DNA of 64,000 nt from Mobula hypostoma. Its lineage: Eukaryota. The DNA lies in NCBI RefSeq assembly GCF_963921235.1, contig NC_086107.1, forward strand, positions 95,730,001-95,794,000, given 5' to 3'. The position numbers and the translations under genes were made by a program. This document shows, piece by piece, positions 1 through 64,000 of this stretch (positions within the stretch are counted from its first letter, which is position 1; every line of letters starts with the position of its first letter). The notes under the pieces are model-generated. The model saw nothing but the letters and a program-made list of their open reading frames with translations. It did not search any database and was not told the origin of the DNA.

Positions 1-2450
1 CCAAATTCCTGCTGCGTCTGTGGAAGATCCTGAGAATCTTCTGGAGAAGGGGGAAGATCCCAGAACAGTGGAGAGTGGCTGAAAGGGTGTGGATCCCGAA
101 GGAGGGAAAATGCCACCCAGATAGATCAGTTCCGCATCATCTCCCTGCTGTGTGTCGAGGGGAAGATCTTCTTCAGTGCAGTTTCTAACCGGCTGTGCAC
201 CTACCTAGCAAAGAACACCTATATTGATACATCAGTCCAGAAGGGTGGCATTTCAGGGATGCCGGGCTGTCTGGAGCACATCGGTGTGGTGACACAGCTC
301 ATCAGGGAGGCCAGAGAGAACAAGGGCAACCTGTCAGTGTTGTGGCTCGACCTGGCAAATGCATACGGCTCCATTCCGCACAAGCTGGTGCAGCTCACAC
401 TGACCAAATATCACGTCCCCAGCAGAATCAGAGACCTTATCGCCGATTATTACAGCAACTTCAGGATGAGGGTCTCTTCAGGAGCAATTACATCAACCTG
501 GCACAAGGTGGAGATCGGTATCATCACAGGGTGCACTATCTCAGTGACACTGTTCTCCCTCACCATGAACATGCTCACTAAGTCTGCTGAGCCAGAGTGC
601 AGAGCGCACAGAATGAATTCCGCTCAATGGCAACCACCTATCAGGGCATTCATGGATGACCTCACAGTCACCACAGAATCAGTCCCAGGCTGCCGGAGGA
701 TTCTGCAAGGGCTCGAAAAGCTGGTGGAGTGGGCCCGGATGCGTTTCAAACCTGCCAAATCAAGATTGATGTTGCTGAGGAAAGGGAAGGTGGAGAACAA
801 GTTCCGGTTCAGCATCGCAGGCACAGCCATCCCAACCATCACAGAAAAGCCAGTCAAGAGCTTAGGCAAAGTTTTTGACAGCTCTTTAAGGGACACAACA
901 TCCATCCAGGCAACCTGCACCGAGTTGGATGGCTGGCTGAAATCTGTGGACAAGTCGGGCCTACCTGGGAAGTTTAAAGCCTGGGTGTATCAGCATGGCA
1001 TTCTTCCCAGAATCCTGTGGCCCCTCCTCATCTATGCAGTTCCGATCTCGACAGTCGAAACCTTAGAGAGGAGGGTTAGCAACCACCTCAGGAGATGGCT
1101 GGGGCTGCCAAAGAGCCTGAGCAGCATCGCACTCTATGGACACCACAACAAACTGCAACTGCCCTTCAAATCCTTGGAGGAAGAATTCAAGGTAACAAGA
1201 GCCAGAGAAGTGCTACAGTATAGGGACTCAAGTGACCCGAAGGTGGCTAGAGCAGGGATCCAAGTAAGTACTGGCAGGAAGTGGAGGGCAGAGGAAGCTG
1301 TTCAGGAGGCAGAGGCGAGGCTGCGTCACAAGAGGCTGGTGGGAGTGGTCACACAAGGCCGAGCTGGGCTAGGATCCTTTCCAACTCCCGAAATGGACAC
1401 CAGAGGGAAGGAAAGGCGTCGTCTAGTTCAGGAAGTGGTGAAAGCAGTAGTGGAGGAGATAAGAACCTGCAAGGCGGTGGGAATGAAGCAACAGGGAGCT
1501 TGGACAAGATGGGAGAATGTGGTTGAGAGGAAAGTGACCTGGGCTGATTTTTGGAAAGCTGAACCACACCGCATCCAATTTCTCATCCAGGCAGTGTACG
1601 ATGCACTTCCAAGCCCATCAAACCTGCACACATGGGGCAAGGCGGAGTCATCTGCGTGCCCACTGTGCTCCAAGCGAGGAACCCTGGAGCACATCCTCAG
1701 CGGCTGTGCAAGGGCACTTGGTGAGGGACGGTACCGATGGAGGCATGATCAGGTCCTGAAGACCATCGCTGAAGCCGGAGTTGAGTGGGCGAAGCGGTCC
1801 CGACCCTCCAAGCAGACCATTGCCTTTATCAGAGCTGGGGAGCAGCCAATGCCTGCCAAAAGAACATCTGCAGGCACCCTGACCTCTGCAAGGGACTGGC
1901 AGCTGTTGGTGGACGTCAAAGGGCAGCTGAAGTTCCCCAACCATATCGCAGCCACCACCCTGCGACCAGACATTGTCCTAGTGTCTGAGTCGACTAAGCA
2001 AGTGGTGCTGCTGGAGCTGACAGTCCCATGGGAAGATAGCTTGGAGGAGGCCTTTGAAAGGAAGCTCTCCAAGTACGCAGGACTGGTCAGCAACTGTCAG
2101 CAGGCTGGATGGAGAGCGAGGTGTCTCCCAGTGAAGGTTGGTTGTAGGGGATTCGTAGCCCATTCTTTAGTTAGAGCCTTCAGCATTTTGGGTATTGAGG
2201 GAGAGAGGAAGAGGAGAGCCATCCGCGGTACCACCGATGCGGCAGAGAGGGCCTCAAGATGGCTGTGGCTCAAAAGAGGGGAGCCATGGAGTCATAAGTA
2301 GCTAGCCATCTGGACACAAGCTGGGGTCTGATCAGCCCCGGCTGAGTAACCTGGAGGAGGTTGTATGATGTTGAAAGACCCGAAACACCCGATGATTCCA
2401 GGAACATCACTGAAGATGTATCCAGAAACATCAATAGATGTATGTACACA
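1..2450 (+). mobile_element. RLE-type non-LTR retrotransposon (HERO/R2-group-like), 3' part with 3' UTR
   Basis: ORF 259-2301 carries RT, CCHC and restriction-like endonuclease motifs. RT-like coding continues to the window start, with a frameshift near 105. A short hairpin-rich 3' UTR follows the stop. Confidence 0.9.
259..2301 (+). CDS. Reverse transcriptase + CCHC zinc finger + restriction-like endonuclease (5'-incomplete)
   Basis: WLDLANAYGS, IITGCTIS, FMDD (RT); CPLC..TLEHILSGC (CCHC); RWRHD and RPDI..LELTVPWE (PD-(D/E)xK RLE). Confidence 0.9.
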   Translation: MPGCLEHIGVVTQLIREARENKGNLSVLWLDLANAYGSIPHKLVQLTLTKYHVPSRIRDLIADYYSNFRMRVSSGAITSTWHKVEIGIITGCTISVTLFSLTMNMLTKSAEPECRAHRMNSAQWQPPIRAFMDDLTVTTESVPGCRRILQGLEKLVEWARMRFKPAKSRLMLLRKGKVENKFRFSIAGTAIPTITEKPVKSLGKVFDSSLRDTTSIQATCTELDGWLKSVDKSGLPGKFKAWVYQHGILPRILWPLLIYAVPISTVETLERRVSNHLRRWLGLPKSLSSIALYGHHNKLQLPFKSLEEEFKVTRAREVLQYRDSSDPKVARAGIQVSTGRKWRAEEAVQEAEARLRHKRLVGVVTQGRAGLGSFPTPEMDTRGKERRRLVQEVVKAVVEEIRTCKAVGMKQQGAWTRWENVVERKVTWADFWKAEPHRIQFLIQAVYDALPSPSNLHTWGKAESSACPLCSKRGTLEHILSGCARALGEGRYRWRHDQVLKTIAEAGVEWAKRSRPSKQTIAFIRAGEQPMPAKRTSAGTLTSARDWQLLVDVKGQLKFPNHIAATTLRPDIVLVSESTKQVVLLELTVPWEDSLEEAFERKLSKYAGLVSNCQQAGWRARCLPVKVGCRGFVAHSLVRAFSILGIEGERKRRAIRGTTDAAERASRWLWLKRGEPWSHK

Positions 2451-3325
2451 GCTTAAATATGTGCTGTGTGCCTCCCGGCTACCGTTGCATTCTCCGCGAA
2501 TCGGTACAGTATCTGTCCGGGGCCCAGGGGTTGGGACCACTGGGGTGGTGGGATACGGGGGTGTCATCTCATCATTGAACAGGGCAGGCAGCTCATCTTC
2601 TCTTATGACTGCCCGCCTCGATGTCGAAGGTCCAGGTTTGTCATCTGCTGTGGCTGATGTGGAAGGCTTGCTTGACTGCTGAGCCTCACGCATTTTTCTG
2701 TCACACAGTTCTTTGTAAGGACTCAAACCATCCTGCAAATATCCCCTAAACCTACGTACCCTTTCAAAATTAAAGTCGTACTTTATCATTGCAGTGAAAA
2801 TCTCACACAGTTGCTGGACGACTTCACTTTCGGTCCGTTCGCTACTGAATTTAGTTTCGATTGTTATCCTTTCCTCTTCCAATTGCATCAGCTCTTCATC
2901 TGGCAGTTCTTGGTCATGGGATGCCAAAACCTCTTCAACATCATCTTCGTCAACTTCCACAAGCCAAACTCACTTTGTCCTTGCTTCGTTCACCACGATT
3001 GAAACGTTTAATTATGTCTAGTTTTACGCTGTGTAACATCCTTACGAGCTCTTTCAGGCTTTTCTGACACCTTAGAACTCATCTTGCTAACGGCTGTTCA
3101 ATGCAACGTGTTTAAGCAATACCGGCGAGAATGCAGTTCCGAATCCGGGGGAGAGTGGCTGCTCGGGGCGCACTGCCCTTTATCACGTGCTGATTTTTTA
3201 TCGCACGCTGCCTTTCTTCGTGACAGTGAAAACACCTTCCGAAAGCGAAAACAGGGTACTAATGTAGGTCTTTCGTAACAGTGAGGTTTCATAAAGTGAA
3301 CGTTCGAAAAGCGGGGGAGCACCTG
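2451..3325 (-). mobile_element. Tigger/pogo-like DNA transposon deletion derivative
   Basis: Minus-strand terminus TA|CAGGTGCTCCCCCGCTTTTCGAACG. Acidic C-terminal transposase-like remnant EVDEDDVEEVLASHDQELPDEELMQLEEER. Confidence 0.65.
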
Positions 3326-3872
3326 TATCACAGAAACACATGACAAACCAAGACTGAAAAACTGACAAAACCACATAATTATAACATATAGTTACAACAG
3401 TGCAAAGCAATACCGTAATTTGATAAGAACAGACCATGGGCATGGTAAAGTCTCAAAGTCTCTCAAAAGTCCCATCATCTCACGCAGACGGTAAACCTCC
3501 AGCGCCGCAAACTTGCCGATGCAGCATCCTGGAAGCATCCGACCACAGTCCGACTCCGAGTCCGTCCGAAAACTCCGAGCCTCCGACCAGCTCTCCAACA
3601 CTGAGAACCGAGCACCATCTCTGCCGAGTGCTTCGACCCCGGCCCCGGCAACAGGCAATAGGCAAAGCCAAGGATTTGGGGCCTTCCCCTCCAGAGGTTC
3701 TCGATTGCGCAGTAGCAGCGGCAGCGAAGCGGGCATTTCAGAAGTTTCTCCAGATGTTCCTCCATGCTTCTTCATGTCTGTCTCTACCAAATCAGGATTG
3801 TGCACGGCATCCTACTTCACAGATACAATATCATTCGGAACGACCGTGCACGCTGTGTTGCGCCGCCATCTT
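3326..3872 (-). mobile_element. Non-autonomous LINE-derived/SINE-like element with AAGATGGCG 5' end
   Basis: Ends in GCCATCTT on the plus strand. Clearly related to the copy at 55645-56190. Confidence 0.55.
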
Positions 3873-5775
3873 CTGAAGATTATAAGGCTAGCAGGATGGA
3901 GCTTAAGAAAGAAATTAGGAGAGCTGGAAGGGACCATGAGAAGGCATTGGTGGACAGGATTAAGGAAAACCCCAAGGCATTCTACAAGTATGTGAAGAGC
4001 AAGAGGATAAGACGTGAGAGAATAGGACCAATCAAGTGTGACAGTGGAAAAGTGTGTATGGAACTGAAGGAGATAGCAGAGGTACTTAATGAGTATTTTG
4101 TTTCAGTATTCACTACAGAAAAGGATACCTTACAGTGAACTGAAAAGCTTGACCATGTAGGTATTGAGAAAGAAGATGTGCTGGGACTTTTGGAAAGCAT
4201 CAAGTTGGATGAGTCACCGGAACCGGACGAAATGTACCCCAGGCTACTGTGGGAGGTGAGGGAGGAGATTGCTGAGCCTCTGGCGATGATCTTTGCATCA
4301 TCAGTGGGGATGAGAGGGGTTCCAGAGGATTGGAGGGTTGTGGATGTTGTTCCATTGTTCAAGAAAGAGAGTAGAGATAGCTCAGGAAATATAGACCAGT
4401 GAGTCTTACTTCAGTGGTTGGTAAGTTGATGGAGAAGATTCTGAATTTATGAACAGAATTTATGAGCAGAATTTATGAACATTTGGAAAGGCGTAATATG
4501 ATTAGGAATAGTCAGCACGGCTTTGTGAAAGGCAGGTCATGCCTTATAAGCCTGATTGAATTTTTTGAAAATATGACTAAAAACATTGATGAAGGTAGAG
4601 CAGTAGATGTAGTGTATATGGATTTCAGGAAGGCATTGACAAGGTACCCGATGCAAGGCTTATTGAGAAAGTAAGGAGGCATGGGATCCAAGGGCATATT
4701 GCTTTGTGGATCCAGAAATGGCTTGCCCACAGAAGGCAAAGAGTGGTTGTAGACGGGTCATACTCTGCATGGAGGTTGGTCACCAGTGGTGTGCCTCAGG
4801 GATCTGTTCTGGGAATCCTGCTCTTCGTGATTTTTATAAATGACTTGGATGAAGAAGCAGAGGGATTGGTTAGTAAATTTGCTGATGACACAAAGGTTAG
4901 GGGAGTTGTGGATAGTGTGAAGGGCTGTCAGATGTTACAGCAGGACATTGATAGGATGCAAAATTGGGCTGAGAAGTGGCAGATGGAGTTCAACCCAGAT
5001 AAGTGTGTAGTGGTTCATTTTGGTAGATCAAATATGATGGCAGAATATGGTATTAATGGTAAGACTCTTGGCAGTGTGGAGGATCAGAGGAATCTTGGGG
5101 TCCGAGTCCATAGGACACTCAAACCTGCTGCGCAGATTGATTCTGTGGTTAAGAAAGCAAGCGGTGCATTGGCCTTCATCAATCTTGGGACTGAGTTTAG
5201 GAGCCGAGAGGTAATGTTGCAGCTCTACTGATCAAACCCCACTTGGAGTAGAGCTCAGTTCTGGTCACCTCACTCCAGGAAGGATGTGGAAACCATAGAA
5301 AGGGTGCAGAGGAGATTTACGAGGATGTTGCCTGGATTGGCAAGCATGCCTTATGAGAATAGGTTGAGTGAACTCGGCCTTTTCTCCTTGGAGCGACGGA
5401 GGATGAGAGGTGACCTGATAGAGGTGTATAAGATGATGAGAGGCATTGATTGTGTGGACAGTCAGAGGCTTTTTCCCAGGGCTGAAATGGCTAGCATGAG
5501 AGGGCACAGTTTTGAGGTGCTTGGGAGTAGGTACAGAGAAGATGTCAGGGGTAAGTTTTTTTTCGCAGAGAGTGGTGAGTGCGTGGAACGGGCTGCCGGC
5601 AACGGTGGTGGAGGCGGATACGATTGGGTCTTTTAAGAGACTCCTGGACAGGTATATGGAGCTTAGAAAAATAGAGGGCTATGGGTAACCCAAAGTAATT
5701 TCTATGGTAAGGACATGTTTGGCACAGCTTTGTGTGCTGAAGGGCCTGTATTGTGCTGTAAGTTTTCTATGTTTC
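3873..5775 (+). mobile_element. CR1 LINE, 5'-truncated and frameshifted ORF2 (RT)
   Basis: KENPKAFYKY, QHGFVKGRSC, GVPQGSVLG, KFADD, ERVQRRFTRM fragments; TTCTATG tail. Confidence 0.9.
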
Positions 5776-6386
5776 TTCCCAGTGAATCTCCTTTCACAGC
5801 CCATTCAGGAAGAGTGTTCCATTTCACAACTCTCTGCCTGAAAACATCTTTTCCTGGCCTCAGCACCTTGTCCTCTGCCAATGGAATTAATTTATCTGTA
5901 TTCTTCTGGTACATTTCAGATTGTGGTGCCTCTGTAAATCTCCTTCACTGTTCAAAGAACAAACCCAACTTCCCCAGACTCTACACAGTCCTCTAAATCA
6001 TCTTTCCAACCCTACCCGTCCTCCTGACCCTTGCTCAGTTACATCACTCTGCTCTCTCTGTCCTTCCACCTTTTCCCCTTCTCTGACCCACATCCAATGC
6101 TCTCTCTTTCTTGCCCTCAACCTCCACTTGCCTCCTTTATTGTGCCCTCCCCTCCTTACCCCTATTCCAGCCCTTCCTTGACTCCCATTCCCTCTGATGC
6201 ACTGTCCCCCGCTGACCCATTCATTCCCAACGTTAACCCCCAACTGTTGACTGCTTGGACCACCCACTGCCCACACCCTCCTCTGCTGGGCCCCTTCTCT
6301 CTTACACACAGAGCGCCAAATCCATCAATCCAGAGCCACTGTTTGAAATTATAAGGTATACAAGCAGGTAGTGTGTTTAAGAGGAA

Positions 6387-6392
6387 TTTATT
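6387..6392 (-). terminator. Polyadenylation signal of the PTH-like gene
   Basis: AATAAA on the minus strand about 90 nt after the TAA stop at 6482-6480. Confidence 0.7.
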
Positions 6393-6479
6393 GGCGTTCA
6401 GGAGCGAATCAGAAGTGTGAGAACAGAGACACCACCTGTCCGCGCTGGATGTCCGTGCTCCCTTGGTCTCTCCACCGCT

Positions 6480-6493
6480 TTAACTATTACATC
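6480..6493 (-). CDS. PTH-like gene: terminal coding exon ((G)CNS-stop)
   Basis: Acceptor ctcttcttgtccag|GA TGT AAT AGT TAA after a 103-bp intron, followed by AATAAA. Confidence 0.7.
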
Positions 6494-8105
6494 CTGGACA
6501 AGAAGAGTCACGTTTTAGTTTGAGAACTTGTCTATATTCTGTTAAAAAGTGAGAAGTAATTTTGTAAAAGCAAAACAGTTACTATGTCACACTGACCTGG
6601 CATATCAGGCGTCAGTCGGCACAGTTTCTCCTTAATATATTGTCTGCGTGCTTCTTCTTCCCTCGCCTTTGCTATTTCGTTCATTAGCACAATTTCAGCA
6701 GTTTCCCTCTTTGCTGCCTCGTTGGGGCCTGGCTTCAGAAAATCAGCGAACCAGCCATCGGCTGGGAGCTCCTCAATTATCTGGGCCCTAGACGTGGACA
6801 AAAACAGCCATCCTGAGCCTGCCAGTGAGGGAATCAGGCCTTGCGGAGTACTGTCTGCAGGAAGGGAAGGGTAGGGCACGGTGTGTCTAAATGGTGGAGG
6901 GTGTCAAAGTTTTGAAAGATGAGGGAAGTGAGGAGGATGAGGAACTGGCACCAATGGTTGGTGGACCAGATTGCCCACTCACATTGCAGCCATGGGGACC
7001 CCTTCACTACTGGCCCTCCATTTCAGGAGCATCCACCCAGGGGAGATGTATTTTATTCGTACTGCCAGTGTCAGTTCATACCTCCCACAATACTGCCTCA
7101 TGTTCCTGCACACCTCCCTCAGTATTGTTCCCTGACACTACCCACCTCCCTCAGAAATGCACACAAAAGCACTACACCACTCCCTCAGAACTGCCCCCTC
7201 TACTGCCCATCTCCCTCAGAACTGCCCCTGACACTGCCCACCTCCCACAGTAATGCCCACCTGTTGCTGAACAGCTCCCTCAGTACCGAGCTCCGGCAGT
7301 AGCCACTTTCCTGACTAATGCCCCGGACACTTCCCTCCTCCCACAGTATTGCCCCAGACACTTATCACCATCCTCCCCCCCCACCCCCCTCAGTACTACA
7401 ACCGTACACTGTCCACCCTCCTCAGTAATGCACTCAAGACACTGCTTCCATCCCGCACTACTGCCCCTGACATTGACTAACTCCTGATTACAGCACCCCC
7501 GCAGAAACTACACACCACCCTCTTAATGGTCCTCCGTTGCTGATCACCTCCCTTGTTACTGCCTCGCCCCAAGTCTGCCCCACTCCCTCAGCCCCGTGCA
7601 TTTTCGGAGCAATGGAAACGTCCTGTAAATTCTTGGTTCCAACTCTCTCCCAGGAAACTGTGTTGGAAGTGTTTGGCTTTGTCAAGTGTCAGTCTGATGC
7701 TCTTCATAACAACTGACACGTGTCAATCACAGAGTGCCTGACGATGAGACAAATATCTCTGTCAGGGCCTGTTTTATGTCTCCCCTGGTTTCCCACAATG
7801 CACTTGGTTAGGCCCCCGAGGGATTCAACCACCTTTTTGTGAGTTAAGACCACCAGCACTTCCTCTCTCTTCTCGTGGACATGATCCAAGCTATCACTAT
7901 TCTCTCCCTGAATTCCCGAGCTCCCATGACCTTCTCCACATTTAATACAGACGGCACGTGGGCAACAACAACTGTTGCTGAGGGGATTTTACCTCTCTGA
8001 GTGTCGAGCCGAGGCAGGAACAGCTTCAGCACACGGGGGTAGGATACAGCTCAGTCCCAGTACCAGTCCCATCAGCAGCACTCGAGCATAGGACCAAGGC
8101 TCCAT
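6480..8105 (-). CDS. Parathyroid-hormone-family prepropeptide, 105 aa, spliced: join(8105-7993, 6787-6597, 6493-6480)
   Basis: Canonical GT-AG introns with pyrimidine tracts and matching phases (2, then 1). Protein: MEPWSYARVLLMGLVLGLSCILPPCAEA-VPASARHSERAQIIEELPADGWFADFLKPGPNEAAKR-ETAEIVLMNEIAKAREEEARRQYIKEKLCRLTPDMPGCNS*. Mature part matches PTH1-28 at E4, I5, L7, M8, K13, R20, K27, L28. Confidence 0.85.
6597..6787 (-). CDS. PTH-like gene: pro-region + KR + mature peptide exon
   Basis: Acceptor ctgtttttgtccacgtctag|G, donor CCAG|gtcagt; 191 bp. KR codons at 6711-6706; mature peptide starts at 6705. Confidence 0.85.
7075..7500. repeat. Degenerate C-rich tandem repeat in a PTH-like gene intron
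   Basis: Recurring cctccc(t/a)cagta..gcccc.gacact units. Confidence 0.6.
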
Positions 8106-8108
8106 GAC
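7993..8108 (-). CDS. PTH-like gene: signal-peptide exon (ATG at 8105-8103)
   Basis: Acceptor ttgtttctctcacag|GTCATGG (good Kozak context) and donor GAG|gtaaaa. Hydrophobic core VLLMGLVLGLSCIL and A-E-A cleavage motif. Confidence 0.85.
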
Positions 8109-9172
8109 CTGTGAGAGAAACAAGAAACAACGGCCTGAATGTTCGTTTCAGGCCCGCGGTAAAACACAGGGCAGGTTGGGGCTGCAGCTTGTGTGAAACC
8201 AGTGGAGTTACATTCTGCCAACGGGACTGGTTCTTCCTCAAGGATGTAGCTGGCAATCGTGGCTGATCCACTTTCCTCTCAACCCCATTCTCCTGGCCTC
8301 TTCCTATAACCTTTCATGCCCTAACTAATCATGAACCTATCAACCTCTGCCTTAAATACACCCAATGACCTGGCCTCCACAGCCACCTGTGGCAACGAAT
8401 TCCACAGATTTGTCATCGTCTAGTTACAGAAATTCCTCCTTATCTCTGTTCTAAATGAATGTCCCTCTATTCTGAGGTTGTGCCCTCTTGCTTGACCGTC
8501 CCCCACTATAGGAAACATCCTCTCCATATCCACTCTATCTAGGTCTTTCAATATTTAATGAGATCCCTCCTCATTCTTCTAAATTCCAGCGAGTTCAGGC
8601 CCAGAACCATCAAATTCATGAACTTCTGGCATAATACTACTGTTTTCCACAGTGAAGACTAATGCAAAATATTTATTTAGTTCATCTGTCATTCCTTTGT
8701 CCCCCATTACTACCTCTCCAGCATTATTTTCCAGTGGTCTGATATCTACTCTCGCCTCCCTTTTACTCTTTATGTATTTGAAAATAAAAAAAGTTTGATA
8801 TCCTCTTTGATATTATTGGCTTGCTTACCTTCATATTTCATCTTTTCCCTCCAGTAGGCTATTTAGTTGCCTTCTGTTGGTTTTTAAAAGCTTCCCACTA
8901 ATGTTTGTTCTATGATGTGCCCTCTCTTTTGCTTTTCTGATGGATTTGACTTCCCATGTCAGCCATGATTGTGTCATTTTGCCTTTAGAATACTACTTGT
9001 TTTTTGGGATACTGTATATCAAGCCTGTGTCTTCCAGATTGTTCTCAGAAACTCCAGCCATTGCTGCTCTGCCATCATCCCTGCTAGTGTTCCCTCCCAA
9101 TCAAATTTGGCCAGCTCCTCTCTCATGTCCCTGTAATTCCCTTAACTCCATAATACTGATACATTTGACTTT

Positions 9173-10708
9173 TGTCACAATGGGGCGGGGGCATACAGCG
9201 CAAGGGTGGACCCAAGTGCAAGACACATCTTGTGAGGTTAATTAAATTGAGTTTATTGTTTGATGCCAGGAGAGCAAAGCAGGAGCAGGAATAGCGAACC
9301 GGACAAGGACTCAGGACTACAACTAGGCTGGGACGAGGGTCTGGGCTACGACTCGGAATTGGATCCCAGAACTAGAGGCGACATGAAGAGGTTACAGTAT
9401 GGACTCCGAGCCAGGGACTGGGCAAGGACCCAGTACCTGGGTCTTGCCTCGGGCTTGGACCCCAGAACCAGGCATGGACATGACATGGGCTAGGGAGAGG
9501 AGGAACATGGAAAGACAGAGCCTCGATCTCAGCAGAGCAGGTACATGGAACCATGGACACATATACAGAACACAGAGTCGGGACCTCTCCTTGGGTACAG
9601 GACAAAAGGCTGGGACTCACACACAGAACAGAGAGCTGGGACCCCTCCTTGGGTACAGGACATAGGGCCGGGACCCATGACCCCCTGCAGGGCGATGGCA
9701 AGACGGCTTGACTTACCCCATGGAGGTGAGGACAAGACAAGACAAAACATAACCTACCGTGGGGCAACGGCAAGATGGCCAGACTTACCCCACGGAGGCG
9801 AGGACAAGACAAGACCAACACAAAAAAATACCGGACAGTACCTATCTAGCTCCGGCGATAGAACTAGACTGAAGTGCAGGCAAGGGCTGCAGACGAGGGC
9901 TAGAGGCGAGAGGGGCAGAGAAGGGATTCAGACAGGGCGGTAGGACAGGAATCACTGACCGCCAGGGCCAGGACTTGACTCGGAACTTGGATGCCGCCAG
10001 GGCTGGGACTCGACTCGGAACCGACTCGGAACTTGGATGCTGCCAGGGCCGGGGCTCGACTTGGAACTTGGATGCCGCCAGGGCAGGGAGTTGACTCGGA
10101 ACTTGGATGCCGCCAGGGACGGGACTTGACTCAGTACGTGGATGCCGCCAGGGCCAGCACTTGACTTGGAACTTGGATGCTGCCAGGGTCAGGACTTGAC
10201 TCGGTACATGGATGCTGCCAGGGCCAGAACTTGACTGGGTATTTGGATGCCCCCGGAGCCAGGACTTGACTTGGAGCCTCCGTTAGTGGTGAGCTCTCGA
10301 CTCGGCCCGGGAACAGTAGACAGCGGTTCTTGATTCCCTCCGGCAGGTTAACTGACGGACCCACCTCGGTGAGGAAACTTTGCAGGCTCGCTTTGGCGAG
10401 GTAACTTGACAGGGTTGCTCCGGTGAGGAAAGGCGAATTACCGGCACTCGCTTCGGGCGGACACTAGGCTTGCTCCAGCCAGATGACATTGGCACACCGT
10501 ACCTTTGGTGACTTTGCAAACACTCTCGCGCTGAACAGCTGAAAGCCGGAGACTATAAACTACCGGTTCAGTCGAGAGTAAATTGCCTCCAATCACCAAA
10601 GCCGAGGGACACAGGAAAACAGGGAATCAAAGGGAAACAGGGAGTCAACGATCCAGATCATAACATAAACAAAGTAAATTGAAAGGGACCCCAATCCAGA
10701 CCATGACA
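9173..10708. mobile_element. Solo LTR (Gypsy-like)
   Basis: Termini TGTCA...TGACA with a perfect 5-bp target-site duplication ACTTT (9168-9172 and 10709-10713). Confidence 0.8.
9960..10275. repeat. ~35-bp tandem repeat inside the solo LTR
   Basis: About 9 units of ggacttgactcggaacttggatgccgccagggcc. Confidence 0.85.
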
Positions 10709-11911
10709 ACTTTAGTTTCTCCCTCTCAAATTTCTGGGTGAATTCTGTCATATTATGATCACTGCCTCCTAAGGGTCCCTTTACCTAAAGCTCTCTAATC
10801 AAATCCTGTCCATTACAGAAAACCCAATCCAGAATAGCTGATCCCCTCGTGGGCTCAACCACAAATTGCTCTAAAAAGCCATGTCATAAGCATTCTTCAA
10901 ATTCTCTCTTGAGATCCAGCACCAACCTAGTTTTCCCAATCTACCTGCATATTACAGTCCCCCATGACTATTGTAACATTGCCCTTTTGACATGCCTTTT
11001 CTATCACCCATTGTAATTTGCAGCCAACTTCCTGACTACTTTTCAGTGGCCTCTATATAACTCCCACGAGGGTCTTTTTACCCTTGCAGTTTCTTATTTC
11101 TACCTACAAGGATTCTATATCTTCCAATCCTATGTCACCTCTTTCTAAGGATTTAATTCCATTTTTTACCAACAGAGCCCTGCCACCCCTCTGCTGATTT
11201 GCCTGACCTTTTGATACACTGTGGATTCTTGGATGTTAAACTCCCAGCTATAATCTTCTTTCAGCCATGACTCAGTGATGCCCACAGCATCATACCTGCC
11301 AATCTCTAAGTGCATACAAGATCATCTACTTTATTCCATAAACTGCATGCCTTCAATTATAATGCCTTCAGTTCTGTATTCATCATCCTTTTCAATTTTT
11401 TCCCCATGTTACATTTCAACTAGTCCCACTGACTGCGATTTTGTCGTAACATCTGCCTGTCCTTCCTCACAGTCTCACTACACACTGTTTGTGCTTGTAT
11501 ATCAACTGCCCCATCCTCATCCCTATGACTCTGGTTTTCACCGCCCTGTAAAATTAGTTTAAACCCTCCCCAACACCTCTAGCAAACCTGTCCACAAGGT
11601 CCCTCTCGGGTTCAGGTGTAGCCCATTTCTTTTGTACAGGTCATATATTCCCCAGAAGGGATACCAATAATCCAGAAATATGAACCCCTGCCCTCTGCAC
11701 CAGTTCCTCAACCACACATTAATCTGCCAAATCATCCTATTCTTACATGGCACAGGCAGCAATCCAGAGATTACTACCCTGGAGGTCCTGTTTTTCAGCT
11801 TTCTACCTAACTCCCTAAACTTTCTTGTCAAGAATTCCTCCCTTTTCCTACCCATGTCATTGGTGCCAATATGTACTATGACTGCCCCTTTAGAACACTG
11901 TGGAGCTGATT

Positions 11912-12217
11912 GTGTTGGCACGTGGTCAAGTGGTTAAGGCATCGGTCTAGTGATCTGAAGGTCGTTAGTTCGAACCTCAGCTGAGGCAGTGTGTTGTGTC
12001 CTTGAGCAAGGCACTGAAATACACATTGCTCTGCGACGACACTGGTGCCAAGCTGTATTGGCCCTAGTGCCCTTGCCTTGGTCAACATCGGTGGCGTGGA
12101 GAGGGGAGACTTGCAGCATGGGCAACTGCCAGTCTTCCATACAACCTTGCCCAGGCCTGCGCCCTGGAAACCTTCCAAGGTGCAAGTCCATGGTCTCACG
12201 AGACTAGCAGATGCCTT
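11912..12217 (+). mobile_element. tRNA-derived SINE (family A)
   Basis: A box TGGTCAAGTGG, B box GTTCGAAC, body tgtgtccttgagcaaggcac. Five copies in the window. Confidence 0.85.
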
Positions 12218-13121
12218 TAAGGAGCTGATCCAAAACATCCCTGACTCAGACACCCGGGAGGCAACATATCTGCATGTCTCTGTTGTGTTCACAGAACCCT
12301 GCGTCTACTTCTCTAAATATGGAATTCCCTTTTTCCCTTCTGAGCCACAGTGCCAGATTCAGTGCCAGAGACCCGGTTGCTGAGCCCCAGTAGGTCTGTC
12401 CCCCAACAGTATCCAAGACAGTAGACTTATTACTGAGGGGAATAGCCACAGGGGTACTTTGCAATAGCTGCCCATTTCCATTCCCCCCCCCCCACCCCGA
12501 CAGTCACCTCACCCTATTTGCCCTCGCAAATGAATCACTATTTGATTGTGCCGCAATGAAAATGCCACAAGCCAGCAGACGCTCCTTTTTAAAATCTCAG
12601 TCATGGACTTGTAGGTCACCTCCTCTCCTGCTCCTGATTTGACTGGATTGCGGGGAAAAAAAAGTTAATAATTTAAGTAATCAGTTACTGTCAATTGAAT
12701 GATTACCCACTCGCTACTTGTCACTAGTTAGTGGAGACAGTGTAGGTTGCAGGCATTTTTCCCCATATCAGTGGTGGACAGACCAAGTGACCGTAGATTT
12801 AGGGTAAGTGGGAAGAGGTTCAGGGAGGATACAAAGGGATCTCTTTCACACAGAAAGTGGTGAGTACCTGGAATTTTCTGCTGGACAGTGCAGTTGTACT
12901 GGAGTCACTGACAGCATTTAAGAAGTTTCTTGATGAACACTTGAATCCCTCAGAAGGTCAAGTGCTGGAAGTTGGGCTTAGTGCAGATGAGAGCCCATTG
13001 TTTGGTGTGATGGGACTATGTCCATCTCCCGATGAACTGGCCACTGGTGAGGATTCTGACAACAAATATTAAATTATAAACAGATTTCTTTTCTGAAATG
13101 AAAAAGTTCTTGGCAACTTAC

Positions 13122-13410
13122 AGTTTCCTTCTGTGGGTGAGTTGGACGATGACCACTTCTGCTCAGCCCTTTGTCTGGTCGATGCCAGCAGGCAGAGGAA
13201 CCAAAGGAAGAGTGCAGGACACTGACTGATAGAGGGCAAGATCCTTGTCTTCGGTTGTTGCCAGGGACTGAACCAACGTGTGAGCCGCTTCCTGGATGCT
13301 GTGTCTGTTGCCACTGAGGCAGACGGTGCCTTTAATGCACCTGTCAGCTCACTCAGCCGTACGAAGTCCCACCCCTTCTCCTCCCCTCCCCTGGAACTCA
13401 GTCAGTGAAT
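13122..13410 (-). promoter_or_regulatory. Probable promoter and non-coding exon 1 of the PTH-like gene
   Basis: G-rich boxes, TATA-like CATTAAA (13337-13331), ~185 nt ATG-free leader ending at donor ACT|GTAAGT (13121-13116). Conserved in an inverted copy at 58240-58610. Confidence 0.6.
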
Positions 13411-13654
13411 TGCTCTTCGCCCCACACGTCTCCTTTAAACTTTCACTCTTACCTACATGTTCTCTAGTATTTGACATTTCTACCTTGGGGAAAAAGATAT
13501 TCTGACTGTCTCCCCTACTTATGACTCTCTAATTGTGTATTTCACAATTCCACTCAGATCCCCACTCAGTCCTTGCTTCTTCAGAAAAAACAAATTAACT
13601 GGTCCTTGGTCCATCCTGCTGACAGTGGGTAGCACATGGGAGACTGGGATTCAG

Positions 13655-14195
13655 TTCCCTGATTGGGAAGAGCTGACTGGTGAGCTCACACTTGGAGTAT
13701 TGTGTATACTCTCCTGATTGGGAGAGAGTTGGGTGGTGAGACCACATTGGAGTAATGTGTATACTTTCCTGATTGGGAGGGAGTTGGGTGATGAGACCAC
13801 ATTGGAGTAATGTGTATACTTTCCTGATTGGGAGGGAGTTGGGTGGTGAGATTGTATTGGAGTATTGTGTATACTCTCCTGATTGGGAGAGTGTTGGGTG
13901 GTGAGACCATATTGGAGTATTGTGTATACTTCCCTGATTGGGAGAGAGTTGGGTGGTGAGACCATATTGGAGTAATGTGTATACTCTTCTGATTGGGAGA
14001 GTGTTGGGTGGTGAGACCATATTGGAGTAATGTGTATACTTCCCTGTTTGGGAGAGAGTTGGGTGGTGAGACCATATTGGAGTAATGTGTATACTCTTCT
14101 GATTGGGAGAGTGTTGGGTGGTGAGACCATATTGGAGTAATGTGTATACTTTCCTGATTGGGAGGGAGTTGGGTGGTGAGATTGTATTGGAGTAC
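13655..14195. repeat. 55-bp minisatellite, ~9-10 units
   Basis: Unit start recurs every 55 bp (gattg at 13716, 13771, 13826, 13881 ... 14156). Unit: gattgggagagagttgggtggtgagaccatattggagtaatgtgtatactctcct. Confidence 0.95.
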
Positions 14196-14289
14196 TTTAT
14201 AGTGGTGTATAAAATCATGAACTGTATAGATAAGGTGAACTCACAAAGTCTTATTCCTGCGTTGTGGCAAGACGTACTCCTGTCCTCTA

Positions 14290-14862
14290 CCATCTTTGCA
14301 ATAAAGGTCGTCTAAAACTTTGGCAAACTTCTATAGATGTGCAATGGAGAGTATTACTGTCGGGTTGCATCACAGGCTGGAATGGTAGCGCCAATGACCA
14401 TGAATGGAAAATTCTACAAAATGTAGTAGATACGGCCCAGTCCATCACAGGTAGAGCAACCCCCACAATTCATTGAGCACACCTACAAGGAGCGCTGTTG
14501 AAGGAAAGTAGCATCCATTATCAAGGCCATGCTCTCTTCTCACTGCTGCCATCGGAAAGGAGGTACAGGAGCCTTCCGTCTCTACTACCAGGTGCAGGAA
14601 CAGTTATTACCCGTCAACCATCAGGCTCCGGAACCAGAGTGGATAACTTCACTCACACCTATTGTCACACTTTCATGGACTCTACAACTCATGTTCTCAA
14701 TATGAATTTATTTATTATTATTTTGTGTTTTTTTCTCTTTTTGTATTTGCACAATTTGTTGCCTTTTGCACATTGCTTGTTTTTCATCGATTCTAGTGTG
14801 TTTCTTTGCCTTTACTTCGACTGCCCGCAAGAAAATGAATCTCAGAGTTGAACTTGAACTTT
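14290..14862 (+). mobile_element. Rex1/Babar-like LINE 3' fragment
   Basis: LSGCITGW and HALFSLLPS.RRYRS remnants; aagaaaatgaatctcag...(cttgaa)n tail. Confidence 0.7.
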
Positions 14863-16164
14863 GATGCTTTCCTTTGTCTCTTCAATTATTTCCTCATCCA
14901 CGTACTAACTTCTTAAGTTCTGTGCATCAGGATATAGAACACCCTGTAGACGCTGACACTTGACAAACCTTAACCGATATTCTGCATTTCTGTTCTTTCT
15001 ATCAATGTGGAGAAGTTTGCATTTCCACACAACTCTCTGCACTTGGCATTAATCTGTGCATATACATTGCTCTTCTGTGTCCACTTTCAGACACTTTGAG
15101 GCATCGGTCAGACCGCACTTGAAATATTGTCAGCAGTTTTGGGCCCTTTATCCAAGCATTGGAGAAGGTCCAGAGGAGGTTCATAAGAATGATCCCAGGA
15201 ATGAGAGGTTTAATGGGCAAGAAGGATTTGATGACTCTGCGCCTGTACTCTTCTTCTGTCAGTCTCGTAAATGTAAACCATCTCCCTCAAAAGATAAGTG
15301 GCAGGTCAGGCTTTTTGCACTACGCTCCTCAACTATGGAACTCAATACCTATAACTATAAGGGATGCAGACTCAGGTGGCACTTCTAAACACCAGCTTAA
15401 AACTTATTTATTTAACCTTGCTTTTAACTAACCTCTTTTTGTCTTTTATTTTCATGTTTGCACTTTATCCCATTGTAAAGTGCTTTGAACTAGATCATCT
15501 GTATGGAAAGTGCTCTATAAATGAAGTTATTATTTCTTGCTGAAGTTTAGAAGAATGAGGGAGGATCTCATTGAAACCCATCAAATGTTGAAAGGCCTAG
15601 ATAGAGTGAGTGTGGAGGGGATGTTTCCTAGAGTGGGGGGAGTTTTGGACCTGAGGACACACTCGGAATAGAGGATGCCCTTTTAGAACAGAGATGAGGA
15701 GAAATTTCTTTAGCCAGAGGGTGGTGAATCTGTGAAATTTTTTTGCAGAGATGGCTGTGGAGGCCAAGTCATTGAGTATATTTAAAGCAAAGGCTTATAG
15801 GTTCTTGATCAGTGAAGGTGTCAAAGGTTATGGAGTGAAGGCAGGAGAACTGGGTTGAGGGAGATAATGAATCAGCCATGATGAAATGATGCAGCAGACT
15901 CAATGGGTCAAATAACCTAATTCTGCTCCTATATAATGTTATGAGAAACATCACAGACCAGGTGAAAGCACTGTGTTTCTTTCTCAGGGAAAGGGAATCA
16001 AGGAATTAGAGGCACAGGTTCAAGGTGAGAGAGGAAAGATTTTAAAAGATTTAAGAGGGAGCTAGGGGTTAACTTCATACAGAGGAGAATGAGTACGTGG
16101 AATGAGCTGCCAAAGTGGCTGAGGTGGGTGCAAAAACAACTATCGCCAGAAGAAGGTTGCATAT

Positions 16165-16310
16165 GCTAACAAGAGAAAATCTGCAGATGCTGGAATTCCA
16201 AACAACACCCACAAAATGCTGGAGAAACTCAGCAGGCCAAGCCTGAAACATTGACTGTACTTTTTTTTCCATAAATGCTGCCTGGCCTGCTGAGATCCTC
16301 CAGGATTTTG
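16165..16310 (-). mobile_element. Penelope-like element terminal fragment
   Basis: aaatctgcagatgctgga...tcagcaggcca, shared with 45468-46070, followed by an inverted partial copy. Confidence 0.6.
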
Positions 16311-16752
16311 TGAGGGCTGCACTGACCCTGATTAGCTGCCCAGCTTGTCGCTGGGTCCACTTGAATGAACCCTGAATGAAGCTCCAAGTGGTATTTCCCA
16401 TTCAAAAGGCAGGCAGCTTGATGGAGTGTCAACTCTCTGATCTTCTCTCTGCTGCTCAGGGCAGCTGGCCTGCTGAGCTTCTATTCCATGGTGACCCTGC
16501 CAGGATGTTGATGGTGGGGGATTTGACCATAGGAATGACACTGATTGTTAAGGACTGATGAGCAGACTTTGTTGGAGATGGTCATAGCCATCTGTGCTTG
16601 CTGGCTGTTCCCCTGAGGTCTGTGGTGGTGGTGCACTGAGATGGCCCATGCTGGGATCTGCTCTGGCTGAGCCTTTAATACTTATCTACCTCTATCACAC
16701 CATCTTTTAGCCTCCTTTGCTCCAGGGAAAGCGAACTCACCCTGTCCATTTT

Positions 16753-17060
16753 AAGGCATCCATTAGTCTTGCGAGACCATGGATCTGCACCTGGAAAGTC
16801 TTCACTCTCCAGGGCGCAGGCCTGGGCAAGATTGTATGGAAGACAGGCAGTTGCCCATGCTGCAAGTCTCCCCTCTCCACGACACCGATGTTGTCCAAGG
16901 GAAGGGTATTAGGACCCATACAGCTTGGCACCGGTGTCATCGCAGAGCAATGTGTGATTAAGTGCCTTGCTCAAGGACACAACATCTTCCCTCGGCTGGG
17001 GCTCGAACTCACGACCTTCAGGTCGCTAGTCCAATGCCTTAACCACTTGGCCACGTGCCC
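16753..17060 (-). mobile_element. tRNA-derived SINE (family A)
   Basis: Reverse complement of 11912-12217. Confidence 0.85.
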
Positions 17061-17890
17061 TGTCCAATCTCTTCCCATAACTGATGCGTGCCAATGCAGA
17101 GAACATCTTGGCGAATCTTGTCTTCACTCTCCCCGTTGTAATCACATCTTTCCTAATAGGTAGCCAGCAGGACTGCGCACAATGCTCCAAGTACACCCTA
17201 ACCAGCGTCTTGTAAAGTTCTGATAGAACAAGCCATCTCTGGTACTCTGTGATCTGACCTATGAAGACTAGCATGTTGCTTGACTTCACCATCCCATCTA
17301 CCTGTGTCTGTACAGGCCCCACCAAGCCCAGAAGTAACCCATTGACCCAAAGATCTCCCTCCTATACCAGCTCTGTAGCTGCAAGATTATGAGTCTGATT
17401 CTCCTTTTTCCATCCTCACCAACATGTGGAATGTGGAGTAATCTTGAGATTACATCTCAGAGATCCTGCCTAACACCCAAAATTCATTCTGCAGGACCTC
17501 GTCCCTCTATCTACATCATCTGTCCCAAAGTGCTTTAAGGCTTTGGCAATTCTCCGTCCCTTGCAGAACATTCTGTTCCTGATCTGAGACATTCCCAACT
17601 TTGGCACCAGGGTTGAGGTCTGAACCTCAGACACAGAGGGGCCTGTGTGTTCCCCGACAAACTAACAATGCTTTATTAAATAAAAAAGCTTGGTGATTGC
17701 CTGTATTGGAGTCTATTATCTCATGTAGGCAGATGAGCTCAGGCTGAACTACGCAATGGCACAGGACATTTGGTCACAGCCTACAATTCTTCAGGACAAA
17801 TGCACTGATATTATGTACTACGTGTCCTAGAGTATGCCTATCACTGGTCTGCTGTGGATATTTTATAACAGTTCCAATTTCTGTCTCCAG

Positions 17891-20744
17891 CTGGAGGTAT
17901 CTACATAGTCATTCAAACAAACGCAAAGTTCACGACAGACAAATGGCAAGAGAATTAGAAACATAGAAACATAGAAAATAGGTACAGGAGTAGGCCATTT
18001 GGCCCTTCGAGCCTGCACCGCCATTCAGTATGATCATAGCTGATCATCCAACTCTGAACCCTGTACCAGCCTTCCCTCCATACCCCCTGATCCCTTTAGC
18101 CACAAGGGCCATATCTAACTCCCTCTTAAGTATAGCCAATGAACTGGCCTCAACTGTTTCCTGTGGCAGAGAATTCCATAGATTCACCACTCTCTGTGTG
18201 AAGAAGATTTTCCTCATCTTGGTCCTAAAAGGCTTCCCCTTTGTCCTTAAACTGTGACCCCTCGTTCTGGACTTCCCCAACATCGGGATCAATCTTCCTG
18301 CATCTAGCCTGTCCAATCGCTTTAGGATTTTATACGTTTCAATAAGATACCCCCTCAATCTTCTAAATTCCAGCGAGTATAAGCCTAGTCGATCCAGTCT
18401 TTCATCATATGAAAGTCCTGCCATCCCAGGAATCAATCTGGTGAACCTTCTTTGTACTCCCTCTATGGCAAGAATGTCTTTCCTCAGATTAGGGGACCAA
18501 AACTGCACACAATACTCCAGGTGTGGTCTCACCAAGGCCTTGTACAACTGCAGTAGTACCTCCCTGCTCTTGTACTCGAATCCTCTTGCTATGAATGCCA
18601 GCATACCATTCGCCTTTTTCACCACCTGCTGTACCTGCATGCCCACTTTCAATGACTGGTGTATAATGACACCCAGGTCTCATTGCACCTCCCCTTTTCC
18701 TAATTGGCCCCCATTCAGATAATAATCTGTTTTCCTGTTTTTGCCACAAAAGTGGATAACCTCACATTTATCCACATTAAATTGCATCTGCCATGAATTT
18801 GCCCACTCACCTAACCTATCCAAGTCACCCTGCATCCTCTTAGCATCCTCCTCACAGCTAACACTGCTGCCCAGCTTCGTGTCATCCGCAAACTTGGAGA
18901 TGCTGCATTTAATTCCCTCATCTAAGTCATTACTATATATTGTAAACAACTGGGGTCCCAGCACTGAGCCTTGCGGTACCCCACTAGTCACTGCCTGCCA
19001 TTCTGAAAAGGTCCCGTTTATTCCTACTCTTTGCTTCCTGTCTGCCAACCAATTCTCTATCTACATCAATACCATTCCCCCAATACCGTGTGCTTTAAGT
19101 TTGCACACTAATCTCCTGTGTGGGACCGTGTCAAAAGCCTTTTGAAAATCCAAATATACCACATCCACTGGTTCTCCCCCATCCACCCTACTAGTTACAT
19201 CCTCAAAAAATCCTATGAGATTCGTCAGACATGACTTTCCTTTCACAAATCCATACTGACTTTGTCCGATGATTTCACCACTTTCCAAATGTGCTGTTAT
19301 CACATCTTTGATAACTGACTCTAGCATTTTCCCCACCACCGACGTTAGGCTAATCGGTCTATAATTCCCCGGTTTTTCTCTCCCTCCTTTTTTAAAAAGC
19401 GGGGTTACATTAGCCACCCTCCAATCCTCAGAAACTAGTCCAGAATCTAAAGAGTTATGAAAAATTATCACTAATGCATCCACTATTTCTTGGGCCACTT
19501 CCTTAAGCATTCTGGGATGCAGACCATCTGGCCCTGGGGATTTATCTGCCTTTAATCCCTTCAATTTACCTAATACCACTTCCCGACTAACATGTATTTC
19601 CCTCAGTTCCCCCATCTCACTAGACTCTCGGTCCCCTACTATTTCCGAAAGGTTATTTATGTCCTCTTTAGTGAAGACAGAACCAAAGTAGTTATTCAAT
19701 TGGTCTGCCATGTCCTTGTTCCCCATGATCAATTCACCTGTTTCTGACTGTAAGGAACCTACATTTGTCTTAACCAAACTTTTTCTTTTCACATATCTAT
19801 AAAAGCTTTTACAGGTTCCCTGCCAGTTTTCTCTCGTAATTTTTTTTTTCCTTTCCTAATCAGATTTCCTCGTGTTTGAGATTTACCAGGGTACTGCCTG
19901 GTTTAGCGGGTATGGATTTTGATCAGAGATTAAGGGAGCTAGGGCTTTACTCTTTGGAGAGGAGGAGGATGATAGGATACATGATAGAGGTGTACAAGAT
20001 ATTAAGAGGAATAGATAGAGTGGATAGCCTTCGCCTCTTCCCCAGGGCACCACTGCTCAATACGAGGGGACATGGCTTTAAGGTAAGGGGTGGGAAGTTC
20101 AAGGGGGATATTAGAGGAAGGTTTTTTACTCAGAGAGTGGTTGGTGCGTGGAATGCACTGCCTGAGTCAGTGGTGGAGGCAGATACACTAGTGAGGTTTA
20201 AGAGACTACTAGACAGGTACATGGAGGAATTTAAGGTGGGGGGTTATATGGGAGTCAGGGTTTCAGGGTCGGCACAACATTGTGGGCTGAAGGGCCTGTA
20301 CTGTGCTGTACTATTCTATGTTAAACCCTTTGTCCTCTTCTGCTGGACTCTGAATTTCTCCCAGTCCTCAGGTGTGCTGCTTTTTCTGGCTAACTTGTAT
20401 GTTTCTTCTTTGGAATTGATACTATCCCTAATTTCCCTCGTCAGCCATGGGTGCACTACCTTCCCTGGTTTATTCTTTTTCCAAACTGGGATGAACAATT
20501 GTTGTAGTTCATCCATGCGATCTTTAAATGCTTGCCATTGCATATCCACCATCAACCCTTTAAGTATCATTTGCCAGTCTATCTTAGCTAATTCATGTCT
20601 CATACCTTCAAAGTTCCCTCCTCAAAATTATGTGCTGATGGGTCCATATTTTGGTGTGATGTCAGAACGCTGGTGCAGCTGGTGGACCCACAGAACCCTG
20701 CTATCAGACGCACCGTTGACTCAATAAACTCCAAGCACAGTAAG
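17891..20744 (+). pseudogene. GYS: Glycogen synthase pseudogene, exon-2 equivalent, split by a CR1 insertion (17891-17957 and 20626-20744)
   Basis: Acceptor tttctgtctccag|; GGIYIVIQTNAKFTTDKWQENY/VLMGPYF, frameshift, DVRTLVQLVDPQNPAIRRTVDSINSKHSK, versus recalled GYS1 [49 protein letters not shown]. Donor is mutated (AAG|ct). AATTA flanks the insertion on both sides. Confidence 0.9.
17958..20620 (-). mobile_element. CR1 LINE (5'-truncated ORF2) with a nested opposite-strand CR1 3' end at ~19877-20320
   Basis: ORFs 19061-19792, 18680-19048 and 18044-18652 carry RT motifs (YLDFQKAFD, GVPQGSVLGP, FADD); (TTCTATGT)n tail. Confidence 0.92.
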
Positions 20745-21049
20745 CTACCATGTGCCTTTATTTATTTCATTTGATTTAGTGATACAGTGTGGAGTAGGCC
20801 CTTCTGCCCCTCCGAGCCATGCTGCCCCAACAACCCCGATGAACCCTAACCTACTCACGGGACAATTTACAATGACCAAGTAACCTACTTAGTATGTTTT
20901 TGGATGGTGGGAAGGAACCCAGGGAAGACCCATGCGTTCCGCAGGGAGGATGTGCAGACTCCTTACGGAATGGCACTGGAGTTGAACTCTGACCTCTGGA
21001 ATGCCCCCAGCTGCAATAGCATCGTGCTATTGGGAGGGGGGTAAGACCT

Positions 21050-21800
21050 GAATTTGCGTTGGCTTTCAACAAGGAGATTCACTGTGTCCACATCAATTTT
21101 CACAATGGCAACAGTGAACCAAAGCTTGACAAGTATTTTCAGTTAACATGCTTCATTGTAAAGGAGGTGCATTAAATGGCCATCGATAAAACCCAGACCC
21201 CAGATGCGCTGTTGTAAAACTTTATTCAATCTCCTGTGCCTGGCCACCTTTTCATGTCCCACTGTGATTTTCAGCTCCTTCACTAGTGCACTGCCAGTAA
21301 AGGAACACGTTCAGGAATTTACCAACCAGTCTTTCTAAAACATGTCCTGACAGTTTTGTACTTTGAGACATGGATGCAAAAGCCATGACAAAGTATCGAC
21401 CCTAGAAAGTACTTCAAGTAAAATAATTTTGTTTAAATACAGGTATCTATTTCAAAATCATCCTGGATATTAAGGTGATAATTACAGTCTGCGCTACTGT
21501 AAAAGCTGGATTTCTGCAGGACAGTAAGCTGAGCCCAAACATCGACAGCTGGTCCATTTTAAAAATATCTTTCACTCTGGTAAAATGGTCGTGAAAATCG
21601 CGCACTGTTTCTGCTGGTTTGCTGCCTTTGTGAATTGTTCACACTGCTGAGGTACTCAGCCACTGGACACCAGCGACCCACTGTCTCAAGTGCCAGCAGG
21701 AATCATCACTGGAAACGTCCACGTCCAGCACACAACTCTGGGATGCTTATGGCCACCTTGTGTTGACGTCCACAATGAACAGAATGGGTACGTTTAGCAT
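21050..21800 (-). pseudogene. Decayed coding segment, possibly dynein-heavy-chain-like tail region
   Basis: Protein-like frames broken by stops and frameshifts: VRDFHDHFTRVKDIFKM..., LEVLSRVDTLSWLLHPCLKVQKL..., RHRRLNKVLQQRIWGLGFIDGHLMHLLYNEAC*LK. Confidence 0.4.
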
Positions 21801-22649
21801 ATTGTCATGAGTGGTTAGACTGACTGGAGAATGTTCATCTCTTTTCCTGTTTGTCCGATTCCAAGTAGGTTAGAGGGAGTCAGAGTCTCTACAGTTCCCT
21901 CCTCGGTTAAGACCGCAGATCAAAGCAGAAGGAATTTCTGGTGATAGATGCAGGTCAGCTGTGATATCATGACATGGATGAGCAGACTGGAGGAGCTAAA
22001 AGGTTCCTCTAGGACAACGTCCTTATGTTCAGTTTTCTGTACCTCAACAAGCAGCCCAGTTGTGCATAACTAACTCTAAACAAAGGAATGAGATCAATGG
22101 TTACCCCCACGTTGGCCATTGTGTGAGTGGGCCGGTGTTAGATGGAGGGTTTGAGGCTTTGGCATGAAGAGACAAAGGCTAAGATAAGTTTCGGGTGGGT
22201 TTATGTCTGCGTCTATTACTGCCTAGCTAGTGTAGTGAGAATGGATCTGGAGTCAGTGGTCTGCTCTTTATGTCAGATGCGGGAATTCTGGGGGATCTCC
22301 AGTCTCCCTGATAGCTACATTTGCATGAGGTGCATCCAGCTGCAGCTCTTTAATTTGCTCTGTTAGGGAATGGCAGCTGCTGCAAGATGCCCTTTGTCTC
22401 ATGCAGAAGAATGAGAAGGAGATAGATAAGGTCTACAGAGAGATAGTCACTCCTAAATTGCAGGAGGCTGGTAGCTGGGTGACTGCCAGGAAAGGGGATG
22501 GGAATAGGCAGGCAGTGCAGTGTACTCCTATGCTGTTCCCCACAATAAAAAGAATAAGACTTTCAATACCGTTGGGAGTGCTGGGGGGATTCTCCTACCG
22601 GGGGAAAGCCACACAGAGCTTCGAGTTGCTCATTATTTCTGCTGCTGAT

Positions 22650-23170
22650 CCTCAAAGGGGACTAGTGTATGCTCTCCTGTCTTCCCCTTCCTGAAGTCTA
22701 CAGTCAGTTCCCTGGTCTTGTTGACACCTAGTGCAAACTTGTTTTTGCAACACCACTCAACCTGCCGATCTATCTCATTATTGTCCTCCTCCTTGCTGCC
22801 ATCTCAGATGCTGCCAATGACAGTGGTTTCATTGGTGAATTTACAGATGGAATTTGAGATGTGTCTAGATACAGTCCTGAGTGTAGAGGGAGCAAAGCTG
22901 TGGGCTAAGCATGCACCCTTGACGTGCTCCTCGGTTGATTGTCACTGAGGTGGAGATGTTATTATCAAACTGCACTGACTGTGGTCTCCTGATGAGGAAG
23001 TCAAGGATCCACTTGTGGGAAACACAGTGGCCCAAGTTTTGAAGCTTGCTGATTAGCACTGAGCCGATGATGATGTTGAACACTGAGCAGTAATGAATAA
23101 ACAGCAGCCTGACATTGGTACAACTGTTGTCCGGATGGCTCAAGGCAAGTGCAAAGCCAGCAAGATTGCA
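22650..23170 (-). mobile_element. Rex1/Babar-like LINE RT fragment
   Basis: WILDFLIRRPQSV, GARQGCMLSPQL. Confidence 0.75.
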
Positions 23171-23694
23171 CCTGCTGTAAACCTGTTCAGATAACGTGCT
23201 GTGTTAATGCCAATGGAGGAGAAAATACCAGCCAGGTCTCCCAGACGATCCCATTCTCTATGAAGTGGTGTTGTGGAATATGTAAAGTCCATATGAGAGG
23301 GGTGAATGTTTCACCCAGTGGGCTCCACAGTGCAGTATTCCCTCAGTGCTGTGTTGGAGTATCAAACTGCACAGAGTGCAAAAGTCTTGAACTTGGGCTG
23401 GAGTTTATAACCTTCTCACCCTGAGCATATTGAGCCACTGGCAAAATCTGTTTCTCCCAAAAGGGCTATGTTAATAAAATTGCAGAAAGCTTCTAAAACA
23501 ATTTTTTTTCAGTAACTCATTGTAGAGTAGGACCGACATACGGGGCCAAATATCTGTCCCTTATTGGACAGGCTGGTGGACTTCGGCAAAGATTCATGCT
23601 GCTGTGTATCAGGAATGCTGATGGGTGAAGAATCAGAAACAGATTTATCATCACTGACTTAGAAAATGGTTTTCCTACATCAGAATTACTGTGA

Positions 23695-24004
23695 GGCATC
23701 CGTTAATCTTGCGAGACCATGGATCTGCACCTGGAAAGTCTTCACACTCCAGGGTGCAGGCCTGGACAAGGTTGTATGGAAGACAGGCAGTTGCCCATGC
23801 TGCAAGTCTCCCCTCTCCACGCCACCGATGTTGTCCAAGGGAAGGGTATTAGGACCCATACAGTTTGGCACCGGTGTCGTCGCAGAGCAATGTGTGATTA
23901 AGTGCCTTGCTCAAGGACACAACACATTGCCTCGGCTGGGGCTCCAACTCACGACCTTCAGATTGCTAATCGAATGCCTTAACCACTTGGCCACATGCCC
24001 ACAC
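23695..24004 (-). mobile_element. tRNA-derived SINE (family A)
   Basis: Same sequence family as 11912-12217. Confidence 0.85.
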
Positions 24005-24039
24005 ATCAGAATTACTATAAAATTTATAAAATAAATAAA

Positions 24040-24550
24040 ATTTTAAAAAAGGAAAAACTGGGTTCATGTATCATTCAGAAATATGAAGTTGAAGGAAAGA
24101 AGCTGATTTTTGAATCTCTGAGTCTTCAGGCTCCTGTATCTCCTCCCCAGTGATAATAACAAGGTGAAGGCATGTCCTGGATACTAAGAGTCCTCAGTGA
24201 TGGATGCTGCTTTCTCGGGGTACTGCCTTTTGAAGATGTCTTTGATGGTGGGAAGAATGGTGCCATGGAGGAGCTGGCTAAATCTATAACCTTCTCCAGC
24301 CCGCTGTGATCCTGTGCAATGGTGCCTTCATACCAGGTGGTGAAGCAACCAGTCAGAATGCTCTCCACTGTACATGTGTAGAAATGTATTAAAGTTTTTG
24401 ATGACAGTCCAAATCTCCTCAAACTCCTTAAGCATGAAGTCGAGGCACTGGCCTGCCTTCTTTGTGATTGCATCAACGTGTTTGGCTCAGGACAGATCCT
24501 CTGAGATGTGGAGACCCAGGAACTTGAAGCTAATCACCCTTTCCACTGCT
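24040..24550 (-). mobile_element. Rex1/Babar-like LINE 3' fragment
   Basis: LRSLRRFGLSSKTLIHFYTCTVESILTGCFTTWY. Confidence 0.75.
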
Positions 24551-25893
24551 CACTCTCTCACTGAGGGTGTTCACATCTGTGATAATGAACCTGGTTCTGA
24601 TTCTGGCCACAAGAGGACTGATGAGTAGCTGTTGTTCTGTTATTCATGAAAAGAAAAACAGTATCTGCTAGTAAGTATCAATCAGTAAGATTCACATCAA
24701 TAGTAGGGAAACCACTGGAGAGGATCTATGAGCATTTAGAATGCCGCGGTCTAATTAGGGACAGTCAACTTGACTTTGCGTGGAGCAAGTCACGTCTTAC
24801 TCACTTGATAGAGTTTTCAAAGAGGTGACAAACGTGACTGATGAAGGTAGACCTATAGATGTTGCCTTCAGTACATTGGCCCTCGTGGGAGGCTCCTCTA
24901 AAAGCACTGGATCCATGTTGACTTGGCTGTTTTGATCCAGAATTGGCAGAGGTCAATGGGACTTATTCTGGCTGGAAGTCTTTGACTAGTGGTGTTCTGC
25001 AGAGATCCATACTGCCAAATGGATGTCTGCTGTTTGTGGTATAATTGACCTGTATGAAAAGGCAATGTGATGGTATTGGATTCACTGTCCACAAAGGCCT
25101 AAATTCAAAAGGGTACTTCAAGCCCTATCCTATATAGATGTATATGGGTACCCTCACTATAGGGATGTTATACCGTGTCCATCCACCCCGCATGGACTAA
25201 CTTAGACTGTGCAGTGAGGAGAGTTCTAGTTGCCAATACTCACTGCTTGAATGGTGGTGGGTCCCCCCTTCCTACCAAGGAGAAGAAGCCTCCAACTAAC
25301 AAAGAAGTTTAAATATAGTTCATTTTATTTTTAATGATTCATGTTTAAATTTAGACAAATAATTCTTACCAGACATTTAACACTCACAGAGGATATTTGA
25401 ATTATAAATGATTGCCAAATTTCAAAAGGTTTACAAACTGTAAAGGATTTCCAAACACAGGTACAATTCTTACAAACTAAAAGAACATAGCAACGAGTTC
25501 CAGACAAACGAGTCATCTGTCACAGAAAACAAAAGCAGAGGAAAGAAATCTAGTTCATCTTTCTGTCATTCTCCTTGTCATTCCTAACAATCCTCGATAC
25601 TTTCTAATATTTATTCTGTTTTAGCACTAGTTGATATTATTTGTATGTGATGGTTCTCAGGTACCTTTGCTGGGATAAAGCAATTCACACAGATGGCCTA
25701 AAAGCCTCTGTGGACACACCCAAATACCCAAAGTTAATGCTGTGAGGGCTGACTCCCAGATCACACAAATATTGTAACTATTGATAGATCAGTTCTGAGA
25801 CCATCTTTGATGTGTTAAGTGGCGAAACTCCATTGTCTTCTGTTGGCTAATGAAGTCAAGGAGTGTCATGGGCAGTTCACTTTGTAAACCACG

Positions 25894-27279
25894 TCTCTTA
25901 GCGGTCAGCACCGTGCACCCCCTCCCCCAGCGCTCTGCCGACCCACTGTGGGCCAGCTGCACAGGCAATCACATCCCAGTCTTCAGCCAGCTAAACAGGA
26001 GTTATCTGCCACTCATTTCCATCTCTTCACCCACACCCTGTTTAAGCCCAGCTCTCACCCACAGTCTTGCTTACCCATCGAACCAGCCAGCTTCAGGCAG
26101 TTGCTCCTAGCCTTTAGTTACCCTGTTGCCTTGTCATTTTAAGTATCTGTCCTCTCTTGTTTCATGGCCCCTCATGACTTGTTATTTTGCAGTTCATTAG
26201 TAGACTGCTAACCCATCCCCACTGCTCTGCTTTTGGGTCAAACCTCCTCTATATTTCCTGACGGGATGGGTGAACTAATAATTGATCTAGCAGAGTACGC
26301 TCATCCAAAGGAAGTTATCCATCCACAGGAGCACACAATCCCGGAGCAGCAGAAAACCGCTGAACTACCCTGCAATCTACACACCTCCTCTATCACCCTT
26401 TGAAGTGCTTCCTAGCTACAAACTCCTGTTTTTCCCCGTGGAAGAGCCAATTGTGGAGGTCCCACTAGCCAGGGCCCTGTTTCGCCAATGCCGTAATGCT
26501 TAGAAGGGGGCACAGAGCTGCCAGCCATGCCTACTGCTGCCAGGCTAGCCCCCGTTGTCACCCAGCCAGACTACTCCAGCCTGGGGACCATGTCTGGCTG
26601 TCCACCTGAGATCTGCCCATACGCACTGACTTCCACAAGCTCTTTCCCCAGTTCATACCCATCAAATCACCCCACTCACTAACCGTGTCCAGCTACCATT
26701 GTCTCTTAGGATCACACCTACCTTCCAAGTGTCCTGCCTCAAGCCAGTTGTCCATGGACAACTCAACCCACCTGAGCCGCCACACCTGGAACCAAGGATG
26801 GTGGAAGGTGGTTCGGTGTATGGTGATCGCTGGCTGGTGGATTCATGTTGTCGTGGATGGGGTGTGCAGTATCTGGTTGACTAGGAAGGTATGGCCTGGA
26901 GGAGAGGTCTTGGGCACCATCCAGTTTCATTTTGGATCCATCGCTCATCAAAAATTCCACCTGATCCATCCAGATCATCCTGGGCCATTGGGTGCCGGAT
27001 GTAGGAGAGGCCTCCTATCAGGCCTACGCAGGCAGGAACCTCCTAGTCCCCACCCAGCTCTCATCCACAGTCTTTCGTCCCCCCATTGAGCCAGCCAGTC
27101 TCAATCAGTTAATCCTAGCCTTTAGTTACTTTTTTGCCTTGTTGTGTTAAGTATCTGTCTTCTCTTGTTTTGTGGCCCCTCATGTCTTGTTATTTGCAAT
27201 TTATTAGTAAGGTATCATTTTCTGTTAAACAGTCTCCGCTGCTCTGCTTTTGGGTCAAGTTCCTCTACATTTCCTGACA
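25894..27279 (+). mobile_element. Degenerate, internally deleted chromodomain-type Gypsy LTR element
   Basis: Two related direct repeats ending ...ttttgggtcaa...atttcctgac(g/a) (~26261 and 27279). Internal chromodomain remnant RGWGVQYLVD*EG. Confidence 0.65.
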
Positions 27280-28189
27280 CCAGCAGCCCGTGCTTTGTAA
27301 ACAATTTTATTTGCAAAGCTGTGCTTTTAACTTCAAACTGATTGCTGCTTGCAAGTTACATTAAGAACTAAATATTGGTTCTCGTTCACAAACAGAAGCT
27401 GAGCAAGGAATATTAATTGGGAGTCTAACTTTGTTACAAACAACTTTGACTCTTTGGAAAGGTCAAACTGCTGTGTCAGAAAGAGGTCAGCAATAAGTCT
27501 CTTGGGCCCTAGAAACTGAATATGCATCACAGTTGATGGGTGGAGGTTCATGGGTGAAACAAAGATAATTGGTGATTTGGATAGGGTAGAGGCCCGCTAA
27601 AGGATATAGTGGGATGTTGATCATTTGCAGATATGAGCAGATAGTGTTTCATAAACCAAATCTGAGGTATTAATGGCAAGACCCTTAAAGTGAGTCCATA
27701 GGTTGTGGAAACACTTCACTTGCCCCATCATTGAACTGTTTCCACACCCTATGTACTTATTTACAAGGACTCTTCATCTCACGTTCTCGATATTTACTGC
27801 TTATTTATTATTATTATTCTTTCTTTCTGTATTTGCACAGTTTGTTGTCTTTCGTACCCTGGTTGAGCGCCCAAGTTGGTGAGGTCTTTCGCTGATTCTG
27901 TTAAGGTTATTATTCTATAGATTTATTGAGTATGCCGACAAGAAAATGAATCTCAGGGTTGTATATGGTAACGTATATGTACATTAATAATAAATTTACT
28001 TTATACTTTGCATAGTGGGATCTTGGAGTCCAAGTCCATATCTCCCTGAAAGTGATTGCACAGGTTGATAGGGTGGTAAAAAAAAGTGATGGCATGTTTC
28101 CCATGATTAATCGAGCCACTGAGTTGAAGAGTCTAGAAGTTATGAAGCAGGAACAGCACAGTTAGTGAGTTGTTGGCTGTGCAGTGTGC

Positions 28190-29420
28190 TGCATTATGAT
28201 ATGCAAGGAGGAGATTGGCAAGCTCCTGATTCAGCGTCAGTGCAGTGTGTTCTGCCAACATTTCTCACAGTGCGTTCTTTAGACTCTGGACAAACTTTCT
28301 GCCAAACCATGGTACGGTGCAGATGTAATGTGTCTAATTCCATTCATTTTCAGGAATGGCTGGAACTGCTCCTCAACAAACTGTGGTCCATTTTGCGCAC
28401 CAGATCTTGTAAAGAGGCCTCTCAACACATCTACAGTGTGTGAGGCTGTTGGGCACACTTCTGGCCACTTTGTAGCTGCATCCATTACTGCCAAGAAATT
28501 TGTGCCCATGAATGGTCCAACAAAATCCACATGTGTTATCTGCCAGGGCAATGCAGGCCATTCCCAGGGATGGACAGGGCAGCTCTTGGCATCTTTTGTG
28601 AAGTGTTGGCATCTCAACCAGTGCATGACAAACAGTTCGATCTGCTGATCTATCCCAGGCCACCAGACAAAGCTTTGAACCAACAAAAATGGCTGTCTAG
28701 TAGCTCCTCCAGCACTTTAGGTCCCGGTTTGGATGGTAATGACAACTCTCAATTCTCCGCATAAGGCAAACCCCAACAAGGCCAAGTTCATCCTGGCACT
28801 GATTTGCATCAGGGAGAATGTATCAAGAGGAATGTCCTCTTTTGTAAATTTTTCAGGTATTTCCTTTTCTAAGGATAGACAGGACAATCCATAGGCATTT
28901 CCATGATTAGTTGTCCTCTTGAATCCAATCTTGTAATTGCATCCTCCAAGAAACAGAGCCCATCTCTGCATTTGTGTTGTTGCTGTTGGTGGAATTCTGT
29001 GGATTGAAACTGGACACTTGTGGTTGGTCAGTAATGAGCATAAACTCTCTCCATACAAGTACTGGTTGAAACGTTTTACACCCCAAACCAAACTCAAGGC
29101 TTCTCCATCGATCTGTTCATAACTTTTCTCTGCAGCGGTAAAGGAACGTGATGCAAAAGGCTCTGGGGCATTCACTTCCATCACTCATAACACGTGACAT
29201 GGTGGCGCCTATACATTTGGTATAGATATAGGCACTTTCACAGGCAAGTTTCACTGGATGATGTGGATAATAATGTGTCAGTACTGTGTCTGATATCGCC
29301 ATTTCCTTTATCTTTTGGAAAGCCACCTCACACTGCTTTGTCCATTGCCATTTCTTCCCAATCTGTAGTAATGAGTTGAAGGGGTAGAACACAGTCGCTA
29401 ATTTGGCAGGAACCTGTTCT
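28190..29420 (-). mobile_element. Gypsy pol fragment (RNase H + integrase), decayed
   Basis: FASRS...EKSYEQIDGEALSLVWGVKRF; VWWPGID, HVDFVGPF, NGIRHITSAPYH. Confidence 0.85.
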
Positions 29421-30344
29421 ATATTCCATGTTCTGTGTGGTGTTATAGAAAGGATGTCAATAAGCAAGAAAGAGTGGAAAGAAGACTTGTGAACTTGAGG
29501 GCCTGACTTAAAGGGAAAGATTGGGCAGACAAGGATTTTAAGCCTTGGAGCATACGAGACAGAAATGTTACCTTACAGAGGTCTATAAAACCATGAGGGA
29601 CAGAGATGAGTGAACACACACAGACTTTTCCCAGGGAAAAGGGAAACAAAGACTGGAAAACATGTGTTTAACTTGAGAAGAAAAAGATTTAAAAGGGACT
29701 CGGGGTGGGGGGGGGGAGTCAACTTCTTTAAGCAGTGGCTGGTGAGTATATGGAATGAGCTGTCAGGAAGTGGTTGAGGCAGATACAATAATAACATTCA
29801 AAAGGCACCTGGACAGGTACGTGGATAGGAAATGTTTAGAGGAATATGGTCATCTTGGATGAGTTGGGCCAAAGGGCCTGTTTCTGTGCTGTATAAGTCT
29901 ACATCTCCATCCTTTCTCCCTCTGTCTGCCCTTTCCTCTGCTGCTGTAACCATCATTTGTGCCTTTGTTACCTGGAGCTGACTGTTTTAGCCACCCTCCT
30001 TCTTCCCTCCATCTCAAGAGGTCCTGCCACCCAGCCCTCTAATTCCCATCACCATTTACACATCTTATCCCTCTCCTCACCAATCCTCATCATTCCTGGT
30101 TCAGCAGAGCCTCAGTTTTAAAATTACTATCCTTGATTTTCCGAATCCTCTCTGATCTCTTTGCTCCGTCAGGCCACAAATTCTCCATGATTTCTCGCCT
30201 CTCTTGATTCTGGGCTCTGAACATCTCCAAATGTCAGTCCCCAGGACCCGTGAACTGGGATTCCCACCCCAATCCTCTCAGATGCTCCTGAAATGCCAAA
30301 GTTCCAAACAGTGCCTTATCAGAAATGGAAGGATGTTAACACAC

Positions 30345-30494
30345 ATCTGAAAGGTTGTTGTAGAAATTAGCATTCCCAACACACAGGTACCGTCCCAGCA
30401 ACATGGCGTGTGTTGTAAAGATTGTGGCCACAGGAATATTGTGGAATCTGCACATGATGATAAATGGACAATTTTCCTTACACTGGGAAACAAA
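30345..30494 (-). pseudogene. GYS: Glycogen synthase pseudogene, exon-4 equivalent with an in-frame deletion
   Basis: ttttgcttttcag|[50 protein letters not shown]|gt matches recalled [29 protein letters not shown]. The conserved AHFHEWLAGVGL block is missing. Confidence 0.9.
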
Positions 30495-30660
30495 CTGAAA
30501 AGCAAAAGCATCGGGTTAGACGTGGATAGAAAACAGTGCTACAGAATTAGAACACACTGTAGAATACAGTACAGCACAGAGATTAAGCTAGTAATTAAAT
30601 ACCTAAGTAAACTGGTCTACTTGGACAATGCCTCAGCAATCTCATTTCTTGCCTTCCACA

Positions 30661-31082
30661 ATAACCATATAACCATATAACAATTACAGCACGGAAACAA
30701 GCCATCTCGGCCCTTCTAGCCCATGCCGAACTCTTACTCTTACCTAGCCCCACCAACCTGCACTCAGTCCATAACCCTCCACTCCTTTCCTGTCCATATA
30801 TCTATCCAATTTAACTTTAAGTGACAACATCGAACCTGCCTCAACCACTTCTGCTGGAAGCTCGTTCCACACAGCTACCACTCTCTGAGTAAAGAAGTTC
30901 CCCCTCATGTTACCCCTAAACTTTTGCCCTTTAACTCTCAACTCATGTCCTCTTGTTTGAATCTCCCCCACTCTCAATGGAAAAAGCCTATCCACGTCAA
31001 CTCTATCTATCCCCCTCATAATTTTAAATACCTCTATCAAGTCCCCCCTCAACCTTCTATGCTCCAAAGAATAAAGACCTAG
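30661..31082 (-). mobile_element. CR1 3' fragment
   Basis: EHRRLRGDLIEVFKIM...FFTQRVV; short tandem tail. Confidence 0.85.
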
Positions 31083-31489
31083 AATAACCTGGAGACTTAT
31101 CCACTTTAATATTCTTTACGAGACCTAACACTACCTCCTCATCTCAAAATGCCCTACCATATTAACACACTTCACACTTTTCTTACTCTTCTCCTTGTCC
31201 TCCTTCTTGGTGAAGAATGACTCAAGGTACTGATTTAGGACCTTGCCCATATCCTTCTCCTCCAAACACATGTTCCCTCCTTTATCCTTGAGTGGTGACC
31301 AAAACCAAACACAGTATCCTCACTAACATCTTGTACAACTGTGACATAACCTCCCCACTCCTATATTCAACGCCTTGACTGATGAAGGCCAGCATGCCAA
31401 ATGAGATTCTTCACCACGTTATATACCTGTGTCGCTACTCTTGGTAATTGTGTATTTATGCTAGTCTGTCCCCCTGTTCTACCATACCT

Positions 31490-32192
31490 TTGTACACCAG
31501 TCATTGAAAGTGGGCATGCAGGTACAGAAGGCGGTGAAAAAGGTGAATGGTATGCTGGCATTCATAGCAAGAGGATTCGCGTACAGGAGCAGGGAGGTAC
31601 TACTGCAGTTGTACAAGGCCTTGGTGAGACCACACCTGGAGTATTGTGTGCAGTTTTGGTCCCCTAATCTGAGGGAAGACATTCTTGCCATAGAGGGAGT
31701 ACAAAGAAGGTTCACCAGATTGATTCCTGGGATGGCAGGACTTTCACATGATGAAAGACTGGATGAACTAGGCTTGTACTTGCTGGAACTTAGAAGATTG
31801 AGGGGGGATCTTATTGAAACGTATAAAATTCAAAAGTGATTGGACAGGCTAGATGCAGGAAGATTGTTCCCGATGTTGGGGAAGTCCAGAACGAGGGGTC
31901 ATAGTTTGAGGATAAAGGGGAAGCCTTTTAGGACCGAGATGAGGAAAAACTTCTTCACACAGAGAGTGGTGAATCTGTGGAATTCTCTGCAACAGGAAAC
32001 AGTTGAGGCCAGTTCATTGGCTATATTTAAGAGGGAGTTAGATATGGCGCTTGTTGCTAAAGGGATCGGGGGTATGGAGAGAAGGCGGGTACAGGGTTCT
32101 GAGCTGGATGATCAGCCATGATCGTACTGAATGGCGATGCAGGTTTGAAGGGCCGAGTGGCCTACTCCTGCACCTATTTTCTATGTTTCTAT
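31490..32192 (+). mobile_element. CR1 3' fragment
   Basis: LVRPHLEYCVQFWSP, RRLRGDLI; TTCTATGTTTCTA tail. Confidence 0.88.
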
Positions 32193-32344
32193 ATACCTCT
32201 GACTGGGAAAGTGCTGCTGGTGTAGTGATAAGGTGATAATCTCAGCGAAACCTCAGCTGGTGCCCGGAAGAGACGGAGTGGGTGGCCCAGGTACAGAGTC
32301 AACGTGAAATGACAGTCATCTTCTTGTCACTCCACTCTGATTAC

Positions 32345-32572
32345 CGAGCTTTTGACATCCAGCCTTCAACTCTAAATGCAGGTTGTTCATTCTTCAGTGA
32401 AAGGTGTGATCCATAAAGTAATCCCTGGGGATTTCAGCCCGACATCAGCTTCAGTAGTGTTCATTTATCACAGATATCTGCTGTCTCTGTTAGACCATTT
32501 CTCCGTCACTTTCAATATTCTACTCTTTATGGCCAATCAACTCTAGCAATTTCTAATAGAGAATATTGTCAC
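32345..32572 (-). pseudogene. Decayed exon of an unidentified gene (possibly the dynein-like pseudogene)
   Basis: ag|...|gtaatc bounds. The frame GDNILY*KLLELIGHKE*NIESDGEMV*QRQQ...PRDYFMDHTFH*RMNNLHLELK has stops consistent with C-to-T decay. Confidence 0.4.
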
Positions 32573-33941
32573 CTGTTTTCACAAGGCCTAATCTATATAT
32601 TTTATTTAAATCCCCTCTCATGTTAATCCCTTTACCAGTCTAAGCCATGGAGAACAGAGCAGTCCGCTTTCCTTCACCTACTGAGTTACTTTAGTTCTGA
32701 TTACAGTTCACTAATTGTTGTATTGGGTGGTGGAGTGGAGATTCGTCTCTACTAAAGCAGGTGTAAGGTGCTCCTTCGCTCCACGAACCAGTAGGTCACT
32801 CTGGGCCAGGTGTAGCACCTGCTTAGCCCCCTGATCAGGGTCATGTGAAGCCATGGGAGCAGGTGGTGGATGGTCATATGAGCATTTGGTGCATATCACA
32901 AGTCCTGGTTATGTAACCACTGCTGCCAGGCAGACAATCTCTAACGAATATTGACAATGGCTGGGGTCACCTGTCTTGTCAAGAGACTACCCTGAAGAAG
33001 GCAATGGCAAAACACTTCTGTAGAAAAATTTGCCAAGGACAATCACGGTCATGGAAAGACCATGATCACCCATGTCAATATGACACGCCACATAATGAAC
33101 AAACAAAAATCCTGTACCTGTCAGTGTTATCCTGGTTTTGTCCCTTCTGTCTGAGCAGGTTTGCAACAACTGACTTGTATCCGTTTCCGGACACAGTTTC
33201 AAATTGAAAGAGCTGCAGGTGCTGGAGATCTGAAGCAAAAATAGTAACAGGTAGCTGGTCAGTCAGTATCTGTGGAGGGAGAAACAGGAAAAACAAATCT
33301 TCGACCTCTGCCTGTCTTGTTCGGGTTTTCAGCAGTTCCTCTTTCTATTCTACGAATGTCACATTGTAAAAACTGTCTGCAATGGCTTTGGATGTTTATC
33401 AATTAAAAGTCAACTAAGAGCAGCACTGCACTAAAGTCTTAGGCACACGTGCGGCGAGGGTGCGGAAGACTTTTGCATAGTACTGTAGTACTTTTATATA
33501 TTACACTGTACTGCTGGCACGAAAAAAACAACAAAATTTCATGACATATGTGAGTGATGATAAACCTGATTCTGATATGGGTCTCTATAGTGGACTGAGA
33601 GCGGGAAGGGGGCAGGGAGAGGGGAATCATGGTTGGGATAAGGGGAAGAGAGAGGGGAGGGAGTGTGAAACGCCAGAAACACATTCTGTAATGATCAATA
33701 AACTGATTGTTTGGAATCAAATGACTGTGCCTGTTGTCTCAAGGTTGGGTGTGTCTGCACCACCTGTCCATTCCTGGCACTCCTCCTCTGCCACCTGTCC
33801 CACACCCATCCTCGCCAGTCCCAACATCCCAACATCCCACCAGATTTACAAACTCACTCTCCATTCCATGTTCACAAATACAGTACTGCATAAAAGTCTT
33901 AGGCATACGCTATATAAATGTGTGTGTGTGTGTGTGTGTAC

Positions 33942-34099
33942 CTTGGCTTCACTAGAAGAGAGATCAAGTCAACCAGCAGGACTGTAGCTGAGGCAGCAGA
34001 GAAAGGATCAGCATGGGTGTGGACCAAGTATGTCCAGAGGGGCAGATAGTCAGACAGTGTATACATATCTTGCAAACCCTTCAGTAGTTGATTAGACAC
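33942..34099 (-). pseudogene. Putative exon of an unidentified gene (possibly the dynein-like pseudogene)
   Basis: ctgctcttcag|VSNQLLKGLQDMYTLSDYLPLWTYLVHTHADPFSAASATVLLVDLISLLVKP|gtacac. Confidence 0.4.
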
Positions 34100-34329
34100 C
34101 TGAAGAGCAGACTATCTGTTGGATGGCAGTGACCAACAACTCTGATAGAGGCAGATGCCAAGTTTTTAAGCTCACCAGTGGGAGGTGGTGCTTTAGCACT
34201 GCTGGCTCACCACCTCGAGGGAGTCTTGATCATAAGCGGGCCGAAACTCCTGAAGACAGGTGGCAGATCAACTAATGATCCCACTGGTGATAGCACAGGA
34301 CAGTTAACATCTTAGTCCACGTGTATTTT

Positions 34330-35800
34330 TAACTCTAACTCTATGTATGCCAAATCTTGGTGTCATCTGCAAATCTGTGGACCCAGTCTACATTATCATC
34401 TAAATCAGTAACAACAAAGGACCCAGCACCAATCGCTGTGGCACGTCACTAGTCACAGGCCCCCAGTCAGAGAGGCAATTATCTACTACCAATCCCTGGC
34501 TTCTTCTGCAAAGCCAACATCAAATCCCATTGACTACTTCAACCTGAGTGCCATGTGACTTAACCTTCTGGACCAGCCTCCCATAGGGACTTTGTTAAAG
34601 ATCTTGCTAATGACCTTGTAGACAATGTCCATCACCTTTCTTTCATCAGCCTCCTCAAAAAACTTTGTAAGATTGGTTAGTTATGACCTACTGCACACAA
34701 AACCATATTGACTATTGTAATTAGGTTCTACTTATCCAAATACTTACATATCCTGCCCTTAGAAAACCTTCCGATAATTTACTCTCGACTGACGTCAAAC
34801 TCATTGGCCTTTAATTTCCGGACTTATTCTTGGAGCCTTTCTTGAACAACCAAACAACATTTCATAAGGACATTTTAAATATCTCAGCCTTGGCCCTTGC
34901 TGCATTAGACTCCCACAAGGTCCAAGGGGACACCTTATCTGACTCCGGGGATTTATCCACCCTAATCTATCTCGGGACAGCCCGCAACTCCCCTTTCGTA
35001 ATTTGGATATGGTTTATGACCTCACTAATTTTTTCCCTCAGTTCTATGGACTCTGTGTGTCTCTCAACTAAACAGAGATACAAAAATTTAATTTAAGATC
35101 TCCCCCATCTCTTTCTGCTCCAACCATAGCTGATCACGCTGATCTTTAAGAGGACCAGTGTTATCCCTTGCTACCCTTTTTCGAAGATCTAAAGAAGCCC
35201 TTGGGATTCTTTCTTACCTTCTCTGCCAGAGCAGCCTCATCTTCTCTTCCAGGCCTTGTGATTTCTCTCTTAAGTGTTCTTTCGCATTTAATATACTCTT
35301 CAAACGTCTCAACTGATTCGAACTACCTACACCTGATATGTGCCTCCTTCTTTTTCTTTACTAGGGCCTTAATATCTCTTGATTGCCAAGGTCCCCTAAA
35401 CCTGTTAGCCTTACCAGGAACATACAGATTCTGTACTCTCTCGATTCCCTCTGATGCCATCAAAATTGGCCTTTCTCCAACTTAGAATCTCAATCTGAGG
35501 ACCAGTCCTATCCTCCTCCATAATTATCTGAAAGTAATAGAATTCCAATAGCTCCAAAGTGACCTGTACACATTTCTGTCACCTGTGCTGTCTCATTCCC
35601 TAATACAGACCCAGTATAGTAGTTGGGACTGCTACATATTGATGAACATATTTGATGAACTCTAACCCACCCATCCCTTTTACCGTCAATATACAGAAAG
35701 TTACCTGCTATCAAAACCTTACATTTCCGGCAACTGTCTGCTATCTCTCAATAAATTTATTCCTCTAAATCCCGCTGAGTATTTGGAGGTCTATAATTAA
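34330..35800 (-). mobile_element. Old decayed CR1 LINE
   Basis: Degenerate RT and endonuclease-region similarity to the other CR1 copies. Confidence 0.65.
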
Positions 35801-35801
35801 T

Positions 35802-36106
35802 AGGCATCCATTTGTCTCGTGAGACCATGGATTTGTGCCTTGGAAGGTTTCCAGGGTGTAGGCCTGGGAAAGGTTGTATGGAAGACCAGCAGTTGCCCAT
35901 GCTGCAAGTCTCCCCTCTCCATGCCACTGATGTTGTCCAAGGGAAGGGCATTAGGACCAATACAGCTTGGCACCAGTGTCGTCACAGAGCAATATGTAGT
36001 TAAGTGCCTTGCTCAAGGACACAACACACTGCCTCAGCCAAGGCTCGAACTAGCGACCTTCAACTCACTAGACAAACGCCTTAACCACTTGGCCACGCGC
36101 CAACAC
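35802..36106 (-). mobile_element. tRNA-derived SINE (family A)
   Basis: Same family as 11912-12217. Confidence 0.85.
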
Positions 36107-36587
36107 AAGGTCCATAATATAGTCCTATTAATGTGGTCATCTCTTTTTTTTTTCTTATTTCCACTTGTGGTAACTCATTAGATGAGACGTCCAGAATGTG
36201 TTGGCCGAGCAGTTACATGACACTTTCCCTGATGAGTAATGCCACCCCTCCCCCTTTGATCCCTCCCACTCTGTCATGCCTAAAACAACAGAATATTGAA
36301 CTGCCAAACCTGCCCCTCCTGCAACCAAGTCTCATTAATAAGACCATAAGATACTGGAGCAGAATTAGGCTATTCGGCCCATTGAGTCTCCTCCGCCATT
36401 TGATCATGGCTATTCCATTCCCCCTTTCAATCCCATTCTGCTGCCTCCTCCCCATAACCTTTCACACCCTGACTTATCAAGAACCTATCAACCTCCACTT
36501 TAAACACACCCCATGACCGGGCCTCCACAGCTGCCTGTAGCAACAAATTCCCCAGATTCACCACCCTCTGCCAAAAGAATTTCCTCA

Positions 36588-37430
36588 AAGTCAAATCAAA
36601 GTACATTTATTATCAAGGAATGTATAAATTATACACCTAGAGATTTGTTTGCTTACAGGCAGCCACGAAGAATCTAATTTAAAATAAAGAAGGACCATAA
36701 CCACTACACAGATAAAGTGGAAAAAAACACACATTATGCAAACACGAGATGCAAACGACAGCATTCTGAATCAGATTGAGTCCTTAGGTCTGCTTCCCAG
36801 AGCAGACGGAGCAGTAGGCCCAAGCCTCCATCTCAGGTTCATCATTTTAGCCGGAAAAAACGCCACAAAACTTGCAGAGATGACAACTACCAGAGAGAGG
36901 AATGAACATCGCGTGAGAGTGAGCGAAATCACACCAACCGTCGCTTCTGCACTCGGGCTTTCCAGTCTATCTGGACCGATGTTGAAATTGTCCTGGTGCC
37001 AAGTAGTACCTCTCTCTAGGACCCGGGCCCTGGCACAGTGACACACCCAGATCACACAGCCCGAAGCCGTTCTCCATCTCACCAAATCGACTCGGTGCTT
37101 GGAGCGATCCAACTTCGCACCCGGGTTAGGCGGACGGGCATTGAAACTCTTCCGCACTGGCTCCTCCTCTCCAAATCGTTCACTCTAACAGCGACAGCGA
37201 AACCAACTGCGGCTGTGACGCCATCTTGAACTCTTTGCGTTCCGGCTCTGCGATACCCCAATACAGCTTATCCTTCAAATCAGTTTCATCTCCACTTGTT
37301 TATTCATTCTTTGCGGTGATAGTTGACCACAAGTTACTCCAGAAAAGGCTTTATTAGTAACGTTTTTAGTCGTTATTTGCCTTCTGATCTAGCAGTAAGC
37401 TGTTGCACACTTCAGTACCGCCATCTTAAA
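36588..37430 (-). mobile_element. Non-autonomous LINE-derived/SINE-like element
   Basis: Two GCCATCTT (AAGATGGC) motifs near the 5' end (~37220, ~37420), CpG-rich body, LINE-like tail with AATAAA and (ttga)n. Confidence 0.5.
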
Positions 37431-38376
37431 CTGGAAGTCTCTCCATCTCTGTTTTCAATTGACCCCATTACTACCTCTCCAGCATCATAACTCCATGCTG
37501 TAGGCTCATCTGCCTTACCTACAATACTCCTTGCACTGAAACAGGCACAGCTCAGAACATTAGTCCCTCACTAAGCTGTGGAAAGAGGTTGCAGCCAGGA
37601 CTTGAGGGACTGAGTTAGAAGGAGTGGTTGGACAGGCTAAGATTTTATTCCTTACGGTGTAGAAGGCTGAGAGGTGGTGTTATAGAGGTGAATAAAATCA
37701 CGAGGGGCCCATTTGGGTGAATGCACTCAGTCTTTTTCCCAGACTCGTGGTATCAAGCATTGAAGGACATAGATTTAAGAGAACGGATAAAAATTAAAGG
37801 AGAACTTTCAGCAGGATACTAACAGACATTAGTTTGGTGACAAGAACACTAGTGATAAGTACAAAGGGTGCTTATGTGGAATAAAGTGCCAGAGGAATTG
37901 TTGGAGGCCGATACAGTAACACCTTTTAAAAGGCAGTTGGACAGGTACTTGAATTGAAAAGGTTGGGTATGTTATGGGACAAGCACTGGCAAATAGGAAC
38001 AGTTTGGATGGGAATCTTGGTCAGCATGGAACATTTGGGCCAAATGGCCTGTGTGACATCTTTCCCCACCATTATCTACAGGAGACAGCGTCCATCATGA
38101 AAGATTCCCAGTCCAGGCCAGGCCATCTTCTGGCCACTGCCATGGGGCAGGGGGCACAAAAGCCTAAAGTCCCTCTTTAACAAGTTCAAGAACAGCTACT
38201 GATGTTTCCGTGACGTATCAGGCTGAGTCTTCCACTATTTGAGTCTTCTTTCGTTTCTGTCTGTCCAAGGTGCCGTACCAGACTGTGATGCAACCAGTCA
38301 GAATACTTTCAACAGGACATCACAGAAGTTTGTTTGGTGATGAGCTGAAATCTTTTAACCTTCTACAAAAGTAAGT

Positions 38377-39252
38377 ATTGCTGATGATACAACCATTGTT
38401 GGTAGAATCTCAGATGGAGATGAGAGGGCATTCAAGAGTGAGACATACCAACTAGTGGAGTGGCGTCGCAGCAACAACCTTGAGCTCAATGTCAGTAATT
38501 CAAAAGAACTGATTGTGGACTTCAGGAAGGGTAAGACAAAGGAACACATACCAATCCTCACAGAGGGATCAGAGGTAGACAGAGTGAGCAGTTTCAAGTT
38601 CCTGGGTGTCAAGATCTCTGAGACCTAACCTGGATCGATATCTATGCAGTTATAAAGAAGGCAAGACTTCATTAGCAGATTGAAGAGTTCTGGTATGTCA
38701 ACAAATACACTCAAAAACTTCTATAGATGTACCATGGAGAGCATTCTGACAGGCTGCATCACTGTCTGGCATGGGAGAGGGGTGGCTACTGCACAGGACT
38801 GAAAGAAGCTGCAGAAGGTTGTAAATCTAGTCAGCTCCATCTTGGGTGCTAGCCTACAGAGTACCTAAGACATCTTCAGGGAGCAGTGTCTCAGGAAGAC
38901 AGCGTCCATTATTAAGGACCCTCAGCACCCAGAGCATGCCCTTTTCTCACTGTTACCATCAGGTAGGAGGTACAGAAGCCTGAAGGCACACACTCAGCAA
39001 TTCAGGAACAGACTCTTCCCCTCTGCCACCCAATTCCTAAATGGACATTGCACCTGTGAACACTACCTCACTTTTTAAACGCATATTATTTCTGTTTTTG
39101 CACGATTTTTAATCTATTCAATATACATAGACTGTAATTGATTTATCTGTTAGTTTGCTTTCTCTTCTATATTATGTATTGCATTGAACTGCTGCTGCTA
39201 AGTTAACAAATTTCGCGACACTTGCCGTTGATAATAAACCTGATTCTGATTC
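38377..39252 (+). mobile_element. Rex1/Babar-like LINE 3' part
   Basis: ADDTTIVGRISDGDE, KELIVDFRKG, FKFLGV remnants; aataaacctgattctgattc tail. Confidence 0.8.
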
Positions 39253-41866
39253 CCCTCATCCACTTGTTTCTTGAACCAACTGGCACAACCCTGATAAATA
39301 CAGCTATAGCAGTACAGTAAAACTGGACCATCTTACATTATAATGGACCTTCTAATTTTGGTTCTAATGGTATTCTCTTTTGTAAATAAATGTCTATTTT
39401 TGTTTACTTTATGTTTTTGTTGTGAAGATTGTGTCTCTGATGCTGCTACGGATAAGCTTTTCTTTGTGCATATACCTCATCAAACTTTTGCACGTGTCGA
39501 TAAACTTGACTTGACTTTAAAGCTTGCGCCTTACTTCATGAGATGCAAAGTGGCCTAGCTGAGAGTTCTGCTGCCTCACAGTCCAGTGACCTGAGTTCAG
39601 TTCTGCTGTCTGAGTGGAGTTTGCATGCTCTCCCTGTGACCCCATGCTTTTCCCCTATATACTCCAAATTCTCCCCAGATCCCAGAGAGAAACGGCTGGG
39701 TGGGTTAACTTGGCTGCTGTAAGTTCACCCTGGTTCAGTGGTGATGGGACTGTGTTGGAATAGTGTCAAGGTCAGCACAGAATCAGTGGGCCGAAGGGCC
39801 TGTTTCTGCATTGGCATTCCTGCTCATCACTCGGTCAAGCTCGTTCTCTCACCTCACACGATCAGGAAAAGCTGCGATCCTGGGTTTCCTGTGTTTCCCA
39901 TGAATGACTAAAGCAGAGCAAATGGCCCCTGTCTGCTGCTCACACTGGCCCCGGCGGCTGGTTCACTGCTCAGGGACAACGCCGTCGCGTCTGTCAGTCT
40001 ACCCGAAGGAGCGGGTGTTGCAGGCAGGAGCGCACTGAGTGTTGAGAGTGCAAGCGTGTGCTCGCCCAGCTGGAGAGGTGTGCCAGCAACAGCTCGCGTA
40101 GATGAACAGAGTTGTAACTAGAATTTATTTAGATTCACAAAGTCGTATAGCAGGGAAACGGGCCATTCGGCCCGACTGATCCATGCTGACCAAGGAGCAT
40201 CCTTGAGCAAAACTCCATTCCCCATGTTAGTCCCTGATACATTCCTATCCATGTACCTGTCTAAATATATTTTAATCATTGTAATTGTACCTGCCTCTCC
40301 CACTCCCCTGGCAGAACCTTCCATCCCCACTGCCCTCTTGTGGAAAAACTTTCCCTTTAAATTATTCTCCTCTCTCCTTAAGCCTGTGTCCTCTAGTTTA
40401 GACTCTCTGGGGAAAAAGCTGACCATTCATCTTACCTGTGCCCCTCAAGACTTATAAACCTCTACAAGCTCACCCTTCAAACTCCTTCACTCCAAGGAAA
40501 ACAGTCCAAACTATTCAGTCTCCCCTTATAACTGAGTGCTCTAGTCCCAGCAATTTCCTTAGCAACATAGAAGTCCACAGCACATTACAGGCCCTTCGGC
40601 CCACAATGTTATGCCGACCATGTAACCTACTCTAGAGACTGCCTAGAATTTCCCTACCGCACAGCCCTCTATTTTCCTAAGCTCTATGTACCTATCTAAG
40701 AGTCTCTTAAAATATCTTATTGTATCCTTGTGAAACTTTTCTGCTTCCTGTCTACCTCAGCCACATCCTTCCTATACTGTGGCACACAGAACTGCGCAGT
40801 GTTCCAGTGTGTGGTCTCAACAAATGAGTGAGCAAGTACACTCTCGCGGTCAATAAGTGTGTAAAGAGGAGCCCGCTGTCAGTGGGTGTGTACGGAGGAA
40901 CTCACTCTCAAGGTGTGTAAGTTCTGTCAGTGGGTGTGTAAGGAAGCGCTCACTGTCAGTGGGTGTGTAAGGAAGTTTTGCAGCCTCCAGATCTTCATTA
41001 CAGGGTTAAAATTGAATATTTAATGGAGAAAGTCTGATCTAAAGTGATATTTAAAGCTGTTGATTCATGTAACAAATCTCAGTAAAGATACTTCGAGATG
41101 ACACGCGACTGTCTTTCAAAAGCAGTTGTTATTAAATTGAAATTTGTTTGAAAATATCAGTAATCATTTTAACTAGTAACTCAGCCAGGAACTTCCAATT
41201 ATCCACCCACTGGGGTCAGACACCCACTACGAGGACATCAGCCAGGCCCCGAGCTCAGTCACCTATTAATGCAGATATTTCACTTGCTCTGAGAGTGAAG
41301 ATGAGAGCGATTATTTAATCATTGCTAATCCTGCCAAAAAGCACCCAAGGTAAACAATGGGACAGTTACTGATGAATTGAAATTAGTCCTGAAGAGGTGC
41401 TCATCGGAACGCTGTCTCCACAGTGAAACCTGCTGAAAGCAGCAATTAACCAGAGCAAAATGACAAGACTTTGATGTGAAAATGAACTCCAGTGAATCAT
41501 TCGACAGGATCTGTCTCTCCAGAGAGGAATGAAACAAAATAATTAACTTGTCAGAGCAGGAGGAAAACTTTCTCCATCTTTGTAAGTACAAAATATTTCA
41601 ACAAAATTCACTGCAAAACATCCCCCCTCACCCGAACCTCCTACGCCTCAGCTCAACCTGTTACCCTCAGTGCAACCTGTTACCTCATTCTAACCTGTTA
41701 TCGCTTACCTCAAAAAATGCTGGAAGAACCCAGCCAGTCAAACCACATTTGTGAAAAAGGAACCCAGTGTTTCAGCTCAAGGACCCTTCCTCAGAACCAG
41801 GTGGGCGACAGTTTTTTTTAAGCAGTGGGTGTGGGGGTGTAGGAGTGAGGTGTAAAACAAACATCT

Positions 41867-44483
41867 ATAGAACATAGAAAACTTACAGCACAATACAGGC
41901 CCTTCAGCCCACAAAGCTGTGCCGAACATGTCCTTACCGTAGAAATTACTAGGCTTACCATAGCCCTCTATTTTTCTAAGCTCCATGTACCTATCCAGGA
42001 GTCTCTTAAAAGACCCTATTGTATCCAACTCCACCACCGTTGCTGGCAGCCCATTCCACGCACTCACCACTCTCTGCATAAAAAACTTACCCCTGACATC
42101 TCCTCTGTACCTACTTCCAAGCACCTTAAAACTGTGCCCTCTCACGCTAGCCATTTCAGCCCTTGGAAAAAGCCTCTGACCGTCCACACGATCAATGCCT
42201 CTCATCATCTTATACACCTCTATCAGGTCACCTCTCATCCTCTGTCGCTCCAAGGAGAAAACATAGAAACATAGAAAATAGGTGCAGGAGTAGGCCATTC
42301 GGCCCTTCGAGCCTGCACCGCCATTTATTATGATCATGGCTGATCATCCAACTCAGAACCCAGCCTTCCCTCCATACCCCCTGACCCCTGTAGCCACAAG
42401 GGCCATATCTAACTTCCTTTTAAACATAGCTAATGAACTGGCCTCAACAGTTTGCTGTGGCAGAGAATTCCACAGATTCACCACTCTCTGTGTGAAGAAG
42501 TTTTTCCTAACCTCGGTCCTAAAAGGCTTCCCCTCTATCCTCAAACTGTGATCCCTCGTTCTAGACCTCCCCAACATCGGGAACAATCTTCCCGCATCTA
42601 GCCTGTCCAATCCCTTTAGGATCTTATACGTTTCAATCAGATCCCCCCTCAATCTTCTAAATTCCAACGAGTACAAGCCCAGTTCATCCAGTCTTTCTTC
42701 ATATGAAAGACCTGCCATCCCAGGAATCAATCTGGTGAACCTTCTTTGTACTCCCTCTATGGCAAAGATGTCTTTCCTCAGATTAGGGGACCAAAACTGC
42801 ACACAATACTCCAGGTGTGGTCTCACCAAGGCCTTGTACAACTGCAGTAGTACCTCCCTGCTCCTGTACTCAAATCCTCTCGCTATAAATGCCAGCATAC
42901 CGTTCGCCTTTTTCACCGCCTGCTGTACCTGCATGCCCACTTTCAATGACTGGTGTATAATGACACCCAGGTCTCGTTGCACCTCCCCTTTTCCTAATCG
43001 GCCACCATTCAGATAATAATCTGTTTTCCTATTTTTGCCACCAAAGTGGATAACTTCACATTTATCCACATTAAATTGCATCTGCCATGAGTTTGCCCAC
43101 TCACCCAACCTATCCAAGTCACCCTGCATCCTCTTAGCATCCTCCTCACTGCTAACACTGCCACCCAGCTTCGTGTCATCCGCAAACTTGGAGATGCTGC
43201 ATTTAATTCCCTCATCCAAGTCATTAATATATATTGTAAACAACTGGGGTCCCAGCACTGAGCCTTGCGGTACCCCACTAGTCACCGCCTGCCATTCTGA
43301 AAAGGTCCCGTTTATTCCCACTCTTTGCTTCCTGTCTGCTAACCAATTCTCCACCCACACCAATACCTTACCCCCAATACCGTGTGCTTTAAGTTTGCAC
43401 ACTAATCTCCTGTGTGGGACCTTGTCAAAAGCCTTTTGAAATTCCAAATATACCACATCCACTGGTTCTCCCCTATCCACTCTACTAGTTACATCCTCAA
43501 AAAATTCTATGAGATTCGTCAGACATGATTTTCCTTTCACAAATCCATGCTGACTTTGTCCGATCATTTCACCGCTTTCCAAATGTGCTGTTATCACATC
43601 CTTGATAACTGACTCCAGCAGTTTCCCCACCACCGACGTTAGGCTAACCGGCCTATAATTCCCCGGTTTCTCTCTCCCTCCTTTTTTAAAAAGTGGAGTT
43701 ACATTAGCCACCCTCCAATCCTCAGGAACTAGTCCAGAATCTAACGAGTTTTGAAAAATTATCACTAATGCATCCACTATTTCTTGGGCCACTTCCTTAA
43801 GCACTCTGGGATGCAGACCATCTGGCCCTGGGGATTTATCTGCCTTCAATCCCTTCAATTTACCTAACACCACTTCCCTACTAACATGTATTTCGCTCAG
43901 TTCCTCCATCTCACTGGACCCTCTGTCCCTTACTATTTCTGGAAGATTATTTATGTCCTCCTTAGTGAAGACAGAACCAAAGTAATTATTCAATTGGTCT
44001 GCCATGTCCTTGCTCCCCATAATCAATTCACCTGTTTCTGTTTGCAGGGGACCTACATTTGTCTTTATCAGTCTTTTCCTTTTTACATATCTATAAAAGC
44101 TTTTACAGTCCGTTTTTATGTTCTCTGCCAGTTTTCTCTCATAATCTTTTTTCCCCTTCCTAATTAAGCCCTTTGTCCTCCTCTGCTGAACTCTGAATTT
44201 CTCCCAGTCCTCAGGTGAGCCACTTTCTCTGGCTAATTTGTATGCTTCTTCTTTGGAATTGATACTATCCCTAATTTCTCTTGTCAGCCACGGGTGCACT
44301 ACCTTCCTTGATTTATTCTTTTGCCAAACTGGGATGAACAATTGTTGTAGTTCATCCATGCAACCCAAGTTCACTCGACCTGTTCTCATAGGCATGCTCC
44401 CCAATCTAGGCAACATCCTTGTAAATCTCCTTTGCACCCTTTCTATGGTTTCCACATCCTTCCTTTGGTGAGGCGACCAGAAC
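41867..44483 (-). mobile_element. Nested CR1s: a young 5'-truncated CR1 (~42258-44362, open RT frame) inserted into another CR1 3' fragment
   Basis: ORF 42353-44518 has complete RT motifs. Its N-terminus (FWSPHQRKDVETIERVQRRF) belongs to the host CR1, which resumes at 42257-41867. Confidence 0.9.
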
Positions 44484-44912
44484 TCATCTCCTTCTACCTT
44501 AGGCCATGAACTTATCAATCACCCCTGATGAGTTATTAACTTCGAACTTTCTGCATAATCATTCAAAGAGTTGAACTGCACATGCATGTAACTCATATAA
44601 CTCATTTCCTTCTACCTTACGCCACAAACTTGTCAATCACCTCTGCTGTGGACACCTTCTGGAGGTCTAAGATCGTATGCTCTACGACCACTGGACTTAG
44701 TGTGTAAATGTAGGAGGGGACTATGTTGAAAAATAAAAGAGCTAGGTTTTCTAAAATTGACTCCTTCTACCTTAGGCCACAAACCTATCAATCACCCCTT
44801 GTGTGTAGTTTAGCACCCCCATTATTTTTTTTGTAATTAACATTTTATTTATATTAGTGTTACTTAAATTTATTGGTGAGATACTGTTTTTTTAAATTGT
44901 ATTTACCCTGTC

Positions 44913-45220
44913 TGTGTTGGCGCGTGGCCAAGTGGTTAAGGCGTTCGCCTAGTGATCTGAAGGTCGCTAGTTCAAGCCTAGGCTGAGGCAGCGTGTTGTG
45001 TCCTTGAGCAAGGCACTTAACCACACATTGCTCTGCGACAACACCAGTGCCAAGCTGTATGGGTCCTAATACCCTTCCCTTGGACAACATCGGTGGCGTG
45101 GAGAGGAGAGACTTGCAGCATGGGCAACTGCTGGTCTTCCATACAACCTTGCCCAGGCCTGTGCCCTGGAAACCTTCCAAGGCACAAATCCATGGTCTCA
45201 CGAGACTAACGGATGCCTAA
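44913..45220 (+). mobile_element. tRNA-derived SINE (family A)
   Basis: A box TGGCCAAGTGG, B-box-like GTTCAAGCC, A-rich tail. Confidence 0.85.
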
Positions 45221-45467
45221 AAAAAATTTACCCTGTTCAGAATGTCAGAAGCAAAAATGTTCAAATGTTGGGAGAAGCAGCAGATTTTCAAGATTGGTGG
45301 AGTGAAAGAGTTGGCATGATTAAAAAGGGTGAGAAAGCATTGAGCACCTTATGTTCCGAAACAGCCAGTGGGGTGTAGGACTTCCTCCATAAGGTGGCGA
45401 TGTGAAACTGGTCATAAATGGCCTTGCGATAAAAGTGAGCCAAAACAATAATGACACACTTCTCATG

Positions 45468-46070
45468 CACACGAGGAATTCTGCAGATGCTGGAAATTCA
45501 AGCAACACACATCAAAGTTGCTGGTGAACGCAGCAGGCCAGGCAGCATCTCTAGTAAGAGGTGCAGTCGACGTTTCAGGCCGACACCCTTCGTCAGGACT
45601 AACTGAAAGAAGAGCTAGTAAGAGATTTGAAAGTGGGAGGGGGAGGGGGAGATCAAAAATGATAGGAGAAGACAGGAGCGGGAGGGATGGAGCCAAGAGC
45701 TGGACAGGTGATTGGCAAAAGGGACATGAGAGGATCATGGGACAGGAGGCCCAGGGAGAAGGAAAAGGGGGAGGGGGGGAAACCTAGAGGATGGGCAAGG
45801 GGTATAGTCAGAGGGACAGAGGGAGAAAAAGGAGAGAGAGAAAAAGAATGCGTGTATAAAAGTAAATAACGGATGGGGTACGAGGGGGAGGTGGGGCATT
45901 AGCGAAAGTTAGATAAGTCAATGTTCATGCCATCAGGTTGGAGGCTACCCAGACAGAATATAAGGTGTTGTTCCTCCAACCTGAGTGTGGCTTCATCTTT
46001 ACAGTAGAAGAGGCCGTGGATAGACATGTCAGAATGGGAATGGGATGTGGAATTAAAATGGGTGGCCACT
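45468..46070 (-). mobile_element. Penelope-like element 3' fragment inserted in a pseudo-exon
   Basis: Flanked by the direct repeat CACTTCTCATG (45457-45467 and 46067-46077). C-terminal LEEQHLIFCLGSLQPDGMNID remnant. Contains a hammerhead motif. Confidence 0.8.
45565..45600 (-). ncRNA. Minimal type I hammerhead ribozyme (Penelope-associated)
   Basis: AGTC-CTGACGA-AGG(GTGTCGG)CCT-GAAAC-GTC-GACT: catalytic core boxes, stem I AGTC/GACT, stem II AGG/CCT. Confidence 0.8.
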
Positions 46071-46314
46071 TCTCATGAAATCAGTAACAAAAAACACAAT
46101 TAGATCTTTTAATGATAGTAGGTAGTTCTAACTTAACTGCTGCTAGTGTTTAAGGTTTCAAAGATTAACATGAAAAACTTCTCAGTGATGGGGAATATGG
46201 TTAAAGGATCATGGCTAGAGTGTGCTCCTTTCCTTTTTGATAGTTATCCAGAAAAAGCTTCAGCCTTGGGTGGGCTCCTCTCGCCACCTGCTGATTTTCT
46301 CTCTCTCCAGATAT

Positions 46315-47265
46315 CAGAATCAGATTTAATATCACCAGCATATGTTGTGAGATTTGTTAACTTTGCAGCAGCAGCACAATGCAATACATGATAAATATAG
46401 GAAAAAATTGAAATAGTAATTATATATATTAAATTATTAGGTTAAAATAAGTAGTGCAAAAACAGAAATTAAAAAAAAATTAGTGAGGTAGTGTTTATGG
46501 GTTCCAAGTCCATTCAGAAATCCAATGGCAGAGGGGAAGAAGCTGTTCCTGAATCACTGATTGTGTGCCTTCAGGCTCCTGTACCTCCTTCCCAGCTGTA
46601 AGAGGGAAGGTCCTGGGTGGTGGGGGTCCTTCCTGAGGCATCGCTCCTTGAAGATGTTTTGGATACTACGGAGGCTGGTACCCATGATGGAGCTGACTAA
46701 TTTTACAACTTTCTGCAACTTACTTCGACCTTGTGAAGTAGACCCCACTCCCTCCCCCCATACCAGCCAATGATGCTCTCCATGGTACATCTGTAGAAGT
46801 TTTCAAGTGCTTTAGGTGACAAACCAAATTTCCTCAAACTCCTAATAAAATATAGCTGCTGTCTTGCCTTCTTTATAGCTGCATCAATATGCTGCGACCA
46901 GGTTAGGTCCTCAGAGATACAGACACCCAGGAACTTGAAATTGCTCACTCTCTCCACTATGAGGATTGGTCTTGCTAAGTTGTTGAGCGCAAAGTTGTTG
47001 CTACGACCCCACTCAAGTAGCTGATATCTCACTCCTGTACGCCCTCTCGACACCATCTGAGATATTGGCAACAATGGTTGTATCATCAGTGAACTTCTAG
47101 ATGGCATTTGAGCTGTGCCTGGCCACACAGTCACGAGTGTAGAACAGTAGGCAAAGCACACATCCCTGTGGTGCACCAATGTTGACTGTCAGCAAGGTGG
47201 AGATGTTATTTCCAATCCACACTGATTGTGGACTTACACTCAAGAAGCTGAGGATCCAGTTTCAG
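46315..47265 (-). mobile_element. Rex1/Babar-like LINE 3' part
   Basis: FKFLGVCISEDLTWSQHIDAAIKKARQQLYFIRSL, FYRCTMESI. Confidence 0.8.
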
Positions 47266-48173
47266 AGACATGGTAAGGCAGCTCCCTCACCTGGACCGCT
47301 TTGATTTAATAATGGGGTGTTTTGGATTCCTTTTGACGGTAAGTATCTTGAGTGTTTGTGTGTGTGCACGCACTGGGGCCAAGTTGCCAGTGGGGTCATA
47401 GGTCAATCCTCTGCCTCTGTCTAGTGCCAGGTAAAACAGCTAATGGAAGAGAGAGCAGAATGTACTAAACTGGATCAGCAGGTGAATAAATCTGTGAACG
47501 GCTGTTGAGACCGCTGCCTCTCACTGTTCCAAGACAAATACTGAATGTGAAATTAACCCGTTGTCTTCCCTCTAACTGCTTGCCGACTTTCGAAGGTGGC
47601 TGGACACTGCCAGTGCCAGCATTCCTGTGCAGAGGATTAACTTTATTTTAGCCCAGCAGCGTGTTCCTCTGGGGGAATGTGTTCGCTTTGGCGATGACGC
47701 GTGGGAGGGAGGAGACTCCACTGAAACTGTGTCTCCTTGGCAGCTTCCTCACTTTAAAAGGTCTCCATTTTCCATTTGTTCCTGAATCTTTCTATGATAG
47801 TGCTGGGGGGGAGTCAAAACCAATGACAAGCACGCACAAAATATTGGAGGAACTCAGCAGCCCAGGCAGCATCTATACTTCCTTACTTGCTTCCCGTTAC
47901 GCTGCTGGCGTTTAGTGTAGCGATGAAGGTCCTCCATCTCTGTCTGTCCTTGGCAGTGTCTATAAAGAGGAATAAAGAGTCAACATTTAACATTTCTGGC
48001 TGACGAAAGGTCTCTGCCTGAAATATTGACTCTTCATTCTTCCCCATTGACGCTGCCTGACCAGCTGAGTTCCTTTAGCATTAGCAGGAGATTCTTGTGT
48101 GTCAAAACCAAGGAAGCACTTTTTGACCAGAGCTTCACAACATGTGTTTGCTACTGAAAAGGCTGGGTGAATT

Positions 48174-51100
48174 AACATAGAACATAGAATACTACAGCAC
48201 AGTACAGGCCCTTCGTCCCACAATGTTGTGCCGACCCTCAAACCCTGCCTCCCATATAAGCCCCCACCTTAGATTCCTCCATATACCTGTCTAGTAGTCT
48301 CTTAAACTTCACTAGTGTATCTGCCTCCACCACTGACTCAGGCAGTGCATTCCACGCACCAACCACTCTCTGAGTAAAAAACCTTCCTCTAATATCCCCC
48401 TTCAAATTCCCACCCCTTACCCTTAAAGCCATGTCCTCTTGTATTGAGCAGTGGTGCCCTGGGGAAGAGGCGCTGGCTATCCACTCTATCTATTCCTCTT
48501 ATTATCTTGTATACCTCTATCATGTCTCCTCTCATCCTCCTTCTCTCCAAAGAGTAAAGCCCTAGCTCCCCTAATCTCTGATCATAATGCATACTTTCTA
48601 AACCAGGCAGCATCCTGGTAAATCTCCTCTGTACCCTTTCCAATGCTTCCACATCCTTCCTGTAGTGAGGCAACCAGAACTGGACACAATACTCCAAGTG
48701 TGGCCTAACCAGAGTTTTATAGAGCTGCATCATTTCCTCGCGACTCTTAAACTCTATCCCTCCACTTATGAAAGCTAACACCCCATAAGCTTTCTTAACT
48801 ACCCTATCCACCTTTGAGGCAACTTTCAGCGATCTGTGGACATGTACCCCCAGATCCCTCTGCTCCTCCACACTACCAAGTATCCTGCCATTTACTTTGT
48901 ACTCTGCCTTGGAGTTTGTCCTTCCAAAGTGTACCACCTCACACTTCTCCGGGTTGAACTCCATCTGCCACTTCTCAGCCCACTTCTGCATGCTATCAAT
49001 GTCTCTCTGCAATCTTTGACAATCCTCTACACTATCTACAACACCACCAAACTTTGTGTCATCTGCAAACTTGCCAACCCACCCTTCTACCCCCACATCC
49101 AGGTTGTTAATAAAAATCACAAAAAGTAGAGGTCCCAGAACAGATCCTTGTGGGACACCCCTAGTCACAATCCTCCAATCTGAATGTACTCCCTCCACCA
49201 CCACCCTCTGCCTTCTGCAGGCAAGCCAATTCTGAATCCACCTGGCCAAACTTCCCTGGATCCCATGCCTTCTAACTTTCTGAATAAGCCTACCGTGTGA
49301 AACCTTGTCAAATGCCTTACTAAAATCCATATAGATCACATCCACTGCACTACCCTCATCTATATGCCTGGTCACCTCCTCAAAGAACTCTATCAGGCTT
49401 GTTAGACACAATCTGCCTTCACAAAGCCATGCTGACTGTCCCTATCAGACCATGATTCTCTAAATGCCTATAGATCCTATCTCTAAGAATCTTTTCCAAC
49501 AGCTTTCCCACCACAGTGAGTAAGGCTCACTGGTCTGTAATTACCCGGACTATCCCTACTACCTTTTTTGAACAAGGGAACAACATTCGCCTCCCTCCAA
49601 TCCTCTGGTACCATTCCCGTGGACAACGAGGAATTAAAGATCCTAGCCAGAGGCTCAGCAATCTCTTCTTTCGCCTCGTAGAGCAGCCTGGGGAATATTC
49701 TGTCAGGCCCCAGGGACTTATCTGTCCTAATGTATTTTAACAACTCCAACACCTCCTCTCCCTTAATGTCAACATGCTCCAGAACATCAACCTCACTCAT
49801 ATTGTCCTCACCATCATCAAGTTCCCTCTCATTGGTGAATACTGAAGAGAAGTATTCATTGAGGACCTCGCTCACTTCCACAGCCTCCAGGCACATCTTC
49901 CCACCTTTATCTCTAATCGGTCCTACCTTCACTCCTGTCATCCTTTTTTTCTTCACATAATTGAAGAATGCCTTGGGGTTTTCCTTTACCCTACTTGCCA
50001 AGGCCTTCTCATGCCCCCTTCTTGCTCTTCTCAGCCCCTTCTTAAGCTCCTTTCTTGCTTCCCTATATTCCTCAATAGACCCTTGCTTCCTAAACCTCAT
50101 GTATGCTGCCTTCTTCCACCTGACTAGATTTTCCACCTCACTTGTCACCCATGGTTCCTTCACCCTACCATTCTTTATCTTCCTCACCGGGACAAATTTA
50201 TCCCTTACATCCCGCAAGAGATCTCTAAATATCGACCACATGTCCATAGTACGTTTCCCTGCAAAAACATCATCCCAATTCACACCCGCAAGTTCCAGCC
50301 TTAAAGCCTCATAATTTGCCTTTCCCCAATTAAAAATTTTCCTGTCCTCTTTGATTCTGTCCTTTTCCATGATAATTATAAAGGCTAGGGAGCGGTGGTC
50401 ACTGTCCCCCAGATGCTCACCCACTGAGAGATCTGTGACCTGACCCGGTTCATTACCTAGTACTAGATCTAGTATGGCATTTCCCCTGGTCGGCCTGTCC
50501 ACATACTGTGACAGGAATCCATCCTGGACACACTTAACAAACTCTGCCCCATCTAAACCCTTGGAACTAATCAGGTGCCAATAAATATTAGGGAAGTTAA
50601 AGTCACCCATGATAACAACCCTGTTATTTTTGCACCTTTCCAAAATCTGCCTCCCAATCTGCTCCTCTGTATCTCTGCTGCTACCAGGGGGCCTATAGAG
50701 TAACTGCTCCCTTCCTGTTCCTGACTTCCACCCATACTGACTCAAAAGAGGATCCTGCTACATTACCCAGCCTTTCTGTAGCTGTAAGAGTATCCCTGAC
50801 CAGTAATGCCACCCCTCCTCCATTTTTTCCACCCTCTCTATCCCTTTTAAAGCACTGAAATCCAGGAATATTGAGAATCCATTCCTGCCCTGGTGCCAGC
50901 CAAGTCTCTGTAATGGCCACTACATCATAATTCCATGTACATATCCAAGCTCTCAGTTCATCACCTTTGTTCCTGATGCTTCTTGCATTGAGGTACATAC
51001 ATTTCAGCCCTTCTACCTTACTGTCTTTACACCGTTTATTCTGCTTCTCTTTCCTCAAAGCCTCTCTGTATGTTAGATCTGGCTTTACTCCATGCACTTC

Positions 51101-52190
51101 TTTCACTGCTCTATCGCTCTGGGTCCCATCCCCCTTGCAAATTAGTTTAAACCCTCCCGAACCATGCCAACGAACCTACCTGCAAGGATATTGCTCCCCC
51201 TCGAGTTCAGGTGCAACCCATCCAATCTGTACAGGTCCCACCTTCCCCAGAAGAGATCCCAATGATCTAAAAATCTAAAACTCTGCTCCCTGCACCAACT
51301 CTTCAGCCACGCATTCAACTGCCATCTCCTCCAATTCTTACCATCACTGTCACGTAGCACTGGCAGCAATCCTGAGAACGTCACCCTTGAGGTCCTGTTC
51401 TTCAGCCTTCTGCCTAATTTCCGAAACTCACACTTCAGGACCTCATCCCTCTTCCTGCCTATGTCGTTGGTCCCAACATGTATCACGACTTCTGGTTACT
51501 TTCCTTCTCGTACCAGGATGTCGTGCACCTGGTCAGAGAGATCCCGGACCCTGGCACCCGGGAAGCAACAAACCATGCGGGTGTCTTCTCACGTCCACAA
51601 AATCTCCTGTCTGCTCCCCTGACTATAGAGTCTCCAATGACGTCAGCTCTCCTCTTCTCCGTCCCACCCTTCTGCACCACAGGGTCAGACTCAGTGCCGG
51701 AGGCCCTGCCATCGTGGATCACCCCTGGTTGGTCGTCCCCACCAACAGTCTCCAGGACGGTATACTTATTATTCAGGGGAATGGCTACAGGGGTGCTCTG
51801 CACTACCTGTCTGCTCACCTTCACTTTCTCCCCTCTGACTGTCACCCAACGACCTGCTTCTGGCAGCCTAGGTGTGACTACCTCCCTGTAGCTCGCATCT
51901 ATGACAGCCTCATTCTCCCTTATGAGTCAAAGGTCATCCAGCTGCTGCTCCAGATTCCTTACACGGTCTTCCAGATCGCCCAGCCGTATGCACTTCTGGC
52001 AGATGTGACTCTGCGGGAGAGGGGCGTTCCCCCAAGACTGCCACCTCTCACATGAGAGGCACATCACCGTCTCAGGAGACATTGTAAAAACTAACTGCAA
52101 GCTAGCTTGTCCTCCACCTCTTCTCATCGAAGCCTCTCGAATCAAAGCCTCAAAGCTCCACTCCTTCACTGGCCCACTCACTCACTCACG
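48174..52190 (-). mobile_element. Near full-length CR1 LINE (ORF1 zinc finger + SGNH esterase; ORF2 APE + RT), frameshifted
   Basis: CLSC..W...HICQKC, VIGDSIVR, HVGTND, DGLHLN (ORF1); YLNARSI, ITETWL, GDFN, SDH (APE); YMDFSKAFD, FADD (RT); (TTCTATG)n tail. Confidence 0.95.
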
Positions 52191-52726
52191 AATTAATGTA
52201 AAAAAAATGATGCTCCTTTTAAACTAAAACTGTTAAGATTGCTTTTCAGTCTAAAGAAAGAAGAGGCTGGACACTGAACAGTGCTGGCTATCTCTTAGGT
52301 CCCGGTAAGTAACAGTCACACCTCCTCCCACACTGCAGCAGTTACATTGACTTCCCCTGCTATACGCCTGGTAAGGTGGACTTCATTGATGAGAAGAAAA
52401 GGGAAAACTTGAAATTTGCAGCATATCGTTGCAAAGTCTTTACTTTGAACCACTGTCACGTGCAAAATACACTGGACACAAATAATTGGAGGGATCTTTC
52501 CATGAATATACATCTTGAACAAGTCATGAAGAATTCCAGGTAATAATCAAAAGACTAACAGGTTTTTATGTCTGTACATTGGTGCAGTAATTAGTGCTGC
52601 TGCCTTCACGCCAGAGATCCTAGTTCAGTCCTGACTGTGGGTGCTGACACATTCTCCCTGTGGGGTTTCTCTACCTCCCCAGTTTCCTCCCAGATCCCAG
52701 AAACGTGCAGGTTAGTTGGATAATTG

Positions 52727-53277
52727 CAGACATCCCACCTCTCCCGGAAGTTCCGGGAGTCTCCCGCATATTAATAGTGGCTCCCTGATGCCCGCAAATT
52801 ATATACAATATCACGGAAATCAATTTTTTTGAGAGCGAGCGAGCGAGAGAGAGAAAGCAAGAGAGAGCGAGAGCAAGCAAGCGAGAGCACGAGGGCGACC
52901 ACGAGAGAGCGAGCGTGCGCGCGAGAGAGCGCGCCATGGCAGAGTGTTCCAAAAAAAGAAAATATAAAATGTATGCCACCCCAGACTACCCTAAAGTGTA
53001 CCGCTGCCTAATAGGGGTCAAAAATAATGAGTGTTGCTCGCTGCACTGTTTGCAACAGTGACTTTTCTATTGCCCATGGTGAGTTAAGACTGTAAAAGAC
53101 ATGTTGAGGTGAGTTGAACAGGTGTCATTCGTTCATTAGCATAGCTAACATTATTTAAACTAGCTGGCTAGCTGCTCAGGAGCTACTCTACTGCAGACAT
53201 CCCACCTCTCCCGGGAGTCTCCCGCAAGCTGGTGATGCTACCTCCCTGAAATGAGTTTTTGCAGGGTGGGATGTCTG
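52727..53277 (+). mobile_element. Non-autonomous hAT-like DNA transposon
   Basis: TIRs CAGACATCCCACC...GGTGGGATGTCTG, flanking direct repeat TAATTG, BED-finger-like remnant ARCTVCNSDFSIAHG..DCKRH. Confidence 0.75.
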
Positions 53278-54619
53278 TAATTGCTCACTGCAGACTGGTA
53301 AACCTGGGGAGATTTGGTATTGGTTTATTATTGTCACTTGTACCAAGATACAATGAAAGGGGCTCTTATAATCAGGGAAGTGAGCCAATGAATGGCAAGT
53401 TGATTTCAATACAGAGAAGTATGAGATGATGCATTTTGGAAAGTCAAATCAGCATGGTACTTATACTATGAACGGTAGGGCACTGGGGAGTGTAATGGAA
53501 CAGGAGGACCTATGGGTACAAGTAGATAGTTCATTGAAACCAAAGTCACAGGTAGACAGAATTATGTGGAACGAGCTTCCAGAGGAAGTGGTTGAAACAG
53601 ATACAATAGTATCATTTAAGTACTTGGATAGGCAGATTGAGGGGCAGGAATTATAAGGATATAGGCCTAATATAGGAGATAAGTACCAGTTAAGTGGTCA
53701 ATACGCTCAGCATTGGCTGGTTTGGCCACAGAGTCTGTATATATGTCACATTGCTTTATGACTACAAAAGGCTTTTGTTTGCATGCCTTCTACACCAATC
53801 CTGCCATATGTAACTACATCAAGATAGTGAATAGAAAACAGATTTCAGTATTGTACCAAGATTTAAGAGTACAAATTCAATAAATATGATGAATGGATCT
53901 GCTGAAGCCATCTCACAACACAAATGCGGGAAAATGGGATTAGGCTAGGAAGGGTGCAGTGGGTACTTGAAGATTGCCTGAGACTCGATGGGCTGAAGGA
54001 CCAGTTTCTCTATGGATAAATTTCAGATGTTTACCATAGTTTTACAAAGCCCTGATTAAACCCAAATAAGCATGAAGTGATCAGCATGACAACCGACTCC
54101 AGAGGTTAGATTAGGAGGGATTATACAAACTGGGATGTTTTCCCTGGAACTCAATTGCTGGAGCCACGGTTCAGTTGAAGTTTTCTTCAAAATAAGGGAA
54201 ACCAGTGGGGTGGATGGGGAGACTATTTCTACCGGCTGAGGAATCTGACAAAGGAGAAATGTTGAAAAGTCAGGACCAAACTTTTCATAGAGTTTGGAAT
54301 ATTCTTTCTGAACTAAACCTCACTCTTTGAGAGAGGACTCTTTGCTGTGCCCAACAACACTGCACAGTTTCTCCGGAGGGTTCAGTGTTTGAGTCATTCT
54401 GTAGCCAAATGAGTGTCTTCACATAAAACATGAAAACACCCTGTCACACCTCTCAGTGAGGTAACACTGCTGGCCTGTAAGTGTTGGTCTGGTACCTGTT
54501 ACTGGTCGTTTCCAATGTTGGGCCCAGTGTCTGTTACCGGTTACTGTACACCAACTCACAGCAACTCCCACCTCCCATCAACATCCCTGTTCCCCAGACC
54601 CAAGAATTCCAACTGGGTA

Positions 54620-55355
54620 TGGAGACCCAGTTACAGTGATGGTGATGTGAGGTTGTATGTTCAGAATTCCGTTCCCGGTCACTAACCGGGGCCATGGTCC
54701 CAGTTACAGTGGTGGTGTGAGTGTGGTTGTATGTTCAGAATTCCGTTCCCGGTCACTAACCGGGGCCAGTTCAGAATTCCATTCCCGGTCACTAACCGGG
54801 ACCATGGTCCCAGTTACAGTGGTGGTGATGTGAGGTTATATGTTTAGAATTCCGTTCCCAGTCACTAACCGGGGCCATGGTCCCAGTTACAGTGATGGTG
54901 TGAGTGTGGTTATATGTTCAGAATTCCGTTCCCGGTCACTAACCGGGGCCATGGTCCCAGTTACAGTGATGGTGATGTGAGGTTGTATGTTCAGAATTCC
55001 ATTCCCGGTCACTAACCGGGGCCACGGTCCCAGTTACAGTGGTGGTGTGAGTGTGGTTGTATGTTCAGAATTCCGTTCCCGGTCACTAACCGGGGCCAGT
55101 TCAGAATTCCGGTCCCGGTCACTAACCGGGACCATGGTCCCAGTTACAGTGGTGGTGTGAGTGTGGTTATATGTTCAGAATTCCGGTCCCGCTCACTAAC
55201 CGGGGCCATGGTCCCAGTTACAGTGGTGGTGTGAGTGTGGTTGTATGTTCAGAATTCCGTTCCCGGTCACTAACCGGGGCCAGTTCAGAATTCTGTTCCC
55301 GGTCACTAACCGGGGCCATGGTCCCAGTTACAGCAGTGGTGTGAGTGTGGTTATA
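54620..55355. repeat. ~73-bp minisatellite with a ~33-bp sub-repeat and internal hairpin
   Basis: Unit cccagttacagtg(a/g)tggtg..gttgtatgttcagaattccgttcccggtcactaaccggggccatggt. Confidence 0.95.
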
Positions 55356-55644
55356 TTATTAGACTACTGATCAGTGTTTACAATGACATTTCTAAATGTC
55401 ACAGAGCTGACAGTTTGTCATTGCTGAGAATCTGCTCACCTTTACAGAGTGTGACAACTGATGATTAAAATGGTATGTGCTTTCTGCTGCCTTTGACAGG
55501 ATCCTGACTCTGAATAACTCGGACCGCGCACTGACAGAGCAGACTCAAGAAGCCTGAACTGGGCAATGGCAGACTTCTGCACAACTGCTGACCTCCACGA
55601 CAGAGACAAGGCCTTGAGGTGACTTAACTGGAATAAACGCATCT

Positions 55645-56190
55645 TTTTTTTTTAAGATTATAAGAACACTCAGTCCTTTTTTATTGTCATTTAGAAATGC
55701 ATATATGCATTAAAAAATGATACAATGTTTCTCCGGAGTGATATCACAGAAAACAGGACAAACCAAAGACTAACACTGACAGAACCACTTAATTATAACA
55801 TATAGTTACAGCAGTGCAAAACAATACCATAATTTGCTGAAGAACAAACCATGGGCACGGTAAAAAGGTCTCAAAAGTCCCCGAGTCGATCGACTCCCGA
55901 GTCCCCAATAGCAGGCAAAAGGGAGAAACTCCCTGCCATAAACATCCAGGCACTGTCCACTTGCCGATGCCTTGGAAGCAGCCGACCACAGCCGACACCG
56001 AGTCCATCCGTCCAAAAACTTCGAGCTTCCAACCAGCCTCTCCAATACAGCCTTCTGAGCGCCATCCTCTGCCGAGCGCCTTCGACCTAGCCCCGGCCGC
56101 TGAAACAAGCAAAGCCGAGGATTTGGGGCCTTCTGCTCCGGAGATTCCGGTTACCACACAGTAGCAGCGGCAGCAAAGTGGGCATTCTAA
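55645..56190 (-). mobile_element. Non-autonomous LINE-derived/SINE-like element (related to 3326-3872)
   Basis: Shared blocks such as gatatcacagaaa, aattataacatatagttaca and ggatttggggccttc; poly-T at 55644. Confidence 0.6.
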
Positions 56191-56826
56191 TAAAATAAAG
56201 CAAAAAAATTCTCCCCATTTAGAATATTGCTGCATATTTCCCGTCTTCGTGTCTTGGCCTGAGCATCTCTAGAAATCCAGTGATTCAACTACAACCATAA
56301 AATGCAGTTAGATTGGAAAAATCAGGATGGTGCTGGATCGCAAGAGAAGGAATTTGTACAACGTATATAAGATGGATTTTTAGATCAGTTTATGGTTAAG
56401 CACACCAGGGAAATGTGTAACATGTAATGTGTAATGAACCAGATTTAATTAGGGAGCTTAAGGTAAAGGAACACCTTGGAAGAAATTGATCTTGATATGT
56501 TAGTATTCACACTGCAGTCTGAGAGGTAGAAGCTAAAAATGAATTTATTGGTATTACAGTTGAGTAAAGGCGGATTCAGAGACATGAAAGAGTCCAATGA
56601 TGATTGGAGGGGGGGAGTAACAGGGTTGACAGTCGTGCAGCAATGGTTTGAGTTTCTGGGAGTAATTTGAAAGACGCAGGATCTTAAAGGATTCCAAAGA
56701 AGAAGAAATATTCTAAAAGGAGGGTGAGGCAACCATAGCTGAGAAGGGAAGTCAAAGAGAGCATAAAAGCAAAAGAGGGCATATCGGGGCACGACTGCGC
56801 AGGCGCGTGGATGTCAGCGGGATGAA

Positions 56827-57490
56827 TTTTTTTTGTAATTTATTTTTATTGAAGTTCATCATCAAACAAACATTTTCATAAGATGTATTTCAGATATTGT
56901 ACATATATATCATATAATCATATTTGTCACATAATATTTATCTGAGGTACACACCTATAGAAAAGAGAGGAAAGAAAGAACAAGCAATAGGAGAAAACTG
57001 TGTACAAGTAGGGAGTGATCTTTTTTTTACAACATATTCATTGATTTGTGAGAATAAAATCAGGCCTATGAGGTGTTATGTAGTTGAACCATTTTTTCCA
57101 GCATGAATCAAATTGTTCCAACTTATGATTAACAGATGCTGTTATCTTCTCCATTTTGTAAATGTCCATTGTAAATTCCATCCATGTGTTTAAAGTTGGG
57201 CTCTCCTGTGATAACCATTTCCTGGTAAGAGTCTTTTTACCAGCCACCAGCAGTATATTCATTAAATATTTCTCTCTCTTCAACCATTCTTGAGGTATAT
57301 ACCCAAAATATATGGTCTTACTTTCTAAGGGTATTTCACATTTAAAAACGTCTTGTAGGGCATTGTGTATCCCACTGCAATAGTCTTTGATAATGGGGAA
57401 ATCCCAGAAAATATGATAATGGTTTGCATTTTTATTTCCACACTTTCTCCAGCAAACAGGGAGGTTACTATCATATTGGAATTTCTAGCA
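56827..57490 (-). mobile_element. L1-clade LINE 3' fragment
   Basis: KKTLTRKWLSQESPTLNTWM...MEKIT; AATAAA and poly(A); direct repeat GGATGAATTTTTT on both flanks. Confidence 0.75.
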
Positions 57491-58239
57491 GGATGAATTT
57501 TTTCTTCCACAGTTTGATTTGAGGCATGACTTCGCAGGTGCGTAGATGTCAGTGAGTTAGACCAGTGGGAAGAATTTAAAAAGAAACTGGCTTTATAGAG
57601 CGGGTGTCAGAGTAAGTGGGCTTTGGCTCAACGGGGCTTCGGTGGGTTAAGTTACTTGTGAAGAGTAGGAAGGATGTCTGCGAGGCCAGGGCCGGGTTAG
57701 GAAACTGGAGATGCAGCTCAAAGACCTTCATCTAGTCAGGGAAAATGAGGAGGTGATAGATAGGAGTTATAGGCAAGTAGTCACACCGGGGCCTCGGGAG
57801 ACAGATAAGTGGGTAACAGTCAGAAGAGGGAAGGGCAAGAGTCAGATACTAGAGAGTACCCCTGAGGCTGTCCCCCTTAACAATAGGTACTCCTGTTTGA
57901 TGCTGTTTTCACTCAGCCAGGGAATGGAGGACATTGACCATATACAGGCAGATGGGGTAAGTTAGGCTAGCATCATGGTCGGTGCAGATACGATGGGCCA
58001 AATGGCCTGTTCCGGTTCTGTTCTGTGTTTGTGTCTTTAACAGCTTCTCAAAAGGCTTTGGGGGAAAGAAAGGAGGGAAAAGGAATGTTACATCTGAAAA
58101 GATCTTGACAGAATACATCTTTCTTATAAAAAGCAAAGGGAATAGTGTTGAGGAGCGCAGTGTCGAGTGTGGGTACCAGGCATTCTTCCCCTGAAACTGT
58201 TCAGCAGTCCCTCCCCTCTGCACAATGGCTTTGAGCTGT

Positions 58240-58610
58240 TCACTGAGACTGAGCTCCAGGGGAGGGGAGGAGAAGGGGTGGGTCTTCGTACAACTGAGTG
58301 AGCTGACAGGTGCATTAAAGGCACCGTCTGCCTCAGTGGCAACAGACAGCACCCAGGAAGCTACTCACACGTTGGCTCAGTCCCCGGCAACAACCGAAGG
58401 GAAAGAGCTCCCTGTCCGTCAGTCAGTGTCCTGTACTCCTCCTCTGGTTCCTCTGCCCGCTGGCATCGTTGAACAGACGTGGTCACCATCCAACACACCC
58501 ACAGAAGGAAACCGTAAGCTTCATATTGCTGGGGACCAAGTTATTTAGAAAAGAATTCTGTTCGTAGTGTGATAGCAATTGTCAGAATCCTTACCAGTGG
58601 CCAGTTAGCC
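58240..58610 (+). promoter_or_regulatory. Inverted paralogous copy of the PTH-like promoter/exon 1
   Basis: Reverse-complement match to ~13037-13410, including CATTAAAG (58313-58320), an ATG-free leader and donor ACC|GTAAGC (58514). Confidence 0.6.
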
Positions 58611-58619
58611 AGTTTCATG

Positions 58620-59240
58620 CAACCAGTGGACAGTGTGAGTTGGCAGTTAAACTCACAGGCAGTTAATTAGCCAGAGTTCAAAAAACAATAATTAATTAGT
58701 GATAAATAACTAGCAGACAAATAATCAGGGGTATTTAATAAGCTGATTGTTAACCGTTGTTTGTAAATCAGCAATATTAGCAGTATCAATTAATCAAAGG
58801 GCAACCAGCTACCATACAATTAATTTAGTACTGGTCAATGTATTGGGTTAATTGTTTGGCATAGTTACCTGTGTCAAATAACCATGAGGTATTTTAATAA
58901 ATTATTTGATAGGATGTTAGCCATTGAACATTATTGATTAGTGAACAGTAAGTGACCAGCAGAAATCATTAACGGTCAATCAGGCAGCAGTTAACCAGAG
59001 GTAGTTAATTAGTGGGTGACTGGCAACTAATGAAGCAACAGTTAATTAGAATGAACTAGTGGTAGTTAGCTAACAGGCAAATAATAAATGGCAATAATTA
59101 ATAACTATTAATGAATGGTCAGTTAGTCAGTGGCAGCTCCCTCCATGATAGTTGCTAAACTAAGGAAAATGCTAGCGGGGTTAGTTAATGAGTGGTTAAT
59201 AATCACGCAGTGAACCGCAAGTTGCTGCAGTTAATTAGTT
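58620..59240. repeat. AT-rich degenerate low-complexity tract
   Basis: Recurring cagttaattag / ggcagtt / aataat motifs. Confidence 0.5.
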
Positions 59241-59399
59241 GGCTGTGAGGTACTGGTTCAGGATCAGGTTGCGGGGACTGGGTTATGAGGTTGCTCTTAG
59301 ATTCTGTTGCACCTTATTGCAGAGGTTAGGGGGTCTTGAGAGTTACGATGGGGAGGGGGAAACAGGCTTGGGCAAGCACAGGCAGAGGTTCTAAGTAAG

Positions 59400-62300
59400 T
59401 TTCTATTCTCTATTAGTACACAGCTAGTCTGCTGAGAACAAGTCTGGAGATAGTGGTATGTCTTTGCATGAGCTGTGGGAATGCTGGGAGAACTGGGACT
59501 ACATCTACATGAAGTATAACGAGCTGCAGCTCCCTGCGGACTGTGTTAAGGAACTGAAGCTGTAACTCAATGACCATACAGGAAAATGAGGTGGTGATAG
59601 ATAGGAGCTACAGGGAGGTAGTCACCTGCAAGTTTCAGGAGGCAGGTACCTGGGCGACCGTCAGGAGAGGAAAAGGAAATAGGCAGTCAGTGCAGAGTAC
59701 TCCCATGGCCATTCCTCTCGTTTTTAGGTATACTGCTTTGGACACTGTTGTGGGGATGACCCACCAGGAGGAAGCTGCAGTGACTACGTCTGGCTCTGTA
59801 GCTCAGCAGGGAAGGGGGAGAAGACGAGTGAAGTAGAGACAAGGGATTCCATAATCAGAGGAGCAGAAAGCAGATTCTGTGGATGCGATAGAGACACCAG
59901 ATGGTATGTTGCTTCCCTAATGCCAGGAATGTCTCGGATCGGGTCCACGGTATACTCAAAGGGGAAGGTGAACGGCTGGAAGTTGTGGTACATATTAGTG
60001 GGCATGGGTAGGAAAAAGGAGGAGACAGAATCCTAAAAAGCAGGACCTTCAGGGTAGTAATCTGTGGATTGCTGCCTGTCAGTGAGGGTAAGAATGGGAT
60101 GATTTGGCAGATGAGTGCATAGCTGAAGGATTAGTGCAGGGGGATCATTGGGATCTCTCCTCAGCAAGGTATGAGCTGTACAAAAAGAATGGGTTACACC
60201 TGAACCTGATATCCTTTCTGACATGTTTGCTAGAGTTAATTTAAACTAATATGGCAGGAGGATGGGGAACTGAGTGATGGGGAAGTTGGTATACAGCTAG
60301 ATCAGTGTGTAATGAGACTGTGAGGAAGTACAGGCAGATGTCAGGGCAAAATTGCAGTCAGTGAGATGAGTTAAAGTGTAATGGGGCCAAGATCAAAAAG
60401 GATGATGAATAGAGAACTGAAGGTGTTGTATCTGAATGCACACAGTATGCAGAATAAAGTAGACGATCTTGTAGCACAGTTAGAGATTGGTAGGAATGAT
60501 GCTGCGGGCATTGCCTGAATGGTGGCTGAAAGAAGATCGAAGTTGGGAGCATAACATCCAAGGATACACATTGTATCAAAAAAAAGGCAGATAAGCAAAG
60601 GGGGGTGGGGTGGCTCTGTTGGTTTACAAAAATGAATTCAAATCCTTCAAAAGCGGTGGCATACCTGTCGGTAGAGTTACGAAACTGCAAGGGTAAAAAG
60701 ACCCCGATGAGAGTTATATACAGGCTACCAAACAGTAGCCAGGATGTGGGTTACACATTACAGTAGGAGACAGAAAAGGCAGGTAAAAAGGGCAATGTTG
60801 TGATGATCATGAGGGATTTCAACAGGCAGGTAGATTGGAAAAATCAGCTTGGTGCTGGATCCCAAGAGGGAATTTGTAGAATGCCTACAAGATGGCTTTT
60901 TTAGAGCAGCTTGTGGTTGAGCCCACTAGGGGAAAGGCATTTCTGGATGGGGTGTTGTATAATGACCCATATTTAATTGGGGAGCTTTAGGTAAAGGAAC
61001 CCTTAAGAGGCGATGATCATAATATGATAGAATTCACCCGATAGTTTGAGAAGGAGAAGCTAAAGTTGGATATATCATTATTGCAGTGGAATAAAGGGAA
61101 TTAGTGGCATGAGAAAGAAGCTGGCCGAAGTTGACTGGAAGGATACACTCGTGGGAATGACAGCAGAACACAATGGTTGGAGCTGCTGGGGAAAATTCAA
61201 ATGGTACAGAATAGATACTTCCCAAAGAAGTATTGTAAAGGGAGGATGAGCCAACAGTGGCTGATAAGGGAAGTCAAAGACAAAAGCTAAAGAGAGGCCA
61301 CATAATACAGCAGAAGTTAGTGGGAAGTTAGACAATTGGGGAGCTCTTAAAAACCAACAGAAGGAAACTAAAAATGCCATAAAGAGAAAAAAGATGAATT
61401 ATGAAGGTAAGTGAGACAATAGTGTAATAGAGGGTAATTTTTTTTTCAGAAATATAAAGAGTAAGAGAGATGAGGGTGGATATTAGACCGCTGGAAAATG
61501 ATGCTGGAGAGGTAGTACGGGGGACAAAGAAATGGTGGATGAACTGAGTAAGAATTTTGCATCAGTCTTCACTGCGGAAGACACTAGCAGAATGCTAGTT
61601 AAATTAGAGTAGCAGGGGGAAGAAGTGAGTGTAGTTGCTATTAATAAGGAGAAGATGCTCAGCAAGCCGCAAGGTCTGTAGAAAGACAAGTCATCTGGAT
61701 CCCCCAGGATTCTGAAAGAGGTAGCGGAAGAGATTGTGTAGGTATTAGTAATGATATTTCAAGAATCTCTACGTTCTGGAAAGGTTCCTGAGAACTGGAA
61801 AATTGCAAATATCACTGCATTTTTTTTTAAAAGAGGGAGGGAGGCAATAGAAGGGAAATTATAGGATAATTGGCCTGACTTCAGTGGTTAGAAAGCAGTT
61901 GGAGTCTATTATTGAGAGCGAGGTTTTGGACTACTTGGAGGCACATGATAAAATGGGCCAAAGTCAACAAGGCTTTCTGAAAGGGAAATCTTGCCTGACA
62001 GATCTGTTGGAATTCTTTGAGGAAATAAGATACAGGATAGACAAAGGAGAGTCAGTGAAAGTTGTCATTTGGATTTTCAGAAGACTTTTGACAAGGTGTT
62101 GCATTCGAGCCCATGGTATTACAGGAAAGGTACTAGTATAGATAGAAGATTGACTGACTGACTGACAAGAGGCAAAGAGTGGGATAAAGGGGGCCTTTTC
62201 TGGTTGGCTGGCAATGAGTAGTGATGTGCCGCAGGGGTCAGGGTTGGGACAATTTCTTTTCATGTTCTACTGTATGTCATTAATTTGGATGAAGGAATTG

Positions 62301-62410
62301 ACTGCTTTGTGACCAAGTTTGTAAATGATACTAAGATGGGTGGAGGGGCAGGTGGTGTTGAGGAAGCAGGGTGTCTGTAGAAGGACTTGAACACATTGGG
62401 GGAATGGGCA
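59400..62410 (+). mobile_element. Old decayed CR1 LINE (ORF1 through RT)
   Basis: QSVQSTPMAIPL, SQQGFLKGKSCLTDLLEFFEEI remnants with many stops. Confidence 0.8.
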
Positions 62411-63113
62411 ATGAGTGATTCTAGGGAATAATACCTACCCCATCAATTCTCCGTTAATCACCAGTTCACCTTCCCATCCCTCCCATAACAGAAATGTACC
62501 ACCACTCCTACCTTCTCACTGTTGTTACAGAACTCAACACACCCATCAACACAGCTTGGCTATAATCATGTCCTCTGGGTACAGTCGCAGCCAGTTGTCC
62601 CTCCTCCTGTACAGCCCCTTCCCACCCAGGGCAGTTACAATCAAGCCTCCTGGGACACTGTCACTGTCAGGTCCCTTCAGCAGCTACTGAGAATTGAACA
62701 GTGCTGGACGAGAGGAAAACAAAGCCTTTCAGATCCCAGTCTCGTACTGACCTGCAGGTTTAGCGTCTCGCCACTATGATTGAGGTTTCTGAAGCAGTAA
62801 ACAAGGTCGATAAGGGTTGGTTAGTTGTGGTGTTTGTAGACTTCAGTCAGTACTTTGATAAGGTCCTACGTGGTAGACTGCTATCTGGTTGCATGGGATC
62901 CAGGCAGAGCTGTCTAAGTAGATCCAGAATTGGCCTGATTATAACAAGCAGAGGATGATGAAGGGAGGATGTTACTTTCAGACTGGAGGGCCGTGACTAG
63001 TGGGGTGCCTCTGTTCAGAGAACATTGAATATAGAACAGTACAACACAGGAACAGGCCCTTGGCTCACAATGTTGTACCAAACTAATTAAACTAGTAATT
63101 GAAAGCCTAACTA

Positions 63114-63415
63114 GGGCCGGCTGGTGGCGCAACGACATCAGCGCCAGACCCGGGAGCGGAGGTTCCAGGGTTCGAAACTAGCTGGGTCCACTCCCGTGTA
63201 CACTTTCCATCCATGCCGGGTTGAGTGTCAAGATCGCAACTCGACCTCATAAAATAAAGGGAAAATACTGCGAAAATGTCTGTGTAAGGAGTGGCGCACC
63301 ACGCAGTCTCTCTCTCTCTCTCACTCTGCGCCTTGTAAAAGACATGAAAAAGACATCATCACGGACGCATGTACACGCACAAACTCGCACGCACGCAGGC
63401 ACACAACAAAAAAAA
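63114..63415 (+). mobile_element. tRNA-derived SINE (family B)
   Basis: TGGCGCAACG A-box-like and GGTTCGAAAC B-box motifs; simple-repeat and A-rich tail. Confidence 0.55.
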
Positions 63416-64000
63416 AAGCCTAACTAACCAATCCCTTTTGCCTATAGAAGACCTTATCTCTCCATCTCTCTACATTTGTATACCTATCTTAGAGCCTCTT
63501 AAACGCCTCTATCACACGTGCCTCCACCACTACCCCTGGCAGTGCATTCCAGACACCCACCGTTTTGTGTAAAAGAACTTGCCCTGCACATTTAATTGAA
63601 CTTACTTTAAATCAGGAATTCCTAACTTGGGGTCCATGGCATAAAAGCCCTGCTTTAAATGCATGCCCTCAGGTATTAAATTTTTCAACCTTGGGTAAAA
63701 GATGCTGTATGTCTACTCTATCTATTTTCAAACTCAACACCTTGATTAATAAAGGCAAGCATGTCACATGCCTTATCATCCGTTCAACCTGTGCATTCAC
63801 TTTCAGGGAATTATAAATCCCTAAATCCCTCTGTACACCAACACTGCTAAGGGAGCTGCCATTACTGCATACTGTCTTTTATTCACATTTGCTTTCCCAA
63901 AGTGCAACACCGCATGTTTTGTCGTGTTGACTGCATGACTTTAACTTCGAGCCCAATAAAATCATCTTCACTTCATTGAACACACCATCTCGCAACTCAT

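Follow-up and report, generated by a model that had tools for sequence, protein, structure and literature searches.

In reviews, the family of parathyroid hormone (PTH) is presented as closed, with four ohnologues that arose from the two genome duplications of vertebrates. An intron directly before the Lys-Arg site is described in a review for PTH-type genes, elephant-shark pth2 among them (PMC4354418), and a tiny last exon holding the final residues and the 3′ UTR has been described for the chicken and human PTHrP genes. Six residues (V2, Q6, H9, R20, L24 and L28) are conserved from fish to mammals in PTH, PTHrP and PTH-L (PMC3009671). Positions 8-10 are given as M-H-D for all elephant-shark PTH peptides in PMC4354418, which also reports that elephant-shark Pth2 1-34 does not raise cAMP through PTH1R. 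Pth2 is reported to group with PTH-L (PMC4354418, PMC3483286). Outside the vertebrates, the insect neuropeptide iPTH is reported as the ligand of a PTH-receptor orthologue (PMC7224569); it serves here as context only, as no test that we ran related it to the present peptide.

An earlier note on the DNA studied here had proposed a hidden, divergent PTH-family hormone gene on the minus strand of the window, by which we mean the whole 64-kb stretch that was analysed. We find a spliced gene that very probably encodes a secreted prepropeptide. The most likely specific reading is that it is an offshoot of the PTH family that diverges fast and is confined to its own lineage, to which we assign a probability of roughly 0.4.

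Gene structure and transcript support

Reading of the sequence bore out the whole of the proposed gene model, namely three coding exons, GT..AG introns, the ATG context, a stop codon and an AATAAA signal. The spliced frame is 318 nt long, equivalent to 105 codons plus the stop, and is spread over the three coding exons. On the minus strand the first of these (8105-7993) opens with the ATG, whose −3 and +4 positions are both G, and its far border reads GAGAG/gtaaaa. The second (6787-6597) lies between the borders tctag/ and /gtcagt, and the third coding segment (6493-6480) is preceded by tgtccag/ and closes with TAA at 6482-6480. Intron 2 sits only four codons before this stop, and AATAAA is found at 6392-6387. 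The features are as follows.

7993..8108, minus strand: first coding exon, with 3 nt of 5′ UTR after the acceptor cacag/GTC, the ATG at 8105-8103, all of codons 1-37 and the first 2 nt of the next codon, 38
8022..8105, minus strand: predicted signal peptide, codons 1-28 (heuristic only, from Kyte-Doolittle values and the −3/−1 rule)
6788..7992, minus strand: intron 1, 1205 nt, GT..AG, phase 2, read from the sequence and skipped in spliced contigs
6597..6787, minus strand: coding exon 2, 191 nt, which encodes what is left of the pro-region, then the Lys-Arg pair and the first 36 residues of the C-terminal peptide
6706..6711, minus strand: Lys64-Arg65 in the sequence, proposed as a prohormone-convertase site at which cleavage would occur
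6597..6705, minus strand: proposed mature peptide, residues 1-36 of 40, the final four being in the terminal exon
6494..6596, minus strand: intron 2, 103 nt, GT..AG, phase 1, read from the sequence and skipped in spliced contigs
6375..6493, minus strand: terminal exon, which completes a Gly codon and adds Cys-Asn-Ser, TAA (6482-6480), the 3′ UTR and AATAAA

Intron 1 also contains a 31-nt minisatellite at 7106-7258. A tblastn search of the window revealed no second copy of either exon peptide.

Two contigs were found to be spliced. A 560-letter contig of run X9 (organism A) and a 568-letter contig of run X13 (organism B) skip the window at the same two places, 6492/6596 and 6786/7992, with CT..AC ends on the plus strand that correspond to GT..AG on the minus strand. 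Allowing for a +1 ambiguity in the cut, both joints match the junctions predicted earlier (7993/6787 and 6597/6493). This transcript support amounts to one contig per run from two RNA-like runs, representing two species about 2-3% apart, and the RNA-like status of X9 and X13 is a guess based on their spliced contigs rather than on a run label. The species label of organism A is identical to that of the DNA runs that best match the window. DNA run X5 (organism B) yielded no contigs with exon-exon joints, and its contigs were unbroken over 6000-7849 and 7820-8175. Run X11 (organism C) matched only intron pieces (7364-7748) and repeats, and none of the exons.

At the 3′ end, the X13 contig terminates at 6375, which is 12 nt beyond AATAAA. 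At the 5′ end, the X9 and X13 contigs both cease to match the window at 8108, precisely at the acceptor cacag/GTCATG, leaving 163 and 112 letters, respectively, that were not located within 6000-10500. Because the spliced contigs leave the window match at this position, at least one non-coding 5′ exon must lie outside that interval; the presence of an acceptor 3 nt before the ATG likewise implies at least one non-coding exon upstream. We conclude that the gene has at least four exons, that it is transcribed and spliced in two species, and that its frame is intact.

The predicted precursor and its divergence between two species

The N-terminus of the precursor contains Arg8 and a hydrophobic core (residues 9-22) followed by P-P-C-A-E-A, with predicted cleavage after Ala28, and Kyte-Doolittle nine-residue means reach 2.0-2.8 over residues 7-15. 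The hydrophobicity profile and the −3/−1 rule (A-E-A/V) thus agree with the 28-residue signal peptide of the earlier note, as a heuristic prediction. A 37-residue pro-region follows, and Lys64-Arg65, the only Lys-Arg pair in the precursor, directly precedes a 40-residue C-terminal peptide. The precursor is laid out as a signal-like N-terminus, then a pro-region, then a dibasic site that adjoins residue 1 and at which cleavage is predicted, and the description of it as intact, spliced and of secretory type, with a single Lys-Arg before a 40-residue helical peptide, was upheld.

The peptide has a net charge of −1 and is predicted to form a long helix followed by a C-x8-C loop. A single-sequence AlphaFold2 model of the 63-mer encoded by exon 2 placed a helix at residues 21-58, with a mean pLDDT of 95-97 over residues 31-50. 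The hydrophobic moment of peptide residues 1-28 at 100 degrees was 0.04, low relative to a shuffle mean of 0.21, and because of this low value the helix would not present one continuous amphipathic face.

Comparison of the two spliced contigs provided a view of how the gene changes. In coding exon 2 the X9 contig had no differences, whereas the X13 contig had six differences and 30 extra letters, a length difference in organism B that is a multiple of three (10 codons). Six of the coding differences that separate organisms A and B are listed, and a further five in the coding-exon pieces are known by count alone; four of the listed six are non-synonymous (L22P, D48A, W50L and K56E), and all four fall in the signal or pro-region. 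The sole listed difference within the 40-residue peptide is synonymous. Divergence in the exons (5/117, 6/191 and 3/118 letters) was not below that of the DNA contig spanning the introns (44/1850), and the listed differences are too few to demonstrate purifying selection.

Resemblance to PTH and to other peptide families

An implied non-coding 5′ exon followed by signal and hormone exons recalls the arrangement of PTH genes, and the tiny terminal coding exon, with the last residues and the 3′ UTR, resembles that of PTHrP genes. As in PTH, PTHrP and PTH-L, a predicted signal peptide and a pro-region lead up to a dibasic site that adjoins the putative bioactive N-terminus, and the first 28-34 residues are predicted to be helical. 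In contrast to those genes, coding intron 1 interrupts the 37-residue pro-region far upstream of Lys-Arg, at a distance of 28 codons. The peptide also differs in stopping at 40 residues with a C-x8-C ring; a C-terminal disulfide ring is not known from any PTH-family peptide.

The peptide was aligned without gaps to human PTH(1-28), anchored at Lys-Arg, using the PTH letters quoted in the earlier note rather than a database entry. Our hand count agreed with the eight identities in 28 positions claimed there (positions 4, 5, 7, 8, 13, 20, 27 and 28) and gave a BLOSUM62 sum of 38; positions 23 and 24 are Tyr and Ile. When a partner of unchanged composition was shuffled 1,000,000 times, identities averaged 2.0, with a probability of 2.5e-4 of reaching at least eight and of 2e-6 of scoring at least 38. 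Among 46,154 distinct natural 28-mers, two reached eight identities and the top score was 25. As both nulls ignore helical periodicity, and as the family to compare was freely chosen among hormone families by the author of the note, the corrected significance is roughly 1e-3 to 5e-2. Within these limits, chance does not readily account for the anchored likeness to PTH(1-28).

The match falls on Arg20 and positions 23, 24 and 28, which matter for receptor docking. At the six positions conserved across the family the peptide has T2, V6, N9, R20, I24 and L28, so that two of the six are identical and one is conservative, whereas V2, Q6 and H9 are missed outright. Positions 8-10 read M-N-E, as opposed to the M-H-N, L-H-D or M-H-D of the family.

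Database searches gave no sign of this relationship. A match to the PTH family by HMMER, as envisaged in the earlier note, was not obtained: hmmscan of the two exon peptides against Pfam-A returned no family at E ≤ 10, nor did the exon-holding ORFs match any Pfam family at E ≤ 0.01. When all PDB chains were searched with phmmer (E ≤ 10), neither the 63-mer nor a 36-mer matched a solved PTH, PTHrP or TIP39 chain; the only match of the 63-mer was a ribosomal protein (E = 1.7), and the 36-mer had none. Neither type of search is well powered to pick up a 28-residue match worth about 20 bits. Homologues were absent among 5.8 billion clusters and 1.84 billion representatives, in collections that include shark and ray proteomes, and the ESM Atlas held no usable match for the 63-mer or for its residues 26-63. 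Foldseek returned no PDB matches at E ≤ 10 for the single-sequence model, for which a lone helix is uninformative. No Rfam family was detected across the whole window, a 25-residue stretch of the peptide had no match in a full-text literature search, and a search of the literature on catshark and parathyroid hormone retrieved nothing relevant. The claim of a PTH-family ligand is thus favoured by an anchored match that is rare under two nulls and disfavoured by the missing profile match and by identity at only two of six conserved residues. The resemblance is weak, and membership in the PTH group is a proposal that we hold at somewhat below even odds.

TIP39 (PTH2) is made as a precursor of about 100 residues, with a peptide of about 39 residues at its extreme C-terminus. 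That peptide resembles the present one in lacking the V2/Q6/H9 set while keeping an Arg-Arg-x-aromatic-aliphatic stretch. The present peptide differs from TIP39 in having no Pfam family match and in its Cys ring, and in a hand comparison its best register was that of PTH rather than the two-residue shift of TIP39. Elephant-shark Pth2 is a divergent PTH-like gene of a cartilaginous fish whose 1-34 peptide reportedly does not raise cAMP through PTH1R, and the present peptide, with its altered N-terminus, may behave likewise. The M-H-D motif, the intron directly before Lys-Arg and the grouping with PTH-L, as reported for Pth2, are all missing here. Judged from those descriptions of motif and intron position, the orthology to elephant-shark Pth2 suggested earlier is unlikely.

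Several other families were considered and rejected for a mismatch of motif or cysteine pattern, and none gave a Pfam match. Secretoglobin genes likewise have three exons, one of them of about 190 nt, but they differ in motif or cysteine pattern, as do proteins like apolipoprotein C-I or A-II. An osteocalcin-like C-x-L-x-P-D stretch is present without the E-x-x-x-E-x-C motif of Gla proteins. The ring is equal in size to that of melanin-concentrating hormone but lacks R-V-Y, and the F-W-K of urotensin II and somatostatin is absent. The CRH/urocortin family was set aside for want of an amidation signal, and frog 'Rana-box' antimicrobial peptides because the net charge here is −1.

Alternative explanations and proposed mode of action

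The surroundings of the gene are decayed, as the earlier note had observed. In a scan of 407 stop-to-stop ORFs of at least 58 aa in the window, the sole match to a host gene was a broken glycogen synthase, and transposon debris makes up the rest of the neighbourhood. The setting is that of a CpG-depleted, retrotransposon-rich vertebrate genome, probably an elasmobranch's. Human GYS1 lies about half a megabase from PTH2, a proximity that would be a further likeness to TIP39, and human GYS2 is on the same arm as PTHLH. Through these links the glycogen synthase relic may provide a synteny lead toward the PTH paralogon. The established synteny markers, which are ARNTL and BTBD10 for PTH, MRPS35 for PTHrP and SRSF3 for PTH-L (PMC3009671), were all absent from the 64-kb window.

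A serious competitor to descent from PTH, and one that we hold to be equally probable, is that the gene encodes an orphan product unrelated to PTH, either a secreted peptide or a small helical protein, that is restricted to its lineage and whose likeness to PTH arose by chance or by convergence of charged amphipathic helices. Such a product may be cut at Lys-Arg or may remain a 77-residue secreted protein, and may have a role of the kind common among fast-evolving secreted products, for example a reproductive, immune or gland-specific one. An orphan would explain why Pfam, the PDB sequence search, Foldseek and the ESM Atlas assigned no family, why billions of clustered and representative sequences that include ray and shark proteomes held no homologue, why the signal and pro-regions change fast between two close species, with a 10-codon length difference, and why half of the six family-conserved residues are missed. 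By eye, and with a freely chosen offset, a urocortin-type peptide gives a comparable number of identities, about 7/31; such a level of agreement is therefore not unique among helical hormones. What speaks for PTH over an orphan is that the anchored PTH(1-28) match is rare under both nulls, that it covers the docking positions (R20, 23, 24 and 28), and that the gene layout resembles those of PTH and PTHrP genes.

Two other explanations carry much less weight. The frame could be functionless, belonging to a transcript from a degenerate region that is either young or in decay, with a fortuitous secretory look. The transposon debris and dead glycogen synthase around it, exons that diverge no less than intron-spanning DNA, and the lack of homologues in any collection searched are all compatible with this idea, but a 105-codon frame over three exons that opens with a textbook signal sequence, the conservation of splicing in two species, an in-frame indel and a 40-residue peptide without any listed non-synonymous change make it improbable. 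It is more doubtful still that the gene is a 1:1 orthologue of a known paralogue that is unannotated here, whether PTH-L/PTH4 (elephant-shark 'Pth2') or TIP39/PTH2. The reported divergence of Pth2 and its inactivity on PTH1R (PMC4354418) would accord with such an assignment. So would the size of the TIP39 precursor, its 39-residue C-terminal peptide, the lack of V2/Q6/H9 and the retention of an Arg/Trp-Leu face. Nevertheless, the peptide has M-N-E instead of M-H-D and an intron 28 codons upstream of Lys-Arg instead of directly before it, by the published account of the elephant-shark genes; TIP39 and PTH-L are conserved enough to have Pfam-detectable relatives, yet at E ≤ 10 there were no Pfam matches, and the annotated proteins of sharks and rays in the collections searched include none similar to the peptide.

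Under the preferred reading, a divergent offshoot of the PTH family, signal peptidase would remove about 28 residues and a prohormone convertase would cut after the single Lys-Arg (residues 64-65). This would free the 40-residue C-terminal peptide, a helix of about 28-30 residues followed by a 10-residue ring that a Cys29-Cys38 disulfide would close. The freed peptide would act as an extracellular signalling ligand. We infer that a face comprising Arg20, the aromatic residue at 23, the aliphatic residue at 24 and Leu28 was retained for docking on the extracellular domain of a class-B PTH receptor, and that V2, Q6 and H9, which are tied to classical PTH1R activation, would have been lost from the N-terminus.

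A bolder version of the offshoot reading, which taken as a whole we regard as unlikely, is that the gene marks a fifth, so far unseen branch of PTH ligands in elasmobranchs, whose 40-residue peptide joins a PTH-type docking helix to an altered activation end and to a disulfide ring newly gained at the C-terminus. Four PTH-family genes already fill the expected elephant-shark set, so the present gene would be the fifth, a count that weighs against PTH-family descent. As part of that same unlikely whole, it would have originated by local duplication in a GYS-linked PTH paralogon, followed by decay of the glycogen synthase that was duplicated with it, and the peptide would act on one of the three cartilaginous-fish PTH receptors, either activating it with an altered profile or serving as its natural antagonist.

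Even without a link to PTH, the gene is a tangible candidate for a peptide hormone, backed by RNA evidence, and small secreted-peptide genes may go unannotated in such genomes. If the link is true, a natural peptide in which the docking face is kept and the activation end is changed would be useful for receptor pharmacology, and a transcribed fifth ligand-like gene in cartilaginous fish would reopen the co-evolution of the ligands with the three PTH receptors.

Splicing and product of the minus-strand gene

Reading of the minus strand recovered the three coding exons, splice sites, ATG context and AATAAA that an earlier note had described for a putative parathyroid hormone (PTH)-family gene.

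Features of the gene
8105-8103, minus: ATG, G at both −3 and +4
8105-7993, minus: first coding stretch, 113 nt, GT donor after 7993
6787-6597, minus: exon 2, 191 nt, preceded by a pyrimidine-rich AG acceptor and followed by a GT donor
from 6493, minus: last exon, completing a Gly codon, then Cys-Asn-Ser and TAA (6482-6480)
6392-6387, minus: AATAAA, read from the sequence

Splicing gives a frame of 318 nt, or 105 codons and a stop, with intron 1 in phase 2 and intron 2 in phase 1. Exon-wise translation gave 37 residues for the first coding exon (P0002) and 63 for exon 2 (P0001). No second copy was found in the window by tblastn.

Part of the stretch was covered by 14 of 18 public runs, and four were compared over 6000-10500: X9 (organism A) and X13 (organism B), which we guess to be RNA, and X5 (organism B) and X11 (organism C), which are DNA. 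One X9 contig (560 letters) and one X13 contig (568 letters) skipped from 6492 to 6596 and from 6786 to 7992. The skips end in CT..AC on the plus strand, equivalent to GT..AG on the gene strand, and with a +1 ambiguity they match the predicted junctions, which were thus borne out by the same two joints in both organisms. The X5 contigs ran unbroken over 6000-7849 and 7820-8175 without an exon-exon joint, so the joined form is absent from the DNA contigs of that one organism B run, in which one contig only covers each exon. X11 covered intron pieces and repeats only. Both spliced contigs ceased to fit at 8108, which is an acceptor (cacag/GTCATG), and continued for 163 (X9) and 112 (X13) letters that match nowhere in 6000-10500, so the gene has one or more non-coding 5′ exons still farther upstream. 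At its other end, the X13 contig stops at 6375, which is 12 nt beyond AATAAA.

The N-terminus of the precursor has Arg8 and a hydrophobic core at residues 9-22, with Kyte-Doolittle 9-residue means up to 2.8, and P-P-C-A-E-A/V agrees with the −3/−1 rule for a predicted signal peptide cleavage after Ala28. Cleavage would also be expected at the only Lys-Arg pair, residues 64-65 (6711-6706). The 40 residues that follow have a net charge of −1 and Cys at positions 29 and 38, which may form a disulfide. AlphaFold2 without an alignment predicted a single long helix at P0001 residues 21-58, with mean pLDDT of 95-97 at residues 31-50 and lower values, 55-64, across the first 20 residues. We consider it very probable that the locus is a genuine gene encoding a secreted prepropeptide.

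Divergence of the precursor

X13 differed from the window in all three exon pieces. Exon 2 of organism B carries 30 extra in-frame letters, seen in both the X13 contig and the X5 DNA contig.

Differences between X13 and the window
7992-8108, 117 letters: 5 differences
6596-6786, 191 letters: 6 differences and 30 extra letters
6375-6492, 118 letters: 3 differences
8041: L22P, end of the signal
6758: D48A, pro-region
6752: W50L, pro-region
6735: K56E, pro-region
6727: synonymous, Gly58, pro-region
6664: synonymous, Ala79, 40-residue peptide

Coding effect was classified for the six differences given above by position; the coding-exon pieces hold another five, four of them in 7992-8108 and one in 6596-6786, that enter the counts only. 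Taken together, the signal and pro-region change fast, the length differs by 10 codons without breaking the frame, and none of the classified replacements falls in the C-terminal peptide, as is usual for hormone precursors. So few differences cannot prove constraint, and overall the exons were no more conserved than the mostly intronic stretch of the X5 contig at 6000-7849, which has 44 letter differences and 32 gap letters over its 1850 positions. These counts would suit an idle transcript, an explanation that we regard as improbable given the spliced, secretory-type reading frame.

A glycogen synthase relic and repeats around the gene

The earlier note held that neighboring genes had decayed, and the sole host-gene match among the frames scanned is indeed to a broken glycogen synthase. 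A Pfam scan of all 407 stop-to-stop frames of at least 58 residues, in four batches, gave matches in 7 of 18, 4 of 142, 6 of 145 and 3 of 102 frames. Only one frame matched a host-gene family (Glycogen_syn, 30339-30515, minus, E=1.3e-13). Weak below-cutoff matches in three frames (DUF4222, Trm112p, TT_ORF2-like) were taken as chance, and the remaining 16 carry retrotransposon domains: RVT_1, endonuclease, GDSL esterase, integrase, RNase H and one ALKBH8_N, a domain presumably common in fish retrotransposons.

Glycogen synthase fragments found by tblastn with 'muscle-like' queries of rays and sharks (808-915 residues)
17887-17955, plus: fragment
20623-20768, plus: fragment with a frame shift
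30345-30575, minus: fragment with a 13-residue deletion in a conserved stretch

The fragments are closest to these long ray and shark proteins. One fragment is inverted relative to the others, and tblastn found no exons past residue 233 in the window. This is a dead gene: either it is a pseudogene or it is a partial duplicate that was rearranged. Human GYS1 lies near PTH2 on 19q13.33 and GYS2 on 12p with PTHLH; a broken glycogen synthase next to a PTH-like gene would be in keeping with such a GYS-PTH paralogon. Proteins of polypterids, coelacanth, lungfish, amphibians and reptiles fall into the 'muscle-like' match class too, which is why the long form is perhaps a third GYS paralogue of vertebrates.

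The CpG observed/expected ratio was 0.33, a value that, with the ray and shark proteins best matched by a neighboring exon, suggests an elasmobranch genome. A very high-copy repeat, probably a SINE or LINE tail, occupies 8265-8566 and continues to ~10500, beginning ~150 nt 5′ of the first coding exon. It recurs in thousands of contig pieces (summed depth ~687,000 in X5 versus 3.8 on the exons), is also plentiful in the RNA-like runs and had no Rfam match. Intron 1 contains a 31-nt minisatellite (4.8 copies, 7106-7258), and a 35-nt array (8.7 copies, 9959-10275) lies upstream of the gene. Retrotransposon frames lie at 34-2301 (plus) and, on the minus strand, at 42353-44518, 48389-50757, 11562-11933, 51145-51495 and 28282-29572. 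Among them are long open reverse-transcriptase frames (755 and 721 residues) and an endonuclease paired with a reverse transcriptase. Two frames encode a GDSL esterase such as the first ORF of some fish LINEs contains, and a remnant of LTR type carries integrase and RNase H.

Relatives of the peptide and the PTH family

Pfam recognized no PTH-family relation: neither P0001 nor P0002 had any family even at E≤10, and the longer stop-to-stop frames containing the exons had none at E≤0.01. With phmmer against all PDB chains (E≤10), the 63-mer found a ribosomal protein only (E=1.7) and a 36-mer nothing. Among 5.8 billion clusters, no protein of 34-111 residues had three 5-residue words in common with P0001, and of 89 word-sharing candidates of 112-2000 residues none scored E≤1; phmmer on 1.84 billion representatives gave no match at E≤0.001. 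The clustered collection and, by description, the representative library from the same proteins include annotated ray and shark proteomes; a neighboring exon fetched named proteins of Hemitrygon, Mobula, Chiloscyllium, Scyliorhinus, Cetorhinus, Rhincodon and Rhinoraja. ESM Atlas and Foldseek returned no relatives of the peptide, nor did a full-text literature search for its sequence. The gene is new to these collections, searched at a sensitivity that calls for about 45% identity or higher across 63 residues.

Because such searches are blind to a 28-residue match of ~20 bits, the specific PTH claim was tested separately. In the register set by Lys-Arg, a hand count reproduced the 8/28 identities (positions 4, 5, 7, 8, 13, 20, 27 and 28) and gave a BLOSUM62 sum of 38, using the PTH letters quoted in the earlier note, which we take to be human PTH. 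Human PTHrP has 5 identities and a positive sum in this register. In 1,000,000 random orders of the partner with the same residue counts, which ignore the helical periodicity of hormones, the mean was 2.0 identities, P(≥8) was 2.5e-4 and P(score≥38) was 2e-6, imprecise because it comes from two events. Of 46,154 distinct natural 28-mers, a narrow pool from the fetched glycogen synthases and window frames of at least 100 residues that likewise ignores periodicity, 2 had 8 identities, and the top score was 25. Allowing for a free choice of hormone, from perhaps 100-300 sequences, the significance would lie between 1e-3 and 5e-2, which is suggestive, not decisive.

V2, Q6, H9, R20, L24 and L28 are reported as kept from fish to mammals, with M-H-N, L-H-D or M-H-D at positions 8-10 (PMC3009671), whereas our peptide has T2, V6, N9, R20, I24 and L28, with M-N-E at 8-10. 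The small last exon parallels the final exon of chicken and human PTHrP, described as the last two or three residues plus 3′ UTR (PMC3009671). M-H-D is described as common to all elephant-shark PTH peptides, and the intron of PTH-type genes, pth2 included, as immediately 5′ of Lys-Arg (PMC4354418); in contrast, the present gene has an intron 28 codons before Lys-Arg and a second four codons before the stop. The earlier suggestion of orthology to elephant-shark Pth2, a peptide described as not raising cAMP via PTH1R (PMC4354418), is therefore disfavored. Elephant shark is credited with PTH, PTHrP, PTH-L (Pth2) and TIP39 (PMC4354418 and a further paper), and reviews derive four PTH-family genes from two genome duplications. 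With these four paralogues already present and the motif and intron mismatched, ours does not look like a plain orthologue of a described paralogue; we consider such orthology very unlikely.

The spliced secreted-precursor gene of the earlier note is confirmed and strengthened by the transcript evidence, and its interpretation as a PTH-family ligand is partly supported. We put the probability of a divergent PTH-family offshoot at roughly 0.4; this putative assignment rests on one short, hand-counted alignment. An unrelated orphan peptide, consistent with the empty family searches and set against the 8 shared residues, is about equally probable. Receptor class and function are putative. A PTH-family offshoot would have kept the receptor-docking face (R20, aromatic 23, aliphatic 24, L28) and lost the classical activation residues, which TIP39 likewise lacks. 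The gene is absent from the collections searched and is testable; if it belongs to the PTH family, it would be an extra, strongly altered copy.

Follow-up and report, generated by a model that had tools for sequence, protein, structure and literature searches.

Does the window, a 64,000-nucleotide stretch of Mobula hypostoma DNA, hold an intact gene for a peptide hormone of the parathyroid hormone (PTH) family, and if so, from which branch of that family does the gene descend? A reading made from the sequence only had described three coding exons with canonical splice sites, a Kozak ATG and an AATAAA signal. All exon, splice and signal coordinates were verified, and every one of them holds on the minus strand of the window. 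The features, in window positions, are:

7738..8258, minus strand: upstream duplicated block (150 bp upstream, signal exon and start of intron 1), 95.0% identical to the TIP39 locus
7993..8108, minus strand: signal-peptide exon, with CDS 8105-7993 supplying codons 1-37 plus 2 nt (translation P0002)
6788..7992, minus strand: first intron within the coding region (intron 1), 1205 bp, GT..AG, phase 2, skipped by contigs of runs X1 and X3
6597..6787, minus strand: main coding exon, with pro-region, KR at 6711-6706 and mature part at 6705-6597 (translation P0001)
6494..6596, minus strand: intron 2, 103 bp, GT..AG, skipped by contigs of runs X1, X2 and X3
6375..6493, minus strand: terminal exon with the last 4 codons, stop, 3'UTR and AATAAA, placed from sequence and contig ends
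5775..6430, minus strand: end of the 3'UTR and downstream flank, TIP39-homologous, with DNA identity of 76-81%

The ATG at 8105 has G at both -3 and +4, donor GTs follow 7993 and 6597, and acceptor AGs precede 6787 (with a pyrimidine tract ahead) and 6493. The main exon ends within the mature part, after residues 1-36 and the first base of codon 37; the coding part of the terminal exon (6493-6483) includes the second cysteine of the peptide and is followed by the stop TAA at 6482-6480 and AATAAA at 6392-6387. Joined by coordinate, the exons form a CDS of 318 nt that translates into 105 aa. The main coding exon is unique in the genome.

Transcript evidence came from runs X1 and X2 of study P1 (organism A) and run X3 of study P2 (organism B); run X4 gave no cover of the gene. 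For a joint to count as bridged, a contig had to extend at least 31 letters to either side of it. By this rule, X1, X2 and X3 each supply one contig across 6493|6597. X1 and X3 also cross 6787|7993, where X2 was left out for its 25 letters on one side. Contigs of three runs, two studies and two species thus join exactly at 7993/6787 and 6597/6493, the junctions at which the sequence-only reading had proposed to look for spliced reads. The RNA type of the runs is a guess, none of those listed being on record as RNA; the contigs skip both introns at GT..AG, which identifies them as spliced products. The pieces shown for X1 (three) and X2 (two) have 0 differences from the window, and contigs end at 6381 (X2) and 6375 (X3), 6-12 nt beyond the AATAAA signal. 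At the other end of the gene, the exon with the ATG had been taken as the first, which does not stand. An acceptor AG at 8110-8109 precedes the signal exon, whose start is 8108, and the signal-exon piece begins at 8108 in the X1 and X3 contigs. These contigs carry a further 163 (X1) and 112 (X3) 5' bases from outside 5900-8400, and an upstream exon must therefore exist. A search for this 5' exon by the symmetry of the upstream regions of the gene and its TIP39 relative returned retroelement matches only, and with the exon unplaced, there may be an in-frame start codon further upstream. With frame, splice joints and AATAAA all present, the gene is intact and spliced and codes for a secreted, prohormone-like precursor, as had been proposed. 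The gene is real, and the data show its structure, its splicing, its paralogy to TIP39 and its presence in a second species (the last two described below).

The precursor consists of a predicted signal peptide (to residue 28), a 35-aa pro-region, K64-R65 and a 40-residue peptide. The 105-aa length, the KR site and the 40-mer are as first reported, and the pro-region, then given as 37 aa, is 35 aa plus the KR. Inspection by eye together with a Kyte-Doolittle profile places the hydrophobic core of the signal peptide at residues 9-22, with an A-x-A-type end at residue 28. An AlphaFold2 model from the single sequence predicts one helix over P0001 residues 21-58, equivalent to mature residues 1-31 (mean pLDDT, 77; pLDDT of 95 at P0001 residues 31-50). 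With cleavage predicted, this is the precursor plan of the PTH superfamily: signal, pro-region, dibasic site and a helical peptide of ~34-40 residues. The 40-mer has a net charge of ~-1 (hand count) and two cysteines, Cys29 (Ser in TIP39) and Cys38 in the tail.

Protein-level searches placed the peptide in no known family. A Pfam search of P0001, P0002 and a 123-aa open frame found no family at E values up to 10, phmmer over 1.84 billion representative proteins gave 0 matches at E values up to 0.001, and phmmer against PDB sequences gave only a chance ribosomal match (E, 1.7). The ESM Atlas returned no usable match to the peptide. A word-indexed protein search over near and longer lengths found no relative, and a 40-aa stretch of the signal exon had no match in the same collection, not even to TIP39 precursors of this species; the collection apparently lacks the species, so these blanks say little about novelty. 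Melanin-concentrating hormone (MCH), with an equal ring size and a last exon that likewise splits the peptide, was considered and set aside, since it has no Pfam support and its ring and motif residues differ. CRF/urotensin-I and Gla proteins have no Pfam support and their motif residues do not fit, and frog-type antimicrobial precursors have no Pfam support and are at odds with the net charge of ~-1.

The origin of the gene is apparent at the DNA level. TIP39 (PTH2), the tuberoinfundibular peptide of 39 residues and ligand of PTH2R, has a gene in which a 5' exon precedes one exon for the signal and one for the peptide. A genuine TIP39/PTH2 gene lies 59 kb away in head-to-head orientation, with start codons 58.9 kb apart. 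In a genome profile scan with 38 candidates scored, Pfam TIP39 gave 9 matches, of which C45:95800101-95800244 (plus strand; 62.9 bits) alone exceeds the cut-off. Exon 2 of this gene, translated as P0004, reaches 61.1 bits (E, 9.5e-17) and matches the human TIP39 chain 7f16_P (E, 6.7e-6). The upstream block of the new gene is 95.0% identical over 521 bp to C45:95796890-95797406 (plus strand) of the TIP39 gene, and the two signal exons are identical at 114/116 bases. Intron 1 resembles its TIP39 counterpart by homology at the 3' end and acceptor (short colinear matches of 72-80%, plus alignment). The 3' flank is 76% identical over 705 bp, and 81.4% over 533 bp in a second comparison, and occurs in two copies only genome-wide, at this gene and at TIP39. 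BLASTP aligns P0001 with P0004 at 29.6 bits (E, 7e-7); 17/49 positions are identical, a single 2-residue gap falls directly behind the KR, and the alignment is colinear across pro-region, KR and peptide. This protein alignment was used because a MAFFT global alignment of the peptide exons misaligns the middle, where there is a large pro-region deletion. The Pfam TIP39 model itself (PF14980; cut-off, 27 bits) does not list the new locus among its 9 matches in the genome, and on this model the neighbouring gene, as control, scores 61-63 bits. Collectively, these findings indicate that the gene is almost certainly a strongly diverged TIP39 (PTH2) paralogue, as judged from its sequence. The earlier description of it as unlike TIP39 is thus overturned by the 95% upstream block and the BLASTP match to a gene 59 kb away; membership in the PTH superfamily, also claimed, holds by descent, through BLASTP and the DNA homology of signal exon, acceptor, 3'UTR and flank.

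The two genes share the signal exon, the phase-2 intron position, the acceptor, the 3'UTR and flank, and a long pro-region ending in KR with the peptide at the precursor C-terminus. The peptides are of similar length (36 residues for TIP39 of this genome and 40 here), and their C-terminal halves are alignable at Arg, an aromatic residue, Ile/Leu, Lys, Leu/Ile and Arg-Leu. The differences are considerable. The N-terminus of the new peptide lacks two residues, its pro-region is 35 aa, in contrast to ~115 (by reading) in TIP39 of this genome, and the middle of its helix is strongly charged, unlike that of PTH peptides or of TIP39, which is hydrophobic there. PMC4354418 gives the TIP39 gene three exons; here a 5' exon inferred from contigs and homologous signal and peptide exons are joined by an extra, fourth exon. 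The TIP39 peptide exon reads straight via its stop codon into the 3'UTR and has no counterpart of intron 2, whereas in the new gene the old stop codon has been lost and one more intron has been gained, together with a terminal exon of 4 codons. Cysteines 29 and 38 are present here and none is present in TIP39. Over 47 codons of the peptide-coding part, nucleotide identity to TIP39 is 52%, with a dN of 0.67 and a dS of ~1.3; dN values for this part lie in the range 0.67-0.85. This part is far more diverged than the flanks, and its history differs from theirs.

Relations to PTH, PTHrP and PTH-L/PTH4 were assessed with 100,000 shuffles. Anchored at the KR and aligned without gaps, as had been proposed for human PTH, the 40-mer beats shuffles against the four canonical PTH-family peptides of this genome (P, 1e-5 to 7e-3, and 1e-5 to 3e-3 over 28 residues; P for the sum, 1e-5). 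Against TIP39, it does so with an offset of 2 residues (P, 4e-4 over 28 residues and 5e-5 over 34) and not unshifted (P, 0.6). Counted from the dibasic site, its register is that of the PTH, PTHrP and PTH-L/PTH4 peptides, with which it also shares Glu4, Leu7, Met8, Arg20 and Leu28, as well as a basic residue at 13 and an aromatic one at 23. In contrast to them, it lacks Gln6, His9 and Gly12, a Pfam match, and the MHD motif (of the type Ser-Val-Ser-Glu-x-Gln-x-Met/Leu-His-Asp), retaining Glu4, Leu7 and Met8 but having Asn-Glu in place of His-Asp, and its descent runs via TIP39. TIP39 also lacks this motif, according to PMC4354418. An acidic residue close to the N-terminus is described in PMC10166269 as common to PTH-family ligands and as contacting the receptor core; at the sequence level, Glu4 of the new peptide aligns with PTH Glu4 and TIP39 Asp6.

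We favor the reading, at a probability of roughly 70%, that the gene is a lineage-specific TIP39 paralogue, generated by inverted segmental duplication and coding for a helical peptide, released by processing, that acts as ligand at a PTH-type receptor. Inverted duplication of TIP39 (PTH2) would have produced the head-to-head pair. Signal-peptide cleavage would follow residue 28, and a prohormone convertase would cut after K64-R65 to release the 40-residue peptide, helical over approximately residues 1-31. Two residues appear to have been lost near the N-terminus relative to TIP39, a loss that makes the cleavage-site register that of PTH/PTHrP, and an acidic residue is retained at position 4. 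A putative C-terminal receptor-binding pattern is also retained (Arg20, aromatic 23, Ile/Leu24, Leu28 and Leu31), positions 20, 23, 24, 28 and 31 being those that we take to be receptor contacts from PTH1R ectodomain structures. The hydrophobic middle of TIP39 has been exchanged for the charged stretch, and readthrough of the old stop into new sequence with a new intron has added the tail, whose Cys38 may close a C-terminal disulfide loop with Cys29. The peptide would act, as agonist or antagonist, on a PTH-type class B1 receptor, with PTH2R, the receptor of the parent, as first candidate; because the N-terminus is PTH-like, PTH1R or PTH3R may also serve. Cleavage of the signal, processing at the KR, the disulfide and the receptor class are inferred from sequence. 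A functional secreted peptide is quite probable, and for a ligand of PTH receptors in particular the odds are about even.

A bolder version is tentative and, on balance, doubtful: the duplication would be old, with flanks that look young through gene conversion, and TIP39 would have been rebuilt as a PTH-register elasmobranch hormone with a disulfide-closed C-terminal cap, either with its receptor preference changed (PTH1R or PTH3R, not PTH2R) or as a natural antagonist. If this is true, a PTH-like ligand was reached a second time, independently.

The peptide could instead be functional and secreted and no longer use PTH-type receptors, serving another receptor or acting as a non-hormonal factor. 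Such a shift would be in line with the rewritten N-terminal activation region and helix middle, with the added, cysteine-bounded tail (no family peptide examined here has a cysteine) and with the failure of every family model to match. However, TIP39 can still be matched residue for residue along the C-terminal half, the KR-anchored N-terminus resembles canonical PTH peptides above shuffles, and the net charge speaks against a cationic antimicrobial role, and we consider a departure from PTH-type receptors unlikely.

Slightly less likely still is a transcribed, functionless young duplicate, in which gene conversion maintains the TIP39 promoter and signal exon while the peptide exon drifts and its frame is a leftover. 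The divergence of the peptide part by dN, the failure of family models on the peptide, the lost stop codon, the deletions in the pro-region and the existence of a partial, dead duplicate elsewhere (the third signal-exon copy, below) are all compatible with drift, and constraint on the peptide part may be relaxed given its divergence. Against this, the frame, KR site, both new splice sites and polyadenylation signal are intact, the receptor-binding pattern and the predicted helix are kept, and the second species has the same structure. The organism B contig (X3) has 14 differences in 426 aligned transcript bases. In the main exon there are 6 differences in 191 aligned bases (~97% identity), of which 5 were placed; four belong to the pro-region, where 3 alter an amino acid and 1 is silent, and the one placed in the mature part is silent, although one exon-2 and two terminal-exon differences are unplaced and one of these may hit the coding tail or cysteine. 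The organism B pro-region also has a 30-nt in-frame extra piece, whose 10 codons match a TIP39 pro-region segment at 6/10 residues (hand translation), which makes the difference a deletion in the Mobula hypostoma genome. Placed changes, including this 10-codon indel, are thus concentrated in the pro-region; the sample is one close relative, and the unchanged mature part rests on very few events. Identity of ~97% between species compared with ~52% between paralogues suggests that the divergence is old and has since been held.

An orthologue of elephant-shark Pth2 or PTH-L/PTH4, that is, a canonical PTH-type paralogue, is very improbable and is refuted as far as the data go: the KR-anchored alignment beats shuffles and the chromosome-scale contig of the gene (C45; 117 Mb) also bears a tandem PTH-like pair, but that pair is 91.6 Mb off, all four Pfam-Parathyroid genes, located elsewhere in the genome (7 candidates scored), carry an MHD-type motif that the new peptide lacks, and the DNA-level homology is to TIP39 and not to canonical PTH genes. 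The Pfam Parathyroid model (PF01279; cut-off, 22 bits), by which the sequence-only reading had suggested checking the peptide, matches neither the peptide nor, in the genome-wide scan, the locus, which is absent from its 4 matches. Elephant-shark Pth2 (putative PTH-L), offered in that reading as a possible orthologue, is likewise a cartilaginous-fish PTH-family gene with an intron ahead of the KR; however, in PMC4354418 it has the MHD motif, as do all elephant-shark PTH peptides, and groups with PTH-L. Its counterparts here are among the four canonical loci and are not the new gene.

Mobula hypostoma therefore appears to have an extra PTH-family member. Word and peptide-stretch searches of the literature found no description of a second TIP39-type gene in cartilaginous fish. 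The locus is a clean natural example of a peptide-hormone gene remade after duplication: conversion is proposed to hold the signal exon near-identical while the bioactive exon escapes and diverges past profile detection, a 2-residue deletion shifts the register, and stop loss with a new intron adds the cysteine-bounded tail. Profile-based annotation can overlook such genes, and comparative endocrinology gains a concrete 40-mer to try on elasmobranch PTH receptors.

A third, orphan copy of the signal exon lies at C45:95380536-95381113, with a block that is 93% identical at C45:95380662-95381113. The exon with its upstream part has only 3 copies among the 40 matches listed, the other 37 covering the intronic repeat only. 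No peptide exon was found behind the third copy over 21 kb by blastn, tblastn or an acceptor-motif search; partial, dead duplicates do arise here. The surroundings of the new gene had been described as decayed neighbouring genes. A family scan of 11 long ORFs of the window showed retroelement remains instead, with 8 of the 11 matching reverse transcriptase, endonuclease, integrase or RNase H families.

The gene model of the sequence-only reading, with coding exons on the minus strand at 8105-7993, 6787-6597 and 6493-6480, was checked against the window, and all of its exon bounds, splice sites, ATG and AATAAA were found where that reading had placed them.

Sequence features of the gene
8105, minus strand: start ATG, with G at -3 and +4
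After 7993, minus strand: donor GT
Before 6787, minus strand: acceptor AG with pyrimidine tract
After 6597, minus strand: donor GT
Before 6493, minus strand: acceptor AG
6482-6480, minus strand: stop TAA
6392-6387, minus strand: AATAAA

Joined by coordinate, the exons give 318 nt, or 105 codons, as expected for the proposed 105-aa precursor. Judged by eye on the Kyte-Doolittle profile, its hydrophobic core spans residues 9-22, and a small-x-small motif comes after it at residue 28. The dibasic KR is K64-R65, which leaves the proposed 40-residue peptide intact and reduces the pro-region from the 37 residues first suggested to 35.

Transcript evidence came from contigs of four sequencing runs (X1 to X4) placed on window 5900-8400. 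The 6493-6597 joint was bridged by one contig apiece in X1, X2, and X3, and the 6787-7993 joint by one apiece in X1 and X3, whose shorter sides reach 117 letters; X2, having 25 letters on one side, was left out of the latter count, and X4 showed nothing. Both junctions singled out from sequence are bridged, and both skipped introns are GT..AG on the gene's strand. Study P1 (organism A) supplied X1 and X2, whose pieces match the window letter for letter; study P2 (organism B) supplied X3, in which 14 of the 426 bases aligned are different. Since introns are skipped and the exon is single-copy, the contigs are spliced products, even though the run type "RNA?" is a guessed label. Contigs end at 6381 and 6375, just beyond the AATAAA. 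The gene is real and expressed. Further 5' bases in X1 (163) and X3 (112), matching nowhere in 5900-8400, together with an acceptor AG at 8110-8109 upstream of the ATG exon, indicate that the supposed first exon is really the second; the joints stand as proposed. Comparison of the regions upstream of this gene and TIP39 did not locate the 5' exon.

To place the gene in a family, the 3.48-Gb assembly, in which the window is C45:95730001-95794000, was searched. The gene fails both family profiles, Pfam Parathyroid and Pfam TIP39, and its translations matched no Pfam family at E up to 10. The Parathyroid model, suggested earlier as a check, found four genes, and the window locus is absent among them.

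Canonical Pfam-Parathyroid genes, all with an MHD-type N-terminus
C36:26754001-26754315 (locus L003): PTHrP-like
C45:4079768-4079908 (pair L004, L006): tandem pair member
C45:4093486-4093650 (pair L004, L006): tandem pair member
C5:122163356-122163478 (locus L005): single gene

The tandem pair (4.08-4.09 Mb, 14 kb between members) lies on the chromosome-scale contig that carries TIP39, 91.6 Mb from it. With these four MHD-bearing genes elsewhere in the genome, the gene in the window is not the suggested orthologue of the second Pth gene of elephant shark (PMC4354418).

The TIP39 model gave one strong match in the whole genome, scoring 62.9 bits, at C45:95800101-95800244 (plus strand), 6 kb past the window's end. 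The exon-2 translation of this neighbour, P0004, scores 61.1 bits against the model and matches human TIP39 (PDB 7F16) at E 6.7e-6. BLASTN matches between the two gene regions are colinear.

BLASTN matches between the gene and TIP39 regions
5' block, window 8258-7738 against C45:95796890-95797406: 95.0% over 521 bp
Intron 1 end and acceptor: 72-80%, same motif, same exon start
Pro-region end: 68%
3'UTR and downstream flank, window 6430-5775: 76% over 705 bp, 81% over 533 bp

The two signal exons share 114 of their 116 bases, and their translations differ at a single residue. Genome-wide, the 3' flank has only two copies, the gene's and TIP39's, and the portion of the 5' block that holds the exon has three. 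P0001, the translation of the main coding exon, aligns with P0004 by BLASTP (29.6 bits, E 7e-7, 17/49 identities) across pro-region, KR, and peptide to residue 31, and the sole gap is of two residues just after the cleavage site. Judged by sequence, the gene is a TIP39 paralogue and a PTH-superfamily member by descent, an origin that we consider secure; the earlier description of a ligand unlike TIP39 gives way to duplication.

The PTH-style alignment proposed for the peptide beats shuffled sequence. With 100,000 shuffles of the peptide, KR-anchored ungapped alignments over 28 residues to the four canonical peptides scored 11-34, with p from 1e-5 to 3e-3 and a summed p of 1e-5. Against TIP39, p was 0.6 unshifted and, shifted by two residues, 4e-4 at 28 residues and 5e-5 at 34. 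All of these p values are generous, since shuffled peptides lack helical periodicity. The picture is coherent all the same: the register of TIP39 is known to be offset from that of PTH by two residues, and the two-residue loss brings the gene's peptide into PTH register.

Compared with TIP39, the gene has lost most of its pro-region (35 aa against ~115) and the two residues behind the cleavage site. The TIP39 pro-region is itself unusually long, if the homologous acceptor is used (L007:1216-1647 = C45:95799816-95800247). The hydrophobic helix middle of TIP39 is a charged stretch here, a TIP39 serine has become Cys29, and the old stop codon is gone, so that the frame continues into ~200 nt not in TIP39. 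This read-through, unique in the genome except for one 80-nt match of 78% identity, holds a new 103-nt intron, one more than in the TIP39 gene plan, and four last codons including Cys38. In organism B, the X3 contig has 30 nt more of pro-region; by hand translation these encode ten residues, six matching a TIP39 pro-region segment, and by eye 12 consecutive bases equal TIP39 DNA, so the window's genome has undergone a further pro-region deletion.

AlphaFold2 without alignment predicts one helix over P0001 residues 21-58 (mean pLDDT 77; 95 over 31-50), corresponding to mature residues 1-31 and followed by a Pro-rich non-helical tail. The peptide keeps an acidic residue at position 4; such a residue is common to the PTH family and contacts the receptor core (PMC10166269). 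Arg20, Tyr23, Ile24, Leu28, and Leu31 are also retained, at the positions with which PTH and PTHrP bind the receptor ectodomain. Together, the predicted helix, the acidic residue, and the retained face suggest that convertase processing would release a helical peptide, a putative ligand for class B1 receptors of the PTH type. A putative Cys29-Cys38 loop would be new relative to the family members compared: neither the four canonical peptides nor this genome's TIP39 and the PDB chains compared have cysteine there.

The peptide part has diverged strongly, with 52% nucleotide identity, dN 0.67, and dS ~1.3 over 47 alignable codons (Nei-Gojobori), the dS being soft owing to alignment error and small sample. 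The adjacent non-coding flank, with a raw difference of 19-24%, and the 5' block, at 5%, are far less diverged. Within the signal exon, paralogues in this genome differ at 2/116 bases (window 7993-8108 against C45:95797040-95797155), whereas the window and its organism B orthologue differ at 5/117, as is typical of concerted evolution. Most simply, the duplication is old, and its flanks have been homogenised again and again while the peptide exon escaped conversion. Among organism B differences, five of six in exon 2 were placed, leaving one there and two in the terminal exon; those placed are three amino-acid replacements and a silent substitution in the pro-region, which also carries the indel, and a silent substitution in the mature part. 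This pattern, from few events in one close relative, favours constraint on the mature peptide.

Exhaustive phmmer against 1.84 billion proteins gave no match at E up to 0.001, word-indexed protein search with peptide and signal-exon queries gave none, and the ESM Atlas and PDB sequences held no useful match to the peptide. The 40-aa signal-exon query did not retrieve even a TIP39 precursor from the word-indexed collection; the collections therefore probably lack this species, and these blanks are weak evidence of novelty. We found no description of a second PTH2/TIP39 gene in cartilaginous fish in the literature searched, and an automatic annotation name is possible. Vertebrate genomes except birds have a single PTH2 gene, according to a review (PMC5640766). 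A known family gains a member with unusual derived features. The strongest claim for the gene, a new hormone-receptor relationship, is putative.

The gene and TIP39 stand head-to-head, with start codons 58.9 kb apart and, within the window, only retroelement remains between them. Neighbouring genes had been described as decayed; these are retroelement remains, 8 of 11 long window ORFs scanned matching reverse transcriptase, endonuclease, integrase, or RNase H families. Such remains fill much of the window (1-5700, 18000-20700, 28200-29600, 41700-44600, and 48300-51200). The signal-exon block occurs a third time, ~357 kb from the gene, at C45:95380536-95381113, minus strand (loci L026, L032, L033). 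This copy matches both genes at 93-94% identity, and its ATG, complete exon, and GT donor are intact. The 21 kb downstream of it hold neither a peptide exon resembling that of TIP39 or P0001 nor a homologous acceptor, and the copy either is an orphan exon or begins another unrecognised gene. At window 13595-14311, minus strand, three open frames of 181-238 aa overlap and form a tandem repeat of a ~40-residue unit; the 238-aa frame has no Pfam match.

Follow-up and report, generated by a model that had tools for sequence, protein, structure and literature searches.

Gene Structure and Transcript Evidence

The minus strand of the window, i.e., the whole 64,000-nt stretch of DNA analysed here, carries a gene that has at least four exons and encodes a predicted cysteine-looped paralogue of the brain hormone TIP39 (tuberoinfundibular peptide of 39 residues, or PTH2) (Table 1). 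Exon 2, bordered by an acceptor AG at 8110-8109 and a donor GT at 7992-7991, comprises 3 nt of 5' UTR followed, from the ATG at 8105-8103, by 37 codons plus 2 nt, and codes for the signal peptide and the start of the pro-region. The peptide exon (exon 3) starts 1205 nt downstream of this signal-peptide exon, within an open frame at 6903..6532 of the minus strand. It completes a split Arg codon and then encodes 27 aa of pro-region, with Lys-Arg (6711-6706) at the end, and residues 1-36 of the peptide, its last base being the first base of the Gly37 codon. The exon closes with TGC (Cys29, 6622-6620) CGA CTG ACG CCT GAT ATG CCA G, which reads Leu-Cys-Arg-Leu-Thr-Pro-Asp-Met-Pro-G, and is followed by GTCAGT, with the GT donor at 6596-6595.

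The terminal intron splits codon 37 of the mature peptide and has a pyrimidine tract ahead of its acceptor AG (6495-6494). The coding part of the terminal exon is 14 nt long including the stop codon, namely GA, TGT for Cys38 (6491-6489), AAT for Asn, AGT for Ser, and TAA (6482-6480); an AATAAA signal was located by script at 6392-6387 in its 3' UTR. A 31-nt tandem repeat is situated at 7106-7258, inside intron 2.

Four small public sequencing runs (X1-X4) were available, for which the label "RNA?" is a guess; X1, X2, and X3 were taken as cDNA only since their contigs are spliced. Runs X1 and X2 come from organism A (study P1) and X3 from organism B (study P2), and the contigs were placed on positions 6250-8350. 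The joint 6493/6597, which skips 103 nt with GT..AG borders, is found in contigs of three of the four runs (X1, X2, and X3, i.e., two studies and two organisms), and the same three runs contain the joint 6787/7993, which skips 1205 nt, again with GT..AG borders; contigs of X4 do not cover the gene. Five letters fit on either side of the 103-nt joint, which leaves the mRNA sequence unaffected. The X1 and X2 pieces show no differences from the window, and the exon-2 piece of X2 matches the window at both positions that distinguish the paralogue from the canonical copy. Contig depth is 193 in X3. One X2 contig runs 163 nt beyond 8108, representing a 5' UTR exon that is not placed on the window.

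No processed (joined) copy of the gene exists in the assembly, where a protein search with exon 3 returned the paralogue locus and one chance-level match (E 9.3), and hence the spliced contigs must be cDNA. Thus, the gene is confirmed as spliced and expressed in two organisms. The exon structure proposed in the first-pass annotation is borne out by the spliced contigs of X1, X2, and X3, all of which use the predicted terminal exon rather than a different one; contigs and sequence also agree that the second cysteine comes from a separate exon with 14 coding nucleotides. Calling this a dedicated micro-exon was an overstatement, as it is an ordinary 3' terminal exon of about 119 nt that is tiny only in its coding part. 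As to the alternative tail (PGQCDIVTV...) expected from intron retention, it is a true contiguous translation, with a stop after 22 further codons, but retention is seen in none of the contigs, which leave room for it at a minor level.

Table 1. Features of the paralogue and the blocks it shares with the canonical TIP39 locus, in window coordinates.
Feature	Positions	Strand	Length	Evidence or content
Exon 2	7993..8108	minus		X2 and X3 contig pieces end at 8108 and 7992/7993
Intron 2	6788..7992	minus	1205 nt	GT..AG; joint in X1, X2, X3; dinucleotides script-checked
Exon 3 (peptide exon)	6597..6787	minus	191 nt	Contig pieces 6596-6786 in X1, X2, X3
Terminal intron	6494..6596	minus	103 nt	GT..AG; joint in X1, X2, X3
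Terminal exon (exon 4)	6375..6493	minus	~119 nt	Contig starts at 6375 (X3), 6381 (X1), 6404 (X2)
Shared exon 2 block	7738..8258	minus	521 nt	Exon 2 and ~150 nt of each flank; 95% identical to canonical locus
Shared 3' UTR end and downstream flank	5775..6430	minus		76% identical over 705 aligned columns to canonical TIP39 locus

We also considered a repeat insertion as the origin of the terminal intron. The last 76 nt of the intron together with the following GATG are 78% like one other site of the genome (C21:87719067-87719146); this single weak extra match, with no PTH-like sequence upstream of it, does not support such an origin.

The Precursor and Its Mature Peptide

The script translation of the joined exons is a precursor of 105 aa with Cys at positions 20, 25, 94, and 103 and Lys-Arg at positions 64-65. 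The mature peptide comprises the 40 aa after Lys-Arg and contains Cys29 and Cys38; both the cysteine pair and the Lys-Arg-bounded 40-aa peptide of the first-pass annotation therefore stand in the exon translation across the observed joint. These two residues are the only cysteines outside the predicted signal peptide, an even number, and are situated nine residues apart, after a proline. Judging from the hydrophobic leader before Ala-Glu-Ala, Cys20 and Cys25 probably leave with the signal peptide. Cysteine is absent from all eight other PTH-family mature peptides that were compared, i.e., the whole mature peptides of four elasmobranch TIP39s and the first 36 residues of the four PTH/PTHrP-like loci of this genome.

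The peptide helix is very charged and weakly amphipathic, with a hydrophobic moment of 0.14-0.24, features that argue against groove binding of the classical PTH-like kind. In helix geometry, Cys29 is placed about 100 degrees from Leu28, off the face formed by Ile24, Leu28, and Leu31, so that closing a ring with Cys38 would not necessarily interfere with binding.

Descent from the Canonical TIP39 Locus

The canonical TIP39 gene is the sole locus in the genome above the cut-off of the PF14980 profile (62.9 bits; C45:95800101-95800244, plus strand). It is located about 6 kb past the end of the window, about 62 kb from the paralogue and on the opposite strand. Its peptide exon has a stop codon directly after the 36-aa peptide and an AATAAA signal 57 nt later.

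Homologous blocks are collinear between the two loci over the stretch that reaches from exon 2 to a point 700 nt beyond the poly(A) signal. Exon 2 itself differs from its canonical counterpart at 2 of 116 nt (98% identity), with one amino-acid difference. The intron before exon 3 retains three short blocks of 72-80% identity, and identity in the pro-region is 68%. The UTR of the terminal exon is homologous to the canonical TIP39 3' UTR downstream of 6430. A 451-nt part of the downstream flank is 81% identical between the copies and occurs at only two sites in the 3.48-Gb genome, both of them TIP39-type loci; the presence of only two genome copies rules out a transposon as the source of this flank.

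The exon-3 acceptor TCTAG/G is found in the canonical copy as well, where it precedes an open frame of 182 codons, and this frame fits the TIP39 precursors of Chiloscyllium (179-191 aa). Since the canonical and Chiloscyllium forms are longer, the paralogue has a large deletion in the pro-region.

At the protein level, exon 3 is similar to the canonical exon in BLASTP (E 1e-7; 17 of 49 residues identical, with one 2-residue gap just after Lys-Arg) and to an alignment of four elasmobranch TIP39s, namely that of this genome and, as entries P0001-P0003, one of Narcine and two of Chiloscyllium, in hhalign (90.9% probability, E 1.2e-6, 50 columns). The similarity to TIP39 precursors is thus significant, with the pro-region and Lys-Arg site contributing most of the signal. 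The first-pass annotation was fair in placing the peptide in the PTH family, with descent from TIP39 indicated by the shared locus blocks, BLASTP, and hhalign. Judged from these comparisons, the gene is an inverted, head-to-head local duplicate of TIP39/PTH2, sharing common descent with it.

The mature part alone gives a fainter signal. It has no BLASTP match to TIP39 at E ≤ 100, and its Smith-Waterman score of 35 (shuffle mean 18.4, SD 3.7) is reached by 4 of 5000 shuffles. Of the PTH-like loci, L014 resembles the peptide in register just as closely as TIP39 does (z 4.9; 5 of 3000 shuffles), whereas L011, L012, and L013 show no similarity to it. A Pfam scan (hmmscan) of the exon translations returned no families at E ≤ 10. 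Genome-wide, PF14980 has nine matches at E ≤ 10, none at the paralogue locus, which is below the cut-off of the TIP39 profile, and PF01279 has four matches (L011-L014), again none of them at the paralogue locus. Residue-level homology of the hormone part to TIP39 rests on protein similarity and is weakly based, because the DNA similarity of this part is at chance level and third codon positions agree at 10 of 31 sites.

The protein search of this genome yielded no further paralogue of the novel peptide. No synteny markers emerged from a scan of 60 window ORFs of at least 70 aa, chosen among the 150 longest of 272; the only matches recorded in these 60 are retroelement domains, one GDSL-lipase-like ORF, and one ALKBH8_N-like ORF.

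Mosaic Divergence and Probable Gene Conversion

Divergence between the two copies changes abruptly along the locus. Between the Lys-Arg site and 6430 the DNA shows no resemblance to the canonical copy: the local alignment score of 9 equals the shuffle mean (595 of 1000 shuffles), whereas the neighbouring flank scores 84 in the same test. The dissimilar segment, which exceeds its canonical counterpart by 146 nt, comprises the mature coding sequence, the terminal intron, the 14 coding nucleotides, and 50 nt of UTR. In the BLASTP register, third codon positions of the mature part are identical at 10 of 31 sites (pS 0.69). In a global DNA alignment, the 3' UTR of the paralogue seemed to match canonical coding sequence, an arrangement not supported by local alignment with shuffles. 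Ectopic conversion from the PTH-like loci is ruled out by the lack of any DNA match to them at E < 0.1.

A single duplication followed by neutral decay cannot give adjacent segments of 98%, about 80%, and chance-level identity. The 521-nt block of 95% identity points to recent gene conversion. The likeliest history suggested by these patterns is that of an old duplicate in which gene conversion would have homogenised the signal exon recently and the flanks earlier, the hormone segment being kept apart. With a signal exon at 98%, flanks at about 80%, and an unalignable hormone segment between them, the locus would illustrate cleanly how selection can work against gene conversion.

Comparison of Two Organisms

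Organism B differs from organism A by about 3%, which is too close for a real conservation test, and is the only relative that was compared. Among the exon-3 differences listed, the mature part has a single silent change (6664), whereas the pro-region has one silent change (6727) and three replacements (6735, 6752, and 6758). Behind 6760, organism B also has an insertion of 30 nt that keeps the frame, and its translation is similar to the Ser/Thr-rich stretch of the canonical pro-region. The one replacement listed in exon 2 (8041) is to the residue of the canonical copy. These lists cover the differences that could be placed; those near the ends of the X3 pieces are not (2 of 3 in 6375-6492, 1 of 6 in 6596-6786, and 4 of 5 in 7992-8108), and hence the Cys38 codon, and possibly residues 30-37, could differ in organism B.

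Proposed Mode of Action

Starting from the established splicing, open frame, precursor layout, and TIP39 homology, we consider it reasonably probable that the locus is an expressed inverted duplicate of TIP39 coding for a 105-aa secreted precursor, and that its product is a 40-mer with a Cys29-Cys38 ring acting on a PTH-type receptor with altered selectivity or efficacy. Removal of the signal peptide, probably after Ala-Glu-Ala, would take away the other two cysteines, and a prohormone convertase would cut after Lys-Arg, freeing a helical 40-residue peptide. Pro33 would end the helix, the tail would fold back, and Cys38 from the terminal exon would bond to Cys29 in a 10-residue ring. The peptide would then act on a PTH-type class B receptor, and the segment coding for it would have remained unlike TIP39 even as gene conversion evened out the signal exon and flanks.

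The receptor side of this proposal draws on a model of TIP39 bound to its receptor PTH2R. According to that study, the ectodomain contacts Arg22, Arg23, Trp25, Leu26, Tyr29, Met30, and Leu33 of TIP39, residues 15 and 22 are its conserved basic residues, and the residue at the main anchor, Trp versus Phe, separates PTH2R agonists from PTHrP, which is inactive (PMC2991341). With a 2-residue offset, the paralogue has Lys13, Arg20, Arg21, Tyr23, Ile24, Lys27, Leu28, and Leu31 at the corresponding positions, so that Arg22/Arg23/Trp25/Leu26/Met30/Leu33 of TIP39 become Arg, Arg, Tyr, Ile, Leu, and Leu, and Asp6/Asp7 become Glu-Ile. Altered selectivity or efficacy is proposed for two reasons, namely that Tyr replaces Trp at the main anchor and that the Ala-Asp-Asp motif is missing from the N-terminus; set against the receptor model, the two changes together suggest a changed receptor selectivity.

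A wider and more tentative reading, possible but somewhat doubtful in our view, is that elasmobranchs keep a second, old gene of the PTH2 type adjacent to TIP39, whose product would be the first disulfide-capped ligand of the PTH family, with its own selectivity or with antagonist or biased activity, and would be kept distinct by selection. The disulfide-closed cap would have been created by ancestral loss of the stop codon together with a new terminal intron. Selection would keep the hormone-coding island distinct, with repeated conversion of the signal exon and flanks of both copies.

Alternative Explanations

The locus could instead be a transcribed but decaying or neutral TIP39 duplicate, whose frame is open by luck and which yields no bioactive peptide, the cysteine pair having arisen by chance when the stop codon was lost and a splice happened to form. 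We regard this as unlikely. It would agree with the extreme divergence of the hormone part, with the loss of both the Ala-Asp-Asp start and the Leu-Leu-Ala-Ala-Leu hydrophobic stretch of elasmobranch TIP39s, and with the absence of relatives from large protein libraries; the pro-region, moreover, has an indel between organisms A and B and lacks sequence present in the canonical copy. Decay would not be expected, however, to leave the ORF, the signal exon, the Lys-Arg site, three GT..AG introns, and the poly(A) signal all intact, nor to spare what look like the family anchor residues, and the gene is expressed in two species. The listed differences between A and B that replace residues or shift length fall in the pro-region and not in the peptide. 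Finally, the mature part has diverged far more than the neutral flanks, which drift after a single duplication cannot produce.

More improbable still is the proposal that the mature segment (about 6708-6431) is foreign, or arose de novo, inside a duplicated TIP39 scaffold and encodes a new peptide for a receptor outside the PTH type. DNA similarity is indeed absent in exactly this segment, with homologous blocks on either side and the 146-nt excess between them; BLASTP of the mature parts gives no match, and part of the terminal intron resembles sequence on another chromosome. Against this, the similarity of the mature part to TIP39 (4/5000) and to the PTH-like paralogue (5/3000) beats nearly all shuffles, it falls on receptor-contact positions known from the receptor model, and the genome contains no donor for the coding part elsewhere.

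That the peptide is made but its cysteines form no intramolecular loop, being reduced, joined in intermolecular dimers, or paired with a carrier, seems to us very improbable: a ring of eight intervening residues with two Pro is possible rather than obligatory, but exactly two Cys are left after signal removal, nine residues apart and after a helix-breaking Pro, and Cys pairs so placed in secreted peptides are normally oxidised.

Novelty and Significance of the Gene

A word-indexed search of 5.8 billion proteins returned no matches to the exon-3 region (with a query that included 22 intronic residues) and none between the signal exon and longer proteins. Likewise, HMMER with the 63-aa exon-3 translation gave no matches at E ≤ 0.001 over 1.84 billion representatives. 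Both of these large libraries do contain elasmobranch TIP39s, and an orthologue outside one close relative was found in neither of them; the ESM Atlas gave no usable match. In the literature, supplements aside, we found no TIP39 paralogue and no Cys-bearing peptide of the PTH family. A 2017 review gives a single PTH2 (TIP39) gene for each vertebrate genome that has one (PMC5640766). A second TIP39-type gene with a two-Cys tail split by an intron may therefore be new to the PTH family, although an unnamed database model of it may exist.

If the proposed reading holds, a medically interesting hormone family would gain one more member, an expressed second gene derived from TIP39 whose peptide has a looped C-terminus. 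This gene would also be a natural test of what a cap does to the receptor-binding helix of class B GPCR ligands, with a bearing on the stability and selectivity of PTH analogues, and a clear case in which duplication was followed by the rise of a terminal intron and a new tail on the peptide.

Comparison with Known Systems

A parallel in layout comes from outside the family. At the C-terminus of the precursor of melanin-concentrating hormone is a peptide whose disulfide closes a ring of 10 residues, and the second Cys of this ring comes from the last, short coding exon. We found nothing in the literature on this aspect of the PMCH gene structure (the last-exon Cys). In contrast to the paralogue, this precursor belongs to a different family, and the two have no sequence similarity.

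With the PTH-like locus L014, the peptide shares Glu4, Leu7, Met8, Arg20, Ile24, and Lys25 in register. The PTH-like genes are located on the same chromosome but 91 Mb off, whereas the paralogue is linked to TIP39, and 27 codons stand between its intron and the Lys-Arg that follows, where PTH and PTHrP have the intron adjoining this site. A Met-His-Asp motif is present in all PTH peptides of the elephant shark according to PMC4354418; residues 8-10 of the paralogue are Met-Asn-Glu instead, and it has no match to PF01279. The same paper reports downstream coding exons past the mature-peptide exon, within the family, only for PTHrP (PMC4354418).

TIP39/PTH2 itself shares with the paralogue its chromosomal neighbourhood, the collinear blocks, and a near-identical signal exon. 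Both precursors combine a signal, a pro-region, the Trp-x-x-Asp-x-Leu-x-Pro motif, Lys-Arg, and a C-terminal peptide of 36-40 aa, with what looks like the same pattern of basic and hydrophobic anchors in the C-terminal helix. The pro-region of the paralogue is, however, much shorter than in the Chiloscyllium TIP39 precursors. TIP39 is described as a conserved three-exon gene in PMC4354418; the canonical copy has its stop codon inside the peptide exon, and the paralogue departs from the three-exon layout. Unlike TIP39, the paralogue has an N-terminus that is two residues shorter and starts without Ala-Asp-Asp, a Tyr in place of the Trp anchor, a charged core, and an extra C-terminal tail with two Cys and an extra intron.

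Exon-2 block common to the two TIP39-type copies

The novel TIP39 duplicate and the canonical TIP39 gene share a 521-nt block with sharp edges that surrounds exon 2 and is 95% identical between the copies, the exon and its near flanks reaching 98%, vs 72–81% for the remaining noncoding parts. Judged from these sequences, the block looks like a recent gene-conversion tract. At position 8041, organism B, a close relative, carries the canonical-type base. A repeat element lies at the upstream edge of the block; its summed contig depth was very high (thousands) in all four public runs, and many of the contigs were just 85–90% alike.

Genomic surroundings and related loci

Retroelement ORFs dominate the window, with reverse transcriptase (RVT_1), endonuclease, RNase H, and integrase domains. 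A scan of 60 ORFs revealed no recognisable host gene in the interval that separates the TIP39-type copies; isolated Pfam matches in ORFs to a GDSL-like lipase and to the ALKBH8 N-terminal domain may represent either host-gene exons or parts of mobile elements.

The stretch on C21 that resembles the terminal intron of the novel gene spans the last 76 nt of this intron and the first four exon bases, stopping exactly at TTGTCCAG followed by GATG, and the same phase would likewise give Gly-Cys. No PTH-like sequence was found within 1.5 kb upstream of this match.

The genome contains four PTH/PTHrP-type (PF01279) loci. Two of them, L012 and L014, form a tandem pair 14 kb apart on the chromosome of both TIP39-type genes, at a distance of about 91 Mb from the latter.

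Coordinates of the features (G000, own genome; L003 and L015, stretches with the canonical locus)
Feature	Location	Strand	Remarks
Exon-2 block	window 7738-8258; L015 2890-3406
Repeat element	window 8238-8350
Tandem repeat	window 7106-7258		period 31, 4.8 copies; intron 2 of novel gene
Tandem repeat	window 9959-10275		period 35, 8.7 copies; upstream of novel gene
Retroelement ORFs	window 34-2298, 4599-5228, 19064-19855, 28282-29572, 42356-44518, 48392-51175
GDSL-like lipase	window 11562-11933	-	E 3e-10
ALKBH8 N-terminal domain	window 46706-47188	-	E 3e-9
Canonical TIP39 gene	L003 1102-1650; L015 about 2890-6250; G000:C45:95796890-95800250	+	just past window end
Terminal-intron match	L019 1501-1580; G000:C21:87719067-87719146		81 columns, 78% identity
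PF01279, L012	G000:C45:4079768-4079908
PF01279, L014	G000:C45:4093486-4093650
PF01279, L011	C36:26754001-26754315
PF01279, L013	C5:122163356-122163478

Predicted pro-region of canonical TIP39

On reading the sequence, the peptide exon of the canonical gene sits within a 182-codon open frame that begins at a TCTAG/G acceptor, the same as that of the novel gene. Since the frame is open from this acceptor, canonical TIP39 is predicted to have a long pro-region, similarly to the Chiloscyllium TIP39 proteins of 179–191 aa.

Follow-up and report, generated by a model that had tools for sequence, protein, structure and literature searches.

The parathyroid hormone (PTH) family comprises four ohnologues, all of which have been reported from elephant shark (PMC5640766, PMC3483286). 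Residues V2, Q6, H9, R20, L24 and L28 are described as conserved across the family in PMC3009671, and positions 8 to 10 read M-H-N, M-H-D or L-H-D there and in PMC4354418. According to the latter, MHD is present in all elephant-shark PTH peptides, and cAMP signalling depends on the first residues (PMC4354418). With respect to the arrangement of duplicated segments, staggered-break inversions are described (PMC7584159) as leaving inverted duplications at both ends.

The window, that is, the whole 64,000-nucleotide stretch of DNA that was analysed and whose repeats suggest a ray or shark, contains a real, old, two-copy, promoter-centred inverted duplication. Comparison of the window with itself by BLAST aligned 13035–13415 on the minus strand (copy A) with 58233–58606 on the plus strand (copy B) over 390 columns at 80.3% identity (E 1.9e-98), thereby reproducing the inverted match of about 370 bp between 58240–58610 and 13037–13410 from which the original prediction had started. 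Both copies are head-to-head, 44.8 kb apart, with copy A reading leftwards and copy B rightwards, and the window has no third copy; a search with 18 nt of the core that tolerated up to 3 mismatches gave two sites, versus 0.07 expected. As had been predicted, identity is strongest around a TATA-like box, where 55 bases are without difference between the copies (25 common 31-mers, starting at 58294–58318); this length derives from the 31-mers, and the gapped alignment gave 52. The names TATA-like and E-box-like, together with the start site placed at about 58344 near the end of the core, are assumptions based on consensus sequences. The ATG-free leader and the GTAAG donor described earlier were seen in both copies, the donor being located at 13121 in copy A and at 58514 in copy B, and no ATG precedes it in either. 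Position and anatomy suggest that the block comprises a promoter and an exon 1 (Table 1).

Table 1. Coordinates of the features at the two copies of the inverted block and at the associated peptide gene (gene A)
Feature	Position	Strand	Remarks
Unique upstream flank of copy B, not in copy A	58040..58232	+	No match to 8/8 LINE pieces
Copy B: proximal promoter, predicted non-coding exon 1, donor, ~90 bp of intron	58233..58606	+	80% identity to copy A
Core with E-box-like CAGGTG and TATA-like CATTAAAG (58313-58320)	58294..58348	+	Identical in copies A and B
Copy B, predicted non-coding exon 1	58344..58513	+	142/168 identical to copy A; ATG-free
Copy B donor GTAAG	58514..58518	+	No other letter listed in runs X5, X9, X12
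Presumed copy B intron 1: AT-rich, LINE ~59409-62411 in sense, repeat fragments, no coding exon	58607..64000	+	
LINE 3'-end fragment adjoining copy A upstream	13416..13655	-	Above all 200 shuffles for 7/8 LINE pieces
Copy A: putative gene A promoter plus exon 1; donor GT 13121-13120	13035..13415	-	Match to copy B
Antisense LINE 3'-end fragment ending copy A downstream	12730..13034	+	BLAST matches; shuffle test
Sense LINE in gene A intron 1, split by a SINE-like and another insert	8256..12490	-	Subfamily and orientation as LINE behind copy B
Gene A exon 2: signal-peptide-like segment; ATG at 8105, 3 nt past the acceptor	7993..8108	-	Hydropathy peak 2.85
Gene A exon 3: Lys-Arg site between acidic pro-region and the first 36 residues of the predicted mature peptide	6597..6787	-	
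Gene A exon 4: final four codons including the second Cys; stop at 6482-6480; AATAAA at 6392-6387	6387..6493	-	

Three coding exons located about 5 kb downstream of copy A on the same strand encode 105 residues (gene A), and the earlier reading of a 105-aa precursor was reproduced with exons at 8108–7993, 6787–6597 and from 6493 onward. With just 3 nt of exon 2 preceding the ATG, the gene requires a further, non-coding exon upstream, and the block, being conserved, non-repeat and equipped with a TATA-like box and a donor, is a candidate for exon 1 of gene A. Intron 1 of the gene spans 5 kb and is repeat-filled, and intron 2 is filled by a degenerate 31-bp G-rich minisatellite (7061–7553). The predicted mature peptide consists of 40 residues, to which exons 3 and 4 each contribute one Cys, and its exon-3 part was modelled as one long helix (21–58; single-sequence model, pLDDT 77).

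Queries of 38–63 residues from the exon-3 peptide retrieved no homologue in a word-index search, in phmmer (1.84 billion representatives) or in the ESM Atlas, and comparison with PDB sequences returned just a ribosomal protein (E 1.4–1.7). Fold searches with the single-helix model were uninformative: Foldseek gave 0 matches, and VIA-align reached a best Z of 5.1 with generic coiled coils, no peptide hormone being present among the best 50 matches. Metagenome scans with the peptide and with the promoter core produced no match, and a literature search whose coverage leaves out most subscription papers found no paper on the peptide gene.

The affiliation of gene A to the PTH family was assessed by comparison with the published descriptions. 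No Pfam family was assigned to either of two exon-3 queries at E values up to 10, in a search whose filters drop most matches above 0.1. Among the six residues named as conserved in the family, the gene A peptide is identical at two (R20, L28), carries Ile in place of L24 and differs at V2, Q6 and H9; its positions 8 to 10 read M-N-E instead of any of the triplets reported there. None of the genes neighbouring PTH-family members (ARNTL/BTBD10, MRPS35, SFRS3) was recognised within the window. In the published gene structure of the family, two exons encode the prepro-peptide and an intron immediately precedes Lys-Arg; gene A has three coding exons, as stated for PTHrP in PMC3009671, and its Lys-Arg ends at residue 27 of exon 3. 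It also shows a signal peptide, a dibasic site, a helical 1–34 region and a putative non-coding exon 1, features that are generic for many peptide hormones. On the family-specific features compared, membership of gene A in the PTH family fails; the label "parathyroid hormone" is unjustified, and "PTH-like" is weak. The original interpretation is partly supported: the two blocks do lie head-to-head 44.8 kb apart, and the designation as a PTH-like cluster goes too far, with two of six residues identical and no Pfam assignment. From its architecture, the peptide could nevertheless fairly be expected to work like a class B1 GPCR ligand, and its acidic-basic amphipathic helix may fit ligands of the glucagon/secretin type about as well as PTH, with the register shifted by one residue.

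The copy number of the block was evaluated with contigs from 4 of the 21 listed runs (X1, X5, X9 and X12, all genomic), aligned to 58040–58800 at 80% likeness; 13 of the 16 pieces across all runs were listed. Run X1 (organism A; 29.8 million contigs, about 96% read) yielded 10 aligned contigs. Over the block, the B type reached a depth of 21.2 and the A type a depth of 10.8, and a collapsed 55-nt core contig had a depth of 38.1, equivalent to 1.8 times the single-copy value (21.2). Only two block types appeared in X1, in an alignment from which copies below about 90% identity would escape, as did copy A exon 1 (85% alike). The two types, together with the 1.8-fold core depth, indicate two copies and not a dispersed repeat, so the high-copy repeat that had been named as one outcome speaking against the original prediction was not encountered. 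A dispersed repeat, or a LINE 5' end belonging to the element behind the block and borrowed by gene A, is accordingly a highly improbable origin of the block: a sense LINE does follow both copies and older copies below about 90% identity would go unseen in the read alignment, but related LINE 5' parts near 22200, 51900 and 57700 in the window lack the block, and equivalent LINE positions lie 631 and 1150 bp from the two donors. Word shares of 0.04–0.07 in X10–X15 are explicable by the common core alone (25 of 421 31-mers), and these runs, except for X12, were left uncounted. Contigs of the genomic runs X9 and X12 cross the copy B donor unspliced. Behind copy B, X1 also contains a second haplotype at a depth of about 11, which skips 48 bases in 58601–58650, with 13 differing letters in between, and has a loose end at 58745, and organism C has 23 gap letters in the AT-rich zone there.

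The surroundings of the two copies differ. The flank upstream of copy B has single-copy depth in X1 and is found in X5 and, from 58103, in X12; it is possibly the native upstream region of copy B. LINE 3'-end fragments adjoin copy A at either end, the downstream one scoring above all 200 shuffles for four of eight LINE pieces and with P < 0.05 for all eight, and consequently the block of about 380 bp is no measure of the duplicated length. Beyond the block, neither the preceding nor the following sequences of copies A and B exhibited homology above shuffles, and the alignment of the AT-rich stretches behind the two blocks was not above chance (P 0.11). A 55-bp tandem array (13658–14194; 9.8 copies, 90% matches) is situated 240 bp upstream of copy A.

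The LINEs behind copies A and B share 74% identity over 1110 columns and 71% over 567, the one behind copy B being presumably of CR1 type. Their divergence (99/459) is close to that of the block intron (20/86), and they agree with each other at 360 of 459 sites, compared with 343 and 339 agreements with a third copy. Exclusive sharing followed a 59:42:38 ratio (P 0.07) and four-taxon sites an 11:9:9 ratio, an unconvincing grouping of the two elements, and LINE insertion before the duplication is therefore only possible as judged from these sequences. The LINE used as outgroup (48177–52190, minus strand) is near full-length and young-looking, with a recognisable 5' end. Within gene A intron 1, the insert that splits the LINE at 9172–10707 includes a 35-bp tandem array (9959–10275) and itself resembles, by eye, an LTR-type remnant.

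Several other elements populate the window. At its start, a 755-codon open frame on the plus strand (34–2301), cut by the window edge and with matches to RVT_1 (E 1.7e-20) and zf-RVT, marks a non-LTR retroelement that is unusually intact and differs in type from the LINEs around it. A 310-bp SINE-like element occurs in five copies of 83–94% identity (11910–12220, 16754–17060, 23694–24031, 35797–36108 and 44913–45219), a decayed antisense fragment at 28300–29350 resembles by eye the pol region of an LTR retrotransposon, and a compound 36/74-bp minisatellite with higher-order periods occupies 54626–55356.

Related organisms provided information on the age of the duplication. A single contig of organism B spans the whole copy B stretch and departs from it by 12 letters and 1 gap, and organism C covers 58490–58681 of it. 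Organism E, in which copy B is covered in part, contains the B type with B's flank as well as the A type with A's flank, and since both types are present in this organism, the duplication is older than the split between organisms A and E. A-type contigs in X1 and X12 have loose ends that match the window upstream of 13405 when compared by eye. Between organisms A and E, copy B outside its promoter differs at 18 of 314 listed sites (about 5.7%).

Identity between copies A and B is highest in the promoter (101/106), lower in exon 1 (142/168) and lowest in the intron (66/86), and the promoter stands apart from exon and intron taken together (208/254; Fisher P 0.0007). If only copy A had been constrained, four yardsticks would predict 13.5, 12.4, 10.3 and 8.7 differences in the promoter, where 5 were seen; the deficit has P values of 0.005 (intron rate), 0.012, 0.049 and 0.13, respectively. 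With exon 1 as the neutral yardstick, the excess identity of the promoter is not significant (P 0.13), and because region borders were fixed after the alignment had been seen, these P values are generous. The 59 core bases at 58288–58346 exhibit no listed change between organisms A and E in copy B (P 0.03), although 1 of the 11 differences of the E contig is unlisted and may fall within the core, and the whole promoter of copy B, changed at 4 of 114 sites, is not significantly slower than the rest (P 0.46). The copy B donor has no listed change in any of the three other organisms (B, C and E). The conservation gradient, together with a box and donor that are unchanged wherever the related organisms cover them, is better explained by a live promoter than by a dead copy.

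The opposite reading, namely that copy B is an orphan that makes no peptide, is possible but rather unlikely. Copy B would then represent either the footprint of a 45-kb staggered-break inversion, with the unique flank, the block and the exons as the ancestral order, or the head of a duplicate without surviving coding exons, and its core would have been kept by chance or by occasional conversion from copy A. The layout fits a staggered-break inversion of the kind outlined in PMC7584159, with a unique upstream flank at copy B and exons plus an upstream LINE fragment at copy A, and no coding exon appears before 64000. Promoter identity nevertheless exceeds the expectation for a copy dead since birth at three of the four yardsticks (P 0.005–0.05), and sense LINEs of the same subfamily stand behind both copies.

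Conversion from copy A could keep the core of a dead copy B intact, and two sites bear on this point in favour of the orphan reading, as their letters are common to both copies within a species: 58261 is G in both copies of organism A and T in both copies of organism E, and 58287 is C in both copies of the former and T in both of the latter. Against it, 58287 is a CpG site, where the same change may arise repeatedly, the probability of one parallel site is 0.07–0.12, and copy-specific letters at 58283 and 58293, on either side of 58287, persist in organisms A and E, so any conversion tract must be very short. Short-tract conversion between the copies is thus taken as a hint only. As a firm claim it was rejected, with one non-CpG site and organism E contigs of depth 3.4–3.6.

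Returning to a live copy B, the chance that it heads a sister gene with coding exons past 64000 is in our view about even. In agreement with the original observation, tblastn and blastn found no match to gene A coding exons 2–4 in 58514–64000 or elsewhere in the window (best stray E 0.096), and a signal-peptide scan of 58514–64000 gave two weak ATG segments, both within a LINE and without acceptor. In-window repeat matches cover 60% of 58514–64000, whose end still lies inside nested repeats. The same-subfamily sense LINE behind both copies and the repeat-filled intron 1 of gene A favour a sister gene. No RNA run was listed as containing the copy B stretch, which carries no weight regarding its expression. 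A live promoter might instead have been re-used, by a non-coding RNA, by an unrelated gene further on or as an enhancer of gene A across 45 kb, which would explain the conservation of core and donor without unseen exons. We consider such re-use quite improbable, as no transcript was seen and the window holds no unrelated gene to serve: the whole of it was read, and only repeats were recognised besides gene A. Rfam revealed no family in the window.

For the sister gene, we propose that a small gene of four exons, encoding a secreted prepropeptide, was copied head-to-head by an old local inverted duplication. The sister gene would begin with copy B as its promoter and non-coding exon 1, and retroelements would have swollen its intron 1, leaving its coding exons beyond 64000. 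Selection would keep a short core in both promoters, consisting of a G-rich box, E-box-like and TATA-like motifs and the start site; both genes would probably be switched on in similar cells, and cleavage at Lys-Arg would release related helical peptides whose target would be a class B1 GPCR. This mechanism is ordinary, and the gene is unnamed. If true, the sister gene would supply the first homologue for an orphan peptide, the two diverged copies displaying the residues that are kept, and would offer the quickest route to discriminate between another class B1 ligand and a PTH-type ligand that would add a fifth member to the four ohnologues from whole-genome duplication. It would also indicate which receptor to test, and would reveal that several related species retain a pair of hormone-like genes absent from annotation. 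If copy B were an orphan, the block would be no more than the ordinary scar of a duplication, marking an old inversion. A bolder extension, which we regard as unlikely, is a hidden two-gene family of orphan class B1 ligands in rays, either a fifth PTH-related or a separate lineage, with a C-terminal disulphide loop and head-to-head twin promoters; selection, together with short-tract conversion between the inverted arms 45 kb apart, would prevent their cores from diverging.

Compared with known systems, gene A resembles the PTH, PTHrP and PTH-L genes (PTH1, PTH3 and PTH4) in its putative non-coding first exon, in the signal peptide on its own exon, in the Lys-Arg preceding a helical peptide of at least 34 residues, and in M8, R20 and L28 in the published register. 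It differs from them in a 27-residue pro-region after the intron, where in those genes Lys-Arg follows close behind the intron, and in an extra coding exon that closes a possible disulphide loop. Like TIP39/PTH2, presented in PMC4354418 as the divergent family member without MHD, gene A lacks MHD; unlike TIP39, for which three exons are given there, it has four, and no Pfam or PDB sequence match. The lack of a Pfam or PDB match applies equally to the comparison with ligands of the glucagon/secretin type. Regarding the duplication itself, two inverted copies flank a segment here as they do in the inverted Attacin pair and at the O7 breakpoints of Drosophila subobscura (PMC7584159). In contrast to such local inverted duplicates with concerted evolution, conversion is here only hinted at between two old copies that have diverged by about 20% and resemble each other chiefly in the 55-bp promoter core.
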